A DNA stretch of 62,942 nt, filler included, from Hausera hauseri (taxonomy: Eukaryota), in NCBI GenBank assembly GCA_046269625.1. It is 13 parts of 13 records of this genome, joined end to end, with 100 filler letters (N's around TTAATTAATTAA, not from the genome) between each part and the next. Parts side by side here need not be neighbours in the genome. Positions count along the whole stretch, not along the records: positions 21,160 to 25,262 come from JBJURY010760651.1; 12 more parts are not named here. The stretch is one strand, 5' to 3'. The position numbers and the translations under genes were made by a program. Below are positions 1 through 62,942 of this stretch, piece after piece (the stretch's first letter is position 1; the number at the start of each line of letters is the position of its first letter). The notes beneath the pieces are model-generated. The model was not told where the DNA came from, did not search any database, and saw only the letters and a program-made list of their open reading frames with translations.

Positions 1-129
1 TAACTTAAACTCTTAGGGTACAAGCAGACTATTCGAGAACGAATAGTCCTAACCTGCTTATAGAAGTATTAATTTCATGTGAAAATATTGTTATAGTGGG
101 AGACGGTAAGGACCACCCCAACTGTAACA
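1..129 (+). repeat. 3' part of the 5' LTR of a Gypsy-like gag/env element
   Basis: Ends in ...TGTAACA immediately before a PBS. 71-129 (aatttcatgtgaaaatattgttatagtgggagacggtaaggaccaccccaactgtaaca) aligns with the end of the LTR at about 23550-23614 (aatttcaagtgcaaatattgttatattgtgggagatgaataggggccacccccatatatataaca). Confidence 0.8.
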
Positions 130-131
130 TT

Positions 132-148
132 TGGCGACCCTAGCAAGA
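132..148 (+). promoter_or_regulatory. Primer-binding site, tRNA-Arg-like (TGGCGACCCTAGCAAGA)
   Basis: TGG-initiated motif 2 nt after the LTR end. It resembles the TGGCGACC... PBS complementary to the 3' end of tRNA-Arg used by mdg1/412-type Gypsy elements. Confidence 0.75.
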
Positions 149-512
149 CAGTTTGTACCTCGCTAGACATTACTTTCGAGAGTCAATTAACGACATACAG
201 GCGAATAGCGCCATATACATCAAATAATTGTTGAATAATACGAATAAGAGTGTAAACTTGGGATCACAAGTTGTTAGAAGGGAATTAAGTAAAGATTAAT
301 CCTAGAGTAAACATTGAGAGGTTTAACTCGTGTCAAAACTTATTAGTAAACGGTAAAGAGAAACTTAAAGGGAAACACGGAATAAACTCTATATTAAAGA
401 CAAGGTAATAGACAAACATTGTTTATCCGACACTGAACTAATCAAGCAAGTAATTACCTCCGTTAAAGAATTCAAAGTTCCTCCTAGAATTCATAAAGTA
501 TATAAACCGAAG

Positions 513-1565
513 ATGGCAGCAGATAACCCAGCTATAGCACAGAAACTTGATATTTATACGTTCGATTCCCTGAACCTACCGGCATATGACGGTGACCCGG
601 ATGAGTTAAATGACTTTTTAAGAACTTATAAATTGCACGCAGAAGGTGCCAGTCTTGCGCCCGAAGTTATGATTAAACGACTGTCATTATACTTGAAACG
701 TCTGGCTGCAGAAGCCTATAGTGAACTTACCAATGACGAGAAGAAATCATGGTCCTCCGTAGTAGGAGCCCTGAACCGTAAACTGTTGCCGACGGTGACG
801 CCACAGCAAACGCTTATGGCTTTCCAAAACAAAACACAACAGAAGGATGAATCGGTCACCCAATTTGCAATCGCACTAAAGAAGCTTGCTAATAGTTACG
901 TGAGTACACTAAGGATAGCTAATGCGGTAAAGACTAATACAGATGCGGAACGCGAAGCGGCAGAAAAAGCTAGCCCGCCAGATTTAGATGTCACGATGAC
1001 AACTCAATTAACAAACGGTATATGGTCCAGAGACTTAGTTAAGCAACTAATTTTAGCTCGACCAGACAATTTTGAGACTGCATTACAGTTAGCTCAGAAC
1101 TTAGAAATGGCACTAGATAGATACGCTAGACAGGTTGATAGATATAATAGAAGTAATGACCGTGATAACCGGGATAGAAACCGAAACAATAGAAGATTCA
1201 ACAGTAATAATAAGAGTCGAGGCTGTGAAAATAGAGCCCAAGTGCCATTAATCGTAACACACGATATGATAATAGGAGCTTTAATGATAATAGGAGCACA
1301 TATAGTTCTTACAACAAAACAGTTTATATGCCGGATAGGAATCAAGGTAATGACCGAAGCAATAAGAATCGATATATAGTTAATCGAAGTTTCGAAAATA
1401 GAAATAACGGAATCGATAAACAAGCTCAACCAACTCAAAACAAAATAACAGGCAAACCCAAATCACCAGTGAATGAAGACGGACGACAAAGGATCGGCCG
1501 AGACGGGAATTTAATTTCTTATTAATGCGGTAAGGAAGGACATATAGCTAGATCGTGCCCTAATC
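513..1565 (+). pseudogene. gag: Ty3/Gypsy-type Gag (capsid plus degenerate CCHC knuckle), frameshifted
   Basis: Capsid motifs YDGDPDELNDFLRTY, LSLYLKRLAAEAY and QQKDESVTQFAIALKKLA. R/N-rich nucleocapsid region. After a frameshift near 1220-1330, SY*CGKEGHIARSCP (about 1517-1561) is a damaged CX2CX4HX4C knuckle. Confidence 0.85.
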
Positions 1566-4500
1566 CACGAAGCGTATTATTCTCAGAGACCAGTAAAACT
1601 AGCACAATAAAGGATAATTTGGAAGGAATCTATGGAAAACGAGGTGATAAAAACATGATTATCGAGATGCAGGACTTACAAAGATATATAAGAAATATGG
1701 GCGAATCTAATAATCCACCAGTAATCAAGGCCAGGAAGGCGTATGAAGAAAAGTTGCAGTTAATGGAAATTTATCATGGGTTAAGAGAACCAAAAACGGA
1801 GTGCAAAAATGCTATAGCACCCAGGAATACTAATATGCCCAGGAAGAGAAACCTAAATCAAGTCGCGGCAGAAGAAAAGCCGATAACGTCTTCAAGTGTA
1901 GACTTGGACGCGGATACCGAGGTCGCATCTCGAAATAAGGACAAAACAACAGATGAGGTTGAGAGCAAATTCATTGGCCCACTAATACTCAAAATAATCA
2001 AAAATAGAGGTAGAAGCCCTTCGCTTAGGAGAAGGTCACGAACTCGTTCACGATCTCCTATTAAAAAGGATTTAGAAAAGGAGGAAGACTTCATCATCAC
2101 TTTAAGAGATGAAACGGAGTTAAATACTCCTGTTGTAATCCAAGGCGTTTCTGAAACAGCAAATATTTCGAATACCGATGAAATTAATGAAATATATCCA
2201 CTACCACTTAGTGAAGAGAAATCAGAAGAAGAAAAGTCTATTAAGTTTGGGAAGATTAGAAAATCTTGGAAAAATACAAACGAACTAACTGAAATAAGAG
2301 ACACGCTGAATGATCCCGGAAGGTTACATGAGAGTCTGCAAAAACTCCAGCAGATGAGCAAACAGTTGGATATCTCCGGAAAAGAACAACAATTCATAGA
2401 AAAGCTATATAGAAAGCTTAAAACCTGCCTTCCGAAAGAGGAAGAAAACACACCTCGCGAACTCCAAGAGACGCCGCAAGACTTGATAGGAAGTTGGAAA
2501 AATAAATTGGAACTGTGGACAAGGAGTGGGATCGATTTTACGAAGATATGGTTGAACAAAAAAGAGCCGTTTCTCGATCAGGTAAATCAAGCGCAAGGAC
2601 TATTAAATGCACTAAAGGATAACCCAAAACTGAAACGCGTGAGGCGTAACTTAGAAGGATTGATACACGAGATCGAAGATGCGATCATTTCTTATCTTCA
2701 TAATAAGCCAGTATACAAACTGACAAATGCCGACCTAGAGATATTGGGCATAGACCCTATCAATATTCCCTCTTTGATAGCAATATGCAGTCTGATAAAG
2801 CCTAGTCCTCGATAATACCCGGATTTAAAAATACACATCGAAAGAGAAAACGAAATACGAGCTAAAATCAACGACATAAAGATCGGTGTAGTTCACCCTG
2901 AAAACGTAGAAGCACAGAGGATAATACGTGCTTGTCTTCTCAAATTATATGAGTATAAAGAAGAATTCAACCACATGAAGCATATCATAGAATTTGTACG
3001 ATGATCAGATCACGAACTAAAAGAAGTTCTTGGGACATTAGACGAAATAATCTACGCCAAACCGGCAATATCTAAACAATTAAAGAGGTGGATAGACTTG
3101 TTACCTTCCATAGCATAGATAATAAATGAAAGGCTAAGAGAATTCGCTATTGTCGAAACTATAACGAGACACCAATAGGAAGGAATGTTACTGGATATCG
3201 GTACGATGAAATACGAAACGAAATTGCGAATTAAATTCGAATCATTCCGAGAATTTGAACTTATGAGCAAGGATCAGGATCAAACAACACTAACAGAGAT
3301 ATATAGTATTATAGAAGAGAAGGAATTCTACAGAAAAAGAAACAAGCAAAGTGATCTTCGGCGAAGTTTGGCAAACATCCGTTGGGAAAGGATATAAAAC
3401 CTAATGCAGAAACCACTGAAAGAAATCTCAGCACAGGAAATAGAAACATTAGAAGTATGTAATGATCACCGGATTGCTCTGTCACAAACGATACAATATT
3501 TGCAGAATTCAGCAGAATGGACACCAGGTTTCGACCTACATTGCCACACCGAACTAAAGGAAATTAGAAAGAATCCTCAATTGGAGTGCGATGAAGCCAA
3601 GTTCATAGGCAGATTAATAGACACAATAGATCCGGACGCCGAAGTATTAAATCAAATGAACAAATTAATCCTACTATTAATACAAATGGCAGAAATTGAC
3701 GAAGTAGTAGCTGGACGACTAATAAATCGAATACGTCTGGTAAAAGAAACCCAGTTACGCTCCAAGAAGAGACAGCGCGAGCTAAACGAATTATTGAGAG
3801 AAGCAGAAGTTTATAAGAACAAGTATTCTTTTACGGAATCTGAAATTAATGACAAAATGGAATTTATGCAAAGATGGTAAAGAGACAGAATCGCGGAAGT
3901 AACTAGCTATCAAGAGAAAGCCTTGATACAACCAGACGAAATGTGCCGGTTAATAAAAATGATACAACAAGCTTGCGGAAATGGAGATGGATTTAGGATA
4001 TCCATAATGAATACATTGCAACCACAGATAAGAGAACTACGCGAAAGAGTCCAGGTTGGCCACGCGGCAGTAATGAACTACGCGTTACCGGACACGGATA
4101 ATGATGCCGAGTAGGATGAATACCTCCAAGGTTTAAACGAGCAAAGTCCAAGAAATCCAATACAAATTTATGAGTCAACTTAGGGTACACAGAAGACGAA
4201 ATTCAATGTGCAAATGCTACTTGGTCCCACGCTAGCTGAAAAGGAACTGAGTAGTGTACTGAAAATAAACAAGTGAAGATAGATTAAGAAATTTGATTCT
4301 GACCTTGACCAAGCTATCCAATGGAAACACCGCATACAGCGCTGTACCCAAGCTCCTAAAAAGAGAATACGCCAAATTGTTGAAAAACAAACCAGAAACA
4401 GAAATTAAAGTGAAACTATCATCCGAATGGATGAGCGACGAGGAATTTGAGTGCACTACCTATACCGCCGTTGGGGATATAAAACAGAGGATAATGGATA

Positions 4501-5300
4501 AGGATGGTAGGAAAGGAGTTAATTACCGACTCTATTTCAGGAGCAGGATATTAGATAAGCTAGAATCCTTGCCAGACGTAGGGATTATACCTCTCGAATA
4601 AAATCGAATAATAGCAATAATCGTCGGTGAGCAAACTAAGGACAAAGCCATGAGAAAGGCACATAAAGAGCATTGTGTCGGAAGAATCATGGGTATTCAT
4701 GATGCCGCAATGTATTTCGAATACTTACAGACTGATGATGACAAACCGCAGTAGGATAGGAACTTAGTCCCTCTAAGCGAAACTTCCCCACCGATCAAAG
4801 CAAAACGACTGGTCCGAAGACCAAGAAAAATCAAAGAAATTAACTATAATGCAGACCTAATTAGGGAATTGAGACAACTATCGGTACCAAACCCGAGTTC
4901 AGATAACAAAGAACTAATTGAGCTAATAAAAGACCTAATTAGGATAGTTAATTATACTGGATTCCAAGGAGACATATTATCCGAGAAAGAAAGATTAATA
5001 CATAATATAGCTCGGACAATGAAGATTTCTCGATTCAGATTATCTAAAAGCACCCTCTCTGACGAAACAGTAATTGATAGAATTATGATAGACAATACGA
5101 TGGAAGAATTAAGGACAGTCTTGATATATTCAGCAGTAAGAACTAACCCACTCCAGGAAAACGAATTCGACAAGATAATCGGGTTAGCTAAAAAAGCTGC
5201 AAGAAAGGTACCTAAAGAAATAAAGTGAACTAAATTATTCGAAAAAGACAAAATTACAAAAGGGGCCAATAGTTAGAGGACATAATACGAAATATTTCCC
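1566..5300 (+). pseudogene. Long uncharacterised continuation of the Gag frame (RS-rich patch, helical/coiled-coil), broken by isolated stops
   Basis: ORFs at 1619, 3185, 3404 and 3923 share the frame of the zinc knuckle and are separated only by single stop codons. ORFs at 4293 and 4869 share the next frame. RGRSPSLRRRSRTRSRSP lies near 2005-2060. No protease, RT, RNase H or integrase motifs were seen. Confidence 0.65.
4401..4630 (+). pseudogene. Ubiquitin-like (beta-grasp) domain within the retroelement polyprotein
   Basis: EIKVKL...TAVGDIKQRIMDKDGRKGVNYRLYFRSRILDKLESLPDVGI...*NRIIAIIVG aligns by eye to ubiquitin QIFVKT...[41 protein letters not shown]...STLHLVL. Confidence 0.65.
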
Positions 5301-5319
5301 CGAACAAAGGAAACGAATC

Positions 5320-6172
5320 CAATTGGTTAATCAACTTGCTGACGATAATGATGCTAGTAAAGCAGATAGGAGCACTCACTATATACGACTGCGAAAAATT
5401 CAAGGTGGGTCAGAAATATTCCTTGATGGACTTAGAAACATGTAAAGATGCGAGACCTCATAAGCTCGAGACAGCAGAAAAAATACTATATCAACAGCGT
5501 GAATTAATCGCAATGGATGCGATGGAGTGAATGGTGCGGAGATCCCGCAGAGTATTTCATTGTGGTAATATGCACGGTTATTCTTCAATAATCAAACTAA
5601 CCACATCATTAATCCCAATGAACTTGGATATACAACATTGTTTAGGAGCCCGGATAACCGGTAAAATGGTTTGGGTCGGCATGGGGTTAGAAACCCAAGA
5701 AGGAAGTGGCAGTAGGAAAATTAAATATGCACACCGGTTATTGTGTCGGAGAAGAATATGACACTGGAACGGGAAAGGAAGGATGGATAGTAGTAGTAAA
5801 TTTTTACGAAACCGAGTTAAGATCCCTAAAAGCAATGTTTTATAGTGTTACCAAAGTATTCACCAAAAATCAAAAATGTCACATTCAAGATGGTGCTTAT
5901 ACGTTCCGAAATTCAGTTGTTGTATGGAGCCCACCCTCAAGGCAAGACGTAATAGAACATCTCACACCAAAGATATTGATATTGGATACACATGGGTTAA
6001 AGTTTATTAGAAAGGATATGTTAATATGCTGCGATGTAGTTATGTATGATACCAACTACAAAGCGTTTTTCGTAGGAGAAACAGAAATTGACATGACAAC
6101 GTACTATTTGAATACACAAGATGTGCGGATCGAGGCTTACCTCAAAATTCGAGACGATTATTTTTATTACAA
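5320..6172 (+). pseudogene. env: Env-like glycoprotein of the chuvirus (Jingchuvirales) G type, N-terminal part, truncated by an insertion
   Basis: Hydrophobic signal WLINLLTIMMLVKQIGA followed by IYDC...YSLMDLETC...ME*MVRRSRRVFHCGNMHGYSS (TGA at a Cys position), then GYCVGEEY...WIVVV, KCHIQDG..VVW and CCDVVMYDTNYKAFFV. This Cys/motif pattern matches chuvirus-like glycoproteins. Contains a frameshift and a stop. Confidence 0.72.
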
Positions 6173-6740
6173 AGGAAAATGGCGGTACTGCCCCATTCTC
6201 GGGAGGGGGCGGTAATGGATAAATCTATTTAGCACATGTGCCGATAGATAGTGCACATTGTGCACTATTTATCCAAAAGTGCACTTTTCACAAATCGATC
6301 GCTGTACAGTGTACTATTGATCAAATCGATCTGCACTTTGTCCTAATCGATAGTGCACATGAGTGCACATAAATTAGTGCAAGTGCAAGTGTGAAAAAAT
6401 CAATAATATGGGATTTTCGAAAAATCAAAAATGGATAATTAGCACTGTGGACCAAGTGCAATCGGTAGGGCACTTGATATTGTATGTGAATGTGCAGTTA
6501 GAATTTAAATCGATTGATTGGTTTTCAAATAATTCTCAAGTGGGGCAGAACCGCCATAGGCCTTTCCGCTATAAATTTTAAATCAATGATATCAAAATGG
6601 CACATGTACAGACGTGTGCAGTAGACGATGCACTTTCAATCAGTGCACAATTCAAGTGTGCTGTGATTATCGATCGGTGTGCAGGTGCACTTTTCACTTT
6701 ACACACTTTTGCAATTGTGCAGCGTAGGATTGATGGAATT
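6173..6740 (+). mobile_element. Terminal region of the AGTAG-type repeat (copy A), probable Polinton TIR or non-autonomous derivative
   Basis: Colinear with 48312-48950; shared blocks include aagtgtgaaaaaatcaataatat, ccataggcctttccgctataaa and tgtgcagcgt.ga.ttgatggaat. Rich in GTGCAC and ATCGAT. Interrupts the env frame. Confidence 0.75.
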
Positions 6741-6840
6741 NNNNNNNNNNNNNNNNNNNNNNNNNNNNNNNNNNNNNNNNNNNNTTAATTAATTAANNNN
6801 NNNNNNNNNNNNNNNNNNNNNNNNNNNNNNNNNNNNNNNN
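6741..6840. other. Artificial contig linker (N44-TTAATTAATTAA-N44), first of 12
   Basis: Identical 100-nt spacers with stop codons in all six frames at 6741-6840, 11086-11185, 16881-16980, 21060-21159, 25263-25362, 29339-29438, 33446-33545, 40267-40366, 45245-45344, 50270-50369, 54344-54443 and 58768-58867. Adjacency across linkers carries no biological meaning. Confidence 0.98.
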
Positions 6841-7606
6841 GTTCGTTCATTGTTTGAATTAACCGCCGTGGATAATACGCCTACAGACGAAACAATCAGA
6901 GCAACCCAGGACCATTTCGTCGCGGTCAGTAAAGATTCGTTCTGTAGAATACTACACAACAATAAAATGTATTTACCCGACAATTTGTATTCTGCAAAGT
7001 TTGTTTGGCTACGGTATCAAACACTGTCAGGTTTTCAACCACAGTATCTAGGGTCCTACAAGCTAATCCAACTACATTCTCACAACGCCGTAATTCTTAG
7101 AGACGGAAAGGAACTAGCAGTCCATATAAATAACGTGAAACCTGATTTTCTGTAGACGACACATCTCCAACCGAAACTTCGACAACTTCTCTCACTCCTG
7201 CATTTCCTTCAGTTTCTACCCCCGTTCCTACTCCATTTTCTCCTCCCGCCTTTTCACCCGTTTCTACTCTTCCCTCCAACACCTTAACTTTGGGAACCCC
7301 TTCCGACAATTTCAAACACCCACCTTCGGTGACTACTTTTCCTTCTCCTAGTTTGCTTCAGCAAAAAACTACACTTAATGCGACAGAATGTAACATCTTT
7401 CCTCCCAAAGCGTCTCAACAAATGGAGATAAAAATAAAGACATTTCACAAAACTGTCACTTTCAGCAAGTACAGTAAGGAGAGAAACATCGAAGGTATAC
7501 AATGTCTGGTTCATACCAAAACTGAATAGCCAAATCACACTGTCTATTTTGTGATTTCAGTTATTCCATACTTATCGTTTTCAACTTAGCCACGGGGGTG
7601 GGGTGA
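6841..7606 (+). mobile_element. Gypsy family B: integrase C-terminus, 3' UTR and polypurine tract
   Basis: FQPQYLGSYKLI...VHINNVKP is a GPY/F-type integrase tail. PPT GGGGGTGGGGTGA at 7594-7606 precedes TGTTG. Confidence 0.85.
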
Positions 7607-7980
7607 TGTTGTGCCCAACGAGATTGTGCTTCGTTGTTTATTTCTTTTCACTGTAAATACAATTTTTACTGTTGCTTGTTTTACATTTGCCGACGAATTG
7701 TTGCATTTTGGTGTTCTATCTCGTCGTGTCGGAATATTTCATCGAGACCACAACAATTTGGAACGTGGATTCTTGTTTGAGATTGGCCACTCAATGTTTC
7801 GACAAATTAACGATAATCGATAATTGGCGGTTCAAAGACAGGTCGACCGGTACGTCAATAAAAGTTTTGATCGAATATTCATCGTTGTTCTACCAAAATA
7901 AAATTATCCATCGAATACCTGGCCTATCATAGTTATACTCTTCCTCAGTATAAAAGCAATGCTTGGATTAAGGACGATGC
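7607..7980 (+). repeat. Gypsy family B LTR (right end uncertain)
   Basis: Starts TGTTGTGCC immediately after the PPT, the same start as at 45137. The 3' boundary and PBS were not resolved. Confidence 0.6.
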
Positions 7981-7990
7981 CTTCTTCTCA

Positions 7991-9460
7991 ATGACGGAAA
8001 TAATTAAAATTACGAGTTTACAACAATGGTGTCAGAGAATTTCCTACAAATTTGTCAGAACCAACATGCTTAACAGAAGAGCTTTTAGTGATATCGTTTT
8101 GGATCATGGGAATGGAATATCAACAACCAAAGAAATTACCAGAAATGACGAATTTATAAAATTTGGTCAGATGCTGAAAGTCAATATCATCATCAAAGGA
8201 GACGCACCTACCAGTAATATAACAGCCACTGTTTTGAAACGAGTGCCTTGGCAACCAAGAATATTCGCAAATGACTTACACAATTTCGTTCACTGCGGAG
8301 ATAGTTGGGGCGACAAACTGATTTTAAATACGGACAGAGGAACAATTTTATTGGAAGAAAATACCGCACCATTACTCATAATCGAAAAGTCATCAGAAAT
8401 TAAATAAATCGAAATAGTCGAAAGTTTAGGGGTCATGATTTGTTGATGTGAAAAAGGTCGCGACTCGAAAATCGCAATCATCCAGATTGCTGATTTAAAG
8501 AAATCGGAAAATTTGCCACTGGTTAAATCTGACATTAAAAAATTGGTTTTGGATAAAAGCAGAGGCTGCCATATGTTTGCCGTCAGTAAACCACACATTC
8601 AGCCAATGAGACTCGTTGTGGCCGTGAACAGACGATTCCGAATTTATGTGTTTAAATATGCTGCTTGCAGCAGTTCACTCTCGTCCTGGAACCAATTTAT
8701 GAATAGTGCTATCACGGGATCATTTCAATTCGTTAGCGAATTGCCAACATTCGAGGTGGCCCATGTGGTAACAATTCTCGAAATAGCAGTGACAGACGAG
8801 AACCGAGTGGTACACATCTGCATTAAACACAGAAACCAGTTTGACATGATCAATGAAAAAACTGGAGATACGATTCATCTGTACCGAACTGATTCGCCAA
8901 AATCAAACATGACTGCTGTCGTTGATCTCTGTTCGGAAGAAGAACCAGAATTGTTACTTTGCTACAATAGAACCTGCCATTTTCAGAAACTTTCAAAAGA
9001 CTCAATCACCCTCGAACAGAACAGCAACACTGAATTTGACTTCACGTGGAATTTCGAACCAAAAATATCGTTTTAGCATTGCCGTATAATTTTGCATTTA
9101 CACATAACGCCATTGAAATCAGATTGGTTGTTAATGGCAGTTTGGTCCATACAATGTCGGTACCCAATTGTCGTCTTATTACTTCAAAGAATGACTTATT
9201 TTTTGTACGACGGCTGACAATCTTTGCAAAGAATTGATTGAAAGACAAAAGTCTACGAATATATCTCTTGATCGGCTTTACAAAATGACAAGTCCGCCAC
9301 CGTCTCTTGAAATGCCGGAAGCTATCCATTCTCCAACTTGTCGAAACTCTTTACTAATTCAAGGGCAACATATTTACAAAATATCACTTTCATCACTGTC
9401 TGGTTGCAATATTCAATCATCGCCGAACAAACAGAGATGTACAGACCAACTCTTTTAGCT
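7991..9460 (+). pseudogene. GARNL3: Intronless, decayed GARNL3-like fragment (end of Rap-GAP region plus CNH domain)
   Basis: RRAFSD, EFIKFGQMLKVNIIIKGDAPTS, PWQP, CGDSWG, KSRGCHMFAV, CIKHRNQFDMINEKTGD, EEEPELLLCYNRTCHFQ and AIEIRLVVNGSLVHT match GARNL3 motifs. In-frame stops at 8405 and about 8445, frameshifts near 9065 and 9215, and no introns over about 1.4 kb. Confidence 0.8.
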
Positions 9461-9619
9461 TCCATGTTTTCGGAAATAATGCCAGATAATTCATTGTGCT
9501 CTTCATCCCAACAAGTAACAATTCGTGATTATGCAATCAACACGACTACTGCGGAGATAATTTGTGATTTAGTATCGAAAACCGTATCAGGTTATGTATC
9601 TGCATTCGGTAAAAAATGA

Positions 9620-11085
9620 CCGCCACATTTGTCGAATATTGACTCCTGAACTTGTAAACAAATTCGAAAAGCTAAGAGAATGTTTAAAAACTGTGGAAAT
9701 ATTAGCTTTTCCCAAGCACGATGCACATCTGATCCTCACTACAGACGCCTCCACCACCGCTGTGGGCGCCGTACTTCATCAAATCGATAAAGGTGAGAAC
9801 CAACCTTTGGAATTTTTCTTACGCAAGTTAACACCTCCCGAAACTAGATACTCCACCTTCGACCGAGAACTACTGGCGATAGTTCTTGCTTTAAAACATT
9901 TCTCACATTTACCAACTGCTCGGCGTTTCACCATACAGACCGATCACAAACCTTTAATCAACATTATGACGATGAAACATCCGTCATCTAGGCAGGAACG
10001 TCAGATCTCTTACTTGTCGACGTTTAATTTCGAGATCAAACATATTAATGGTGTAAATAACTTAGACATCTATTTCCTTTCAAGATCCGTTAGCTCCATC
10101 AATTTTAAACCTATATTCACAGAAGATCAGCTGCAAGAAAATCAACCACCTTTAGACATGCTTAAATCTTTCCGATTTTACAACATCATTGACGGCGTAG
10201 CTTTTGACACTTCCAAACCAGGTCATTCAGTAATAATTCTCGCACCACCTTTACAACGGCAAGCGTTTAACAGCGTACATTCACTACATCACCCTGGTGC
10301 TAAGACAACTTTTCGCCTAATTCACCAGCAGGTAATATGGCGGACAATGCGTTCCAATGTCCAAGCATGGGTTAAGGAGTGCGTGGCTTGCCAGAAATTT
10401 AAAATCACCGAACATCTAAAGCCACAACTATATCACTTTCCTTGCACATCACGTTTCGAGTCCGTACATATAGATATCGTCGGCTCTCTTCCTCTTGACA
10501 ACGGTCATCAATTTATTTTAACCATGATGGATCGCGCCTCACGTTGGCCAGAAGCTGTTCCTCTACGAAGCACTAACACGGACACAATAGCCGACGTTTT
10601 TATCCGCACTTGGATCATCAGGTTTAAATCTCCTAGATTTATTATTTCGGACCAAGGCCCCCAATTCGAGTCCAATCTAATCAAATCACTCGTTAATAGA
10701 TTGGGAATCCGTCATATACACACTACGCCTTATCATCCCCAATCGAACGGTCTTATTGAGAGATTCCACAGAACCCTGAAAACGTCGCTAAAATTCTCGC
10801 TAAATCCAACAGTAGTTGGACTGTTCTTCTTCCTCTGATTCTGATTGGTTGGCGGAACACGCCATCCACTTCCACAGGATGCTCACGTACCGAAGCTTTA
10901 TTTGGAGCACCTGTTCGTTCATTGTTTGAATTAACCGTGCTGAATAATACGCCTACAGACGAAACGATCAGAGCAGTGCAGGACCATTTCGTCGCGGTCA
11001 ATAAAGATTCGTTCTGTAGAATACTACACAACAATAAAATGTATTTACCCGACAATTTGTATTCCGCAAAGTTTGTTTGGCTACG
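9620..11085 (+). pseudogene. pol: Gypsy family B RNase H plus integrase
   Basis: LTTDASTTAVGAVL, YSTFDRELLA and TDHKPL (RNase H). HSLHHPG...CVACQ (HHCC). HIDIVG, ISDQGPQF and YHPQSNGLIERFHRTLK (DDE). Frameshift near 10800. Confidence 0.93.
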
Positions 11086-11185
11086 NNNNNNNNNNNNNNN
11101 NNNNNNNNNNNNNNNNNNNNNNNNNNNNNTTAATTAATTAANNNNNNNNNNNNNNNNNNNNNNNNNNNNNNNNNNNNNNNNNNNN

Positions 11186-11395
11186 ACGTATAATTTTCTG
11201 AATACGATATAAGTCGGGTTTCTCTGACAGTACCTGCAGTTCCTATTCGTATAATTTACCACGTATCTTCTCATTGTCTCCTCTACTAAAATGTACTTGA
11301 CGGGTAATTGTTTTGTGTTGATTGTTGAAATTCGAAACATCTCATCGTTCCAATTCTGATTGAAACTTTTTATAAATGGCGTTGTGCTCAGCCAT
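11186..11395 (-). pseudogene. Polinton-type integrase C-terminal fragment
   Basis: FIKSFNQNWNDEMFRISTINTKQLPVKY, homologous to 51745-51945 of the Polinton integrase in contig 11. Confidence 0.7.
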
Positions 11396-14300
11396 TAGAA
11401 ATAGGGTATAGAAATAGGATGTGTGGCGGAAATATTGATAAAAGTAGGAGTAGACAAAAATGCAGAGATCGAGGCAGGGATCGATTTGGTAGGTGACGAT
11501 GTAGGAGCAGAAACGGTAGTAGTGGGATCATGCGTGGTAGACTGAGGAATAAAAATTGGGATAGAGGTGGGTACAGGTGTGAGGAATGAGGTTGATGTCT
11601 CGTGTACGTAAAAGGTTGGTTTAGATTTGTGATATGCACAACAACTTCTTTCCCTTCTTTGAGGATAATAGCGATGTGTGAATGCAGCTGTACCGATTTA
11701 TATATTCCTAAGTACTATGGTTGGAAACCGCACTGTGACTGGTTTTTTAGCCATACAAACTTTGCCGAGTATAAGGCTTCGGGTATGTAGGATTTGTTAT
11801 TGTGAAAAGTCTGCAAAACGAATCTTTGCTGATTGTAACGAAATGATCTTGTGCTGCTCGTATTCTTTCATCCGTAGGAATCTCTTCAAGAACGTTTAGT
11901 TCAAACAGTGACCGTACAGGGGTTCCGAATAAAGCTTCCGTTGGTGAACATCCCGTGGACGTGGACGCAGTGTTCCGCCAGTCCTGCAGGATGAACGGTA
12001 GAAGTTTAGTCCAATTGGTGTTTGAATATGCAAGGATTTAAAGTGCTGTTTTCAAGGTTCGGTGGAAACGTTCGAGGAGGCAATTTGATTGCGGGTTGAT
12101 ATGGTGTTGTATGAATGTGACTTATACCCAATCGGTTGACTACAGACTTGAACAGATTTGACTCGAATTTTGGACCTTGGCGTGAGATGATATAACGAGG
12201 AGATTTGAACCTACTAATCTACGTTAGGATGAAAGTATCGGCTATTGTGTCAATGTTTGTACTACGCAGTGGAATGGCTTCCGGCCATCGTAAGGAACGG
12301 TCCATCATGATCAGAATAAATTGATGGCCGTTGCCCATTAAAAGACCAACGATGTCAATATGTACTGTTTCAAAACGTGAAGTACAAGGGAAATGGTATA
12401 ATGGCGGTTTTAAATGTTTTATGGTTTATACTTCTGACAAGCCACGCACTCTTTAACCCATGCTTGTATATCGGAGCACATCTACGGCCAAACTACTTGG
12501 TATTGAAGTAAGCGAAAAGTTGCCTTGGCACCAGGATGATGTAATGAATGTATACTATCAAATGCTTGTTTGTGTAAAGATGGGGCAAAAATTATTTTAG
12601 AATGTCCTGGTTTGGAAGTGCCTAAAGCCACGCCGTCGACGATGTGGTGTGACTTGAATGATTTGAGAATATCTTGAAATGGTTGATTTTCTTGGAGTTT
12701 TATCTATGTAAAGATTGGCGAAAAATTGATTGAACCGACTGATCTAGATAGGAAATCGGAAACTAGATTGTCAACGCCGTCGATGTGTTTAATATCAAAG
12801 TTAAGTGTGGACAAATACGAAATTTGCCGTTCTTGTCGAGTTGAAGGATGCTTCATTGCCATTATATTAATCAACGGTTTGTGATCACTCTGTATAACAA
12901 AATGATGAGCTGTAAGTAAGTGAGAAAAGTGTCTTAAGGCAAGAACTATTGCCAGCAGTTCCCAATGGACAGTTGAATATCTAGTTTCTGATGGCGTTAG
13001 TTTTCGGGAAAAGAATTTTAGAGGCTGATTTTCACCTTTATACAATGTTTGATGCATCTGTGGTTAAAATTAACTAGGAGTCAGGCTTACGAAATGCTAG
13101 TATTTCAACAGTCTTTAGTCCTTCTCATATTCTATCGAACTTATTCACTAGTTGTGGTGTCCACACGATTTTTTGGTGTTTTTTCATCCGCTTAAATGTG
13201 CAAAATTCGCCATGAGTTCCGAACAATATGGAATATATTTTTGGACGAAATGCAGAGTAGCAAATAAACTGTGCATTTCTGTTGTTGTCTTAGGTAGTTG
13301 GACATATTTAAGAGTCTCGATTTGATCAGGCTGAAGTGAATGGCCGTTTTAATAGACAATATTTCCGAGGAAATTAACGAGTTTTTGAAGGAAGTTACGT
13401 TTCGCAAAATTGATCTGTAGATTGAAGTGGTTAAGTTGTTTGAAGATAGATCGTAGATGTACTTCGTGTTGTTTAACAAAAGAAGAGGCAACCAAGATGT
13501 CAATATATGGATGCGCAAAAGTGAAATCTGAAAGGAATGAATCGATGTGTCGCTGAAAAGTCTACGCGGCATTCTGGAGACCGAAAAGCATATACAAGTA
13601 CTCATAAAGACCAAAAGGTGTGGAAACTGCAGTTTTCTCGATGTCTTCCGGTGCGACAGGAATTTGGTGGTAAGCTTTGGCTAAATCAGCTGTTGAATAA
13701 ACTGAAGTAGTATTAAGTCAATGTAATGTGTCTTGGATTAATGGTAGTAAATATGCATCCATTATGGTTAAAGTATTAAGCTTGCGGTAATCGCCGCATG
13801 GTCGGAAGGATCCATCTTTTTTGGACAACGTGGAGAAGCGAAAACCACGGGGATTTAGATCTACGGACAATACCTGATTTTTCGAGTTTAAAAAATTTCG
13901 TTTCTACTGCCTGCCTACGACGCGATGACAATGGACGGACATTTTGTCGAATTGGTCTTTGGTGTTGTGTAATTATATGGTGGTAAGTGCCGTTTACAGG
14001 GGACAAGAAGTTTTCATGAATTGTTGTAAGCTTACGGGTAGTTGCTGGAATATTGGAATTGATGTTGAACCAAGGTTGCTAACAGTACTTTGTAAATGTT
14101 GGTTAATTGTTGATGAGGAATAGAGTGGAATTTGTTGTAGGATGGTCGTGTCTGAGATCTTATTTGAGTAAGTATTGTTGTTCAATGATTTTACTGAAGA
14201 TATAAGATCGTGAGTGTCGACACTGAGCTGTGACTGACTATCGACATTGTCCTTTGACAGCTTACGTGGTAAAACTTGATAGTGAAGAGAAGTAGGATGT

Positions 14301-15900
14301 TATGTTGACTGTTTTATGATTGTTTGCTTACTTACCGTTGGTTGTGCTGTCGTCGAGGTGCTGCCTATTTCTGTACTACAGTCTTTAGGTGTATTTGATT
14401 TCCGTCATCGTTGGTTACAATAAACCAGCAAGTTGTAGTGTGACAGGAAATCGGAGCCAAGTATTGCCGTCTGGATGTTAGAGACTGTAAACGTCCAATG
14501 AAATGCTGAGAAAAATTTTGAGAGACTGAAAGATAGTTTGCAAGTTCCGGCAATATGAAGGGGTATACCGGAGGCGGTGTGTAACGGTTTTGTTTTAAGT
14601 GAAGAATGCTGAACCGTAAAAAAGTGGTAGTAATGAAATCGCAGCACCGGTATCGATGAAAAGTCTATGTATTAAATGTTACAGTGGAGATAGCAGCTTT
14701 TGGTGTAAAGACTACAAATGAATTGTGTCGGCAAGAAGTAGGTAAGTTGCCTTTGCCAGATTCTGCCATGAATACTGGAGGCGAAATCAGTTTTTTGGAT
14801 TGGTGAATTGGGATGGTTAATGTTAGAGAAACTGGAATGTCTATCAGTGGTGCAGTTACGGTTACTTTTATAGTTACAGCCTGGAATACAATTCCGAGCA
14901 TTAAATCCAAATTTTTCATGATAGATGCAAATTATGTTATCTGATCGTACATGCCAGAAATAATATCTACAGCCTAAACAGTATTTTTTGCTTTGTTATT
15001 AAATTTGTTATGATATTAGCATATAAATGACCGCGTTGGTGACGGTGTTCGATTTCTTGAAACAAAACGTGCTAGATGAATGAGGAAGCATTCCGTCGAT
15101 GTGAGGAAAGGTCATTCAGCTTATCATTGATGTTATTGATTGTATGTTGTAATGCCGCATTTTCGGAGCATAAGTGGTTCAATTGCGATTCGATAGAATT
15201 ATTTCGTTGACTGTCGTTGGTCGTGATTGCAGCTGATATGATGGGTTGTGATTGTATTTGTAAAACTTCGTGTGCTTTATCGGCAAATTTAGCTAGTTTA
15301 TCTAAAGCTGTAGAATCCTCAACAACAGTAAGTAAAGCCCTAATTTAAATTGGTAAAGCATTAAGAAAATATCGACGGAGTAGATCCGGATTGTGTTCCT
15401 TGGTGACACCCAGGGTACGTAAGTGAGCCAATAAGGTGCGTAAGAAATCACTAGGTTTTTGTGTTCCCATTGCGTTTTCATTAAAGAATCGTTGTATTAT
15501 CGAGTCAATTGGTGGTTCTATCAGTTTTAATACAGCATTGAACAAATGCGTATAAAAGTCAGGGTGTTGAAAGATGTCCAGTAAGTTATGGATTGGGGTC
15601 TTCATAGAGTTTGGCAGAAGGTAGAGTAGATTATGGGCTTTGGTTAACGAGTCGGTAGTGCCGTTGGATTGTAGCCAAAGTTGATGGAAGTGGAGCCAAG
15701 CCTTACTAGAGTTTTCATTGTCTGTAAGATATTCAGAGCATTGTGAAGGTGCAATTGTAGGGGATTTGTGAGAAAATCTAGTATCGGTTGAAGGAGTTAG
15801 ATGGTTCGATTTTGGATAGTAGACAATGAATTTGGGTTTTGTAATCACCTTATTTAAGATGTCACTGGTTGGTTAAAAAATCACACCGCCGCGGATTCTA
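11396..15900 (-). mobile_element. Gypsy family B element, near full length and heavily decayed (gag-PR-RT-RH-INT)
   Basis: Gag 15345-15848 is homologous to 40508-41188. Protease-like AILGSDFL. RT IVRRSKSPWFSLLHVVQK. RNase H YSTVHWELLA..SDHKPL. Integrase remnants. Many frameshifts. Confidence 0.88.
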
Positions 15901-16299
15901 GGATAAATGTGTATACAGAAGTAGTATTGTGAGGACGTGATGTGTGGGAGGTCAGTTGAAATAAATCCATTGTGAGTCAAGTAGAAGTCATTGAAGGCGG
16001 TGGATTTATGAATGAGGTCATATAATTGTGTCGATACATCGTGTTACATGTGCCGTATGTATTGATTTATTATATACAAAAAGGTAGATAGAAAGTGACG
16101 GTGATAAACGATAAGATGGGTAGCGTGGTATCTCCATATATATCGTCTCGTGTTTTGTAGCTGTTGAGTAATCCGTCGAAAACATGGTTCTGTCTCGGCC
16201 GGTCCCAATTATCCAGACAGGTTTAACTCCATCATTGAACCCGGTCGCAGGTGTGATAAGACCCAAAACGTTCCTTTTTGCGATTAATTCGATTGCTTT

Positions 16300-16490
16300 C
16301 AAGTCAAGGAACTTTTTGAAAACATCTAAAATTCTATCTCCTTCGTAATCGGTCACTTTGTCTGAATCTTTAGGGAAGTATTCAACAGCAGGAAAACCTT
16401 GAATGAGGGTTCCTTCGACTCCATTAGCAGTAGTACCCACTATTGCGGTGATTGTACCAAAATGATTTTTATAAGTTTCACCAAAAAGAT
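16300..16490 (-). pseudogene. Protein disulfide-isomerase C-terminal (a' domain) fragment
   Basis: TTANGVEGTLIQGFPAVEYFPKDSDKVTDYEGDRILDVFKKFLD resembles PDI ATANEVE..VQSFPTIKYFP...IDYNGERTLDGFKKFLE. The CGHC active site is not visible. Confidence 0.6.
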
Positions 16491-16752
16491 CCCAAAAATG
16501 ATGGATCTATTGATTCATAGTTCTAACAGTTTTAGAGGCGACTTCTGATTTCATTTTCTGAATGTCCCGAGGGCGGAATAAAAACTATCGATTCAAATTT
16601 GACTACTCAATGCTTTTCATGTCTGTCACAATAATTTTTTCAGCTGTTTTTTTACCTTCATACAATATTACATTGTGTTTCTTATCCATCGTGGATAAAT
16701 GAGTATTCATCTTAGGCCATAATGGCAAGATGTAGCATCTGATAATTATATA

Positions 16753-16880
16753 CACCCCCCGTCAAAAGTTTGAGGCCACCTTGAAAAAACTGATTTATAT
16801 TTATTTTTAACATCATACACCCTTTTTGTTGAGATTGTTTGCAACGAATAACAAGATATAACTATTTTACCAAATATTTA
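16753..16880 (+). mobile_element. Tc1-like transposon terminus
   Basis: TA followed by CACCCCCCGTCAAAAGTTTGAGGCCACC resembles Tc1-family TIRs. Runs to the contig end. Confidence 0.45.
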
Positions 16881-17275
16881 NNNNNNNNNNNNNNNNNNNN
16901 NNNNNNNNNNNNNNNNNNNNNNNNTTAATTAATTAANNNNNNNNNNNNNNNNNNNNNNNNNNNNNNNNNNNNNNNNNNNNTGTGACTTTCTTGTGTGCTA
17001 CTGTTGCTTAAACAACACTTAGGGGTCTTTTTGACACGTGACCTAGCAGCTCTGTTCCAGTCCTAACAGATCTGTATTTAAAAAAAAACGAACAAACAAA
17101 CAAACATACCACTAAAATGGTTGAAAATCAATCCTTCGCTGTAAAATATATTTTTTAAAATGGAATAAAGCTGTAAATTTGTAGAAATGGTGTCATAGTT
17201 CAGTCGTCAGGATACTTAATTTTATTGCGGTGAATATTTCCAGCATCTCCCAACAACTATTATGTCTCTTTGCAG

Positions 17276-17430
17276 GCTCAATCACAAATTTAGGAGGTTC
17301 TGTCTACAAATGTTCAGATGGATCACTCCCGGAAAATGAAGTCAAGGTCATTTCAGGTGTCCTTGGAGCTCCGTCCAGCCAGACGTCCATTCAAGTGGCC
17401 AATTTGCTGAAATTGTTCAGAATTCCTCAA
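17276..17430 (+). CDS. Internal exon of a metabotropic glutamate receptor (class C GPCR, Venus-flytrap domain)
   Basis: tctttgcag acceptor and gtaagc donor. Encodes ...YKCSDGS...VISGVLGAPSSQTSIQVANLLKLFRIPQ, the conserved mGluR motif that ends at the usual IPQ exon boundary. Confidence 0.88.
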
Positions 17431-17521
17431 GTAAGCAAATAGAAAATAGTTTTTTTTGGTGCGCGCACACATACACGCACCAGTGGCTTATAATGATGCA
17501 TGGGAGTAAGGGACTAACCTG

Positions 17522-20356
17522 GGTAGATCTCCCCCCAAAATTTATATTTATTAACTCTACCACTTATAACTGAGCATGTGTTATCAGTATAGGATGAAAC
17601 TTATGGTGAGACATATATTCACAGAAATTATGCAAATTAAGTATCCAAAATGGCCGCCGCAATGCCTAATTTGCATACAAATTTTCATACATCCCTGTGA
17701 CCACAAAAATGATCCAATTCTTTTGATATTTGGCATAAGAGTTGTATACATGTAGCTGCAGGGCTGGTAGTAAAATAAATGGGATACTGAGCAAAATGAA
17801 TTTTTAACAATTATTTATATTTCTGATTGTGCTTAAACTTGACAAATTTGACCTCATTAAATATGCATACAGGCCATAACTCCTATACCAAGCAAGATAT
17901 CAAGTTTATTTTACTACCAGCTCTGTATACTTATATACACAATATGCATGCCAAATTTCAAACAAATTGGTCAACTAGTTTGGGAGAAACCATGCATGAG
18001 AATCAGGCACCATTATAAAAAACTAACTTTTAAGAAAACTAACAAAAACTGTTATTCCTTACCTCATAAGTGTCTTATGATAGTCTAATCCATTTTAATG
18101 GCCACCAGTAGTATACATGTCACCTTCTGCAGCTTCTGCATTGTCAGTAAAGCCTTTTTTAATGGCACGGAGCTTTTTTCTGCGTTGTTTTGCTGTGGTA
18201 GAAGACTTGAGGGTTGATGCAGATATCCGCTTGACATTTTTGTTAGTGCATAATCTACCCGTGTAGAACCCACCAAATCCTAACTTGCCTAAGATTTTAA
18301 GAATGGAGACTGCTCCATCATTAAAATATGCCACTGCATTGTAGCAAGCTTCTTCTATTGTCTCCTTTTCCACATAAATTTCCTTGGAGCATCGGTCCCA
18401 TATAAGTTTGTTTAGACATTCATTTGCGTTTTGTGTTTTTCCATGCAAACATTTTCTTAATAGCTGTTCATCTGCAAGACTTTCAAAGACAGGTTTTATG
18501 AATTCAGTGACAGCTTCAGGGAGACCATTTTTATGTTTGTAGTGCTCAGGATCTTTCTTGTAATTACACCAAGTGTTTTCTCCATCTGGGCACTTCTGGT
18601 GCATTGGTTTGGCATCTGACGAACCGACATGTGGCAGAATGGCTTGGACATCAGCAGTCATTTGGTCAAGGTTGCCTGCATTCCGACGAATGGCTAAGCC
18701 ATAATAGTTTTGCAGTGTGTTGATTTTTTTGTCTGTTAGTCTACCAGCACCTCCCAAGCCCTTTCCATCTTTTAACTTGATGCCCTTATTCTCACTTTTC
18801 ATTTTACGAAGCCTTGTGCCGCACCTCTTTTGGACATGCCCAACACATTCCAACTTTTCTACTTCTTTTGTTCCATATGGTCTGGCATCTAAGACATTCT
18901 TGAATGAAGCGGAGTCCCCATCACCCAGATATTTAGTATATCTTAGTTTTCTGTTACTCTCGGACCGAGTAAAAATGTGTACGGCCCCAGCTGCTTCCAT
19001 GGCTCCAGAACTCCCCACATGGTTTATTTTGCAGTTGTGTGTCACCCGCCATCTGTCATACTCTTCAGTTCCTTCTTTAGGTTCCCAATGCCGGCACGCC
19101 TTGCAAATATTTGTAAGAATTTCAGCATCTAGACATTTGCCAGTTTCCACAGATATTGCTGTAACTACACCATGGTGACTTGCATGTCCACGCTTCTGCC
19201 AAGTGCCATCTACTGATACAGAACAATCAGCAATGTCATCAGGTGCCCCAGAAGTCAGCAGTTTAGATCGTGCGTCATTTGCAGCTGAAATCATACTTTC
19301 ATTTGCAACTTCCATTGTTGCTTGATGAAGTTTCTGAAATGCACGTTTATAGCTTTTGAAGGCCATTGCTGGAGGGCTGTTAAGATACAGTGAAAAGTTT
19401 TTAAGTGCTCTATGGCCTCTTCCAATCGAGCGGATAAAAGCAACCATCCTCATGTTTACCTCTTTGTGTCTGTGATTAATATCACTGTCTGTTGATTCCC
19501 CTGAAGTATTGAAATTCAGACTAAATTTGTTACAGTTAGTACAGACAAGGGTAATTACATGGCTAAACCCACAGCGCAAATTCTCTGACAGTTCACAACT
19601 CAGCGAAAAATGTTGACATTCTTCACATCGAATGTTGGAAGCTAGAAACTGAAAAAGAATCTGTGTATCCAAGAGGATAAATGCACTATCTTGATTTGAA
19701 GTGTTTTCACTGACACTGGGTATCTGGAGCTTTATTTTCTTGGCAGAAGAGCAGGTGGGCTCACTATCGACAACAGGTTCTTCAGCTGCTGACATATTTG
19801 ACATATGTTTGTTGACATGCTTATTGCCTCTAAATTTTCGTTTTACTGACCTGCTAGCTGATTTTGATGCATTTTTTTTATTTCCCATAATGATTTAGTT
19901 GGTTGGATACAGAGTACGGTGAAAAAGTAATTTAACTGGAGATTATACCAACAAATTCATCGAACGAATGTGTACAGTCAAGAAACACAAAGCGTTTGTT
20001 TACAAGTGACTGCCATCTTTCTTTTTTTAACAGAATGTCCGAGAATGACTTCCCTTGGCTGCATTCTTCTTACAATGTTTAGTTCACTTCCTATTATTAT
20101 TAATTCGCCTTTTTATCAGGATTCCTTGACATATTTATGAGTGAGGACCATGGTAACCACATGTAAACAGTCGGTTGCTATGCACTTTTAGGATGAGGGT
20201 GGGTCTACTACTGACCATGTTATTAACAAATCTGAGCTGATTTTGATATACTGAAAACTGATTTGGGTGCAGAAATGGTAATTCTTAATAATAAAGTAGT
20301 TATTGAAAATTCTCATTTTTGACAATTTTAGCCCATATGGTGGGGGGAGATCTACC
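17522..20356 (-). mobile_element. Complete Kolobok/Mutator-like DNA transposon (about 2.8 kb)
   Basis: 16-bp TIRs GGTAGATCTCCCCCCA (17522-17537) and TGGGGGGAGATCTACC (20341-20356). Subterminal inverted repeat gctggtagtaaaataaa / tttattttactaccagc at about 17763 and 17906. One intact transposase. Confidence 0.85.
18095..19888 (-). CDS. Kolobok/Mutator-like DDE transposase, 597 aa, intact
   Basis: SVDGTWQKRGH, NHVGSSGAME, YLGDGDS, KLECVGHVQKRCG and TQNANECLN, plus N-terminal CxxC zinc motifs. Confidence 0.9.
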   Translation of the reverse strand: MGNKKNASKSASRSVKRKFRGNKHVNKHMSNMSAAEEPVVDSEPTCSSAKKIKLQIPSVSENTSNQDSAFILLDTQILFQFLASNIRCEECQHFSLSCELSENLRCGFSHVITLVCTNCNKFSLNFNTSGESTDSDINHRHKEVNMRMVAFIRSIGRGHRALKNFSLYLNSPPAMAFKSYKRAFQKLHQATMEVANESMISAANDARSKLLTSGAPDDIADCSVSVDGTWQKRGHASHHGVVTAISVETGKCLDAEILTNICKACRHWEPKEGTEEYDRWRVTHNCKINHVGSSGAMEAAGAVHIFTRSESNRKLRYTKYLGDGDSASFKNVLDARPYGTKEVEKLECVGHVQKRCGTRLRKMKSENKGIKLKDGKGLGGAGRLTDKKINTLQNYYGLAIRRNAGNLDQMTADVQAILPHVGSSDAKPMHQKCPDGENTWCNYKKDPEHYKHKNGLPEAVTEFIKPVFESLADEQLLRKCLHGKTQNANECLNKLIWDRCSKEIYVEKETIEEACYNAVAYFNDGAVSILKILGKLGFGGFYTGRLCTNKNVKRISASTLKSSTTAKQRRKKLRAIKKGFTDNAEAAEGDMYTTGGH

Positions 20357-20560
20357 AGGGGTTCAGGTGTTGGTTGGTGGGAATTCCGATGAAGGTGATA
20401 TTATCATCTACACTGATGGTTCAGTTGCTTGTCACGTGCACAGTGCATTGATCTTCATGGCTCGTCAACCGAGAAGAATCGTTAAGGAGGACAGCGGGGC
20501 CATTGCAGTGTCTAAAAATAGTATGACAATGCATATTATGGCAGTGGCCAAGGCGCAGAC
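20357..20560 (+). pseudogene. RNase H fragment of a non-LTR retrotransposon, split by the Kolobok-like insertion
   Basis: DIIIYTDGSV...EDSGA...SMTM.IMAVAKA. The frame joins the left flank (...ACTAACCT|AGGGGTTCAG...) when the transposon is removed. Confidence 0.6.
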
Positions 20561-21159
20561 AGTGATTGGAGTCCGTGAGAGAGACACCGCTACTAAGAAT
20601 CACCTTCTGGCCACGCAGAAGCCAGGGGAAATAATCAAGCAGACAGACTAGCCAGTACAACTACTGCTACAGGCGACAGAGCCATAGTATCTTGAATGCC
20701 TCCCTGCAATCCCACCCCGAGTGATTGACCGGAATGTAGATTTAGGCGAAACGTCCAAATCTGTGTCACTCTCCAGATTGCACGAACTTGAATCAAGCGG
20801 GGTGCGGCCAATTTGAAAAAAAAATATTTCCGCTCTTTTTTTACGCAGTGCTGGCGTAAACATTTTTTATATCTCGCGGAAGTTGCAAACTGGCACGCCA
20901 TAGATATGTAACTGTTAAAGTTGAGAAATTGATTTGATTTCAATTGTCCGAGTTCTGGCTGACAGCGTGAGGATCGCCCTGGCCCTTACAGATTGGGGGA
21001 ACACCTCTCTGAGGATTGACATAGCACCCACCGCCAGGCGCATCTGCACTTACCTAAAGNNNNNNNNNNNNNNNNNNNNNNNNNNNNNNNNNNNNNNNNN
21101 NNNTTAATTAATTAANNNNNNNNNNNNNNNNNNNNNNNNNNNNNNNNNNNNNNNNNNNN

Positions 21160-22175
21160 AAGAGAGCAATTGAATCATGGAAAGGATTTCAAGTTAGTAC
21201 AGCAAGAAGTGACGCAATGCCTCTATGGATACGTCTTAGTGGGGTATCAAATAGAGAGGATAATGAAGAAATTAGCCATACCGGAAACGTATATAGCCGC
21301 AGTAAGGGAAATAGAAACCCACCCAACTATTATGCGACAAGTAGGAATCAAGGTTGAAGAAAAAAGGAGTCATATACCACTGACCATGGAAGGCTATTTT
21401 AAGTTAATGGTAGAGGCCATGATCGGGGAAAACATAAAAATAAGCAGAGTGCAATCTGCAAATCAAAGATCCCAATATCTAAGACATATAAACGCTGGAC
21501 TAAAGTGGGAACATGAATGGATTCCCACCAACCCCGGACAAAACTTACGAAATTTCCCAAATTCTGAGCGACTCAGCACACGATACCGTAAACATTTTCG
21601 CCCATACTCTCCACCCAGGAATGTCGAAATCAAACCAGAATGGAATTACCAAATAATTATACAAGGATTGAAGATAGAAAAAGCAAGGAATAAAGAACCC
21701 ACAGATGAAAAACCCAGCACAAGTTATGGCACCACAGCAGATAATAATCTGTTTAAAATACCAGAAGTTCCTCGGAAATACGTAGAAGACAGTCATAGAA
21801 ACCCAGAGACCGAAACCGGAAAAACCACGAAAAGGAAAACCTCCTGTTTTGATTATTGATTTAAAAAGAAAAGTAAAGAAGGAGAAAAAGGACTAAAGGA
21901 AGGACCCAGATCGGAACGAAAAATCCAAGACCAAGACAACGAGCACTGGAACCTTCAAAACTAAGTAAACGGAAAGAACAAATTACTGAAATAAACGTCT
22001 TACGGAAAAGACATTGACTGAAGATGTTCACTATGCTACTACGGCAGATTACCCCAGGATACTAATAGCCACAGAGTATTACAGCAAACAAAAGATTAAA
22101 GAAGCAATGTTTTTTGTCAAACTAATGCCTGCCTGACAAGTTTATGAGAATACTTATGTCTGGGAAAATCCTAAG
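21160..22175 (+). pseudogene. Uncharacterised A-rich coding region of an LTR element 3' end
   Basis: 229-aa open frame plus interrupted continuation, with the same A-rich strand bias as contig 1. Lies upstream of the RING ORF, PPT and LTR. Confidence 0.5.
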
Positions 22176-22643
22176 ATGGAAAAATACGTTGCCCCGATAT
22201 TTCAGTTCAAAAGAAACGGTAACATCTTAGTCCCTGTGGATAAGTCAGTCAAGCTGTTGCTAAAGAAACAGTACCAAAAATACCGATCGACTGGTGAAGT
22301 TCCCCATTTAGATCGAGATACTATCATCGATTGGACCCTAATAGCTGTGGGATGCGACCCTAAGAAAAGCTCGATAAATCCAAAACAGAAAAGAATATAC
22401 GCTTATTTATATCAAGATGAAGAAGGGTTAATAATGGAGACTATTGAGATTTTGTTGGGAGTATATCTTGACGACGAAAATTGGGCGAAAGAGGAGAACG
22501 AATGTTTCGTATGTGAGGCAAATCTGAAGCAGGAGTATGTAGTGTTAAATAACCCCGATTGCCAACATAAGTACTGCAGAGACTGCCTAGAGAAGTGGAC
22601 ATTGGATAATGGGAAGACCACATGTCCAGTATGCCGGGCTTAA
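22176..22643 (+). CDS. C3HC4 RING-finger (E3 ligase-like) ORF inside an LTR retroelement
   Basis: CFVC-x13-CQHKYCRDCLEKW-x8-CPVCRA retains the full RING pattern, the conserved Trp and the linchpin Arg. It lies about 210 nt upstream of the PPT. Confidence 0.82.
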   Translation: MEKYVAPIFQFKRNGNILVPVDKSVKLLLKKQYQKYRSTGEVPHLDRDTIIDWTLIAVGCDPKKSSINPKQKRIYAYLYQDEEGLIMETIEILLGVYLDDENWAKEENECFVCEANLKQEYVVLNNPDCQHKYCRDCLEKWTLDNGKTTCPVCRA

Positions 22644-22866
22644 GCAGCCGATCTGAAGTATTACTCAAACGGTAGTTACACCAGAATCGTTCGAATAAAA
22701 CCTTACCACAGTTATAAATTGGAAACAAATCTCAGAGAGGACCAGCCTAGTACCAGTTCTGGATCCAGCTTAAGACAACGAATGGAATTGTTACGAAGTC
22801 CCCATCGCAGCGGCACCTCTCCTGATGCAATGGGCACACCCGAGGATGCCGTTCAGGGAGGAGAAA

Positions 22867-23614
22867 TGTTGTAATAACGGTATCATGCAATAAGCAAATG
22901 TAAATTGTAGATAATGAAAATGGTCAAATTGTATTCTAATATATAAAATTGGATAAATAGAAAATTGTAGAGATTTAGTTAGTTTAATTAATATTGGTGG
23001 CTTATAAATGTCAAAATTTCGGAGAAATTATTTAACGCTCGAGTGAAATATTAGGCAATAAAACAAATCAAACCATTGAAATTGAACAAGAAACGTAGGC
23101 GGAAGAAATCAGGTGAGCCGACAAAACTATATAAGGTTTCAGTTTCGTGGCAGAATTAGAATTATTTGGACCCAGTTAAATGTGCGAGATTACGTTGGAA
23201 AATTGAATTAGTTACTGTTCAGACTTTTTAGACGCAAATTAACTCGATCGTCGAAATTCATAGACTTTTATCGTGGACATCTGATCTATTGTGAAGTTAT
23301 TTGGGGAATTTTTGTGTTAATACAATTTGCTGTATTTTTTAGAAATTCCCCTATAGTTTTCCTTCGCTCCTTAAGGGTGATTAGACTACAATAAGGTTAA
23401 AATCAATACTTAAAATAAATATTTAAGAGAGAGACATTATTAAAGTTTATTGCAAAGGACCGCAAGCATTGACCAGAAAAGGACGTTATAAAATCGATAA
23501 GGTACATTCAGTCTATCCGATAACGGTAGACAGAACCTCACAGCCAATAAATTTCAAGTGCAAATATTGTTATATTGTGGGAGATGAATAGGGGCCACCC
23601 CCATATATATAACA
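22867..23614 (+). repeat. 3' LTR (about 750 bp) of the RING-carrying element, related to the LTR at 1-129
   Basis: PPT AGGGAGGAGAAA at 22855-22866, then TGTTGTA...TATAACA imperfect terminal IR. The 3' end is homologous to 71-129. Confidence 0.78.
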
Positions 23615-24599
23615 ATTGTAAATGCAATTGTAAATACAAATATTCTAATATATAAATAATTGTCGAATGCTGACGTTGATGAGAACCTCAAGAAGGCATA
23701 CCAATTCTTGAAGCTAATCAATGATAAATCTGATTTCGAATACGATGAGTCTAATGAAGAATACTTGATTCATATACATTTACCATATAATTGTTTTTTT
23801 TTCTATGGTGGACGAGCTATATCTGTTAAAGGAAATAATCTGCGGTTTTCTCAGAGTCCACGGTTGTCTATCACGGGTCTTACGACAAAGAGATCCAACG
23901 ACACCTTGCTCTACAGCTGTTATGGACTCAGGACTAGAAAAAAGGTAGGCAAATTTACTATATTTCTATTTTGTAACAATTTGTTAAATAACACCAACCA
24001 AAGCCGTTCAATCACTACACTCAAGTTTCCTCAGTGTAGATAATTCGTCTTACAAATTTGCCTGCCTACCCAATAAACTAAGTAATAATACACATTACGT
24101 GATGTATCATTCAGAAAGTATGATATACAAGGTTGTCGAAAAATTACCAGACGTATGTCCTATTTTAGTCATTACATCACTCTCTGACACTTATTTTCAT
24201 TACCCTAATGCCTGTGGTATACAATCTGGTACTATACCGTTTATTGAAAATATACCAAATGAACCATCGCAAAGAAAATTTACGATCCCGCGGTCAGAAA
24301 GATCAGTCAATACAATGCCGAGAGGTTGGGCGCACCCGTGTCCTATGTACCACATTATACACTGAATATAGCTGGAAACTTCATCTCCTTTACTGTCTTG
24401 CTTGAAAACAGACACATATGTATATATACTACATACATCATACTGCTTCTATCGCTCTTTATCTGGCGTGCTTCAACGAGAAATATTCTCGACTAATTTT
24501 CGTTTTAGTTTTAACGGATTTTTTTGCAGCAAACATACATTATCACTAACTACACTCGCTGCTCTTCGACAACTATAGCTACTGCATACTATCGTCTGC

Positions 24600-25262
24600 T
24601 AAGTGGATGTGATCCAAAAACATCTTCTAAGGACCAACAAGATTTTGCCGACATTACCACTATAAATGTACCGTTAAATTCACCTCTAACCCCGCCATCT
24701 ACTGTAAATCTACCTTGCGTAGAATACTTCTTCGACAAGCAGCACTCCAGCCGGACGTGGTTAGACTTTCATGCGGCTTGGTTGAAATCAAATAATATTG
24801 TCGACTCGATTCTTAAAGCAAACAGTTTGCATATACTCTTGCCTTCTAATATTAAGTCTCAACTTCCCAATTTATCGGAAATTTTCCAAACTAGTGACCC
24901 ATATAAAACACTTTTAACTATATTTTAAAAATCATCGAACCGTCCTTAGATAATATCATCCATAAATATTTTAACAACAACACCATAGGAACATTAAAAC
25001 CCTCAGAATTTCTACAAACCTCACTAACTCAATTGAGCACCCTTGGCGTTAATCAAGCAAATAACGCCGATTTACTACGCAAGTGTTTTCTACAGTCTTT
25101 ACCAAGAGACATACGTGCATTATTTACCATAGTAGAGGACACATCGTCACGACAAAAACAAGCACAACTGACTGACAAAGCCACGAGTTTTTGCATGCAC
25201 ATACAGCCCCATTCGCAGCCGCTACGTTACAGGCATCAAAAAATCAACAAGTTAGCGACATA
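24600..25262 (+). pseudogene. gag: Gypsy family B gag fragment
   Basis: CVEYFFD..SSRTWLDFH..WLKSN..DSILKANSL, LKPSEFL and ADLLRKCFLQSLP are homologous to the gag regions at 15345-15848 and about 40490-41188. Confidence 0.78.
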
Positions 25263-25362
25263 NNNNNNNNNNNNNNNNNNNNNNNNNNNNNNNNNNNNNN
25301 NNNNNNTTAATTAATTAANNNNNNNNNNNNNNNNNNNNNNNNNNNNNNNNNNNNNNNNNNNN

Positions 25363-25725
25363 GAAAAAAAAATGGCCAACACGGAAAGTTGCCGACATGA
25401 AAAAATGGCCGACAAGAAAGAAAAATGGCCACATGGAAAAAAAATGGCCAACACAAAAAGTTATCGTCATGAAAAAAATGGTCAACATTAAAAGTTGAGA
25501 TAAGAAAAATGGTCGACCTAAAAAAAATTGCAGACGTTAAAAGTCACCAACATGAAAACAAATGGTCCTGGTCCACACGAAAAGTTGCTGACATGAAAAA
25601 ATGGCTGACATGAAAAACAAATGGCAGACAAAAAGTGGTCGACATGAAAAGTTGCTGACATGAAAAAATAGCCAACATGAAAAGCTACCAACATGAGAAA
25701 CAAATAAAGACATGAAAAAATTTTC
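25363..25725. repeat. Degenerate minisatellite with about 17-19 bp units (AAAATGGCCGACATGA / AAAGTTGCCGACATGA alternating)
   Basis: About 20 imperfect units are directly visible. Confidence 0.85.
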
Positions 25726-26651
25726 AGAGTGCGTTATTGATTTAGCCAACCGTATTGGAGAAGCTGGGTCATTCAAGAAGTTAAATTTTGACATTTTTAT
25801 GTGGCATCACGAAAATATAGCCGTATCGTTTAAAATAACTGTTCATTTTTCAAGCCACGTATAAAGATTAATCAGTTAATGTCCCAGATAGGAATGATAT
25901 TGGAAATACTTCGGCTGTTATCGAATGGAACGTTAGTATAAACTATGTGATGGGGTTATCGAAGTTTCCCATTAATCGACGTATCAGAACTCCAATTCTA
26001 CAGAGCGATTACCAAGTCTCTCCATAATGTCCTATCTAAATACATGGAATTTAGTGAAGGACTTGGTAATCACCCTCCACTATATGGATTAAAAGAAAAC
26101 AATAGATGAACAACGTTGGATATATGCAAAACAGTAGTCTTTTCCGTTTTTGAGAAACTTGTAATTGCACCTTTGTTGAAGCCATGTATGTTCTTGTAAT
26201 AAGTATTTTGACTAATTTCACTTCCAAATATCATCTTTAGGATATTAACTAAATTGGACGCATTGCACAAGTAACATAAGTCGCCCATTGCACTTTTCGG
26301 AGTCGAGAATCCATAACGTCAACTTAAATGCAAAATTCTTTTGTATCCTTTTTATTATTTTAAGTGGAATAATATTATATACAAGCATTACAATTATTAT
26401 TTAAGGAATATATTTTAGATTCGCAGAAGATCAAGAAAACACACTATTAATAGCAGACTAACTCGAAAAAATGAACGGACATTTCTTTTAAGTTCAAAAT
26501 TTTTAAACGTAGTTGGGTAAACTTGAACAAGTACGAAGAACTATCATATTTTAAAACCTCAACAAGTGCATTATTTTGACTTCGTTGGGAAATTTTTTCA
26601 CTTTATTAATAAGCACCCACTGACAGTTAGAAACGTTGCAAAGTTTCTACT

Positions 26652-27262
26652 TAGAGAGTCTTTCAAATTGAGCGCTTTTTAAACAAATATTGAACACATA
26701 ATTTGAACTAATTAAAAAAACTTTCATTTATTTTAGACGTACAATGAATGACAATTATACATGGAAAATAATATCTCCAAAGTGACCACCTCTAGCCTAC
26801 TTATAGTGGGTCATTCTTTTATCAAAATTTTCGATGACATTTTTGCATAATTTTGATAACCCGTATAATCTCCGCTTGCAAATCAGGAATCGTTTGTGGA
26901 CCTGGCCTTTCACGTAATCCCACAGAAGTCAAGCGGTGTCAAATCACATGACCTCGGTGGCCAATTCACCTCACCATTTCTTGAGATTACGCGTCCGGGA
27001 AAGCGAGTGTGCAATAAATCCATTGTTTCTTTGGCTGTATGACACGTAGCACCGTCTTGTTGAAACCACATGTCAGTGAGATCCATATTTACCAATTCCG
27101 GCCATAAAAAGTTAGTTATCATGTTACGGTATCGGACTCCATTGATGGTTACGGCATTACCAGCATCATTTTCGAAAAAGTACGAACCAATGACACCGCC
27201 ACTCCAAAATCCAGACCACACAGTCACCCTTTGTGAATGCAGTGGCCTTTCTTGGATCACAT
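26652..27262 (-). mobile_element. Mariner-like (rosa/DD41D-type) transposase 3' fragment with right end
   Basis: PLHSQRVTVWSG, IGSYFFE, WFQQDGATCHT and WPPRSCDLTPLDF, followed by GGHFGDIIFHV* after an internal deletion. Confidence 0.85.
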
Positions 27263-28059
27263 GAGTAGATGGAAAGGAGCACATAAGGCCAACCCCTCAC
27301 AGGGAGGAAAACTTGATGTAGTTCGTGGAGGAGTCAAAAGGTAGAAAAAATAATACACATGTACACGATTAATATTGTGGATATAGGAGACACAGTTATG
27401 AAAGTGATACGCACAAGCACACGTACTGCAAGGTTTATAAACGCACTTCAAATTTTGAATTTCGCGCCAAAATTTTTTAAATTTTAATTTTCGTATATTT
27501 GTTTTAATTTCACAAAGTTTATATAAATATTACTGTGTCAAATGGAAGTAAAGCCAATTAGAATAATCATTTAAGCGAATGGCAATTTTTTATAATTCTG
27601 CTCACCTATATTAATTCATTATGCGGAATAGCAAATTGGATTTCAAAGGTGAAATTAAGCGACCGACAGAAGAAAAATGCAGTGGGAAAATAGATTGTAT
27701 TCAGTCCCTAAATGAAATACCGAATTAAAGTTTTTTATCAAAGGAAGACTATGTAGAACATTCAGTTTGAACAACATGTATATCAAATATTAAGGAAGAT
27801 TTTAAAAGAAGACAGAGAGACGTTTTACTTCTGTGTAGTATCCTTGTGGGATCGCCTGTAATATTTTTATCAAGATTTGTACTTTAATAAAGGTTTTTAC
27901 TTAGTAATAAATGTTATTGAATTTTAAGTGAAATTACAAACTGAATAGGGTTAAGGAAAAAAATAGAAGGATAAAAATATTTATTGGTATGAAATATACG
28001 AAGAAAACTAAATACAATAATGTTCAAATGCGACACTTTTGTTTTGGTTTATTTAGTAT

Positions 28060-29338
28060 CTTTTGTCATCAAACGGGTCCAGTGCCTTCTTTGTGGTGCT
28101 GATCGTCATTAACGGGTGATTTTTTGTCCCGATACGCTCCTAATCAACAGTTGTCGAACATCCATTTTCATATGCCTGTTGATGGTTGGTAAACTCTAAG
28201 TGTGTTTGTTTCAGATTTATTCCTTTGCATTTGAGAACAGGTCTGCTTTGAGTTTTCAATGCATAACATTTTGGTATCAAGAAAATTGCCTCTTGATATT
28301 CAACACAACCCCCACTTTCATCCTAAAATTTTCCCATTATAGACGCGAAGCGAGTAGAGTAAAGCGTGTCGCTGATATCATAGTTGGGAGTGTCAAGTGT
28401 TCATTGGCTATCATTGCCGGCAAGAGCTGTTTTCACAATTCAACACCATGGCATTCGAGGAAGAAACTGTCCGTGTCACCAGCAATAATATTTAACTCAC
28501 AATTGAACTGTTGCCTGTAAGACTCCAATTCTATATAATTTAGCTCATGTATTCTCAACTTAGAAAGATCCATAACAACCTGTCCAATGCACAAGGGTCT
28601 ATCTAATGTAACAATGTCTTTATCTAGAAGAACGGCAACCAAATCATCGGCTACAGTAATACTTTGTTTAAACTGTGGCTTATTAGCATAAGTAATAAGC
28701 TTCTTAGCATTATTACAAAGTGTTACTTTTGACATTTTGAGAAGATTTTCAACTGTTTTGCCGTATAAGCTATTGTTCTTGAGCTCAAAGAAGTCCTTCT
28801 CAAAAAAATTAGTCGCTGCAGCCATCTTAGTCGTATTTAAATCGATTTAATACTTAAATATATAACCCTAGTCGAACTCAACAGCGCGATGAACCTTTTC
28901 AACTACAGCGCCTAACTCTGTACAACTGTAAGAGCCGATAATGATCAACATAGTTGGACTTACGCCGATGTGTCAGCAAGAATTTCTTTACTTTGGAATC
29001 AGGAGCTCATTGGTTGATTGGAACAAGAGACAGTTGGTCTAATTTATCGTGCTTGTCTGACTGGATGCTTAAATCAACCTCAAAGACTAAACCTCGTTTT
29101 TCTCAAACGTTATCAAGGAAGGGTAATAGCTCAAGCAGGCTGTTTAAATTTTCCTCATCATAAATCCGAGTCAAATTCGCAAATGACAAAGGTTGAGATA
29201 AATCCCAACCGTACAAAATTATTTACATCTATATACAAGAGACTGGTGCTTTCATCTGTTACAACCCTATGCTTATTTACAAAAGTCACCACCGCGAATA
29301 CCCGACTGAAAAATCTGTACATTTAAAGATCTTGAATA
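28060..29338 (-). pseudogene. Polinton protein-primed DNA polymerase B, C-terminal half
   Basis: LLYIDVNN (Pol A), KNNSLYGKTVENL (Pol B), IIAGDTDSFF (Pol C) and NDDQHH near the end. Frameshifted. Confidence 0.88.
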
Positions 29339-30249
29339 NNNNNNNNNNNNNNNNNNNNNNNNNNNNNNNNNNNNNNNNNNNNTTAATTAATTAANNNNNN
29401 NNNNNNNNNNNNNNNNNNNNNNNNNNNNNNNNNNNNNNTGTATTTATACTGAAATGTAACAAATAAATTATATTGATTCACGAAAACAAACTGAGCAAAA
29501 TAATACATATTTATGATTAAATACGGTCAATTAACTTTTTCATCACAATACAAAGCGATGCAGAAATTCAAGTCCAATGAGGAAATTAATCCGCTGTTGT
29601 TGTTGTTGTTTTTGCCTTATTTGATTCTCGATACGTTTTACGAAGAGCGATCTGACTATCAATTCAATATTACTGTACCAATAAAGTGCATGGCACTGGT
29701 AGTTGCCCTAGTGCAATGGAGCAATACTATGGCACCATAACGGTGCACAGTAAATGGGCCTGTATGTCCCGGTTGTTCTATAGCTGATGATTAAATCAAC
29801 TATGAACAATTTTATAATTAGCACCATGACCACTTAAACCAATTTAAGCGGTCGGAAAAACAATTATTACTGACCGCAGCAAAAAGCAGCAGCAGCAGCA
29901 GCAGCAGTATTCCCTCAACAAATAGGAAACGTCAGGCATCAACAAGCCTTGATGAATACATGCACAACAACAGAAATCAAAAATAGCAGAACAGTAGGAA
30001 CAGATGCAACACGGGGAGGAACCACTCTTTACTATTATGTACGGTCTGAAAAAATCATACTTGGATATAAGTGAACAAGTCAAGGACAACAACAACAACG
30101 CAATTGAGACATGTTCCATCCATTGTGCAAAACCGGTTGGAATCTGAAGTAGACAAATTCCAACACCACCACAACTGCAGAGTGCAGTATTATGCACTTG
30201 CAGAATTCGAAAACGTTCAAGGCGACAGGAAACAATGGTACCTGTAACA

Positions 30250-33206
30250 TCGAGCTTTACCATATACGGAGGATTTTATATCTGATATTGACGAAAAGCT
30301 CGAGGAGAAAATCTCCAACTACACGGAAACGGGTAGTGGATGGCGAACTGTAAAGATTGTCACTCTCGGAGTTCATTCGTACCGACAACTGCAGCTCTAA
30401 GCACTCAAAAACTGTAGTCAGTGTAGAAAATAATAGCGACTAATACTGTTTTTTTACAGTATTTTAGCCATATTAAAATATGACGAAGTGCCCAGAAATC
30501 GTGCATATCTTTCAAAAAAATATCGTCAGTATTTTTCCGAATTGGACTTTGATGAAAGCTGGATGCCGATGAAACTCAAAACCATTTCGGCTTTTGAACG
30601 GCGTAATCCGACACTGTCAGTCAACGTTTTTCGGTACAACTCAGTATTAGAGATACTGGCAGATGAGGAAATTTACAAAAATCCTGACGTGGATATAATC
30701 TATCGAAGTCGGAACCCTAATTGACGTCCAATATACTTGTTGCTGTTGGAACAGGCAGAAAAATTTTATTACGTGACATTATCAAATCTGGACAGACTAC
30801 TGAACATGGACCATGACCAATTTATCTAAAAACATACACTGCAAATAGTGCCCTATATGTTTTCATGGCTTCATATCAGAAGCGACATGAAAAAAACACG
30901 TGGCGCTATGCAAATGAAACGTATCGGGAACAACAATGTACGTCAAGGAGCTGAGATTTAGTGACTGGTCGAAAACGGATAGTCCTGCATATATGGTCTA
31001 TGCCAATATTGAAACAATTCTACCGCGGCACAACGTATACGACCAAAAGCACATTTCAATCGTCGTCGGTATGTGTCTAGTACCAATAGAAGCCATTGAA
31101 CAAGCGCAGTATTACATTTTTTACGGATGAAACTGTGTACATGATTTTCTGCACCGGTTGAAGGCAATAGTGAAAGCGGAAATCAAACCGTAGGATAGTA
31201 ACAACAGCACTAAGCCTTTGATCTGGACAGACGAAGACGAACACCTTACGTTTGCAGTCACAGATAAATGCTACCTGTGCCACAAAATATTACCATTTGA
31301 TGAACTGGAACAACTCGTGTCTGATCACGACCATTTTACCGGACGATACCTGGGAGCAGAATACAATTCATGCAATTTGACAAGGTGTGTGCGGCTATTC
31401 GTATCGGTGGTATTTCATAACTTTAGGGGTAATGATTGTCACCATGTTCTAAAATGGACCATTAATGGATTTCCACACTGGGAACTGTTTATAATCCCAA
31501 TAACGATGGAAAAATACCTGTCTCTGTCGGCAGGCATAAACCGGTTCCAGGTGCGAATCCTTGACTCATTACAGTTCCTCAATGAGTCTCTAGAAAAGCT
31601 GGTAAATGCCTTGCCGGGTATGCCGTTAACACCAACGCAGTTTCCGATGCATACTGCACGTAGCAAAGGCATATTCCCGTATGACTTTGCTGTATCGTAC
31701 GAGCGGCTTCAGACAACAGAGGAATTGCCGCCCCCGTGGCCCAGTATAACAGTAGATGAATATCGCACAGCACAGGATTATTGTTCAGCGCTCGGCTGCA
31801 GAAGCGTATTTGATTACATGCTCCAGTATCTGAAACTGGACGTGTACTTGCGGGCCGACGTGTTTCAGACATTTCGGACTAAGGTGTTGGCGGAAGATAG
31901 GCTGGAGCCGCTCAACTTTTACTCCATACTGAGAATGAGTTGGGTGTCGGCTTTGATATCATTGAAGCGGGACACTGAGCTGTTGCAAGACCCAGAAATA
32001 TACCGACTGTTTGATCGTGGTATTCGTGGCGGCATGACATTTGTCAACAATATTGTCTGGAGGCAATATTGGAAAATTTATCGAGAGCAGACACGACAGA
32101 AAACAGCTCATTCGGCTACTTGATGGAAGTTGATCTCGTGGTACCGGATAAGTTGCATGACGCTTTGGACCAATTGCCTGTCGCACCAATCAGTCAATAT
32201 CCGCTCGGCGGTTCAAAGGTGAAGAAACTCGTCATGACGCATGAACCGAAGTCGAATTACATGGTCCATTGGCGTCTGCTAAGTTCTACATACAGCTCTG
32301 AGTACACGTCACACAGCTGCATTGCGAAATCTAATTCAATCAGGCTCCGATAATAAAGGCATACATTGACGGAAATTCAGAAAAATGAGCCGAAAAGTTC
32401 AAAAAAGACTATTACAAGTTGAGAAATAATTATCTCTACGGCAAAACAGTAGAGAACCTAAAATGCGACTCAGTGTGCGTCTATGTAACTGGGAAAAGTG
32501 GCTGGTTGAGTTCACGAGTAAGGCGAAATTTCGGCGGTCAATGTACATTGCCAAAGGATTGGTTGCGGTGTTGTTAAAGAGAGAAGAAGTCGTACTGGAC
32601 CGGCCAAGTTACATCGGACAAGTGGTATTCGATTTGAGAAATTTGCGGATGTACGAGCTGCAGTATCGCGATTTCACACATTACCGGCAAATGTTCGATG
32701 GCTGTGATATAAGTATCGTTGCAAGTGACACAGACAGCTTTTTCCTTTAGCTGAGAAACGTCAATCGCGACCAACTGCTCCGGTAAATGATAGCAGATGG
32801 ATTACTGGATACGTCAAATTACCCACAGAATCATCCGCTGTATAGCAACGCCATAACAAACAAAATCGGCTGCTTCAAAGATGAAAGTGAAGGCCGTGTT
32901 CAGTACCGAGAATGGATATTCCTGCGTCTCCTGACGGACTGTGGACCGAAAGTGCGCGAAAAAGGCGTTCAGCTGTCCCAGACGGAAATAAACCATGGTG
33001 ATTATCGCCATACCTCTGAAGCAGCAGCAGCAGAAGAAGAAAATGGAGGACGACAAGGAGGACAATCAATGACTGTGTTTCAAGCGAACATACGATCGAT
33101 TGAGCACCAGTTGTATAGTATTACAAACACAAAAATCGATTTATCATGTAATGATGATAAGCGAAAATGGGTGGGGCGAAATAAGAGTTGGGCGTATGGG
33201 AATTAG
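30250..33206 (+). pseudogene. Polinton/adintovirus pPolB with endonuclease-VII-like insert, near full length and decayed
   Basis: ETGSGW, CYLC..DHDHFTGRYLGA..SCNL (endo VII-like), HNFRGND (ExoII), SKGIFPYD, YLKLDV (ExoIII), GIRGG, LYGKTVEN, SDTDSFF, DTSNYP and DDKRKW..SWAYG. Many frameshifts. Confidence 0.92.
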
Positions 33207-33545
33207 CGTTTAAAACAACACACACACGTGATTCCTTATGTGTTCCGACGATTCGAGGCAGACAGTTACAGTCATTTGTACATTTTGACAATTACTGATA
33301 TCTTGTGATTTTATTGCTTATTGTTGTTATATCACAATAATGTATTTTTGTTCACTGACTTTTTTCTTTTTGTTTTATATAGTTATTTAATTTTCTTTAT
33401 ATTAAATGATGACTAAGAAAACGGTAGTTATAATTAAATTTTAATNNNNNNNNNNNNNNNNNNNNNNNNNNNNNNNNNNNNNNNNNNNNTTAATTAATTA
33501 ANNNNNNNNNNNNNNNNNNNNNNNNNNNNNNNNNNNNNNNNNNNN

Positions 33546-33725
33546 CCACAGGCAAAATACCAGGAAGTAGAAGCTGTGGTCAGCAAAGAACAAAGTGTCT
33601 GGATGGTTTGCAAGAATGGCTCAGAAGTAGGTCAACAGCAGAGATGATTGGGAAAACCAGTAATCACGAGAAAGTGAGATCAATGATGGCCTATGCTTCG
33701 CAGCATGGCACTTGGTGATGATGAG
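33546..33725 (+). mobile_element. RTE-clade LINE 3' end
   Basis: GQQRTKCLDGLQEW...RSMMAYASQHGTW* followed by a TGA-repeat tail. Confidence 0.6.
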
Positions 33726-36083
33726 CATTATTTGATGATTACAGGAGTGATTAACAATTGTCGTTTACTTCATCACTGACGGCACACACTCTCTAGCTTA
33801 AACATAGTGTTAATTATATATAATTTAATACTTGTCTTCATCTGACAGGTTTTTTCAAACGTTTCCTTAACCGTTGCAATGATCAGATTCACAATGATCA
33901 CATTTTCCCTTAACCGTTGCAATGGTAAAAGTCCTGCATAATGTACAATACAGCCCAAAATCTCGCAACACAATTCTACCCTTGCTGACAAAAGGAGGCA
34001 TGATGACTGAATGATGGATCGTAGGAGTACTAACTCTGTAATACTGCTAACATCTTGCGTCACGTCATTTGAGTTCTAAGATTCAGGAAAACCACCAGGA
34101 TCCACATTATTATCGGCTTGATGCACTGCAGGACCAGAATAATGTCGCAATAACAGCCACTGAACTAAGTGCAGAGAGATAATGTTCGCTATGACAAATC
34201 TCTGCAATCATTTCATTTGCTATCTTGCCAAATCTCGAGAGACAAGTAGGCCTATTTTAAAAAAATGAAGCCAAAAAAAAACAAACGCTTTTCAAGCCTT
34301 TAAACGTTACAGCATTGCGCACTTGTTCAAATGCCCCCACTACGTTTAGAAATTTTGAACTTTGAAAACATTTTCATTCTTTTTATCGAGCTAATGGTTT
34401 TTCAATCTTCAATTTATAATATTTTCTTGATGTTCTGTCAATTTAAAATGTATTGGTTTAATTCACAATAGCTCATTTCCTCGTGTATAAAATTTGGCTA
34501 TGCACATGACTGACCGCAAATTATATTCGATGGATATTTTTAAATTCGTCAGAACATCAAGGAAACGTTATAAATCGAATATTAAAAGAATATTAACTCG
34601 AGAAAAGTAATGAAAATTTTGACAAAGTTCAGAATTTCTAAACGCTGTTACATTTGGCTTTCTCGGCAAAACATTTTTTCATACATTAATCATCATTATA
34701 TTTCGTTATCATTATATTTCATTATATCATTATATGTTGTCTTAATATTAACAACACTGGACACCCAAAATATTGCTACAAATAATACATGTAAATATTC
34801 ATGAAATCAGAATTACACTAAAATAAAAGAAAGTGAAATAATATCAGTACAAAAATTTCAAGTTCAATAGTATGAGTCATCATTCGTAAATTTCAAATGC
34901 CGCCAAAACTGAGCTGTACTAGCTTTTGAAAATTTAATGCCAAATAGTAATGAGAATCTTCAGTTTATTTATTACTTTTTAACAGAAGTAAAATTTAGCA
35001 AAAATTTAACCAAAGATCGATTTTAGTAATTATCAAAAATTCACCATTACATCGGATGAATGCAATTAGTCAGGGCACAAAATTTGCAGCTTTTTTGTCA
35101 ATCTCGATAATCACCGGGCACTATAATAAACCACCAAGTAGCAAACATGTAAACATCAACGTGACTATTGACATTCACAGGCTATGTAATTAGTACACAA
35201 TGATCCAATGAACGCAAACACTGAACTCAAACAAAACACAATTCCTATTGGACAGTAATTACAAACACATTTTACATACTGACAAGGAAATTATTCGATT
35301 ACGAACTACCATCGATTACCATTTGTCAGAAATGTTACTATAAATAACAATAAGTCTCATTGCCTACCTCCGTAATGCAATTGAAAAAAAAGAACAGGTC
35401 AACTTTACTGCAATTACTCAACTGTAATTGACCGTATTATGTTATTTATAAATGGCAACAACAGACAAAATGACTCACTGATAACTCGGATGCAGCAAAC
35501 ACAGAGCGATTACATCAATTGCTCGACTTTGTTCGAATGCCATTTCACAACCACGCTAAACCGACATCGAAGCATAATCAATGGATTAATTCAACAAACC
35601 TGGTTATTCAAAATCGCCCGCATACATTTAAGACCCAAGTGCAAACTGTTCGTAACCGTCTCGTTAATCGGATTGCTCGTCCGGGACAATCGCGGTAGTA
35701 TTATTGCTTTCTGTCCGAATGTTGCGTCTCGAGTTAATCGACTGGATTTTGATTCGAGCACATGGACTGATGAACTGCGGGATCGAGTTTCGGCTTGCCT
35801 AAACAACAAACATTTAACGAAAGTCGGTGGCAGTCATTTTGGAAATAATAAAGAGAGCACGAGCAATTGTGATAAATTTGTAATATACATATAGTCTGTC
35901 AATAGGGTTCTCAGACTGGGAACGAAAGTAAAAATAAACTAAACTCTCTTTTAACATGTAGAATATTTATAGACTAGACTTTCAGTTATTTAGCAGAATT
36001 AAAATCCCGTTAAAATAATTGATGGCAAATGCCAATGACGTTTCTAGTTAATTAATAATACAAATGATCACAATTTAGATATA

Positions 36084-36245
36084 ATGGGGTAAATTGAACA
36101 TATTTTAATAAAAAGGAAATCGATGAGTAAATTTCAATCCCACTGCCGTTAATTCGTACCGTATAAATAATTATTCAAATAAAGTAAATAAAATTAAAAT
36201 TTATTTATTGACTTCGCTTATTAAATTATGTTCAATTTACCCCAT
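36084..36245. mobile_element. MITE-like element with 19-bp perfect TIRs
   Basis: ATGGGGTAAATTGAACATA (36084-36102) and its reverse complement TATGTTCAATTTACCCCAT (36227-36245) flank an AT-rich interior. Confidence 0.65.
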
Positions 36246-37173
36246 GATACACAAGAGTTTATTTTGTATGGAAAATAATGATTGTCTTATAATAATAATA
36301 ATGATATATGAACCGGATTTAAATTAAGAAGCTTCCGAAATTAGGACACCTTTGCAAAAATTCACCAATTTTTAAAGTTAAATGTCCAATAATCAGCCTT
36401 TTTCAAAGAATTCACATGCCTGATTCGTTCATACAACCCTTAATGTCACACTATTTTCGTCAGATAAGAAATATTTAAATAACAATCAAAAATCATACTA
36501 ATACCATTCCGATACAGTAAACAATTAAATGAAATAAATACAAACTTAGCCCCATTTAGCCTCTGTAATTTAACCGATAATACATTTACCTATAAACATA
36601 TAGAATTAATTCATTTAAGCTTTTATATGAATCTGTGTATTTCCCAAATATAAAACTAATCAATAATTATTCAAAATAACCTAGATTTATATTACATATT
36701 ATCAAACTTTTTGCATAAAAATCTATATAGCATGCGTTAATTAATATACACATGCAAATAATTTATTTTACTTTCGTCCTAAGAATGGAGAACGCAAATA
36801 AAATAATGAAATGCAAATCATCTGTTCGAGGTGTCAAACAATTAATATCTAACAACTATGTCCAATTGGGTTTGGTGAGTTTTGTATTAAACTTACTATT
36901 ATTTTCTAAAAATCAAATGGTAGGGTTGAAGTGATTGATATATGAATTAACATGAATTAGAATTTTTACATTATAATTGGAAGAGTTCTCAAAGCAAATA
37001 ATATAGCCATATAGTATTAAAATATTTACAAACATTTATATTCATTTCATAACTTACATTTACTCCGTTATTGCATTTTTTAAACAAAGCTTTACATAAC
37101 TTTGCTGCCTTTTTATCTCTACTTATTATTCATGTTACTATTTTGTATTAAATTTTAGAGTATAAATTTTCAA

Positions 37174-38842
37174 ATGAATGATGTTTTTAGTATGTTGAAA
37201 ATTTACCATTTACAATTTTTGTCCGATGTTCATGATAGTTTGAAATGCAAAATTTGCAAAAATGTGTTGATTGACTCATGCTTCTCTCCATGTGGTTGTA
37301 AATTTTGCTGGAAATGTATTACAGATTATCTTGGTGGTGAAACGAAAAAATGTCCCGGTGACAACGAAGAGTGTTTCGAATCTCTGTTAAATATTACCGA
37401 TAACATCAGAAGAGATGTAAGCAGAAACATTGAAATTTCGTGTTTAGCGGTACGCTGTCCGAATCATAATTGTGATCACAGTTGTCAGTTGCGCAAACTA
37501 TCCGAACATATGCGACTATGTCAAAAGGACGTTGAGGATTGCGTGTTTTCTTCCGTCGGTTGTTGTGATCAGACGGTAACTGCTGGAGATGTCGGAATGA
37601 AAGAGCATTTGGATGTTTGTTCGGTTAGCCATGCAAAGATTTTGGTGGCGTACATGAAAAATATTACGAATGAGATGAAACAACAAATGGAAACGTTTGT
37701 TTTGCATCAAGTAATTTAGTTTTTGTTTGTCCGGTCAATGAAAGAATTTCGTGTTTATTAGATATTGTTTTAGTTTTCTTATGTTGTTTCTGATGGATTT
37801 AGGAAAAACAGGCAACTGCTGTACAGCAATTGACCGAAGAGAAAGCAAAAATATGTGAAGATCTATTGATTAGTCGAGTAGAGTTTGTTGGTAGTTAAAA
37901 TAAGATATTTTTTGCAGGATAATGTGTCGAGACTGAAACAGCGGCTTGATGAAATGGAAAGGAAACAGGTAGACAAAATGCGATACTTGCTGGGTTATGT
38001 GGTACTTTAGGCTGCTACTAACTTGCAAATACAATCTTTACAGTTTCTGGTGAAACGGAATGACAGTAGCACGATAACTGTAATGGGACGAGGTCGAAAT
38101 AGACAGGTGATACATGAAATGCGGATGAACTATAAAGGTATTTAGAATATAAATGATAATCAAGAAAACAGACAAATAAAACGTAAGAAAACCATAGCTC
38201 ACGTGTTCAGAAATCAGCAGGTACAAGTATCCAGTTTAAGTTTTATTGATTTGGTTTAGAGTACGTCACATGCAAATGTGGGTTTGTCTACACCAACTGA
38301 TGAATGTGTGTGTGTGTGACGTTAAGTCAACACGGCTGCCTCTACAACCATTGGATCAGTCATTCGGTCAGAAATCTGGTGCGTCGACAAATAAGTCATT
38401 TCAGTGGCGCATTAACAATATCAAAGAGATTTATGAGAATTTCAAATGGGTAGAAAGTGAACCGTTTTTCAGTGACGGTCCAACGGAAGGATATAAAATG
38501 TGTTTGGAATTCAATTTGGATAAAAATTACGGTGTCACGTTGGCATTTCGATTGTTACCCGGTCCCAATGATGATCTGTTAAAGTGGCCAATGCATCGGA
38601 TCGTTCAAATTGGCATCGTTGATCAGAAATCGGCACGGCTCGTCGTATCGGGACAATTCAGTCTAGCAACAACGAACCAGCGTTGTTATTCGTATGCTAC
38701 CAGAGCCGCGTACAACAGACCAACCGGTGACAGATCGTCGTCTGATGGATACAATTACTGTTTCTCGTGCAATGAATTGTTTAACAAAAAAGGTGCTGTC
38801 ACCAATGACTCCATAGTGGTGCAGTGTCGTGTGTTGCCATAG
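37174..38842 (+). CDS. TRAF-family gene (RING, TRAF zinc finger, coiled coil, MATH), 7 exons, about 444 aa
   Basis: Exons 37174-37710, 37803-37877, 37918-37968, 38044-38106, 38146-38220, 38260-38277 and 38327-38842 are all GT-AG, phase 0 and splice into an open frame; the middle exons are less certain. RING CKIC..PCGCKFCWKC..CPG and MATH FQWRI..SEPFF..GYKMCL..GPNDDLLKWP..NDSIVVQC. Confidence 0.85.
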
Positions 38843-40366
38843 AAACCCCGACATGGTCATCCATTAGTGGCCATGTGTACATAATAATGTTTGTTCAAAT
38901 GATACGTAATATCAATTTAAATTCGTCGTATTTGAAAATTCAATTTCATGGTTAAATGACCTGGTTGGATTAGAGGAAATTAATCAGATAAAACTATACT
39001 TATTTATACAATGCTTTTGATGAAATTCTGTATTGTAAGGTAATTTTGTATGGTGATTTCAAATATGCAAATTATTTTACTCTATGCAGAAAATTTTGAC
39101 TTGTGGATAATAATTTTTGTATTATCGGCACTTCTTGCATACATGGTTCCCAAATATGGTACTGTTCGCTGTATGGTTATTTGCTAGACAGCGTTCTCTG
39201 TAATTTTAAGTGTAAATTTTATAGTATTAATTTGATTTTGTTCAGTACTTTCTTTTCTTGTTTTAAGAGGTGAGCAGCATTTATAACTACTTGTCCAACT
39301 AATTATTTTGCAAACCTGACCAAGGTGATAACAACTGGAGCATCCCGCAAAAGTAGAACACTCTAATTTTATTTCATTTTAATGCAATCTCGAACGGTAA
39401 ACGATATGCGTAGGTTCTTGCCAAAAAAAAAGCAATAATGTGTCAATCAACTCCAAACCCAATGTCCTTGGTACCACCTTAACGCCAACCTCAACAATCC
39501 CGCTTCACACACAATAAAACCACCAAAAGAGAGTTAATTAAGTGTTCGCTTACTAAAAGACAATCACACTCTAATTATCAAACAATCCTTCAATTTATGT
39601 CAAACAATCGTTCAAGGGTGGCTATCCGTCGGGTGGTTCACCGCTGAGCGAATTAAATGAAATTTCTTACCAACCAAACGAATTTTGAGCTCGACAAAAT
39701 AATTGTAAACTTTATAAAACTAGGTTATGACATTTAAAGGAGTACACGATAGTAAAAAATAAGTGAATACCTACTTGTATCTTTAAGTCGAATGCAGCAG
39801 CCGCGTTAATCTGTGTCCTTTTCCTAAATTCGAGCAGTCCACGCTCCCAAAATTAAAACAATATGACCCTCCACACTACAACCCTTTATTTGGTACAATA
39901 TGGATCTGCACAGACAATAGAGCACTGTACGATTTTCTAGTTGATAAATTGTACATACAATATTCTATTCGCAATAAGATAACAACAGTATTTACATATT
40001 ATGCGAGTTCATTAACCTCACGTTACAACAAAAAATAAAGATAATCGCAAATAAAAGCAACCAGTAATTTGTTAAATTTTTTATTTATTGAGTGGTTAAA
40101 CAGTTGGAAGGTCGGGCTAGTCTTAGCCTTATAGTGAGTTTAATATCAAAGCTACTGTTTCAGATATAAGAATCAGCAGGATTATTATTGAGAATCGATC
40201 TATCTACGTATCACTAATATCGGGAAGGCAATGCGGGTGCGAAACACAAATTATATTTCTCGTCTTNNNNNNNNNNNNNNNNNNNNNNNNNNNNNNNNNN
40301 NNNNNNNNNNTTAATTAATTAANNNNNNNNNNNNNNNNNNNNNNNNNNNNNNNNNNNNNNNNNNNN

Positions 40367-43300
40367 CTGACAAAACTACCTCTAAACCATCACCTTTTAC
40401 TTTTCACCAAAAATCAACGACCGTAACCACGCCATCTACTTTCACTACTTATACACCTTCTATCCCGCCATCCAAACACACTTTTTCTCAGTGCACAGAA
40501 TACTTTATTGATCATGAAAAGTCCAGAAAAATCTGGCTTAACTTTCACAAATTATGGCTACAGTCTAACAACATTACTGATCCATCTGCCAAAGCTCATA
40601 GTTTACTTTGCCTCTTACCAAACAGTAAAAACTTCCCTTCACGATATTTTAGACATATTTCAACAATCCGACCCGTACACCCATCTCTATAATGCAGTTT
40701 CAAAACTCACGGAACCGTCTATAGATTCCATAATACATAGATTCTTCAATGATAAAGTTATGGGTACGCAAAAACCATCCGATTTTCTCAGAATCTCTTT
40801 CGCTCAACTGCAAACACTCGGTGTTACCAAACAAAATAATTCCGATCTCTTACGACGTTACTTTCTAAACGCATTACCGATCCAGACCAGAGCCCTGCTT
40901 ACCGTCGTCGAGGAATCGACGGCACTGGATAAGTTAGCCGAACTTGCGGACAAAACGTATAAGATAATACCTTTGAACACTAAACCTATCATTTTAGCAG
41001 CACTTACAGCAAACGACAACACATTAGAATATCAAATGCAACAGTTACTGGCCGAAAACGCAGCCTTACGTAATACAATTAACAATATCAATGATAGATT
41101 AAATGAAATCTCTTTGTCTCAACGAAAGAGTTTAGCCTCCGATCTCACACGCTCTATACCCAAAGGTCGGTCACCTTCTCCTACATGATCGCTGATCTGT
41201 TTCTACCATGACAGGTTTGATCATAAAGAACAAAAATATCATCTTGGGTGCCGCTTTTACACCCAAAAGTATCACGTTAACAACCTTACTTGCATCTACA
41301 ACGCAAAATTTAAGAGTGAGGCACATAAGTGTATTTTCCGTTGTACCTTTAGACGCAGCACACAACATACGAACGTCGGACGTACTATTTCGTCTTCTAA
41401 CAGCCGCCAAAGTTAACCACAGCAAAAGATCTAATTCCACCACCAAAACTTAAGGCGAGTCCTGGCAAAGGGCATTCATGAGTTTCTACCAGCCGAAAAC
41501 TTTCTTTCGCTGTATTTTCATTAAAAGCAGTAATTACGTTACCAACATCCCGCTACATATAAATTCCTTGTCGATTTATGTGCAGCGACTTCTTTACTGC
41601 CGCTCACCTTTCCAACTCAACACACTTTATCCAACTATAAACCTCTATTTACAGCTTCCGGACAACCGCCACATGTTTTCGGTACTTGTAGGCTTTTCTT
41701 TACCCTTCCGAAATTTACTTTAATGTTTTACTGGACATTTACGTTGCAAACGTCCAGACGGCCATTTTAAGATCTGATTTTCTTTCTCACTATAACCTCC
41801 TTGTCGATTGCAAATAACGCTGCCTAACAAATGGTTGCGATAAGGAGCGAATCGATCACGTCTATACCATATCGTGTGTCATGCGGATGAATGCAAGTCG
41901 AAAGCCGATATTAAAACAACCGTTGCACAAATCATTTTTTTACAATAATGTCAATTTATTTTATAAATTATTAAAAACCAATATTACTGATGATTGGGGA
42001 TTGCATTGTGATGAACGTGATCCCTTTACTACTATAATATCTCTGGATAACAATACCATCAGCAATACCACCATCCTGCATCGAATATCACTTCATTTTC
42101 GATAACCAAATAACGCCCAAATTTCTACTGTTACTGATAAAACCACAGTTATTGATAAAACCTTATCGCTGTTACCAAACTTTTCAAAATTACCTGTAAG
42201 TCTGCAGCAATTCATCAACGTTTCTTGTCCTAGAATTATTCAAAAAAACAGGTCTTTTATACCAGCAAATATCATTTTCCACCACATTATAACATAACAT
42301 CATAGACCTATCCTCCAGAAAGTGCGTTCATTGCCTCCTCGTCATAGACGGGCTGTTAAAGCCGAATTTATAGACCTCAAACGCTCCGGTATTGTATGTC
42401 GCTCCAAATCCCCATGGTCGTCGCCATTGCATGTTGTGCAAAAGAAGAATGGGACTTTTAGACCATGTGGCGATTATCGCCAGTTGAACACTTTGACCAT
42501 AATAGATGCATACCCGCTGCCACTCATTAAGGATATCTTAAATCGTCTCAATTCCACTACAATTTATTCTATTATTGATTTTTCCAAAGCCTACCACCAA
42601 ATTCCGGTGGCACTTGAGGATATCGAAAAAACGGCCGTCACTACTCCTTTTGGCCTTTATGAATATTCGTACATGCCTTTTGGCTTACGGAATGCTGCGC
42701 AGACCTTTCAACACCACATCGATACTATACTTTCTGATTTTCCATATGCTCACCCCTATATCTATGATATATTAATCGTTTTTTCTTCAACCCAACAACA
42801 CGAAGAACACCACAGATCAATCTTTCAACGTTTACACCAGCATAACCTGCAGATAAATTTCGCCAAAGTCACTTTTTTCAGAAGCGTAAAAATTTCCTTG
42901 GTCACATTATTTGTGCTGAAGGTCATCTGCCTCAGCCCGATTGAGTTGAAGCCCTAAAAACGTGCAGCTACCTTGAACAACAACAGAAATGACGAGCTTT
43001 TTGAGAACTTTCCACTTCGTTCAAAGTATGTGCTGTACTGCTTTGAACTTGGGGCACCATTTGCTCACTTAAGCGGGTACAAAGACACCAGCCAATCCAG
43101 TAGACACCTGAACTGGTTGATAAGTTTGTTAAGCTACGCGAAGGAATTAAGATTGGCGACATTCTCGCTTTCCCCAAGCCTGATGCGGAACTCGTCCTTA
43201 CTACAAACGCTTAAACCACTGCGGTAGGTGCTGTGCTTCACCAAATTTGCAAAGGAGAAAATCAACCGCTAAAATTTTTCTTTTGTAAGCTAACATCCTC

Positions 43301-45136
43301 TGAAACTAGATATTCAACTTTCGATTGAAAATTATTGGCCATCGTCCTCGCTTTAAAGCATTTTTCCCACCTACTTGTCGCTCGCCGTTTTACCATACAG
43401 ACCGATCACAAACCCGTGCTAAACATCATGTCTATGAAACATTCTTCCTCACGTCAAGAACGACAGATATCATATCTGTCGACATTCAACTTCGACATAA
43501 AACATATTAAGAGGATCAATAATTGCCGATTTCTTATTTAGGACGGTCGGTTCAATTAATTTTTCACCAATCTTCACTCAAGTACAACTTCAACAGAACC
43601 ATCCACCCCAGGACATGCTTAATTATTTTACGTCTTGCACAATTGTTGACGGCAAAGCTTTAAACACTTCCAAACCATGTCATTCCGTAATAATTATAAC
43701 ACCACTTTTACAACGGCAAGCGTTTAACAGTGTACATTTGCTACACCACCCTGGCGCTAAAGCAACTTTTAATTTACTCCACCGACAAGTAGTTTAGCCG
43801 TCAATGCGTTCCGATTTGCAGGCTTGGTTAAGGAGTGTGTGGCCTGCCAAAAATACAAAACAACAAAACATTTAAAGCCACCACTATTCCACTTTCCATG
43901 TACATCGCGCTTCGAATCCGTACATATTGATATCTTCAGCCCTCTTCCTCCAGACAACGGTCATAAATTTATTCTCACTATGATGGACCGTTCCTCGCGA
44001 TGGCCAGAAGCCATTCCTCTGCGGCGAACAAATACCGGCACCGTAGCTGACGTTTTCATTGGTACATGGATTAGCAGGTTTGGATCAAATGGCTTCATCA
44101 TAACGGACCAGAGTCCACAGTTTAAATCCAACCTGTTCAAATCCATTGTTAACCGATTAGGGATTCAGCATATAAATACTACGCCTTATCATCCCTAATC
44201 AAGTGGCCTTTTAGAACGTTTCCACCGAACATTGAAAACGTCACTAAGAATACTTGCCGAGTCAAACAGTAGTTAAACGAATCTTCTTCCGTTTGTTCTG
44301 CTTGGCTGGCGGAACACTCCGTCTACTTCTACCGGCTATTCACCCACTGAAGCATTATTCGTTGCTCTTGTACGATCATTATTTGAACTTGCTGCCCTTG
44401 ACGACACTCCTACAGATGAAACGATACGGGCAGCGCAAAATCACTTTGATACGATCAGTAAAGATTCATTCTGCAGGTTACTTCACAAAGACAAAACATA
44501 TTTACCTGAAGACTTATATTCGGCAAAATTCGTTTGGCTGAAAAATCAAACGCCGTAGGGTTTTCAAACAGAGTATTTGGGGCCTTACCAACTTGTCCAA
44601 TTACACTCCCTCAACGCCATTATTTCTAAAGACGGCAAGGAACTTTCAGTGCATATCACCAACGTCAAACCTGCATTTTTCGTGGACGATACCCCCAAAT
44701 TTGAACCTTCTACCCCCGTTCTGACTCCTCTGCTTTTTTCCCTTACAGCTTCTACCACGCCTGCACCGCTTTCTGTTCCGATCCCTATTCCTTCTCCCTT
44801 ATCGGAACTTACTCTTAAAACCCCTTCTCCTAACCTTACAATTTGTCCTTCTTTTTCTCCTGAATCTCCTCCTCTATCTCCTTCTTCTTCCTTGAATGAA
44901 ACACCACCTTACACCACGACATCCGACATTTTTTACCTCCAACAACTCATCAACCAGATCCAATAACATTGAAAAATCGCAAATTTGTGACATTTAGTAC
45001 CTATAGTAAGGAGAACAACATTGCAGGAGTTCAACGCCATATTCACACGAAGACCACCTAGACAGCCTGCTCCTTTTTGACATATTTTCTACTTTTTTAC
45101 CCTTCAGTCTTTGCTTTGCCACAGGGGGAGGGGTGA
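40367..45136 (+). mobile_element. Gypsy family B element, near full length and decayed (gag-PR-RT-RH-INT-PPT)
   Basis: gag QKPSDFLR; RT SPWSSPLHVVQKK..RPCGDYRQLN..MPFGLRNAAQTFQ with the catalytic motif damaged to YIYDI; RNase H TDHKP; integrase HIDI..TDQSPQF; PPT GGGGGAGGGGTGA at 45124-45136. Confidence 0.93.
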
Positions 45137-45244
45137 TGTTGTGCCTAAGAAGGGCTTGATGCTGATTTGTAAATACCCTGTTATTGTTTTTCTCATATTT
45201 TGTTATTTGTCTTTGTTTATTTCTCTTCGCAATTGCCGATAGGT
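45137..45244 (+). repeat. Start of the Gypsy family B 3' LTR
   Basis: TGTTGTGCC follows the PPT, as at 7607. Confidence 0.7.
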
Positions 45245-45499
45245 NNNNNNNNNNNNNNNNNNNNNNNNNNNNNNNNNNNNNNNNNNNNTTAATTAATTAA
45301 NNNNNNNNNNNNNNNNNNNNNNNNNNNNNNNNNNNNNNNNNNNNATTTGTAAATATCTCTTCCGTATTCAAAATGATGAGTAATTATAATTTTTCATTCA
45401 GAAGTTTCTAAATTAGATTTTCATTCATAAATATTTTTTACTAGATTTTCCATGCCTTTTTACATTTCTGCTTATCGATAATTCTTATATACACATTGT

Positions 45500-46960
45500 A
45501 ACGCAATTTATCCCACAGCAATGCCAAACAATATTTAACAACAGACGCTTCTTCAGTTGCCGCAGGAGCCATTCTACATCAAATTATAGAAGGATGACAT
45601 CAGCCTTTGAAATTCTTTTCCTGGAAATTTTCCAACATGGATTGCAAATACTCTACACTTGATAGAGAACTTTTAGCAATATTGTTAGCTGTGAAATACT
45701 TTGAACACATACTACAAGCTAGAAAGGTTAACTACATACATATCATAAACCTATGTTACATATAATGTCGATGAAAGATCCATTCCCAATACAAGAGAGG
45801 CAAATAGGATATTTATCCACTTTTAATTTTGATATGTAACACATTTTAGGAGTAGAAAACATAATCACCGACTTTTTATCTCAGTCAGTCAGCTCGATAA
45901 AATTTCCTGCCCTCAGGATAAATTACGGGATCTTACTTCAAAAAGATGGACACTATTGTTGGAAAATTTTACAATACATTAGTTCATTGACAGAAACAAC
46001 CAGTCATTCACTCTTCATTAAGAAAGCTTAATTTCGATCGTTTTCATCAGTTACACCACCCAGAAACAAAAGTGAAGTACAAATTAATACACTAAAAACG
46101 TTGTGTGGCCATCTATGCAAAACAAGGTACAAATCTGGTAGGATAAATGCATATCCCACCAGAAATTAAAAGTAACAAGACATCGCCAACCGTCATAATA
46201 TAATTTCCTGCATACATAACATTTTCAGACCGTACATATTGATTTAGTGGGACTTCTGCCACAGTGTAACGGTGATACGTTCCTTCTAACGATGATGGAC
46301 CAATCGTCACGTTAACACAAAGTCATTGCACTTCGTCAAACCGATGCAGACACCATAGTGAACGTGTTTATAAAGATGTGGTAAGGCGATTCGGATCCCC
46401 AAAATATGTAATCACAGACCAAGGACCTCAGTTTGAATTATCCTTTCTGCCGCACTTGTTAATGGACTGAGAATTAAACACATGCATACGTCGCTTTATT
46501 ATTCTCAGTCGAACGTTCTGCTCGAACGTTTCCACTGCACGGCCAGTGTCACTTAAAATTGTCGCAGACCAAAATCAGAATTGGGTATCTGCCCTGCTGT
46601 ATGTTTTACTTGGATGGCTGAATATTGGTCGATTTCTACAAATTGTTCACCGTCTCAAGCACTTTTTGGAACGTTAATCAGTGCTCTATATGAACTAACA
46701 GAACACAATGATACTCCTAAATATCATATTATCAGACAAGCTCAAGACCACTTTTCAGAAGTCAACAAAGATACATTCTACCGTTTAATAAACAAAGACA
46801 AGAAATATCTTCCTAAAAAATTATACGAAGTCGAATTTGTGTTTACGAATCAAAGCTCCTCAAGATTTTGAACCTCTATATCACGGAACTTATAAAGTTG
46901 TCAACCTTTCTTCACACAACGCTAAAATACTCAAGAATGAAAAAGAAACAACCATACTCT
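45500..46960 (+). pseudogene. Divergent Gypsy RNase H-integrase remnant
   Basis: TDASSVAAGAIL, YSTLDRELLAI, HIDLVG, TDQGPQFE and FEPLYHGTYKV are spread over frameshifted frames. Confidence 0.82.
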
Positions 46961-47196
46961 TGTTATATGTTGGGTATGTTTGCACGAGCATGGAACTTTC
47001 ATCGGCATCAAACGGGCATGCCTAACGTCTTCTAAAAGTGAATATTACGGTGGTCTGACAGTCCCAGAACTGTCTGCATCTGTATTAGTTACGCTTCATA
47101 GGAATCACATGCGTGAGTATGAGTGATTATCTCTTTTATCTGATATTTTTGGCTAATGTGGCCCATTTGACTCCTTCTGCGTTATTGTATTAATAA

Positions 47197-47520
47197 ATGT
47201 TTTGTTGAAAATATCCATCTTCTTCATTGACTCGGAAGGATTTGTGAATAATAATAATGAGTACATGATTAAGGAGTTGTGCATAATACCTTTGGATAAT
47301 GTTTAATCCACTACATTATTTATTTGAATAAGTGAATTTAGTATTGTAGATGTAATATGCGTAAGTGCAATTTAGACCCCTAATACATTGTTGCGCAGAA
47401 AAGGCACAAATTACAAATGCATGTCTAATGCAGCATCATCATAAATTGTCGTGGGAAGAATGTAATACAAAGTTTTGCAGAGACTGCATAATGCGAGACA
47501 TTGAGCCTTAACCTATATAG
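47197..47520 (+). pseudogene. Polinton-associated DEDD-exonuclease-like gene remnant
   Basis: FFIDSEGF...YMIKELCI...HYLF...HHKLSWEE resembles the IDxxGF..IKEL..HH.L.W gene common in Polintons. It converges on the pPolB fragment. Confidence 0.45.
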
Positions 47521-47629
47521 TATTTAGTTAGTTATTCCACATCACTTGAATGAAAACTCGAAACATCGAATCGAAACATTTAACATCTTTACAACATTTA
47601 CAACATGTGCAAAACAATAACAAATTACA

Positions 47630-48311
47630 TCATAAAAGTGAAATATGTCCATGGGGCAAGGTGGAAATGCCACCACCTAATATATGCCTTTTGTCGTCTA
47701 TTCAATCTAGACTTCTTTTGTGGATCTTGACTGTTTGATTCTCATGAGCCTAAAGTTGGATGCGATTCATCTCTGATATAACGTGACTATAACCCCTCAG
47801 AACTGTCACATGGTCTTCGCAGTTGATTTTTTTTGGCTAATGTAGCCCTTTGAACTCCTTTTGCGCGCTTTTTCACTTGGCCAATAACACGATTGCATAC
47901 ATTTTGGAGCTATGTGCCACGAATCGAAATATGATTTTCCCATCCATCTCATCTGTGAACTTCCCGAGGACCGTCTTATTTGTTACAGAATAATTTCTGT
48001 AATCTTTCGGATAGTGGGAAGTTTCCATACGCTTAACCAATTTTGCAAAGTCGACAAATATGTCATGAGTATGAATCTGATACATGAAGGAATCAGTGTC
48101 CATATATATTAGCTGTAACTCCTTGAATGTTGCGACCATGATAATATATTGAAAATCAAACATCAAGGTCTTCGATAGGTCTAATATCAATATGTTAACA
48201 TAAATTTGCTTACTGAACTCCAAATATGTTTTAAGCATATGAACAGTGACCAGATTTTTACGGTTTATTATGCACATATATGCCGTGGAAGTTCGACGTC
48301 GCTATGAGCTT
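47630..48311 (-). pseudogene. pPolB C-terminal fragment interrupted by the AGTAG repeat
   Basis: KLIATSNF, ILDLSKTLM, YMDTDSF, ETSHYP, LGKFTDE, SKMYA, KRAKGV and DDKRHIL..TLPHGH. Confidence 0.88.
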
Positions 48312-49260
48312 AGTAGGGGAAAAATGGGAAGTCTATCCCACTCTCCGGGGGGTGTGCGCGTCGATAAATCGATAGTGCACATGCGCTAATTGATAGTGCA
48401 CACTGTACACTATCGATCGGTAGTGTGCTAGATGACGGTGCCGCTAGGCACCGTTGCTATGCACATTTTTGGACATTTCACAAATCGATCGCTGCTCAGT
48501 GCAGTATTTATCGAATCGATCGACACAAAGTGATAATTGATAGAGCACATCAGTGAATATCGATTGGCACACAGTGCAGGTGTGCAGCACATGTACAAGT
48601 GTGAAAAAATCAATAATATCCGATTTCTGATAATTCCAGTATGGATGATTAGGGAACGGCACCGGGTGCAGTCGAAAGCACACATGATGCACTATGTCAA
48701 TGTACAGTTACAATTTAAACACACTGATTGGTTTTAGAATAATTGCCAACTGAGGCAGACTTCCCATAGGCCTTTCCGCTATAAAATGAAAATCAATAAT
48801 ATCAATATGGCACATACTGGCGGGTGCAGTACTTTATGTACTATCGTTCAGTGAAATACTCGAGTCAAGTGTGCTCTTGGATACGGTTGCTAAGGCACTT
48901 CTTCACTTTTCACATATTTGTCACTGTGCAGCGTGGAATTGATGGAATCGATTGGGGTCAAGTGCAGGTTCATAGAGCACATCAAAGTGCACTTTGATAT
49001 ATACTGTGCAGTGCAAAAACACGTGGAAGTGTGCAAAAATCAATAATATCGGATTTCCCATATTTCAAATATTGATGATTTGGACATGTTACCAAGTGCA
49101 TTCGAACACAAACATAGTTCAATATATGAATGTACAGATACAATTTAAATTAATCGATTATTTTTGGAATAATATCGATCCAAAGTGCAAATTTTGCAGA
49201 CTACCAATAGGTTTTTTAGGTCATAAGAAATCAAAATTCGCTATTATAATTACCCGGGCC
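48312..49260 (+). mobile_element. AGTAG-type repeat (copy B), probable Polinton terminus
   Basis: Begins AGTAGGGGAAAAAT and is colinear with 6173-6740 and 62829-62942. Internal tandem duplication of about 430 bp (48597-48775 vs 49028-49215). Confidence 0.75.
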
Positions 49261-50369
49261 AGATAGGACGTCGAATATGGCCATCTCGAATCTCAAGTCA
49301 GATATTCTAAATTTTAATATTTTCGAGCTCGAATATCGAAGTTCGAACTATTCGAAAAACCTAACAATGGAAATAGATTCCTCATATGCGGAAATCCCCT
49401 GATATATAAAAATTATTCCATGAAAATGGGCTACACATATACAAAATCAATATTTCAAATTAAGCAAAATGTGCATTTAAAGCTTAGCGAAATAAATGGA
49501 TAAATCTAATAGCCGGGCTGGATAAGAAGTCATATATGCCGAATAGGAATATGATGTTAGATATTTGAATTCGAGCTTCCAAGTCGAATATTTAGCTGTT
49601 CGAACTCGAAAACTCGGTCAAGCATGCATTATTCAAAGAATCTAATGACGTCATTCGATTCCCCATGGTCGAAAACCTTAAATTTGGCGCCGCCTTCTAT
49701 TTAATTTAATTTATGCATTAAAACAAAAGTGCATTAAAACCAATCAATAAGCAAGGCAGTACATTGTGATATGGCAATATTTTTCATTATTTCCAAAATC
49801 ACTTCAACGAATGGTGAGTTTTTTAATTTTGCTCCTCAAATAATTAGTTGATTTAAAGATGCAAACTTTACAGTGAATGTTTGGCTCAAATCCATAAGCC
49901 AAAAAATTGCCACAATGTTATGAAGAAGTACTTTGGTCATATATACAACAGGGTTCAGTATTATATATGCCCTACATGTGAGGTGGTGTGCCAAATCAAT
50001 TATGAAGACTTTTACAGTGTCCATGAACAGCACTTGATTTCCTTCAACAAGTCGAAAGAACAAATATTCAGTACCAATATGCCAATAACGACTTTAAAGG
50101 AAAATCGAAGGTGCAATTCATAAGTGTATTGCACATGTGTAACACACAACCCTTAGAATTGCTACAATGTCATGACGAGCTATTATGGACATAAATTCAA
50201 CAGGATCATTTATTATATCTGCCCAGGATGTGAGGCTGTATGTGATGGAGAATACATACAGTTTTATGANNNNNNNNNNNNNNNNNNNNNNNNNNNNNNN
50301 NNNNNNNNNNNNNTTAATTAATTAANNNNNNNNNNNNNNNNNNNNNNNNNNNNNNNNNNNNNNNNNNNN

Positions 50370-50564
50370 AGTCTTGTTGTACGTTATTTTCATACTACCT
50401 TTCAATGTCACCGGTGCGTAGGGAAAGTTAAATTCCATCAGTGCAACCTCCCATTGTCCAGATAAATCCAAAGGATTGCTCCAATCTACAACGTATTCAT
50501 TGGTTGAATTGTTCGGATGAGTAGTCGGACAACTGTTGCTCGGCAAGACCATGTAAATACTCAA
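50370..50564 (-). CDS. Polinton minor capsid (penton-like) protein, N-terminus, truncated at contig end
   Basis: IYMVLPSNS..HPNNSTNEYVV..PLDLSGQWEVALMEF is the typical Polinton mCP N-terminus. The start codon is TTG. Confidence 0.8.
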
Positions 50565-50607
50565 TCTCGATGATGATGATGATAATGATGAAGCAGTTTG
50601 TTTATTA

Positions 50608-51655
50608 TCAACGACGACGAAAATGTAGCATCAAATGTTTAGTGGCTCCAAACAGAAATTTAATGGGTTCCAAAATTCTTCTACTATATACACGGAAATA
50701 TTGCACAACATTGTGAGAAAATAATAAATACATGGGCCGGATGATATTTACGTGAGTAGTTTAGTCTGGTGTTTTTACGTGTCCGAATCCAGTTAAATAG
50801 AAGCCTATAGTTGTTTACGGTCTCCACCAATATATACGGGTTCAGTTAGATCCGTTCAAATATTGATTCGATGAAATGCTGCGTAGACGTGGTTTGTGTT
50901 TAGTAACAATGGTCCGTCTGCCGCCGGTTTGACCAATTTCTCGTTTCCTAAAAAGCAGATTCCGTGCCAATAGTTCATCAAAGGCAAAATATGTAAAATT
51001 ATCATGTAGTGTAAACGAAATACGACCATCACAGTTTAAATCAAATGTCTTGAGAGCCAATTTAGCTACAACCTTGATGGATGAGCACAATTCTGTTTCC
51101 GTTTCCGTAAGAAAATCAGTTCCTGTTGTATGAGAGTAAAAGAATGATTCAGTCTTTTGCCAGTTCACTGTAATATCGGTGGTTTTCATGGTGTTTTCGG
51201 AAAAGTTCAATTTTTCACTAATTATACTCTATCCACCGAGTTGTAGACCTTTCGAGCGCACATTGACAGACTGAAGACCCCATGCCTGAGCGTCAGATAG
51301 TGATTTAAATTGCAATTCAATCGTATATTTGTGTTTTAGTACCAATCGATTGTTTAAATGAAAAACAAACCTCGAAATATTGCCGCTTGTTATTGCGAAC
51401 GTGAAATGTTCCATTAAAGTCTCGGACTAACTGCAAACGACTAGATGCAGGAGATTGTCTTACTAGGGTATAGTATATTCCACTGTTACGTATTATTATT
51501 GGTGAAAATATAAACGTGAATTCCGCTAAAGCCACTTCCTAGGCTCCCTGGCGTAAGTCGAGCGGCTGGTCCAACGCCATGGTAAACCGTTCAGCTGTAT
51601 TGTTGTTGTCATGTTCTGATAATTTATTACTATCAAGTACCAAATAAATGCTCAT
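50608..51655 (-). pseudogene. Second Polinton minor capsid (penton-like) gene, decayed
   Basis: MSIYLVLDSN..NNTAERFTMALDQPLDLRQGA*EVALAEFTF at the N-terminus and PVYIGGD...IKFLFG..MLHFRRR* at the C-terminus. Its ATG overlaps the upstream TGA (TGATG). Confidence 0.72.
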
Positions 51656-52500
51656 CACTCAATGCGATGGAAATATCCAACTCGGTGCAGTGTATCTGTG
51701 CCACTTGACGAGATATTGTTTATTCGAACCTTTGCCGCGTGGATGTAGAATCTACTGAATACGATACACATCAGGTTTTTCCGGTAGTACTTGTAGTTCC
51801 TGTTAGTAAAATTTGCCACGTATTTCGTCACCATTTTCATCTAAAACGTACATAACAGGTGTTTGTTTTGTGTTGATTGCTGAAATTCGGAAAACCTCGT
51901 CACTCCAGTTCTGATTGAAATTCTTAATGAATGGTGTACTCAGCTTTGAAATACGTACATAATCACTGATTTTATACTTGGGACGTTTAGTTGGTAGTCG
52001 TCGTTTTGTTCAGGTTTGGTAAAGCCACATGTCCAAATCATCGATTACATCCACTGGCCGTAATAATATCCGGCCGTAATAATAAGACCGCTGCAACGTA
52101 GGCATTGTAGTATTCGTTACCAAAATCCGTTTGAAAATGCTTCGGTTGTTGTTGTTGCATCAGTGTGAACGGCGTCGGAAATCTCTACCTGATTTAGATT
52201 TCACAGCAATTGCACGTGCAATACGACTGAACACATCAATGCATGTCAGCACGTACCGATACCCATCGTTAATGCTGGCGTACGGAATCATTTCCGTCAG
52301 ATCCATTTGCCATACGTTATTTACACCGGCAGCACAGTATGCATGAGTTGGAAACCGCCTTATCGGTTTGTTTAGGCTGTATGATAACTGTTTCCCGAGC
52401 CAACGTTGGGTCTGTTGCCGATTCTGTTTGACAATCTTTGTCAGTTTGTCGACGACAGTATACCCGACGGGATGACGCGAATCGAACCACGTCACCCATC
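51655..52500 (-). pseudogene. Polinton retroviral-like integrase
   Basis: YSLNKPIRRFP, WQMDLTEM..NDGYRYVLTCIDVFSR..VKSKSG, QTDFGNEY and FIKNFNQNWSDEVF. Frameshifts and a deletion. Confidence 0.88.
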
Positions 52501-52659
52501 GTTTCCGTCGGTGTTGTCGATGGTGTCGGTTTTGCTTTCATTACAACAATTTTAACGAAACCTAAATGAAAGATTCGGTAAACTGGGACAAAATGATGAA
52601 AACCAGGCACCCATATAGTAAATCACTATATACTTACCGTCATTGTTTATGCTATGCTG

Positions 52660-52970
52660 CTGAAGAACCAGAGTCTACCTAGTAATCACGTGACAAGCGG
52701 TAGAATTGCACCAAGGAATCCTCTGTCTTGTAAATGACCTCTCGTTTCAATCGTTTACTACGAATGTTGGAAAGGCCAATGAGTCGTTTTCGATACTTTA
52801 GTAAATTCCGCTTCGTACTATCAATGTCAACGTGACCCACAACGATATTGTATAAAATTTCCATCAAATTGTCTACTACAAACTGCGGGAATGATCGCAG
52901 CATGTTTCGCTTGTCTCGTAGGTGCATTGAGCAAAGCAATAATATATGGCTGACTACGCTTGAATCGCAT
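52660..52970 (-). pseudogene. Small basic conserved Polinton/adintovirus protein
   Basis: MRFKRSQPYIIALL..KRNML..VVDNLMEILYNIVVGHVDI..LLKYRKRLIGL..KREVIY matches the small Polinton gene usually found next to ATPase/integrase. Frameshifted. Confidence 0.55.
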
Positions 52971-53203
52971 TTCTTTTTTTGGACGTATTGGTGCTGATGA
53001 GACGTAATTGTTTATAACCGTTGCCACTGACTGTAATTTGCATCTAGTTGCTGCTGCTGTTGTTCGTAGCATAGAATTGATTAATCGCTTGAATGTAGCG
53101 GTGGTTCGTTTTGATACACGTTTCTTGCCACTGGACACCTGCTTGGTAGTAGATTGTTTACGTTTAACAATTGTTTTTCGGAAATTATTTTGTTTTATCA
53201 TAA

Positions 53204-53855
53204 TCATGTCGTCGATTTTCGAATTTGTTTATAGACACATTTCTGATTGAAAATGTCTGTTTGTACACGCATGTCATCGGGACACTTGCGTAAAGTTAGT
53301 GAACAATTATCCGTGTAGCTCGGTCGTGGCATCTTGATAGTTATCTATCAAGTAGGCTCGATTGTGAGGAAATGCTTGTCTTGCAACATAACCAATGATA
53401 GTCTGATCACGGGGATTTTTGAACAACACCAAATAGTGTACGTTAAGATTTTGTGTTCGATGCTGTTCGCCCTGATGGAACATGTTTTGCGTAATGAAAA
53501 TAACTGTCACACTACCGTGCCGTGCAATCTTCGTGAACAGATTGTTGAAGTCGGTTTGTATCATTGCCTCTTGAAGTAGTCCATGACAGTAACGCCACCG
53601 TTGCGTAATCGTTCAGACCAGTTCTCATCAAACCCATCAATTACCGTTTATAAAATTCCCAATGTGTCAAACCAGACTCTCCATCATCACCACTGCCTTG
53701 ATGCCAGTAAATGTGATTGAACAGCGGCGATTGGAATGTCACGGTAGTTCTGCAGCAATTTGCAAATAAAGTGCGTTTTGCCACTTCCACGGGCCTACAA
53801 TCTGGAAAATGGCACTATTCTTCAGCTTTATGTTGGTGATGCATTTCTCATACAT
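53204..53855 (-). pseudogene. Polinton FtsK/A32-like DNA packaging ATPase
   Basis: IFQIVGP/GSGKTHFI (frameshifted Walker A) and LFTKIARHGSVTVIFITQNMF..NVHYLVLFKNPRD. Confidence 0.88.
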
Positions 53856-53906
53856 TTTGTTTATAACACATACAAATGGGTGCAGCATGAACACTTTCAA
53901 TCAATC

Positions 53907-54323
53907 ATGATAGCCAATATCAACTTCTGCTGATATGTTACTTAGTGTATTATGCACTGCCGTTTAATCAATGGAAGCCGAGGCAGTATATCCACAAATG
54001 TCCACATGCATAATATTTCCATCGGGAAAGTGTCATATTATGGGTTGTCGGAAACCAATCACAAATGATAGACATCTACCATTCGGAATTGTCATTGACT
54101 AAATTCAATCAATAACGGTAACGACTCAGATTGCTCATCACCACCACCATCAATTAATCTGCACAAATTAGAAATGGCTACCGAATGTATTTATCAGCCC
54201 GAACTGTTTTGTGTAAATGTTTTGAGCAGTGGAAAAATTGTCGTATTGGGGATTCGTTCAATCAACAGAGACGACTATTAATCAAATTAAACACCACATA
54301 AGTGTTTTACTGAATCAAAGTAA
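53907..54323 (+). pseudogene. Miniature TBP-like gene (copy 2), divergent from the Polinton ATPase
   Basis: MIANINF..PFNQWKPRQY / IIFPSGKCHIMGCRKP..IQSITV / INLHKL..CIYQPELFCVNVLSSGKIVVLGI, homologous to 61449-61887. Stops and frameshifts. Confidence 0.72.
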
Positions 54324-54775
54324 TATACTCTGGCCAATGGACTNNNNNNNNNNNNNNNNNNNNNNNNNNNNNNNNNNNNNNNNNNNNTTAATTAATTAAN
54401 NNNNNNNNNNNNNNNNNNNNNNNNNNNNNNNNNNNNNNNNNNNAAATAATAATATGAATGTGGGTGTTTGTGCTAAAATACTTAGTTCATTAAAGACTTG
54501 AACAGAGGTAAGATAAGGATGTGTTTCATATTTTGTGGTCAGTATTCGTTTAGAGCTCGTAGCGTTAACATGTAGAATAGTCTTAGTGCATTGTTGCGAA
54601 ATAGTTAGTTGCTTAGTTTACAGTTTCGTAGTTTAGTGTTTTATAAGACGTAGACACTTTTAGTGCGTGTTTTAATGAATTAAATATCATCTGTGTTTAA
54701 TAACTATCTAAAAGCAATGTAAATAAATTCCTTGTTAGTAGTGACCTACTTCGGCGGCAGGCCAATAAACTCAGC

Positions 54776-56275
54776 ATGTCGTTTCTCATTCCTGAGTTTG
54801 AAGATGAGGATATAAATCCAAATACAAGTAAGAATTTTAGTTCAAATAGAGATATGGGTTCTCCAGATATAAATTTGGAAAATATAAGTAGTAATATGCT
54901 TAGAACTACGCTAGAGCAAATCCTCTTCAATGGGCTGAAGGAAGCACAGGAGAAACTGTCTCTAGCTGAAAATAATAATGCTAGTCTTAAAGTTCAGATA
55001 GAAGAACTTAATAAGCGGCTTTTTCTCTTAGAACAAAAGTCCGCCTCCAGTTCTAAAATACTTTCTGGCCCTTTAACACAAGAGCAAGAATGCTCCGATT
55101 TAAATAGTAAACGTAAAGAGGCTATGAATAAGGAGTTTTACACTGATGAGGAAGATTTAGAAAAAGAAACCGCATGGGTAAGAGCAGAGAGGAGGAAAGG
55201 TAAAAAAAGAAGGAAGACATCATCATCGTCTCCAGAACAACAATCTGTTTCGTTTACTTTAATACCAAATAACAATGCGGAAACTAGAAATAAAAACCAG
55301 GTGCAGAAGAAAAATCCTACACCACCCCCAATTATAGTAGAAGGAATTAATTCTTACTCCCAATTAAGAAAAATATTAGGAGAGTCTGAAACTGATTACC
55401 GAATTTCACTTATGTCTGGAGAGAAATTCAAAATAAATCCAGTAGATGGTGAAAAATACAGAGGAATTATTAAGAAATTGCAAGAAAACAACATACATGG
55501 ACATACATACGAAAATAAACAAGATCGCTCTATTAAGGTAATGGCTAAAAAATTACATCGATCTTGCGCACCTGAAGACATTATTAGAGACCTGAAAATA
55601 AAAGGTTATAAAATCATTGGAGCGGTAAATAAACAAAGTTGGAAAACTAAAGAAAAATTAGACATGTTTATCCTTGAATTCAATAATTCTGAAGATATTA
55701 AAAAAATCTATCAGATAAAAAACATATTAAATATGAAAGTTGAAATACATTCGTTGAAAGTAAATACCTTAATACCCCAGTGCAAAAACTGCCAGGGATA
55801 CGGACATACACAACGATTCTGCTTCCGAGATCCGAGATGCGTGAAATGTACTGGAAAACACCATTCCAAGGATTGTACAAAGAATGATAAAGATCAGGCG
55901 AAGTGTGTGCATTGTGGTGAAGCACATCCTGCTAATTATCGGGGGTGTATAGTAGCTAGAGAACTACAAAAAATGAGGCAAAAGCCCAACAAAATACAAA
56001 CAGAGGTGAGAAAAAATATGCCTGAAGTGAAACAGGGTAGTGCGACTCATATTAAAGTTTTCAATCCAGAAAGTCAACCGAAATCTTTTGCTGATATACT
56101 TAAAAGTAAAAACACTGAGAGGATATCAACAAGAGGTGAGGTAACGGAAATATCTACAGAGGATAAACTTCAACTTATCTTGTATGGACTGGAGAAAACA
56201 GAAACAGCTATCAGTAAATTGAATGAAAGAATTGTAAAGCTTGAAAAATCTATTCTTAAAGGTAACAATGGCTGA
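54776..56275 (+). CDS. Jockey-clade LINE ORF1 (gag-like nucleic-acid chaperone)
   Basis: PPPIIV, pre-C2HC region and three knuckles: QCKNCQGYGHTQRFC, CVKCTGKHHSKDC and CVHCGEAHPANYRGC. Confidence 0.93.
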   Translation: MSFLIPEFEDEDINPNTSKNFSSNRDMGSPDINLENISSNMLRTTLEQILFNGLKEAQEKLSLAENNNASLKVQIEELNKRLFLLEQKSASSSKILSGPLTQEQECSDLNSKRKEAMNKEFYTDEEDLEKETAWVRAERRKGKKRRKTSSSSPEQQSVSFTLIPNNNAETRNKNQVQKKNPTPPPIIVEGINSYSQLRKILGESETDYRISLMSGEKFKINPVDGEKYRGIIKKLQENNIHGHTYENKQDRSIKVMAKKLHRSCAPEDIIRDLKIKGYKIIGAVNKQSWKTKEKLDMFILEFNNSEDIKKIYQIKNILNMKVEIHSLKVNTLIPQCKNCQGYGHTQRFCFRDPRCVKCTGKHHSKDCTKNDKDQAKCVHCGEAHPANYRGCIVARELQKMRQKPNKIQTEVRKNMPEVKQGSATHIKVFNPESQPKSFADILKSKNTERISTRGEVTEISTEDKLQLILYGLEKTETAISKLNERIVKLEKSILKGNNG

Positions 56276-58767
56276 TATCAGAATATTACAGTGGAATGCT
56301 AACGGATTGTTGCGGAGACGAGAAGAACTGCAGTATACACTTGATTTAAATAAAATAGATATAGGGCTAATCTCAGAAACCCACTTCACAAAACAATCAT
56401 TTGTTAAATTTAATGGTTACAAGGTCTATCATGCGATACATCCAGATAACTGTGCCAAAGGAGGTAGTGCAGTAATAATTAAAGAAGGTATATGTCACAA
56501 CGAAGAAGAAAAATATGAAACGGAGGAGATTCAGGCGGCAGTGGTAACAATAAAAAGTAAACATCAAATGATAACGGTCGTTTCTGCATACTTTCCTCCA
56601 AGGCACTCTTTAAAGAAAAATCAATATAGTAATTTCCTTAAAAAGTTTGGAAACAAATTTATTGTTGGAGCTGACTTCAACGCCAAACATGTCAGTTGGG
56701 GATCAAGGATAACTACAGCGAAAGGAAAAGAGTTACATGCAGCTGCAACCGAGATGGGATGTTACTTTGTATCTACAGGAAGACCTACATACTGGCCAAC
56801 GGATACTAATAAAATTCCCGATTTATTGGACTTTTTTATTATAAAAAAAGTAGATATCAATTATCTAAGAGTTGAGGAAAGTTATGATCTCAGCTCGGAT
56901 CATTCGCCCATCATTCTGACAATAAGTGATAAGATCATAATGAAAGAGCAAAATCCGTTTTTAGTTAACAAGCGTACAGACTGGACTATATTTAAACAAC
57001 TTCTCGGAGATAATATCAACCTTAGAGTACCTTTACAAACAGAAGATCAACTGGATTATGAATTAGAAATGTTCATTACAAATATACAAAAAGCAGCCTG
57101 GGAGAGCACTTCTCCTATAAAAAGAGTAACAGAAGGAAAAAATTATCCAAAAGAAATTAGAAATATCATTGCAATTAAAAGAAAACTTAGAAAGCGGTGG
57201 CAACAGACTCGTGATCCCCGTGATAAAACTATTCTTAACAATATTACTCAGAGGTTACGAAGAGAAATAAAGATAATTAAAGAAGAATCTGTGAGTTTGT
57301 ATCTGGAACAACTTTCACATGAAAAAATTACTAATTATTCTCTTTGGAAACCTTTAAAAAAAATGAAAATGCCAATAATGCAAATGCCGCCGATAAATGA
57401 TGGTGATGGAAATTGGGCCCGGAGTAATGAACAAAAGGCAAAAACATTTGCTTGTTATCTTGAAAAAACTTTCCAACCGCATGAACAACTGGAAGGAGAG
57501 CTAGATTCAGAGTATGAAGAATACGATACAGTTTTAAAATTAACCACTCCAAATGAAGTCAGTAAGGAAATCAAAAACAACTTTAGCTGTCGTAAAGCAC
57601 CTGGCTATGATTTAATAACCGGAGAAATTTTAAAACAACTACCAAGAAAAGCAATAGTAAAGCTGACTTATATTATTAATGCTGTTTTCAGACTAAAATA
57701 CGTACCTTCACTTTGGAAAGTTGCAGAGATAATAATGGTGCCGAAACCCGGTAAACCTCCGAATGAAACAAGTTCCTACAGACCCATATCACTGTTGCCA
57801 GCTATGAGTAAGCTGTTCGAAAAAATTCTTCTAAAGCGGCTTAAACCAATTATAAGTGAGAAAGAATTGATACCTCATCATCAGTTTGGATTTAGATGCA
57901 ACCATTCAACTATTGACCAGGTGCATCGCATTACGGATGTAATTGAAACTACACTAGAAGAAGGAAACGTCTGTTCAGCTATGTTTTTGGATGTAGCCCA
58001 AGCATTTGATAAAGTATGGCATGAGGGCCTGATATATAAGATCAGGAAACTGCTACCTAGATCTTTTAGTAGAATCCTTCAATCTTATATATCGGATAGG
58101 TTCTTCAGAGTTAAGTATGAGGATGAATATTCAGATTTAAGACAGATAAAAGCTGGCGTACCACAGGGAAGCGTACTGGGTCCTACCCTTTATTTATTAT
58201 ATACTAGTGATATTCCATCACTTAATGATAGGACAATTGCAACGTTCGCTGATGATACTGCTATTTTAGCCGTGGGTAAAAATAGTGAAGAAGCAACGTC
58301 TAAACTTCAGGATTCAATCAACAAAATTGAAAACTGGACTAAGACTTGGAGGATTAAACTTAACGAAAATAAATCAGTTCATGTAAACTTTACTAATAAG
58401 AAAATAGAATACAAACCAGTATATATCAATGGGATGCCAGCACCTTATTCTAATACAGCTAAGTATTTGGGTATGACGCTGGATGCCAAGCTACGATGGA
58501 AGGAACATGTAAAGAAGAAACGGAAAGAACTTGACATCAAATACAAAGCCATGTATTGGCTCATGGGTAGAAAATCTGCATTATCTACCTATAATAAATT
58601 ACTATTATATAAACAAGTACTTAAACCGATCTGGACCTATGGAATTCAGCTTTGGGGCTGCACCAGACCGAGCAATGTAAAAATTATTCAAAGATTCCAG
58701 AACAAAGTACTAAGGAATGTCGTCGATGCTCCTTGGTACATACGAAATGACAACCTACATCGAGACC
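56268..58767 (+). CDS. Jockey-clade LINE ORF2 (AP endonuclease plus reverse transcriptase), intact to the contig end
   Basis: WNANGL, ISETHF, GADFNAKH and SSDH (APE). YRPISLL, QFGFR, LDVAQAFDKVWH, GVPQGSVLGP, FADD and YLG (RT). The ATG overlaps the ORF1 end. Confidence 0.95.
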
Positions 58768-58867
58768 NNNNNNNNNNNNNNNNNNNNNNNNNNNNNNNNN
58801 NNNNNNNNNNNTTAATTAATTAANNNNNNNNNNNNNNNNNNNNNNNNNNNNNNNNNNNNNNNNNNNN

Positions 58868-59225
58868 TCGAGAAACTCCCGATTACGCCAAAACTGTCAT
58901 TTTTGAAGGCTAAGAATTCACAAACACTGTGTGCCAAAGACAAAACGACAGTCATTCCCAGAAGATAAGGATTCGTGTCGAACAATGTTTTCTTTAGAGT
59001 ATCCTGTTCCTCATAGGATTCCTGAATCATATTCTCACCAAATACGCCACTGTACCATTTCGGCCGCGTTGTTTGAGCAGCATACTGCAACTTGAACAGA
59101 GAATTTGGTGAGAAAACAAGGTTTAATGGTAATTCTGTTGATGTTTCATTCAATGCTAAATAATCCTGTGCAAGATTCCAATAATCGTTCAGAAATATGA
59201 TTGGATAATATCTCATTTCTGACAT
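58868..59225 (-). pseudogene. CLPTM1: Intronless CLPTM1-like fragment
   Basis: YYPIIFLNDYWNLAQDY..NET..LPL, EEQDTLK..DTNPYLL and HSVCEFLAFKND, then a frameshift to QFWRNREFLE. Confidence 0.8.
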
Positions 59226-60101
59226 CATTTGTTTATTTTGTATAATGGGAATAAAATCCGAATGAGAATAAAATCCAAGAATAAAATCCACAACGAGAAG
59301 TAATACACGAAATTTATTTTTCAAAATTAAAAAAGAATTCAATATTTACAATAATGTATATTCTGAAAATGAGATGCTTTCGTAAACTTCATAAAACAAC
59401 ATGTTTTAACAATGTTCCACATAAATCGAACTCAGGTCAACCGTTATTTGCTTACAAGTAAATTCAAAAAGAGGAAACAAATCTAAACAAACAACAAAAA
59501 CTATAGTTTGCTTTGATATTTTTACGATAATTTAACTCACAAATACGTCGCTACCTTTCAAAATGTTTATTTGGAATATTTTCAATAATTATCTGAAAAT
59601 GCAACATTTACACTCCTTCATTTCCATTCGCAAAATATTCATCGTTTTCGGTACGTAGTGGGTTATCGACTGAACAGTCGTGAAAAACTGAAAATCGTAG
59701 CAATTTGTTGAGGTATTCAATTCCAATTGAACAGGAGAATCTGGGGAAAAGAGTTTCTCTGATTATGTAATCAGTGTGAACCAATTTCAAAAACGTAAAG
59801 ACACACGATCGAGAATTCAATATATAAAATTTAAGAACATTCCGAGGGAAATTCGAATTAATGGATTCAAAAAAAATATTCTGTGTTGAACTAACAGTTT
59901 TAGAATCTTTACTACTAAGTTTTCTATCTTGTTCATCATTGATTTGTCTTATTTAATCATGGCTACAAACCTTTCTCAATAAATGATCTTGTGGTAATTG
60001 TTTCTTTAATTTTCGTATCTATTTTGTTCAGAACCACGGCAATATGAATACAATCTTTTTATGGGGGGCCAATATCAATTTTGGTAAATCATTAACGATA
60101 T

Positions 60102-60983
60102 CTATTTGCAAAATATCTTGAACACATCCCTACGGTAGTTAAATGTCAGAAAGCAGATTATATTCCAGGTGAAAAAGGTTTCAGTGGACAAATTATCAAT
60201 GATACACTGCTTGCAATAATAGATTTCGTTTTTATCAATATTTTCACACTGTATATCACTTTTGTGATTGCCATAATGGGAACGATGATGTGTACATTGA
60301 CTAGAACATATTTCACAAACAGTAGTACATCTGTACCATGTCTTTGGTATGTCTAAACGCATGTTCTTGATATCTGTTTGACAGTTTATACACGCCTCAA
60401 TACATGAAAACATATCATTCAAAGAATGAGGATTTCCCCATTGAAACACCTCATTCAGTATCGATAAGATATCGTCTTTAGAATCAATCGCAATAGTTGG
60501 ATGATTATTGTTGTCGATCATAACGGAATTGTCGATGACGTTTGAATTGATAATCAAAACGTCATATTCGTATAACAACAGTTTTATGTGTGAATTTAAT
60601 TCCCGAGTTGTTTTGTATACTTTACTGCAATGTGTACATCGGTACAGATTCAAATTATCAGTATGCTGCATTCGGACATGCCTACTCAATGATGAAACCG
60701 AAATAAACTGCTGTTGGCATGCTATACAAACGAGATATCCATCGGTTCGCTTATCTCGACAACCGTTTTCATGGGTTTTCGAATGAGCCCAAAGAGACAA
60801 TTTCGCCGAAAATGCTCCATGGAAAACGTTAAAAATGAAATCTTTTTGAATTCTATGATCCACTCGAACGTGTTGAATCAATTCTTCAGAATTTTTCAAT
60901 TCTTTGTCGCAATTCGCGCAACCGTGATAGAAAAACGATTGTTGTGTGGATTTTTTATAACGACTAACGATCATCGCTTCATC
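60102..60983 (-). pseudogene. C2H2 zinc-finger protein with a Cys/His-rich C-terminal region
   Basis: CANC..HVRVDH, CIAC..HVRMQH and CTHC..H fingers, plus CEICSSQCTHH..H..H. Some fingers are damaged. Confidence 0.6.
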
Positions 60984-61448
60984 TGCTGGTTTTAAAAAGT
61001 GAAGCGTAATTTATAGTTTTCATTTGTTGATCAGTTAGGTTTTTGATGTAAAATCCACATTTGCTTTTTCGGATATTCACATTTCTCAAAGTTACTTTTG
61101 TCCATCTTTTCAACATATGGATATTGTTGGCTCATTAAATGGATCATCATCATCATTATCGTCAAACAAAATCACTGTTTCTTCCTGTTTGTTTACTTCT
61201 AAAATATATGTGTAATTATATTAAAAATTGGAAATTAAACAAACTTTTTGGTGTTGAAGCTATAGTTGGACAATCCACAAAACCGTATTGTGGAATTGGA
61301 TGCTGTTGTTGATACCCATAGTGTCCAAACATACTAGACTGGTATGACGGGAAATGCGAATAAGACATTTTAAGAAATGAAATGTTCTGAGGAAACATCA
61401 GTATTTATACTTTTTCATTCGAAAATCAACCAATCAGAATGCTCTGAG

Positions 61449-61887
61449 TCATATTGAAAGTAAAATGTATAATGAAATTGTATCAAGTATATGCTCATAG
61501 TCTAATGACTTTATTCCGGGATTAACAATTTTTCCTGTATGAAAAACATTAACATAGCGGATTGAATTCAGTTAGGCGTAATGCTGGAAATAATTCTGGT
61601 TCATATGAACATAGGACTTTTTGTGCCAAGTCATTCAGATTGATATTTTCATTCAGATTCATACATATAGTTAGAGACTGAAGTTTTTTTATTTTGATAT
61701 TTAGCGGTAAATCAGATTTCTCAATGGGTTTCTTACAACCCATAATACGACAACTGCCGCTTGGGAACATGACGATGTTGTAATCAGCATAATTAAGAAT
61801 ACACTGTCTTGGTTTCCATTCATTAAAATGGAGATATTGGACATTTTTTGCATCGTTATGCGCCTTATAATTAATATTAACTAACAT
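61449..61887 (-). pseudogene. Miniature TATA-binding-protein-like gene (copy 1), about 145 codons, frameshift near the 3' end
   Basis: VNINYK (TBP IQNIVST), MFPSGSCRIMGCK (IFSSGKMVCTGAK), INLNDLA (IRLEGL), SYEPELFPAL (SYEPELFPGL) and, after the frameshift, VNVFHTGKIV (IFVSGKVV). Confidence 0.78.
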
Positions 61888-61911
61888 TTTTAAAATGTCA
61901 CACTCATACCT

Positions 61912-61942
61912 CTATTTATATTTATTTTCAACAAATCAGAAT
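61912..61942 (-). promoter_or_regulatory. TATA box plus CCAAT-like element upstream of the TBP-like gene
   Basis: Minus-strand TATAAATAG about 25 nt before the ATG. TCAACAAATCAGAAT (61928-61942) nearly matches TCAACCAATCAGAAT (61426-61440), which lies upstream of the next ORF's TATA box. Confidence 0.5.
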
Positions 61943-62069
61943 ATAAACAAATTAATATATAAACAAAGTAATTCAGTTGAAAAGAAATAAAATGGATCAC
62001 TGCATTCGAGTTGATACTAATGAAAACGGTAAGGTTCCATATTGAATATTGAATATTGAATATTGATTT

Positions 62070-62790
62070 CCAATCCTGGGGGTCCGACATAGGATATTTA
62101 TATTGGCCCAGTGTGCTCACATCCCCTACTCAGATTACCCAAAATTTTATGCTAAATTTACCTGGCTCGATAGGCATATATTGTAAAAAGCTGCACCGAC
62201 ATTTTGTTAAAAACAATTGTTCATCTATGGTTACAAAACCGTGAGGAAAATAACATTTTTGACAATTGTTTATATCCTGCTCCCACACATCTCGAATAGC
62301 GTAAAACTTGTTACCCTGTTTTTTCTTGCATATGAAAATTTATTATCGAATCGCCAATATTGCTCAATGCACTGAAATATAGTTCAACTCATGGTATCAG
62401 TAAATATTGGTCTTCCATACTTCTTGACCCAAAATTTTACAAGTGGTTCATTTTTACCCTTCCGGACGCCCCTTTAAAGCGACAAACCAAAATAAGCTTT
62501 AAGTTCATCAACTGTCAGGCTGAAACGTTCATTATTTTGAACTATAGATACTGCTACAGTAAACTTAACGATACTGAAGAGGTTCTTATAATCAAATAAC
62601 GCAAGAAATACGTCTTCAACATCCTTCACTCTTGCCAGAATAAAACGTATGGGATCACCGTTTTCCGGAACCATATTGTGCACTGGAACTCTTCCAACAC
62701 AATTGCGGATTGACGGGTGCTTTGACCATTCATTTCCATATTTCCGTCTATAAATCATGAGATTATGAAATGGATTTGGAATTCATATTC
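62070..62790 (-). pseudogene. piggyBac (PGBD4-like) transposase, N-terminal half, decayed
   Basis: DELKAYFGL..GVRKGKNE..W..YGRPIF..TMS, RFDNK and FYAIRDVWE..NCQKCY..VTIDEQL..CRCSFLQYMP.EPGKFSIKFW. Confidence 0.85.
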
Positions 62791-62828
62791 TTAATATCAA
62801 AGGTGGAGCAGTACTTGAATCACTGCCT

Positions 62829-62942
62829 AGTAGGGGAAAAATACCGCTTCTGGCTCAACCCCCCCGGGGGGGGGTTGGATCGATAAATCGATTTGCACAT
62901 GTGCCGATCGATAGAGCACCCGGAACACTATCGATCCATAAA
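62829..62942 (+). mobile_element. AGTAG-type repeat (copy C), start only
   Basis: AGTAGGGGAAAAAT..., a GC palindrome AACCCCCCCGGGGGGGGTT, then tcgataaatcgatttgcacatgtgccgat as in copies A and B. Confidence 0.72.

What the first reader, a model, noticed from the sequence alone, without database searches (positions are those of the whole stretch)
1..6172. Pol-less LTR element: Gag fused through unknown domains to a chuvirus-type fusion glycoprotein
Seen: LTR end, tRNA-Arg-like PBS and a Gypsy Gag with a CCHC knuckle. About 1250 further codons follow as one near-continuous frame (isolated stops, about two frameshifts) and run into an internal signal peptide and a chuvirus-like G ectodomain. No protease, RT, RNase H or integrase motif lies between gag and env. 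Known: chuvirus-like glycoproteins have been captured by BEL/Pao and Gypsy elements, normally with pol present. Inference: a non-autonomous, potentially enveloped satellite element that replaced pol with accessory domains and borrows RT/IN in trans, or an unusual gag-X-env-pol order.
Basis: partly seen in the sequence, partly recalled or inferred. Interest (0 to 1): 0.88.

Follow-up and report, generated by a model that had tools for sequence, protein, structure and literature searches.

The report
Truncated Burro-like gag-env-pol retroelement copy
This is a decayed copy of an envelope-carrying jumping gene, cut off halfway through its envelope gene by another repeat and the end of the contig; its polymerase genes likely lay after the envelope gene, as in its relatives and in the published Burro elements of flatworms, so it is probably not a polymerase-less element.

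Summary
The anatomy is real: LTR end, Arg-like primer site, gypsy-type gag, a broken zinc knuckle, about 1,250 further codons and a Monjiviricetes-type fusion glycoprotein (PF24664), with no pol before env. The 'pol-less satellite' reading is not supported. Env is cut at about half its length by an unrelated high-copy repeat (~6170), and the contig ends at 6740, so nothing after env is visible. Of 18 relatives with a near-complete env, 17 run on into a protease and 12 into RT, RNase H and integrase; none has pol before env. Part of the 'unknown' stretch (4278-4622) matches a helical + ubiquitin-like module found in 11 of 15 relatives where that region is visible. The order Gag–CCHC–ubiquitin-like–BCL2–Env–protease–RT is published for planarian Burro elements (PMC6431247), and gag-env-pol order for nematode, bryozoan and flatworm errantiviruses (PMC13524379). 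What stays unexplained is a ~900-residue insert (1566-4270) with one short homolog. Pol was not seen in this family itself, so a pol-less family is unlikely but not excluded.

The parts
1..129 (+). 3' end (U5) of the 5' LTR; the contig starts inside it
   Evidence: 70% identical over 135 columns to the end of a related LTR at 23489-23618, ending at the same five bases
132..143 (+). Primer-binding site, tRNA-Arg-like
   Evidence: 10 of 12 bases to the Arg(CCG) entry of supplement 1 of PMC13524379; relative L005 has the same first 8 bases upstream of its gag
513..1230 (+). Gypsy-type Gag (capsid part), frame 3
   Evidence: profile of relatives' gags iE 7e-31 at 582-1109; 23-35% identity to 10 relatives that also carry the env; PF03732 E 0.002
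1235..1560 (+). N/R-rich linker and one broken CCHC knuckle, frame 2, stop at 1523
   Evidence: PF00098 E 0.005
1561..4273 (+). X1: about 900 codons, charged and probably helical, 8 in-frame stops; no family assigned
   Evidence: coding by stop depletion; one homolog, P0001, 150 aa, 33% identity, E 4e-14, to 3668-4063; covered by contigs of other copies
4278..4622 (+). Helical + ubiquitin-like module shared with the family, frame 3, stop at 4599
   Evidence: profile built from relatives only: iE 7e-9; 31 bits against a maximum of 10 in 500 shuffles; PF00240 E 0.02; model of the L004 homolog pLDDT 94.7, ubiquitin fold
4755..5228 (+). Probably helical domain at the place where six relatives have a BCL2-like stretch; likeness not detected here
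   Evidence: BCL2-like profile of relatives: 2.9 bits, 42 of 500 shuffles as high; no Pfam match
5273..5719 (+). Internal signal-like stretch (about 5327-5385) and N-terminal env ectodomain, frame 2, stop at 5528
   Evidence: PF24664 E 7e-10; 18 homologs; hydropathy
5691..6176 (+). Env ectodomain continued, frame 3, ending at about half of the protein
   Evidence: env profile positions 126-201 and 242-322 of 615
6165..6740 (.). Unrelated high-copy repeat that interrupts env and runs to the contig end; not part of the element
   Evidence: 70-72% matches starting at 6176 to copies at 48321 and 62838; summed depth about 500,000 against 470-17,000 over the element

Best explanation
This is the decayed 5' half of a Ty3/gypsy LTR retrotransposon whose envelope gene lies directly behind gag and accessory domains, and whose protease, RT, RNase H and integrase likely followed env but are hidden here by a later insertion and the contig end. 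In intact relatives one frame of about 2,700-4,800 codons encodes Gag, zinc knuckle(s), a helical + ubiquitin-like module, often a BCL2-like domain, a signal-like segment, a gB-type fusion ectodomain with membrane anchor, one to five aspartic protease domains, RT, RNase H, integrase and a further tail (shown: domain order). The likely mechanism (inferred): the polyprotein is made from the full-length RNA; the internal signal and the anchor put only the env ectodomain into the ER lumen; the proteases cut out the cytosolic parts; a tRNA-Arg primes reverse transcription. The ubiquitin-like domain has no di-glycine at its end, so it would act as a built-in module, most likely engaging the host ubiquitin-proteasome system or setting the turnover of the polyprotein. 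This copy is dead (13 stops, 4 frame changes).
For: Env ends where another repeat begins, and the contig ends about 570 bases later. 17 of 18 relatives with near-complete env continue into a protease, 12 of those 17 also into RT-RH-IN, none has pol before env (Pfam). Subsets not chosen for length agree: 6 of 6 hits that extend past a full env have a protease next, and 3 of 3 metagenome loci that extend past env have protease-RT-RH-IN in frame. Gag, the ubiquitin-like module and env all point to the same proteins. The env tree puts the window with the module-bearing relatives (89/89, below the starred level). The order is published: PMC6431247 section 7; PMC13524379 passages.
Against: No pol of this family was seen: no host genome is held and the laid contigs gave no view past env. 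The nearest relatives are only 23-39% identical, and the window is a long branch (1.93), so the inference is by analogy. None of the relatives carries X1, and the BCL2-like profile does not match here. One search was limited to proteins of 1444-4598 residues, which favours elements with pol. P0005 ends at the env membrane segment, and 5 of the 17 end before RT.
Confidence: 0.82

Rival explanations
1. The family is a true non-autonomous, pol-less derivative (gag-X-env only) that is mobilised by an autonomous Burro-like partner sharing its LTR and primer site, with X1 a lineage-specific cargo.
For: No pol in 1-6740. X1 is far longer than the spacer of any relative and has only one short homolog. 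A related LTR (70%) exists in the window. [quoted passage not shown]
Against: Absence of pol upstream of env is the normal state of this lineage, so it carries no weight. X1 sits before the family's ubiquitin-like module and does not take the place of pol. The part that would decide lies beyond the contig end.
Confidence: 0.12
2. 1566-5300 is an unrelated insertion or captured host gene private to this copy, between an ordinary gag and env.
For: Most of the stretch has no database match.
Against: 4278-4622 matches the family module. All 30 bins of the contig are covered in run X1, with summed depth over this stretch (about 2,500-10,400) in the range seen over gag and env. The frame runs on from the knuckle without a break.
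Confidence: 0.03
3. It is an Anakin-like BEL/Pao element or a free chuvirus glycoprotein insertion next to an LTR element.
For: PF24664 match; Anakin and solo chuvirus glycoproteins are described in mosquitoes (PMC7642597, passages).
Against: The gag matches gypsy-type gags of the env relatives. The relatives' pol has its best solved-structure match in Ty3 Gag-Pol (E 1e-156). All long env hits are gag-env-pol polyproteins.
Confidence: 0.03

Closest known systems
Burro / GYPSM1 giant gypsy-like LTR retrotransposons of planarians (PMC6431247, section 7 read; Grohme 2018 not held, seen only as cited there)
   Same: One polyprotein with Gag, CCHC, a long accessory region, a Ubi2/SUMO-like motif, then env in frame between gag and pol; env resembles mononegavirus fusion glycoproteins. 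My relatives also show the BCL2-like stretch (6 sequences, weak Pfam support) and one has ankyrin repeats (P0020).
   Different: Here one broken knuckle (Burro has two or three); no MATH, BIR or ankyrin match and no detectable BCL2 likeness in this copy; X1 has no assigned family. Pfam listed no dUTPase in the six full-length relatives scanned. Size and host could not be tested, and no Burro sequence was available for direct comparison.
GAG-ENV-POL errantiviruses with HSV/gB-type env in Nematoda, Bryozoa and Platyhelminthes (PMC13524379: abstract, passages, part 1 of section 6, supplement 1 rows; Sacco 2022 nematode ERVs seen only as cited there)
   Same: gB-type env placed between gag and pol in a Ty3/gypsy element.
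   Different: The passages and the supplement search (terms 'ubiquitin', 'Bcl') showed no account of accessory domains between gag and env. None of the 15 nematode and 9 flatworm rows I saw lists an Arg primer.
Anakin (Pao + chuvirus glycoprotein) of mosquitoes (PMC7642597, passages)
   Same: Glycoprotein of the same broad kind.
   Different: BEL/Pao backbone; the element here and its relatives are Ty3/gypsy with env before pol.

Membership tests
Ty3/gypsy LTR retrotransposon | LTR end, tRNA primer site, gag with CCHC | tested here: met
   (knuckle broken)
Ty3/gypsy LTR retrotransposon | pol in the order PR-RT-RH-IN with gypsy-type RT | not testable with these tools
   Not visible in this copy; met in 12 relatives (Ty3 is the best PDB match)
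GAG-ENV-POL errantiviruses (PMC13524379) | HSV/gB-type (Monjiviricetes-like) env | tested here: met
   PF24664 E 7e-10, above cut-off; the class III fold itself was not modelled
GAG-ENV-POL errantiviruses (PMC13524379) | env follows gag with no pol between | tested here: met
   with positive control
GAG-ENV-POL errantiviruses (PMC13524379) | pol follows env | tested here: inconclusive
   contig ends inside a later insertion; true for 17 of 18 relatives
Burro | ubiquitin/SUMO-like motif between gag and env | tested here: met
Burro | BCL2-like motif just before env | tested here: not met
   2.9 bits, 42 of 500 shuffles as high; the profile rests on only 6 divergent sequences
Burro | MATH, BIR or ankyrin domains in the polyprotein | tested here: inconclusive
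   no Pfam match in 1526-5225; these could lie in the unseen half
Burro | two or three CCHC knuckles | tested here: not met
   one broken knuckle
Burro | giant size (internal region up to 25 kb) and planarian host | not testable with these tools
   6.7-kb contig; no host genome held
Anakin (BEL/Pao) | BEL/Pao gag and pol | tested here: not met
Non-autonomous pol-less LTR element | both LTRs present with no pol between them | not testable with these tools
   3' end of the element is not on the contig

The most novel reading that the evidence does not exclude
A high-copy, enveloped satellite of the Burro-like lineage that has dropped pol, keeps Gag, the ubiquitin-like module and env in one polyprotein, and carries a 900-residue orphan cargo domain, spreading with the enzymes of an autonomous sister that shares its LTR end and Arg primer.
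Probability: 0.12. Interest if true: 0.7.

Novelty: new member of a known kind. Interest (0 to 1): 0.27.

Why it matters
As found, it matters modestly. It adds a divergent member to the gag-env-pol retroelements. It also shows that the Burro-type module order (ubiquitin-like, BCL2-like, env, several proteases) occurs in compact elements of about 9-15 kb in metagenome contigs, and gives a confident model of the conserved helical + ubiquitin-like module. How a single polyprotein balances capsid, envelope and enzymes, and what the ubiquitin-like and anti-apoptosis-like domains do, is open; one paper reports in passing that Burro1 protects planarian stem cells through a RING-BIR region (PMC13465017, passages). 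A truly pol-less enveloped satellite would be more striking, but nothing here shows one.

Tried and rejected
No host genome is held, so no copy walk was possible. Word-based protein searches with 1526-2812 and with gag against 2751-5000-residue proteins found nothing; both are weak negatives. Viral-contig scans found one chance match to a phage gene with the env start and nothing with gag or the env alignment; the prokaryote genome scan found nothing. PDB sequence search with env gave nothing. A single-sequence model of 4269-5225 had pLDDT 36 and was discarded. ESM Atlas gave no usable hit for 3398-3877 or P0001. X1 shows no internal repeats. My recalled idea that the helical half of the module is a TFIIS N-terminal-type domain got no support (Pfam; PDB profile of 3 sequences); the fold searches aligned only residues 75-154, so that half is untested. 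The BCL2 reading of 4755-5228 was tested and not supported; in relatives it is weak (Pfam E 0.001 for P0005, 0.018 for L004; many Bcl-xL/Bcl-2 chains at E 0.17-0.56). No RNA holder was listed. Troyka (PMC12440569, part 1 of 5 read) does not fit: it has CG termini. Paper searches: one search returned only unrelated papers; (LTR retrotransposon + ubiquitin-like domain + gypsy + polyprotein) returned 0, yet the motif is in print under another wording; two searches listed nothing on a pol-less gag-env gypsy family (listings only). Sacco 2022 and Grohme 2018 were not held; their text and supplements may describe these domains in more detail. Three look-ups of earlier scan notes gave nothing on this element.
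Full report
Setting. The window is a string of short contigs joined by N linkers; the finding lies on the first, 1-6740. No host genome is held. The element is broken and was read frame by frame, with X at stops.

Observation. Bases 6-133 match the end of another LTR in the window (23489-23618; 70% over 135 columns, E 5e-14 within that small comparison). That LTR begins with TG behind a purine tract at 22855-22866 and ends in the same five bases. A primer site follows at 132-143; it matches the tRNA-Arg(CCG) entry in supplement 1 of PMC13524379 at 10 of 12 bases. Gag is at 513-1230 (profile iE 7e-31). Only half of a CCHC knuckle survives. The coding stretch has 9 stops in 1013 codons where 72 are expected, then 3 in 320 where 23 are expected, and there are four frame changes. 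A signal-like stretch at about 5327-5385 precedes a PF24664 match (E 7e-10). Profiles of protease, RT, RNase H and integrase built from relatives find nothing in six frames of 1-6740; the RT, RNase H and integrase profiles do find other decayed gypsy copies in 6841-16880. So the anatomy is right apart from the number of frameshifts and the completeness of env.

Why pol is missing. Env homology covers profile positions 2-322 of 615 and stops at 6176. From the same place the DNA matches a different repeat with copies at 48321 and 62838. In run X1 that repeat has a summed depth near 500,000, against 470-17,000 over the element. The contig ends inside it. The env membrane anchor and everything after it are therefore not on the contig.

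What relatives show. A full HMMER scan of 1.84 billion representatives with frame 2 of 2201-5719 gave 19 hits: 18 to env and one, P0001, to X1. Fourteen of the 18 were scanned with Pfam and all match PF24664; the other four were scored with my env profile. Six extend past a full env, and all six have a protease next. The rest are fragments or end in env; two (P0014, P0017) join a partial env to an unrelated domain and look like gene-model chimeras. L002, L003 and L005 have env-protease-RT-RNase H-integrase in one frame of 3426, 3703 and 2693 codons; L004 ends in env. A further search limited to 1444-4598 residues added 8 polyproteins, one of them L003's. In all, 17 of 18 relatives with near-complete env continue into a protease, 12 of these into RT-RH-IN, and none has pol before env (P0007 and P0020 are one 90% cluster). 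The same proteins hold the gags that match the window's gag.

The 'unknown' region. Relatives share a 154-position module between knuckle and env. It is present in 11 and absent in 4 (L005, P0015, P0028, P0029) of the 15 where the region is visible. A profile built without the window matches 4278-4622 at iE 7e-9, and the segment scores 31 bits against a maximum of 10 in 500 shuffles. AlphaFold2 on the L004 copy with a 12-row alignment gave pLDDT 94.7: five helices, then a beta-grasp. Foldseek returns SUMO1, ISG15 and ubiquitin (E about 3e-6, rmsd 1.7); VIA-align gives Z 12.6, rmsd 1.5, 75 residues. This model is of a relative, not of the window's copy. Six relatives carry a weakly BCL2-like stretch before env; the window's domain at that place did not match their profile. 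X1 (1561-4273) remains unassigned. It is not private to this copy: run X1 (which may be the window's own source, so it is not independent) has 29,354 contigs laid over all 30 bins, differing from this copy at 1,383 listed places, 1,029 of them transitions. On a tree of 25 env N-terminal pieces the window falls among the module-bearing relatives (89/89) on a long branch, with no outgroup.

Mechanism. Shown: domain order and continuity in relatives; decay and truncation here. Inferred: one polyprotein from the genomic RNA, env ectodomain threaded into the ER by the internal signal and anchored, proteolytic release of Gag and the enzymes, priming by tRNA-Arg, and possibly enveloped particles. The ubiquitin-like domain lacks a terminal di-glycine in the window, L003 and L004, so it is likely a built-in interaction or turnover module. 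None of this was tested.

Comparison with print. [quoted passage not shown] PMC13524379 (passages) reports GAG-ENV-POL elements with gB-type env in Nematoda, Bryozoa and Platyhelminthes. The element works like these. I do not file it as a Burro member, because the BCL2 motif and the knuckle count were not met and size, host and RT could not be tested.

Verdict. A real but ordinary truncated copy of a known, little-studied kind (confidence 0.82). A pol-less family is possible (0.12) only because the deciding DNA is off the contig. Interest 0.27.

Noticed in passing
window 21160-23614: 3' end of a related LTR element: an orphan ORF (21161-21856, no Pfam match), a RING-finger ORF (about 21990-22640, PF13639 E 3e-9), a purine tract and a ~750-base 3' LTR whose end is 70% identical to the finding's LTR end. 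It may be the far end of a sister family.
   Followed up: partly
window 6165-6740, 48321-49173, 62838-62942: Very high-copy non-coding repeat rich in TGCAC palindromes; the other two copies begin with the reverse complement of a CTAG end next to a G/C-rich hairpin-like stretch, which I recall as Helitron-like. Not tested.
   Followed up: partly
L002:10617-12104 and L003:12085-13470: Both complete relatives carry an extra ORF after pol with an RNase T/DEDD exonuclease match (PF00929 E 1e-5 and 1e-3); extra DEDDy ORFs are described for rotifer LTR elements (PMC5408684).
   Followed up: partly
L002, L003, P0003, P0020, P0022-P0027: The polyproteins hold two to seven aspartic-protease-like domains, some after the integrase, and several end in a further hydrophobic, membrane-protein-like tail.
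   Followed up: no
L004:3058-3060: A single stop separates the gag-module-BCL2-like frame from the env frame without a frame change; either decay or programmed read-through.
   Followed up: no
window 7871-9400: A CNH-domain coding stretch (PF00780 E 7e-13) lies between pieces of a gypsy element, possibly a captured host gene.
   Followed up: partly
window 37159-38842: RING, TRAF zinc finger and MATH pieces of a TRAF-like gene.
   Followed up: no
window 54704-58767: Nearly intact two-ORF non-LTR retrotransposon (gag-like ORF with zinc knuckles, endonuclease-RT ORF), by eye.
   Followed up: no
P0012: A complete eukaryotic retroelement polyprotein is filed in NCBI as a hypothetical protein of a Flavobacteriaceae MAG, most likely binning contamination.
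   Followed up: no

Follow-up and report, generated by a model that had tools for sequence, protein, structure and literature searches.

Introduction

Polinton replication is known solely from a sequence-based model, which in its standing form combines a single-stranded DNA (ssDNA) racket intermediate with protein priming (PMC4196379). The racket is closed by an inverted repeat, and in the accessible portions of this literature the known stem consists of two TIRs of 100-1500 bp paired end to end (PMC4196379, PMC10748475, PMC8502044). A related panhandle is described for the ITRs of adenovirus and PRD1, which replicate by protein-primed strand displacement and for which fold-back has been proposed to serve re-initiation and the restoration of homology. 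There the loop is genome-length and lies between the two ITRs; the accessible part of that account gives no natural co-variation and states that direct evidence of fold-back end structures is lacking in protein-primed viruses (PMC11886824). In the 'Rabbit Ears' form of Streptomyces, a terminal segment of a protein-primed end pairs with an internal palindrome, enclosing several hairpins in a few hundred nucleotides of ssDNA, with end repair on a fold-back. The available text of that study concludes that the Rabbit Ears form is not the one serving repair; it concerns the patching of bacterial ends by Tap/Tpg, the sequence involved is conserved, and the system offers an analogy only (PMC5449611). 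Hairpin-forming ends with a proposed replication role are also described for integrated Polisuviricotina-type elements, the virophages and PLVs of Halocafeteria. These are 52-nt palindromes, mainly in elements other than those with pPolB, for which hairpin priming is proposed, and the accessible text contains neither a distant partner nor a co-variation analysis (10.64898/2026.07.28.741278).

The element described here resembles Polintons/Mavericks (adintovirus-like) in its pPolB with an endonuclease VII domain, its double jelly-roll capsid-like and adenain-like genes and its tandem-repeat terminus. Unlike the stem formed by Polinton TIRs, the complementary pair that we report lies inside one end, is 17 nt long and hypervariable, and co-varies; in contrast to the genome-length loop of the adenovirus and PRD1 panhandle, the predicted fold is local, spanning 30-450 nt. 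We found no description of an intra-end co-varying stem in Polintons in the mainly non-subscription literature accessible to us, which includes the available parts of PMC6431247, 10.1101/2025.02.07.637071 and PMC11296320.

The motif copies mark the polymerase-side end of a Polinton

The window, by which we mean the whole stretch of 62,942 nt that was analysed, consists of short contigs joined via 100-nt N linkers and taken from the 869-Mb assembly (909,086 contigs) of the eukaryote Hausera hauseri (GCA_046269625.1). Since the contigs are separate, the three copies of the motif in the window, A, B and C, are three independent insertions. The pairing of a 17-nt terminal arm (X) with an inverted partner (X') that the sequence-only reading had described for copies A and B was recovered at the positions and match counts listed in Table 1, and copy C does carry a third variant of X.

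Table 1. Features of copies A, B and C, in window coordinates; match counts are complementary positions between X and X'.
Feature	Position	Strand	Remark
Copy A, terminal arm X	6179..6195	+	AGTAG terminus lost
Copy A, C/G-rich hairpin immediately 3' of X	6196..6212	+	
Copy A, inverted partner X' (6541-6557, 16/17) and conserved AGGCCTTTCC tail	6541..6567	+	
Broken pPolB 3' part of a related Polinton copy	47600..48311	-	motifs of the family's pPolB end, by eye
Copy B, element terminus AGTAG-N4-AAA	48312..48323	+	outward of here, flanks vary between copies
Copy B, terminal arm X	48324..48340	+	
Copy B, C/G-run hairpin	48341..48352	+	hypervariable between copies
Copy B, local hairpin, one among several within the X:X' loop	48435..48454	+	
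Copy B, proximal partner X' (48751-48767, 14/17) and AGGCCTTTCC tail	48751..48777	+	
Copy B, second, more distal partner paralogue	49192..49208	+	10/17 to X
Copy B, start of coding region with Cys/His repeats, then contig end	49850..50269	+	
Copy C, terminus (62829), X (62841-62857) and C/G run (to about 62874)	62829..62942	+	contig ends before partner

The end has the layout AGTAG-N4-AAAAT-X. Homology between copies begins sharply at AGTAG, 12 nt ahead of the motif, and X starts 13 nt from this terminus on the pPolB side. The terminus itself is a short tandem repeat, AGTAG, often AGTAGTAG. Polinton termini follow a 5'-AG rule. Short tandem-repeat termini are likewise a feature of Polintons in the accessible text of PMC4196379. 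About 1.5 kb inward lies a reading frame that encodes Cys/His repeats together with endonuclease VII and protein-primed PolB (pPolB); the Cys/His-repeat frame that begins in copy B continues into the latter two domains in sister copies, with PF03175 (E 6e-10) and PF02945 (E 3e-6) matched downstream of the end, and every copy inspected is broken. One contig (L480) holds pPolB, an adenain-like protease and a double jelly-roll capsid-like fragment together. The protease (L480:482-847) has Atlas values of 0.96 and 0.93 to PF00770 clusters, with no direct Pfam match; for the capsid-like fragment, clusters in which 16% of members have PF21738 give an Atlas value of 0.96 and PF04451 gives 0.94, a recognition value under the Atlas strong level, and the fragment is without a Pfam match. 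From the pPolB, capsid-like and adenain-like genes of their sisters, copies A-C are the polymerase-side end of a high-copy Polinton/Maverick.

All ends of this first type that are long enough and untruncated run into the same pPolB arm (at least 10 copies), and they therefore represent a single end and not the two arms that a long TIR would have. The assembly yielded no long TIR and no contig with two facing ends, and a long TIR seems unlikely for this family; Polinton searches that demand long TIRs would miss it or place its boundaries wrongly. The flanks of 226 ends display a symmetric N-W-Y-R-W-N bias across six bases, and cross-matching of flanks for a 6-bp TSD gave nine six-base matches against five in the control (one against two in the young families). 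The two main end types (see below) could not be linked to each other, the cross-match of their flank 6-mers being at control level, and gene-by-gene extension from both did not meet in the stretches examined.

Other element classes were considered and rejected. Helitron2/Helentron elements, with their subterminal inverted repeats and hairpin, are marked by a Rep/Helicase gene and a TT target; the end leads to pPolB and not to Rep/Hel, and the junction base is T in just 73 of 226 ends. DIRS/Ngaro elements, which have an internal complementary region, are marked by a reverse transcriptase and a tyrosine recombinase, neither of which occurs in the coding region after the end. LTR and ribozyme readings were ruled out by gene content and Rfam.

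Copy A, whose contig ends at 6740, adjoins the ORF of a decayed gag-bearing retroelement at the point where AGTAG would stand; that neighbour (369-6215) comprises a decayed gag/zinc-knuckle retroelement followed by long A-rich ORFs with no recognisable pol, and copy A lies at its end. Copy B is inserted, in the opposite orientation, into the broken pPolB of a related Polinton. Copy C belongs to a young subfamily with 273 motif matches, and its insertion is adjoined by a TBP-like gene (PF00352) and a C2H2 zinc-finger ORF (60102-62782, minus strand). A further pPolB/endonuclease VII fragment (PF03175, E 8e-8) lies on a separate contig of the window, at 31194-32123.

First-look candidates number 8597 for the copy B end, fall to 2923 and 3164 around pPolB and to 822 and 505 further in; by these counts, polymerase-side pieces are far commoner than capsid-side pieces. 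In four contigs (L300, L304, L311 and L464) a TG-rich tandem array and a RING-finger gene follow pPolB, in place of a gene that in other copies we take, by motif, to be DEDD/mael-like and that has no database match.

The terminal arm co-varies with its partner position by position

Ends were collected from the assembly with patterns that fixed only the conserved flanks and required both arms on one contig, which returned 431 + 100 ends with none for the reversed-pattern controls. The analysis covers 201 of these 531 ends: a first set of 144 (119 found by pattern and 25 by similarity) and a held-out set of 57, the full pattern being missing in three of 60 held-out regions. A register filter removed 29 of the 144 first-set rows and 18 of the 57 held-out rows, leaving 154 filtered copies, and column co-variation was scored with average-product correction.

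Complementarity between X and X' averages 12.66 of 17 positions over the pooled 201 copies, compared with 10.96 when partners are permuted (permutation maximum 11.45). The first set gave 12.99 against 11.11 (z 14) and the held-out set 11.82 against 10.58 (0/20000 permutations). Among 142 variable columns in the 201 copies, the Watson-Crick partner ranks first at seven of the 10 testable X positions, second at two and fourth at one; after register filtering (154 copies) it is top of 147 columns at nine of 10. The held-out set taken alone (39 filtered copies) has the true partner first among 17 partner columns at just two of nine positions, and thus repeats the overall excess and not the column-level pattern. 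At eight variable positions the match rate is 0.69, where chance would give 0.49 and decay would limit it to 0.82; 13 cores of five bases are seen two or more times in both arms. The X:X' pairs rank 19-313 among all 11430 column pairs, the top 18 being lineage markers within the loop. The same column-pair scan revealed no clear compensatory pairs in other stems of the loop, and no co-variation was evident between the four head bases and the tail. Position-specific co-variation at these Polinton ends is real.

This co-variation is superimposed on a conserved core, AT...TTC..G.CYCA, that is common to all end types. The variable 7-nt code of the sequence-only reading is indeed variable, but the variability extends over about 10 positions (4-8 and 11-15) that flank the conserved TTC rather than forming one block; similarly, its compensatory change with the partner holds as co-variation and falls far short of strict matching. 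As many as 40 of the 154 filtered copies (26%) have 11 matches or fewer, compared with 4% expected from decay, and several of these are clean swaps of two common variants. Either insertion does not strictly require the stem, or the mismatched contigs include short-read chimeras; a test for a recombinant signature found no higher mosaicism in mismatched than in matched copies (p 0.86) and so gave the swap model no direct support.

Much of the complementarity excess is common within lineages, although an end's own partner fits better than that of its nearest relative (12.99 vs 12.39, p 0.003). Spearman correlations with the DNA between the arms are 0.08-0.13 for X and 0.05-0.23 for the partner, while the two arms correlate with each other at 0.37; a partial Mantel comparison of X with X', correcting for the intervening sequence, gives r 0.36 with a permutation maximum of 0.144. 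X tracks the ancestry of the inter-arm DNA only weakly and is therefore not a subfamily code, and the suggestion of a subfamily-specific recognition code finds no support: ends that are 92-98% identical to the C-type interior over 133 nt bear many different X types, and a third copy of the motif within the family does not co-vary. Across 276 close pairs the proportion of differences is 0.12 in the loop, 0.30 in X and 0.27 in the partner, the arms changing about 2.5 times faster than the DNA between them, and changes confined to X outnumber those confined to the partner among close relatives (1926 vs 1428).

Two-unit ends and other end types provide natural controls

Many ends carry a 430-nt unit twice and so possess a second, distal partner-like copy. 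In 32 such two-unit ends X matches the proximal copy (12.16 vs 10.56 permuted), and the distal paralogue does not co-vary with X (10.22 vs 10.10 permuted). In 29 one-unit ends (31 matches; one of 30 rows left out) it is the distal-type copy, now the nearest at about 450 nt, that co-varies with X (12.93 vs 10.58 permuted; 0/20000).

A second end type, with 218 matches, shares its first 25 nt with the first type and is not alignable beyond; inward of it there is mostly a TBP-like gene and, in one case, a divergent pPolB start. It has its own partner about 300 nt in, with complementarity of 15.37 against 14.70 permuted in 30 copies. Among the 67 variant positions of 20 second-type ends preselected for a variant X, the partner had changed along with X at 40, retained the common base at 23 and differed in another way at four. 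The X of copy C is identical at 15 of 17 positions to a variant of this second type. Inward of the second type, at L383 and L498, stands a TBP-like gene similar to the neighbour of copy C, followed by a dUTPase.

The third end type is rarer and forms a compact hairpin with a loop of just 11-30 nt and compensatory pairs; of the three end types it is the one nearest to the palindromes of Halocafeteria virophages and PLVs in the accessible account (10.64898/2026.07.28.741278). At its position 15, 14 of 16 in-register copies match by eye, as A-T (8), C-G (5) or T-A (1). Eight of the 24 rows were mis-registered and left out, and the permutation value over all 24 (135/20000) was therefore set aside. 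Across the three types the stem persists with unrelated interiors and with loops that measure about 400 nt, about 270 nt and 11-30 nt, respectively. The earlier proposal that pairing at long range, or templated copying, takes place at the element end is supported by these data: the signal is position-specific, survives correction for loop sequence and recurs in two other end types.

The third type stands ahead of an internal first-type terminus in eight of 304 ends. In such stacked termini (L370:637-1400, L691, L695, L699 and L700) a compact-hairpin module of about 450 nt occupies a fixed point before the polymerase-side terminus, sometimes followed by a deleted copy of itself. A further repeat family (L704-L716) has the inner compact-end module in common and different upstream sequence. 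Two AGTAG-like ends (L143 and L139) have no partner within the DNA present at those loci.

The assembly does not contain the predicted partner of copy C

The 56 C-type loci examined are without exception termini whose contigs break no more than 215 nt past the motif. The partner predicted for copy C is absent from the assembly with its AGGCC flank at up to two mismatches, and has no exact match there with a bare AGG flank; contigs from four public runs, aligned to the C end, stop short of it. No RNA run was listed among the public runs that contain this end, which include runs of related species; this is uninformative about expression. In the closest relatives of copy C the partner context is AGG(G/T)TTTT rather than AGGCC. 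The young C-type interior is probably collapsed in the assembly, and for this reason we treat the absence as a blank rather than as a refutation.

Predicted folding and a candidate fold-back of each end

When copies A and B are folded in silico as ssDNA, the whole end is closed by X:X' in both the minimum-energy and the centroid structure, with z scores of -6.75 and -6.43, to both of which internal palindromes contribute. Among 60 random ends the stem was predicted in 17 of 18 with at least 15 matches, 22 of 26 with 12-14 and none of 16 with 11 or fewer; these rates follow from the match counts and are not independent evidence. Neither wobble pairs nor folding displayed a strand preference, both strands being alike. 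The earlier reading had left open ssDNA or RNA pairing; the former is favored, and for the latter no Rfam match reached gathering level, the one weak match in window positions 48200-49700 having E 0.4 and 21.4 bits against the 45.5 needed.

On balance, we think it somewhat more likely than not that each end of this Polinton folds back on itself as ssDNA, with X:X' as a selected closing stem. We place the structure in single-stranded DNA because the stem is kept across interiors and loop sizes while its sequence is free and its pairing matched; pairing, rather than sequence, would be what is maintained. Excision, or strand displacement during copying by the protein-primed polymerase, would leave a strand single-stranded, and the stem would then close a fold-back at each end. 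It may keep the terminal AGTAG next to a duplex, ready for priming or for processing by the integrase, and, because the end types have only about 30 nt in common, it could replace the end-to-end TIR panhandle. The idea of a replication-origin panhandle fits once the element is recognised as a Polinton end. Change would start in the terminal arm, through mutation or through exchange of the end module (30 nt) at the hypervariable C/G run. Selection, together with correction inside the fold-back, would later re-match the inner arm; this order is suggested by the excess of X-only over partner-only changes and by the likeness of copy C's X to a second-type variant. A lagging re-match would leave the minority of mismatched copies that is observed. 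A broader scenario, which we put forward tentatively, is that this Polinton lineage gave up long TIRs and that each end rebuilds its own origin through an internal mirror copy, the terminal 30-nt module passing between ends and between lineages at the hypervariable C/G run and the inner arm being rewritten to fit. The hundreds of natural matched and mismatched ends constitute comparative evidence for fold-back at the level of the base pair, with the exact 17 bp named; if the fold-back is real, these ends are a natural co-variation record of an ssDNA replication intermediate that has never been observed.

The alternative that survives best, although we consider it rather unlikely, is that the stem is an unselected, functionless by-product: the inverted arms would sometimes anneal on single-stranded intermediates, and one would be copied onto the other. 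Such copying is consistent with the faster evolution of the arms than of the loop, with the quarter of inserted copies that are unable to pair, and with rare X alleles that are common to their own partner 14 times compared with 5.5 when permuted. Most of these 14 alleles, however, characterise small lineages and not individual copies, and of 140 rare alleles 126 do not recur in the partner. The stem also persists across three end types whose interiors are unrelated and whose loops vary in size by more than 10-fold.

It is improbable that X and X' are instead inverted binding sites for an element-encoded protein, such as the integrase or terminal protein, with a specificity that differs by subfamily. 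The fixed core in all end types and the third copy in two-unit ends would suit paired protein sites; against them, co-variation does not extend to that third copy, X does not track lineage, the spacing varies from about 30 to 450 nt and single positions co-vary independently.

Shared ancestry alone, in which an old inverted duplication and subfamily structure mimic co-variation, would account for the roughly two thirds of the excess that is also seen against the partners of nearest relatives (12.39 vs 11.11, of 12.99) and for the held-out set being without the column-level pattern. It cannot make new alleles complementary on both arms, and with the diagonal of best partners, the partial Mantel result and the distal-paralogue control also against it, this very improbable reading is already largely refuted. 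Least probable of all is an RNA structure in a transcript starting at or upstream of the terminus: the region does precede the pPolB reading frame, in the same orientation, but X begins 13 nt from the terminus, the same stem is present at ends leading to the TBP-like gene, top-strand G-T wobble is not enriched and no Rfam family was matched.

Two further features of these termini were observed. The C-run/G-run that follows X (window 62858-62874; L091-L120 and L312-L337) occurs in 38 forms among 52 near-identical young copies with the same X; it is a possible hotspot of slippage or exchange, and homopolymer sequencing error may add to its variety. At L128:1400-1520, the terminus and 27 nt of the end module are joined, inverted, to sequence about 1 kb inside the left arm, in a junction that looks like a fold-back or deletion product.

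What the first reader, a model, noticed from the sequence alone, without database searches (positions are those of the whole stretch)
21160..23614. RING E3-ligase ORF at the 3' end of a related LTR element: a retroelement ubiquitin toolkit?
Seen: an intact C3HC4 RING lies directly before a PPT and a 750-bp LTR whose last 60 nt are clearly homologous to the LTR end at 71-129. Inference: contigs 1 and 5 are the 5' and 3' parts of related members of one family, which would then encode Gag, UBL, env and RING. That resembles viral counter-defence ligases such as herpes ICP0 or baculovirus IE2/PE38 rather than a typical retrotransposon. The link rests on LTR similarity only; the two LTRs are not identical, so this is not the same copy.
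Basis: partly seen in the sequence, partly recalled or inferred. Interest (0 to 1): 0.82.

Follow-up and report, generated by a model that had tools for sequence, protein, structure and literature searches.

The report
Retrotransposon gene fusing dead-nuclease and RING
This is the broken tail end of a multi-copy retrovirus-like jumping gene whose last gene joins a ubiquitin-ligase-type RING finger to a likely inactive nuclease domain, and which may tag host proteins; RING cargo in such elements is already known from planarians, but this fusion appears undescribed.

Summary
The RING (22503-22634), purine tract and 748-bp LTR are real. The LTR matches contig 1's LTR end over all 125 available bases (77%; score 124 vs shuffles 62±4).

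The gene is not intact. 21160-22874 is the decayed 3' two-thirds of one long gene. Its only full-length relative among 92 hits (P0002, 870 aa, open) ends in the same purine-tract-encoded residues and carries a DnaQ/DEDDh-like domain lacking the checked catalytic acids ahead of the RING. One sequencing run, probably the source sample, covers this region about 100-fold deeper than the unique junction, so it is a multi-copy family gene, not a one-off capture.

Contig 1 (Gag, long helical region, weak ubiquitin-like match, gB-type env, no pol before env) resembles planarian Burro/GYPSM1. For Burro, ubiquitin/apoptosis tinkering is published and a RING-BIR module is reported. The gag/env-to-RING link remains inferred from LTR similarity only.

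Best reading: an element-encoded E3 ligase aimed by a nucleic-acid-binding pseudo-nuclease; activity untested. The fusion was not found in nine literature searches, though three primary Burro papers were not seen. New variant of a known kind.

The parts
21160..21856 (+). 5'-truncated piece of the long 3' gene: C-terminal half of a DnaQ/DEDDh-like pseudo-exonuclease domain (about 21160-21530), then a linker
   Evidence: tblastn to P0002 residues 297-592, E 1e-30; 41 of 123 identical in the exonuclease half; domain identity from P0002
21857..22010 (+). break zone: stop codon and frame change in a lysine/glutamate-rich linker
22008..22502 (+). conserved domain of unknown fold before the RING, broken by a stop at 22134-22136
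   Evidence: 70 of 152 identical to P0002; no Pfam, PDB or Atlas match; model not confident here
22503..22634 (+). C3HC4 RING finger, eight zinc ligands intact
   Evidence: 32 of 47 identical to P0002; model pLDDT 60-71 here
22635..22874 (+). C-terminal tail of the same gene (stop at 22641-22643 in this copy), running through the purine tract into the LTR
   Evidence: aligns to P0002 793-870; the last eight residues are identical
22855..22866 (+). polypurine tract
   Evidence: sequence
22867..23614 (+). 3' LTR, 748 bp, TGTT...AACA
   Evidence: LTR/flank junction held identically by a low-depth contig
1..129 (+). contig 1: end of a related 5' LTR (77% identical); not the same copy
132..149 (+). 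contig 1: primer-binding site, likely tRNA-Arg type
   Evidence: sequence; last 8 nt match the Arg_UCG_UCU class in the PMC13524379 supplement
513..1565 (+). contig 1: Gag with a CCHC knuckle, frameshifted
   Evidence: Retrotrans_gag E 0.0034, zf-CCHC E 0.0023; both below Pfam's cut-off
1566..4270 (+). contig 1: long, probably helical region of unknown function with 8 stops; no protease, RT, RNase H or integrase found
4398..4598 (+). contig 1: possible ubiquitin-like domain (weak)
   Evidence: Pfam ubiquitin E 0.034; PDB ubiquitins E 0.13-0.8; no Pfam match when read in the longer frame
5330..6170 (+). contig 1: N-terminal part of a gB-type (Monjiviricetes-like) env, broken, cut off by another repeat
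   Evidence: PF24664 E 1.3e-9; insertion boundary

Best explanation
The stretch is the decayed 3' end of a multi-copy LTR retrotransposon whose last gene (870 aa and open in a relative) fuses a likely inactive DnaQ/DEDDh nuclease domain to a RING finger, and likely works as an element-encoded E3 ubiquitin ligase aimed by nucleic-acid binding. SHOWN: RING, purine tract, LTR, breaks, many copies, and conservation of the gene's order and 3' end in a diverged relative. INFERRED: the gene is made from a separate, probably spliced RNA; the pseudo-nuclease grips RNA, probably the element's own or small-RNA complexes; the RING recruits a host E2 and ubiquitinates host silencing or sensing proteins bound there. 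ALSO INFERRED: the family is a Burro-like gag-(UBL)-env-pol element, of which contig 1 is the 5' part of a sister lineage.
For: P0002 is the only one of 92 hits that covers both the pre-RING domain and the RING (E 7e-45, 52%). It is open for 870 codons and ends in the same eight residues that the window encodes across the purine tract and LTR start. Identity peaks in the RING (68%) against 28-46% elsewhere. Summed contig depth is 683-3097 over 21160-22803 against 9.3 for the identical junction contig. The nuclease fold rests on PDB DnaQ E 1e-4 and PolC E 5e-4, PHROG exonuclease E 1e-4 and Atlas RNase_T 0.92, where ten of the ten best hits with a family share a family or clan. The ExoI Asp/Glu and ExoII Asp align to non-acidic residues. 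RNA binding by inactive exonuclease domains is known in Exu and Exd1 (10.1101/2025.08.03.668247, passages). The RING keeps the helix Trp, the C-P-x-C Pro and the following Arg (their E2-binding role is recalled, not from a call). Contig 1's layout matches Burro's Gag-Ubi/SUMO-env-pol order (PMC6431247 section 7). Both internal parts are 39% A on the sense strand.
Against: No activity, expression or substrate data. Only one relative is known, its DNA context was not seen, and no dN/dS could be computed. The depth comes from one run that is probably the source sample, and the tool warns that depth is no copy number. No sequence joins contig 1 to contig 5, and they share no protein similarity. 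The purine-tract bin is 4 to 19 times deeper than the internal bins. The UBL is weak. The Atlas shared-feature count (165) is just under its 170 guide. ExoIII was not covered by the alignment. P0002 begins with a hydrophobic 24-residue stretch that this model does not explain; it may be a gene-caller extension.
Confidence: 0.55

Rival explanations
1. The gene is a conserved accessory gene, but it serves the element's own life cycle (export, transport or packaging of its RNA, or ubiquitin-dependent budding) rather than counter-defence, like CERV of Cer1.
For: Same conservation evidence. CERV is an element-encoded protein needed for genomic RNA export (PMC10309623, title and passages). Egalitarian's exonuclease domain binds RNA localisation signals, including the I-factor's, without needing catalysis.
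Against: CERV has no RING domain in the passages read; export needs no E3. No direct data.
Confidence: 0.2
2. The RING acts on host cell-survival or signalling pathways, as reported for the RING-BIR module of Burro1, and the element persists partly by benefiting its host cell.
For: Precedent in a similar architecture (PMC13465017 passage citing Lee et al. 2026; primary paper not held).
Against: No BIR, BCL-2, MATH or ankyrin match in P0002 or contig 1. The partner domain here is nuclease-like.
Confidence: 0.1
3. Contig 1 and contig 5 belong to different families that share only an LTR type, so the RING gene does not sit in a Gag-UBL-env element. This concerns the link only and is compatible with the E3 mechanism.
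For: LTR ends are 23% diverged. The purine-tract bin is far deeper than the internal bins (12,802 vs 683-3097). No joining sequence was found.
Against: LTR homology covers all 125 available bases, far above chance. Base composition matches (3-mer correlation 0.86, though a LINE in the window gives 0.81). Adding the parts with a typical env and pol gives about 15 kb, close to P0002's 16,242-bp contig (inference).
Confidence: 0.3
4. The gene is a neutral passenger: a host gene fragment captured once and decaying.
For: This copy is decayed: three stops and a frame change; 17 of 19 tested differences from other copies change the amino acid.
Against: An open 870-aa relative at 33-68% identity keeps the domain order, all zinc ligands and the same LTR-proximal end. 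No cellular gene with this architecture appeared among 92 hits or 7295 candidates. Many copies exist.
Confidence: 0.05

Closest known systems
Burro / GYPSM1 giant Ty3/gypsy elements of planarians (PMC6431247 section 7 read in full; Jurka 2007, Grohme 2018 and Lee 2026 not seen)
   Same: Gag with CCHC, long extra region, Ubi/SUMO-like motif and a mononegavirus-like env placed between gag and pol. Ubiquitination/apoptosis tinkering is proposed there, and a RING-BIR module is reported for Burro1 (PMC13465017 passage).
   Different: Here the RING sits in a separate last gene before the purine tract, fused to a pseudo-nuclease, with no BIR. No MATH, BCL-2, BIR or ankyrin was detected. The element looks about half Burro's size (inference). 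Host and pol are unknown.
GAG-ENV-POL errantiviruses with HSV/gB-type env in Nematoda, Bryozoa and Platyhelminthes (PMC13524379, passages and supplement rows)
   Same: gB-type env before pol; PBS of an Arg class also listed in that data set. By eye (not computed), contig 1's env cysteine pattern looks closer to the planarian C1a rows than to the nematode rows.
   Different: The main text has no occurrence of RING, ubiquitin, exonuclease or DEDD. A 3' accessory gene was not part of its search.
DEDDy-exonuclease ORF3 of bdelloid Juno/Vesta LTR retrotransposons and Terminons (PMC5408684, abstract and passages)
   Same: A DnaQ-superfamily nuclease domain as the last gene of an LTR retrotransposon.
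   Different: Those are DEDDy with catalytic residues intact and no RING (0 occurrences). Here the best matches are DnaQ/RNase T type, the checked acids are lost, and a RING is fused.
Viral RING ligases ICP0, IE2, PE38, poxvirus p28
   Same: Mobile-element-encoded C3HC4 RING; p28 pairs a nucleic-acid-binding domain with a RING (recalled).
   Different: No homology beyond the RING. No fold match reached E 0.001 and these proteins rank among many unrelated RINGs.
Cellular pseudo-exonucleases Exd1, Exuperantia, Maelstrom
   Same: Nuclease fold reused for RNA binding (passages).
   Different: Host genes; no homology to them was tested or found.

Membership tests
LTR retrotransposon 3' end | polypurine tract directly before a TG...CA LTR | tested here: met
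LTR retrotransposon 3' end | multi-copy, with unique flank | tested here: met
   (one run; depth is a rough guide only)
LTR retrotransposon 3' end | paired 5' LTR and target-site duplication | not testable with these tools
   contig 5 begins inside the element
Ty3/gypsy (Metaviridae) | pol with PR-RT-RH-IN order and RT phylogeny | not testable with these tools
   no pol in either element piece
RING-HC (C3HC4) domain | eight zinc ligands with canonical spacing | tested here: met
   above the Pfam cut-off for PF00097 and PF13639
RING E3 ligase | E2-dependent ubiquitin transfer | not testable with these tools
   hallmark residues present by sequence (their role is recalled)
DnaQ/DEDD exonuclease | fold-level homology | tested here: met
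   (modest E-values, three libraries agree)
DnaQ/DEDD exonuclease | catalytic acidic residues | tested here: not met
   ExoI and ExoII acids replaced in P0002; ExoII also replaced in the window piece; ExoIII not aligned
Burro/GYPSM1 | Gag with CCHC knuckles at the N-terminus | tested here: met
   contig 1, weak Pfam matches; one knuckle seen, Burro has two or three
Burro/GYPSM1 | mononegavirus-like env between gag and pol | tested here: inconclusive
   env follows the gag side with no pol before it; pol after env not visible; frame fusion obscured by breaks
Burro/GYPSM1 | Ubi/SUMO-like motif before env | tested here: inconclusive
   E 0.034, E 0.13-0.8
Burro/GYPSM1 | MATH, BCL-2, BIR, ankyrin motifs | tested here: not met
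   none in contig 1 frames or P0002; decay lowers sensitivity
Burro/GYPSM1 | giant size (over 25 kb) and planarian host | not tested
   no whole element or host genome available
Bdelloid DEDDy ORF3 | DEDDy class with intact catalytic residues | tested here: not met
ICP0 / IE2 / PE38 viral ligases | homology outside the RING | tested here: inconclusive
   no match at E 0.001, but the model is low-confidence outside the RING; no sequence match either

The most novel reading that the evidence does not exclude
A clade of envelope-bearing animal retrotransposons encodes an RNA-targeted E3 ligase: a dead DEDDh domain that finds the element's RNA or small-RNA complexes, and a RING that destroys the host silencing proteins there. 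Together with its own ubiquitin-like domain, this would be a Vif/ICP0-style counter-defence system in a germline retroelement.
Probability: 0.2. Interest if true: 0.8.

Novelty: new variant of a known kind. Interest (0 to 1): 0.5.

Why it matters
Animal retrotransposons that actively suppress host silencing are poorly documented. A conserved pseudo-nuclease-RING fusion names a concrete, testable candidate: one domain to find RNA, one to tag proteins. It also suggests that Burro-like elements with env before pol carry more than one kind of RING cargo. The general idea of a retroelement ubiquitin toolkit is already published for Burro, only two sequences of this gene are in hand, and the link to env and UBL is inferred, so interest is moderate.

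Tried and rejected
- No host genome is held.
- LTR-end pattern in metagenome contigs: 0 matches.
- P0002/window alignment scans: 0 of 473 pattern hits confirmed in metagenomes, 0 of 187 in prokaryote genomes, 2 of 101 in viral contigs, both RING-only giant-virus genes.
- Env and Gag scans of viral contigs: 0 of 4 and 0 of 8. Purine-tract pattern: 4 viral loci, none related.
- Homolog searches: pre-RING part 0 of 7 candidates; Gag 0 of 762, limited to 158-504 aa so a fused polyprotein could not appear; P0002 found only itself among 7295. Atlas gave nothing for the pre-RING part.
- An early idea that the pre-RING domain is KilA-N or Bro-N (as in poxvirus p28) found no support in Pfam.
- Folds: P0002 alone pLDDT 31; two-row model pLDDT 38, usable only at the RING; fold searches returned generic RINGs.
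- The TRAF-like RING on contig 8 is not a close relative.
- No RNA holder listed.
- Papers not held: Grohme 2018, Lee 2026; Jurka 2007 was not sought. Their figures or supplements may already show a 3' gene in Burro.
- Earlier-findings look-ups by sequence and by genome were empty.
- No complex prediction was run.

Full report
SETTING. The window is 13 separate contigs joined by N linkers. Its content (gypsy, LINE, Mutator, a TRAF-like gene) points to an invertebrate animal. No host genome is held. The finding lies at the start of contig 5 (21160-25262); contig 1 is 1-6740.

OBSERVATION. The RING is real: all eight zinc ligands at 22503-22634, above Pfam's cut-off. A 12-nt purine tract (22855-22866) is followed by a 748-bp TGTT...AACA LTR. 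The LTR's end matches window 5-129 at 94 of 122 columns. The gene itself is broken: stops at 21857, 22134 and 22641 and a frame change near 21860-22010.

WHAT THE GENE IS. A search of 1.84 billion representatives gave 92 hits. One, P0002 (870 aa, ENA, contig 16,242 bp), matches the whole query at E 7e-45. The other 91 match the RING only, apart from three weak short matches. P0002 aligns to both window pieces in order (E 1e-30 and 2e-71) and ends in the same eight residues that the window encodes across the purine tract and LTR start. This suggests P0002 is also the last gene of an LTR element; its DNA was not seen. Identity is 33% in the nuclease half, 46% before the RING and 68% in the RING. 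P0002 residues 235-420 resemble DnaQ-family exonucleases in three libraries, but the ExoI Asp and Glu and the ExoII Asp are replaced, and ExoII is also replaced in the window piece. ExoIII was not aligned. The domain before the RING has no family match and could not be modelled.

IS IT A FAMILY GENE? One run holds the region. Of its contigs, 3435 were laid at 80% or better. Summed depth is 683-3097 across 21160-22803, against 9.3 for a contig that spans the LTR/flank junction with no difference. That is roughly a hundred-fold, but the run is probably the source sample and depth is only a rough guide. Of the 40 best-supported differences shown (685 not shown), 25 fall in the gene. I dropped 6 in the break zone; of the other 19, 17 change the amino acid, as expected if this copy has decayed on its own since insertion. 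This does not measure selection on the family. The open, diverged P0002 is the better argument for purifying selection.

THE LINK TO CONTIG 1. Contig 1 has a PBS at 132 (likely tRNA-Arg), Gag with a CCHC knuckle, about 900 residues of unknown region, a weak ubiquitin-like match (E 0.034; E 0.13-0.8) and a gB-type env (E 1.3e-9) cut off by another repeat near 6170. No pol lies before env. The two contigs share no protein similarity and no fetched sequence joins them. For the link: whole-end LTR homology, the same 39% A sense strand, and parts that would add up to about 15 kb, near P0002's contig length (inference). Against it: 23% LTR divergence, and a purine-tract bin 4 to 19 times deeper than the internal bins. 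I put the link at about 0.65-0.7.

MECHANISM. Most likely (0.55) the gene encodes an E3 ligase aimed by nucleic-acid binding. Shown: the domains, their order and their conservation. Inferred: separate spliced expression (as stated for rotifer ORF3s; PMC5408684 passage), RNA binding by the pseudo-nuclease (precedents Exu and Exd1; 10.1101/2025.08.03.668247 passages), E2 recruitment (hallmark Trp, Pro and Arg present; role recalled), and host silencing or sensing proteins as substrates. The last step is the least supported. Rivals are a life-cycle role like CERV (PMC10309623 passages), a cell-survival role like Burro1's RING-BIR module, separate families sharing an LTR, and neutral capture.

WHAT IS KNOWN. 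PMC6431247 section 7 (read in full) describes planarian Burro/GYPSM1: Gag, Smc-like region, MATH, Ubi/SUMO-like, BCL-2, BIR, ankyrin, env between gag and pol, and proposes meddling with ubiquitination and apoptosis. PMC13465017 (passage) reports that Burro1 carries a RING and BIR module protecting stem cells, citing Lee et al. 2026, which is not held. GAG-ENV-POL elements with gB-type env occur in nematodes, bryozoans and flatworms (PMC13524379 passages). DEDDy ORF3s with intact active sites occur in rotifer LTR elements. So the element works like a Burro-type cargo carrier, but membership is not established: MATH, BCL-2, BIR and ankyrin were not found, and pol, size and host are unknown. Nine literature searches (listings and abstract starts, with passages for the papers named) showed no 3' pseudo-DEDDh-RING fusion in an LTR element. 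Grohme 2018, Jurka 2007, Lee 2026 and their supplements were not seen and could contain it. Unchecked notes from this scan list a Burro-like element and RING or RING-like cargo in several unrelated retroelements, which lowers the surprise of RING cargo as such.

VERDICT. Real feature, misdescribed as intact, with an unnoticed pseudo-nuclease partner that is the more original part. New variant of a known kind; interest 0.5.

Noticed in passing
window 23615-23660: The DNA right after the LTR repeats pieces of the LTR's own 5' part (an exact 16-nt match to 22932-22947 and a 12-nt near match). This copy may sit in or against an older related LTR.
   Followed up: partly
window 22941-23351: The middle of the LTR has depth 26-52 while both LTR ends have 638 to 12,802: it seems to diverge much faster than its ends.
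   Followed up: no
window 6170-6740, 48310-49170, 62825-62942: Three related copies of a repeat rich in GTGCAC/ATCGAT words; the one in contig 1 cuts off the env. Two begin with an AGTAG-type end and one lies beside a B-family-polymerase-like fragment, suggesting a Polinton/Maverick terminal region (identity recalled).
   Followed up: partly
window 37159-38842: TRAF-like gene: RING, TRAF zinc finger and MATH domain. Not closely related to the element's RING.
   Followed up: partly
window 9573-10838, 11597-15872, 24515-25262, 40427-44966: Several decayed copies, 65-94% alike in pairwise matches, of a separate gypsy family in which no env was seen; one lies about 0.9 kb downstream of the RING element's LTR.
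   Followed up: partly
window 18095-19894 (-): Open 598-aa Mutator-like transposase, E 2e-69.
   Followed up: no
window 54704-58767: LINE with two long open frames (gag-like, then endonuclease-RT), apparently young; Jockey/I-like by recall.
   Followed up: no
window 7871-9350: CNH-domain-like coding pieces (E 7e-13) embedded between gypsy integrase fragments in contig 2, possibly a captured host cDNA.
   Followed up: no
P0002 residues 1-234: Hydrophobic first 24 residues and a region of about 180 aa with no family match upstream of the nuclease-like domain; unexplained.
   Followed up: no

Follow-up and report, generated by a model that had tools for sequence, protein, structure and literature searches.

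A Polinton-borne family of minimal TBP homologues and a candidate late-promoter box

Two broken genes in the window, a 62,942-nucleotide stretch of Hausera hauseri DNA, belong to a family of TBP homologues of about 145-185 amino acids that is linked to the core genes of Polintons. We consider it probable that the product of this family, here called mini-TBP, is an early-gene product that acts as a late-transcription factor, reading the box TATAAACA and recruiting host TFIIB and Pol II in the manner of ORF24 and BcRF1. The grounds for this are the TBP fold and family, the linkage to Polintons, a set of conserved residues and the uneven distribution of the box over virion and TBP-like genes; the binding, partner and timing of mini-TBP we infer. 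The window consists of 13 unplaced, repeat-rich contigs joined by artificial N44-TTAATTAATTAA-N44 linkers, and order across the linkers carries no meaning. The presence of LINE, gypsy-like, Mutator, piggyBac and TRAF sequences suggests an animal-type genome.

A broken Polinton block and two TBP-like genes

The Polinton genes of contig 11 form a block on the minus strand (Table 1). The first-pass annotation had described it as two minor capsid genes, an integrase, one small gene and the packaging ATPase; this order stands, except that two small genes rather than one lie between integrase and ATPase. One of them, C8, which may be cupiennin/PW-like, has the same place between ATPase and integrase in relatives. 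The longer capsid-associated gene is presumably a minor capsid gene, a name we gave it from its position and from Polinton penton N-termini. The ATPase N-terminus of relatives aligns near 53834, and these relatives match Pfam Pox_A32 above cut-off. Contig 11 carries no major capsid, PolB or protease gene and ends before the capsid position.

The divergent TBP-like ORF that the same annotation had placed beside the ATPase start is present, its ATG at 53907 (+) standing head-to-head with the ATG of the ATPase frame at 53855 (-) across 51 nt. The order of its pieces agrees with the family profile, in that residue 1 falls at 53907 (rank 2 of 125,832 windows) and residues 37, 95 and 112 at 54004, 54192 and 54210; two of the pieces match the family HMM with E 4.9e-9 and 1.2e-9. 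Placement of this copy rests on the family profile, the Pfam TBP match being weak (E 0.055, 13.8 bits, one frame). The copy is identical to the relative P0005 at 52 of 100 positions, with three breaks, and about 11 codons are missing in frame behind the stirrup; a profile search of contig 11 did not find the C-terminal helix. Broken in this way, it would give no working protein.

The gene is as decayed as its neighbours, which the first-pass annotation had also claimed. Its 100 aligned codons contain 3 breaks, compared with 6 in 201 for the ATPase, 5-6 in 266-277 for the integrase, 2-3 in 98-103 for C8 and 9-10 in 313-326 for the minor capsid gene; the neighbours range from 1.8 to 3.8 breaks per 100 codons, and the TBP-like gene falls inside this range. 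Two public sequencing runs, X1 and X2, cover 30 of 30 bins of contig 11, and one contig from X2, a run that looks independent, spans 53748-53973 and so bridges the junction between ATPase and TBP-like gene. Run X1, which may be the source sample, gives 23,455 pieces on contig 11; the depth gives no copy number, and the abundance of pieces indicates a many-copy family in related DNA.

Table 1 Features of contigs 11 and 13, in positions of the window
Feature	Position	Strand	Basis or remark
Contig 11	50370-54343		
Second putative minor capsid gene, 5' part, truncated by contig end	50370..50564	-	HMM E 5e-26
Putative minor capsid gene, broken	50611..51682	-	Family HMM and alignment
rve integrase, broken	51670..52520	-	Pfam rve E 1.2e-5
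C8 small gene, broken	52680..52970	-	HMM E 1e-20
TATAAACA box, C8 gene	53009..53016	-	First ATG 46 nt downstream
Small basic ORF, possible core protein	53017..53207	-	Sequence
A32/FtsK-type packaging ATPase, broken	53207..53855	-	158/201 identical to P0356, 6 breaks
TATAAACA box, small basic ORF	53226..53233	-	First ATG 26 nt downstream
TATAAACA box, ATPase	53858..53865	-	About 30 nt upstream of relatives' start
TBP-like gene, broken, short subtype	53907..54323	+	End uncertain, possibly up to contig end 54343
Contig 13	58868-62942		
C1-family piece	60982..61131	-	HMM E 1.3e-4 (3189 pieces of the window searched)
Second TBP-like gene, one frameshift in 145 codons	61452..61887	-	Pfam TBP E 1.2e-7
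Two TATAAACA boxes, directed away from the second TBP-like gene	61942..61965	+	ATG 34 nt after second

Contig 13 holds the second, divergent TBP homologue that had been proposed there. It scores 31.9 bits against Pfam PF00352, above the curated cut-off of 22.9, and is identical to the intact relative P0001 at 115 of 145 positions; pieces of the two window copies are 50-55% identical to each other, with about 68% identity over 105 nt. The contig is tied to the Polinton family only indirectly, by a C1 piece; in relatives no other family accompanies the TBP-like gene as often as C1 does (19 of 48 loci). C1 may be an OB-fold ssDNA-binding protein, and the accessory family C2 may have a DnaQ/MAEL-type domain.

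Several other features surround this second copy. At 61942-62340, the two TATAAACA boxes are followed by a short ORF and a relic of a piggyBac-type transposase (Pfam DDE_Tnp_1_7, 62133-62339), which seems to be an interrupted second head-to-head layout. Below the gene, 60105-61404 (-) contains, in addition to the C1 piece, a short ORF led by TATAAATA and a C2H2 zinc-finger frame of 302 aa; the three may be parts of a single accessory cassette, spliced or broken. The same contig carries a host-type CLPTM1 fragment at 58869-59345 (-) (Pfam E 5.6e-33).

Elsewhere in the window, three more broken pPolB relics of Polinton type occur in contigs 6, 7 and 10 (28011-29337 (-), 30179-33218 (+) and 47639-48259 (-)), and contig 10 also has C2 pieces at 47157-47508 (+). 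Contig 4 contains an open Mutator-like transposase of 599 codons (18095-19894 (-), Pfam E 2e-69), and contig 12 a LINE-type retrotransposon with two long open frames, read from the translation (54704-58767 (+)). A-rich, gag-like frames in contig 1 (369-6215 (+)) and a RING-containing region in contig 5 (21160-22643 (+)) have little Pfam cover and are retroelement-like. Contig 8 carries a TRAF-like gene with RING, zf-TRAF and MATH domains in two frames (37159-38842 (+)) and a TATAAACA sequence at 36591; TRAF on MELD viruses is listed in the legends of Starrett 2021 (PMC8502044).

A family of short TBP homologues linked to Polinton genes

With the contig-13 piece as query, 63 of 66 candidates proved to be relatives, most of them 144-165 aa long. 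A profile built from 58 of them matched 61 cluster representatives at E ≤ 1e-30; at 1e-10 the number was 661 and took in ordinary TBPs, at least two of which stand among the best 150. All family members that were looked up come from metagenomic or run assemblies, and intact relatives match Pfam TBP with 63-65 bits. Genomic context was drawn from 48 loci of one metagenome scan, most of them partial, which fall into 30 groups at 85% identity and cover the short subtype only.

Polinton core genes accompany the TBP-like gene repeatedly, so the linkage proposed at first pass holds. A core gene is present in 14 of the 48 loci and in 11 of the 17 that exceed 3 kb; among the others, 22 share accessory families with core-gene loci and 12 have neither, 11 of these being under 2.1 kb. 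Core genes were called by Pfam (Pox_A32, rve, Peptidase_C5), by a match to the DNA_pol_B_2 piece of the window and, for the capsid, by fold. The rve integrase is found by Pfam in the window and in relatives, adenain protease in L021, L024, L032 and L035 (Peptidase_C5), and family C19 of L008, L013 and L023 matches the window piece with Pfam DNA_pol_B_2 (protein-primed PolB). The major capsid is represented in six loci by a linked 403-aa protein modelled as a double jelly-roll, with Z 16.3 to a PBCV-1 capsid chain; the pLDDT of the model is 58.7, and 14 of its 14 top matches are jelly-roll capsid or scaffold chains (Z 8.1-16.3). No terminal inverted repeats or target-site duplications were found in L008, L013 and contigs 11 and 13, all of which are partial. 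The head-to-head order of contig 11 was considered as a conserved feature and rejected, since in eight of the nine loci with both genes the TBP-like gene and the ATPase are on one strand.

Judged from sequence, the gene is under purifying selection in relatives: the median dN/dS among intact members is 0.26, with values below 0.5 in 115 of 116 usable pairs (of 595; the pairs are not independent). No relative of the TBP-like gene, ATPase or capsid was found among IMG/VR viral contigs; GTDB genomes gave no relative of the TBP-like gene and one ATPase candidate, and an Atlas search returned generic TBP clusters only and nothing for C1.

The loci also carry accessory host-like genes, among them ubiquitin E2, dual-specificity phosphatase, RING and leucine-rich-repeat (LRR) types (L008:225-719, L015:4008-4316, L040:1710-2168, L023:1918-3327, L041:2303-3109, L043:1307-1843); the LRR genes lie behind TATAAACA in three of three cases. 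Ahead of ORFs of families C4, C1 and C12 (L013:1502-2135, L014, L015, L019, L029, L038) are AT-rich stretches with GT...AG ends, suggesting from sequence that these may be spliced early genes; vertebrate Mavericks are reported to lack introns (PMC8097293). By raw count, the sequence TGACGTCA occurs in 9 of the 48 loci, and p53-type tandem sites in none of the 48.

The AlphaFold model of P0001 has a pLDDT of 95.8 and aligns with human TBP 164-336 over 146 of 146 residues (Z 13.6, rmsd 2.4 Å). According to this model, mini-TBP is a two-repeat saddle with both lobes present, about 27 residues shorter. Residues, among them the DNA-contact positions, were compared between 174 family rows and 27 canonical rows in yeast numbering, and the numbering offset was confirmed on the structural alignment to human TBP. 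Mini-TBP shares with cellular TBP (eukaryotic and archaeal; PF00352) the full-length two-repeat saddle, three DNA-kinking phenylalanines (F116 99%, F190 99%, F207 100%), P191 (90%), N69 (95%) and the acidic C-terminal stirrup (E186 90%, E188 99%, L/I189 94%). It is unlike cellular TBP in the length of the short subtype, in the loss of the fourth kinking phenylalanine, F99, where the family has no Phe column, and in its cut-back N-lobe helices, the H2 segment measuring 20 residues in the short subtype (n=115), 27 in a further 57 rows and 32 canonically. Helix H2 binds host regulators, for example Mot1 and TAF1.

The DNA face is polar and basic, unlike that of cellular TBP, and the gene sits on a mobile element. 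Swaps at V122R (99%), T124M (99%), L205N (99%), N159S/T (100%) and V161T/S (99%) are fixed, corresponding to R47, M49, N114, S/T71 and T/S73 of P0001; V71N (78%), I194R (76%) and V203C (78%) reach 92-95% in the short subtype. The phosphate contacts R105 and R196 are poorly kept. Neither the canonical hydrophobic DNA face nor a full N-lobe H2 is found in the family, and mini-TBP is a TBP-family member, not a canonical TBP. The altered-specificity mutant TBPm3 is described as changing I194, V203 and L205, and the N-lobe of TBP as contacting the box in its 3' half, a place at which C is disfavoured (PMC1636458). TFIIB is said to make its main contact with the glutamate that corresponds to E188 (PMC10005294).

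These residues bear on a different role, that of a decoy in which mini-TBP binds host TFIIB (or NC2) through its stirrup and damps host transcription, the reader of TATAAACA being host TBP or some other factor of the host. Few parts of the protein are as well conserved as the stirrup, and one kinking phenylalanine and several phosphate contacts are lost, as a decoy would allow; a pure decoy would have no need of near-invariant, non-canonical residues on the DNA face, and we give it a minor share of the probability.

A longer subtype, P0118-P0204 (about 155-190 aa), branches basally to the short one; its N-lobe helices are less reduced, and the same swaps are found on its DNA face.

In the tree of 94 rows, which has no TRF2/TLF row, the 68 family rows form a single, long-branched clade (100/100), separate from the other 26 rows, which are TBPs from cells, viral contigs and archaea; both window copies lie inside the short subtype (98/98). 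A smaller tree joins the family to the viral-contig TBP L050 at 87/65, with a long-branch warning. A recent retrocopy of host TBP or TRF, or a chance insertion beside a Polinton, would be consistent with the sister-group tests, in which neither a grouping with animal TBP (p-AU 0.17) nor one with archaeal TBP (p-AU 0.335) is rejected, and with a tree that contains no TRF2 row. Nesting within host TBP, which the first-pass annotation had named as one of two outcomes that would overturn it, did not occur among these rows. The structural identity of the P0001 model to cellular TBPs is 19-25%, and a recent host copy is contradicted by the clade and its long branch, the repeated Polinton linkage, the selection seen in dN/dS and a decay equal to that of the neighbours. 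We regard it as hardly credible; an ancient capture of the gene from a host is conceivable.

The TATAAACA box and a proposed late-gene factor

The box TATAAACA was first spotted by eye upstream of virion genes and then counted on the very same loci, where it is the most over-represented non-repeat 8-mer of the TBP-bearing loci (64 observed versus 21 expected). Enrichment is limited to the T-led form, the A/G/C-ATAAACA variants being at expectation. Forkhead-type readers recognise RYAAAYA; this restriction disfavours the idea that the motif is a forkhead site, and a decoy that leaves the box to a forkhead-type reader fits poorly for the same reason. Of 64 sites, 31 lie 25-60 nt ahead of an ORF start, a distance that holds 3.1% of positions. 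The relaxed form TATAAAC[A/G] occurs within 110 nt ahead of 27 of 33 virion or packaging gene-by-group cases versus 0 of 29 TBP-like genes (Fisher p 4e-12, which overstates independence, the 48 loci being 30 related groups). Four C10 matches, at 98-99 nt, are distant from the ORF start.

The TBP-like genes have a different upstream signal. TATAWAD stands 25-60 nt ahead of 12 of 31 of them, compared with a shuffled mean of 4.7 and with 1 of 1000 shuffles as high; the other 19 have none at this distance.

The window provides a held-out check for the motif, with three intact boxes ahead of the ATPase, small basic and C8 ORFs of contig 11 and none ahead of its integrase or minor capsid genes. The box counts come from TBP-bearing loci, and it may be that host factors read TATAAACA as a box common to Polintons in general.

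Our preferred sequence of events, in which mini-TBP is a late factor, would run as follows. The TBP-like gene would be transcribed early by the host machinery from an ordinary TATA box. Mini-TBP would then bind TATAAACA ahead of packaging and capsid genes, the three retained phenylalanines bending the DNA. Cellular TBP disfavours C at box position 7; the fixed polar residues of the mini-TBP DNA face would change specificity such that C is accepted there. The retained acidic stirrup would dock host TFIIB and bring Pol II to the late genes. The trimmed N-terminal lobe may free mini-TBP from host TBP regulators of the Mot1 and TAF1 type, which is a guess.

Rather than selecting late promoters, mini-TBP might boost all AT-rich viral promoters or serve outside promoters, at termini or an origin in replication or packaging, the box split then being a host-driven early/late code. 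Such a general role would agree with boxes ahead of non-virion genes (LRR 3/3, C2 5/8, C7 2/4); of the protease genes just 2 of 4 have the box ahead of them, and of the integrase genes 1 of 5. The position of the TBP-like gene, near the ATPase in nine loci and after the protease and C2 elsewhere, would fit it as well. The absence of boxes before the family's own gene (0 of 29) together with the kept TFIIB stirrup indicates promoter-selective initiation, and we judge a general role unlikely. Our data speak more for a late factor that selects its promoters than for a general basal one. The first-pass proposal of a Polinton lineage with its own basal transcription factor or TBP mimic is accordingly retained as to a Polinton-borne TBP family and revised as to function, from general basal to late and promoter-specific.

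The partner could also be encoded by the element itself, as a viral TFIIB-like or other protein that takes the place of host TFIIB. Several conserved neighbours have no assigned family and leave room for one, set against which no Pfam TFIIB match occurs in the 160 of 264 ORFs covered from the 48 loci, most of them partial; we consider an element-encoded partner quite improbable and host TFIIB the better candidate for the late factor.

Relation to known systems

The herpesvirus TBP mimics (KSHV ORF24, EBV BcRF1, HCMV UL87) serve as a model for how mini-TBP might work, its binding being a prediction. They are large, multi-domain proteins of a six-factor complex with four phenylalanines and no TFIIB glutamates, whereas mini-TBP is a stand-alone protein of about 150 aa that keeps the TFIIB glutamates and is not a member of their group. 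KSHV ORF24 is described as having a polar DNA face, acting at TATTWAA late promoters with host Pol II, and lacking the TFIIB glutamates (10.1101/2025.08.25.672222). Foldseek matches to the BcRF1 and UL87 models are weak (E 8e-3 and 2e-2), and the parallel is likely to be convergent.

TBP homologues of Nucleocytoviricota are alike in being virus-encoded proteins with a TBP fold; they are no closer to mini-TBP than cellular TBP is, the best viral structural match being that of Heterosigma akashiwo virus (E 2e-8, 19% identity). Many nucleocytoviruses encode their own RNA polymerase; Pfam found no RNA polymerase genes among the ORFs scanned in TBP-bearing loci.

The elements themselves resemble Polintons, Mavericks and adintoviruses in pPolB, rve integrase, A32 ATPase, adenain protease and double jelly-roll capsid (PMC8502044, PMC8097293). 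TBP is not among the eight core genes listed for vertebrate Polintons (PMC8097293). It is absent from section 3.2 and the text labels of Fig. S2 in Starrett 2021, and a 'TBP' label in the figure legends of that paper is the only print mention found (PMC8502044). Terms for TBP or TATA gave nothing in PMC11161782, PMC8097293, 10.1101/2023.08.22.554363, 10.64898/2026.06.19.733378 and 10.64898/2026.10.13.758929, and nothing relevant in PMC12220804, PMC11640650 and PMC10675990. The TATAAACA box is not mentioned in the literature searched, and figures, supplements, Repbase or subscription journals may describe it; likewise, look-up by term in these papers found no prior analysis of the TBP-like gene or the box, which figures, supplements, Repbase or subscription journals may contain.

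We see a somewhat better than even chance that a large lineage of animal Polintons has its own early-to-late switch, built on the smallest two-lobed TBP described (about 146 aa), with altered specificity, acting through TATAAACA and host TFIIB and Pol II and arisen independently of the herpesvirus mimics. The window copy, on a contig of 4 kb, is no more than a dead remnant, and its worth rests in the family that it marks. Mini-TBP is a natural minimal TBP, probably of altered specificity, and would be useful for finding the TBP surfaces essential to initiation. To our knowledge, Polinton gene expression is largely undescribed and particle production is in question. An element-borne TBP, with a box to match it upstream of capsid and packaging genes, offers a cheap and direct way to probe for a late-gene programme and, if the proposed switch is true, would reveal a regulated programme of virion building in elements that are commonly regarded as transposons.
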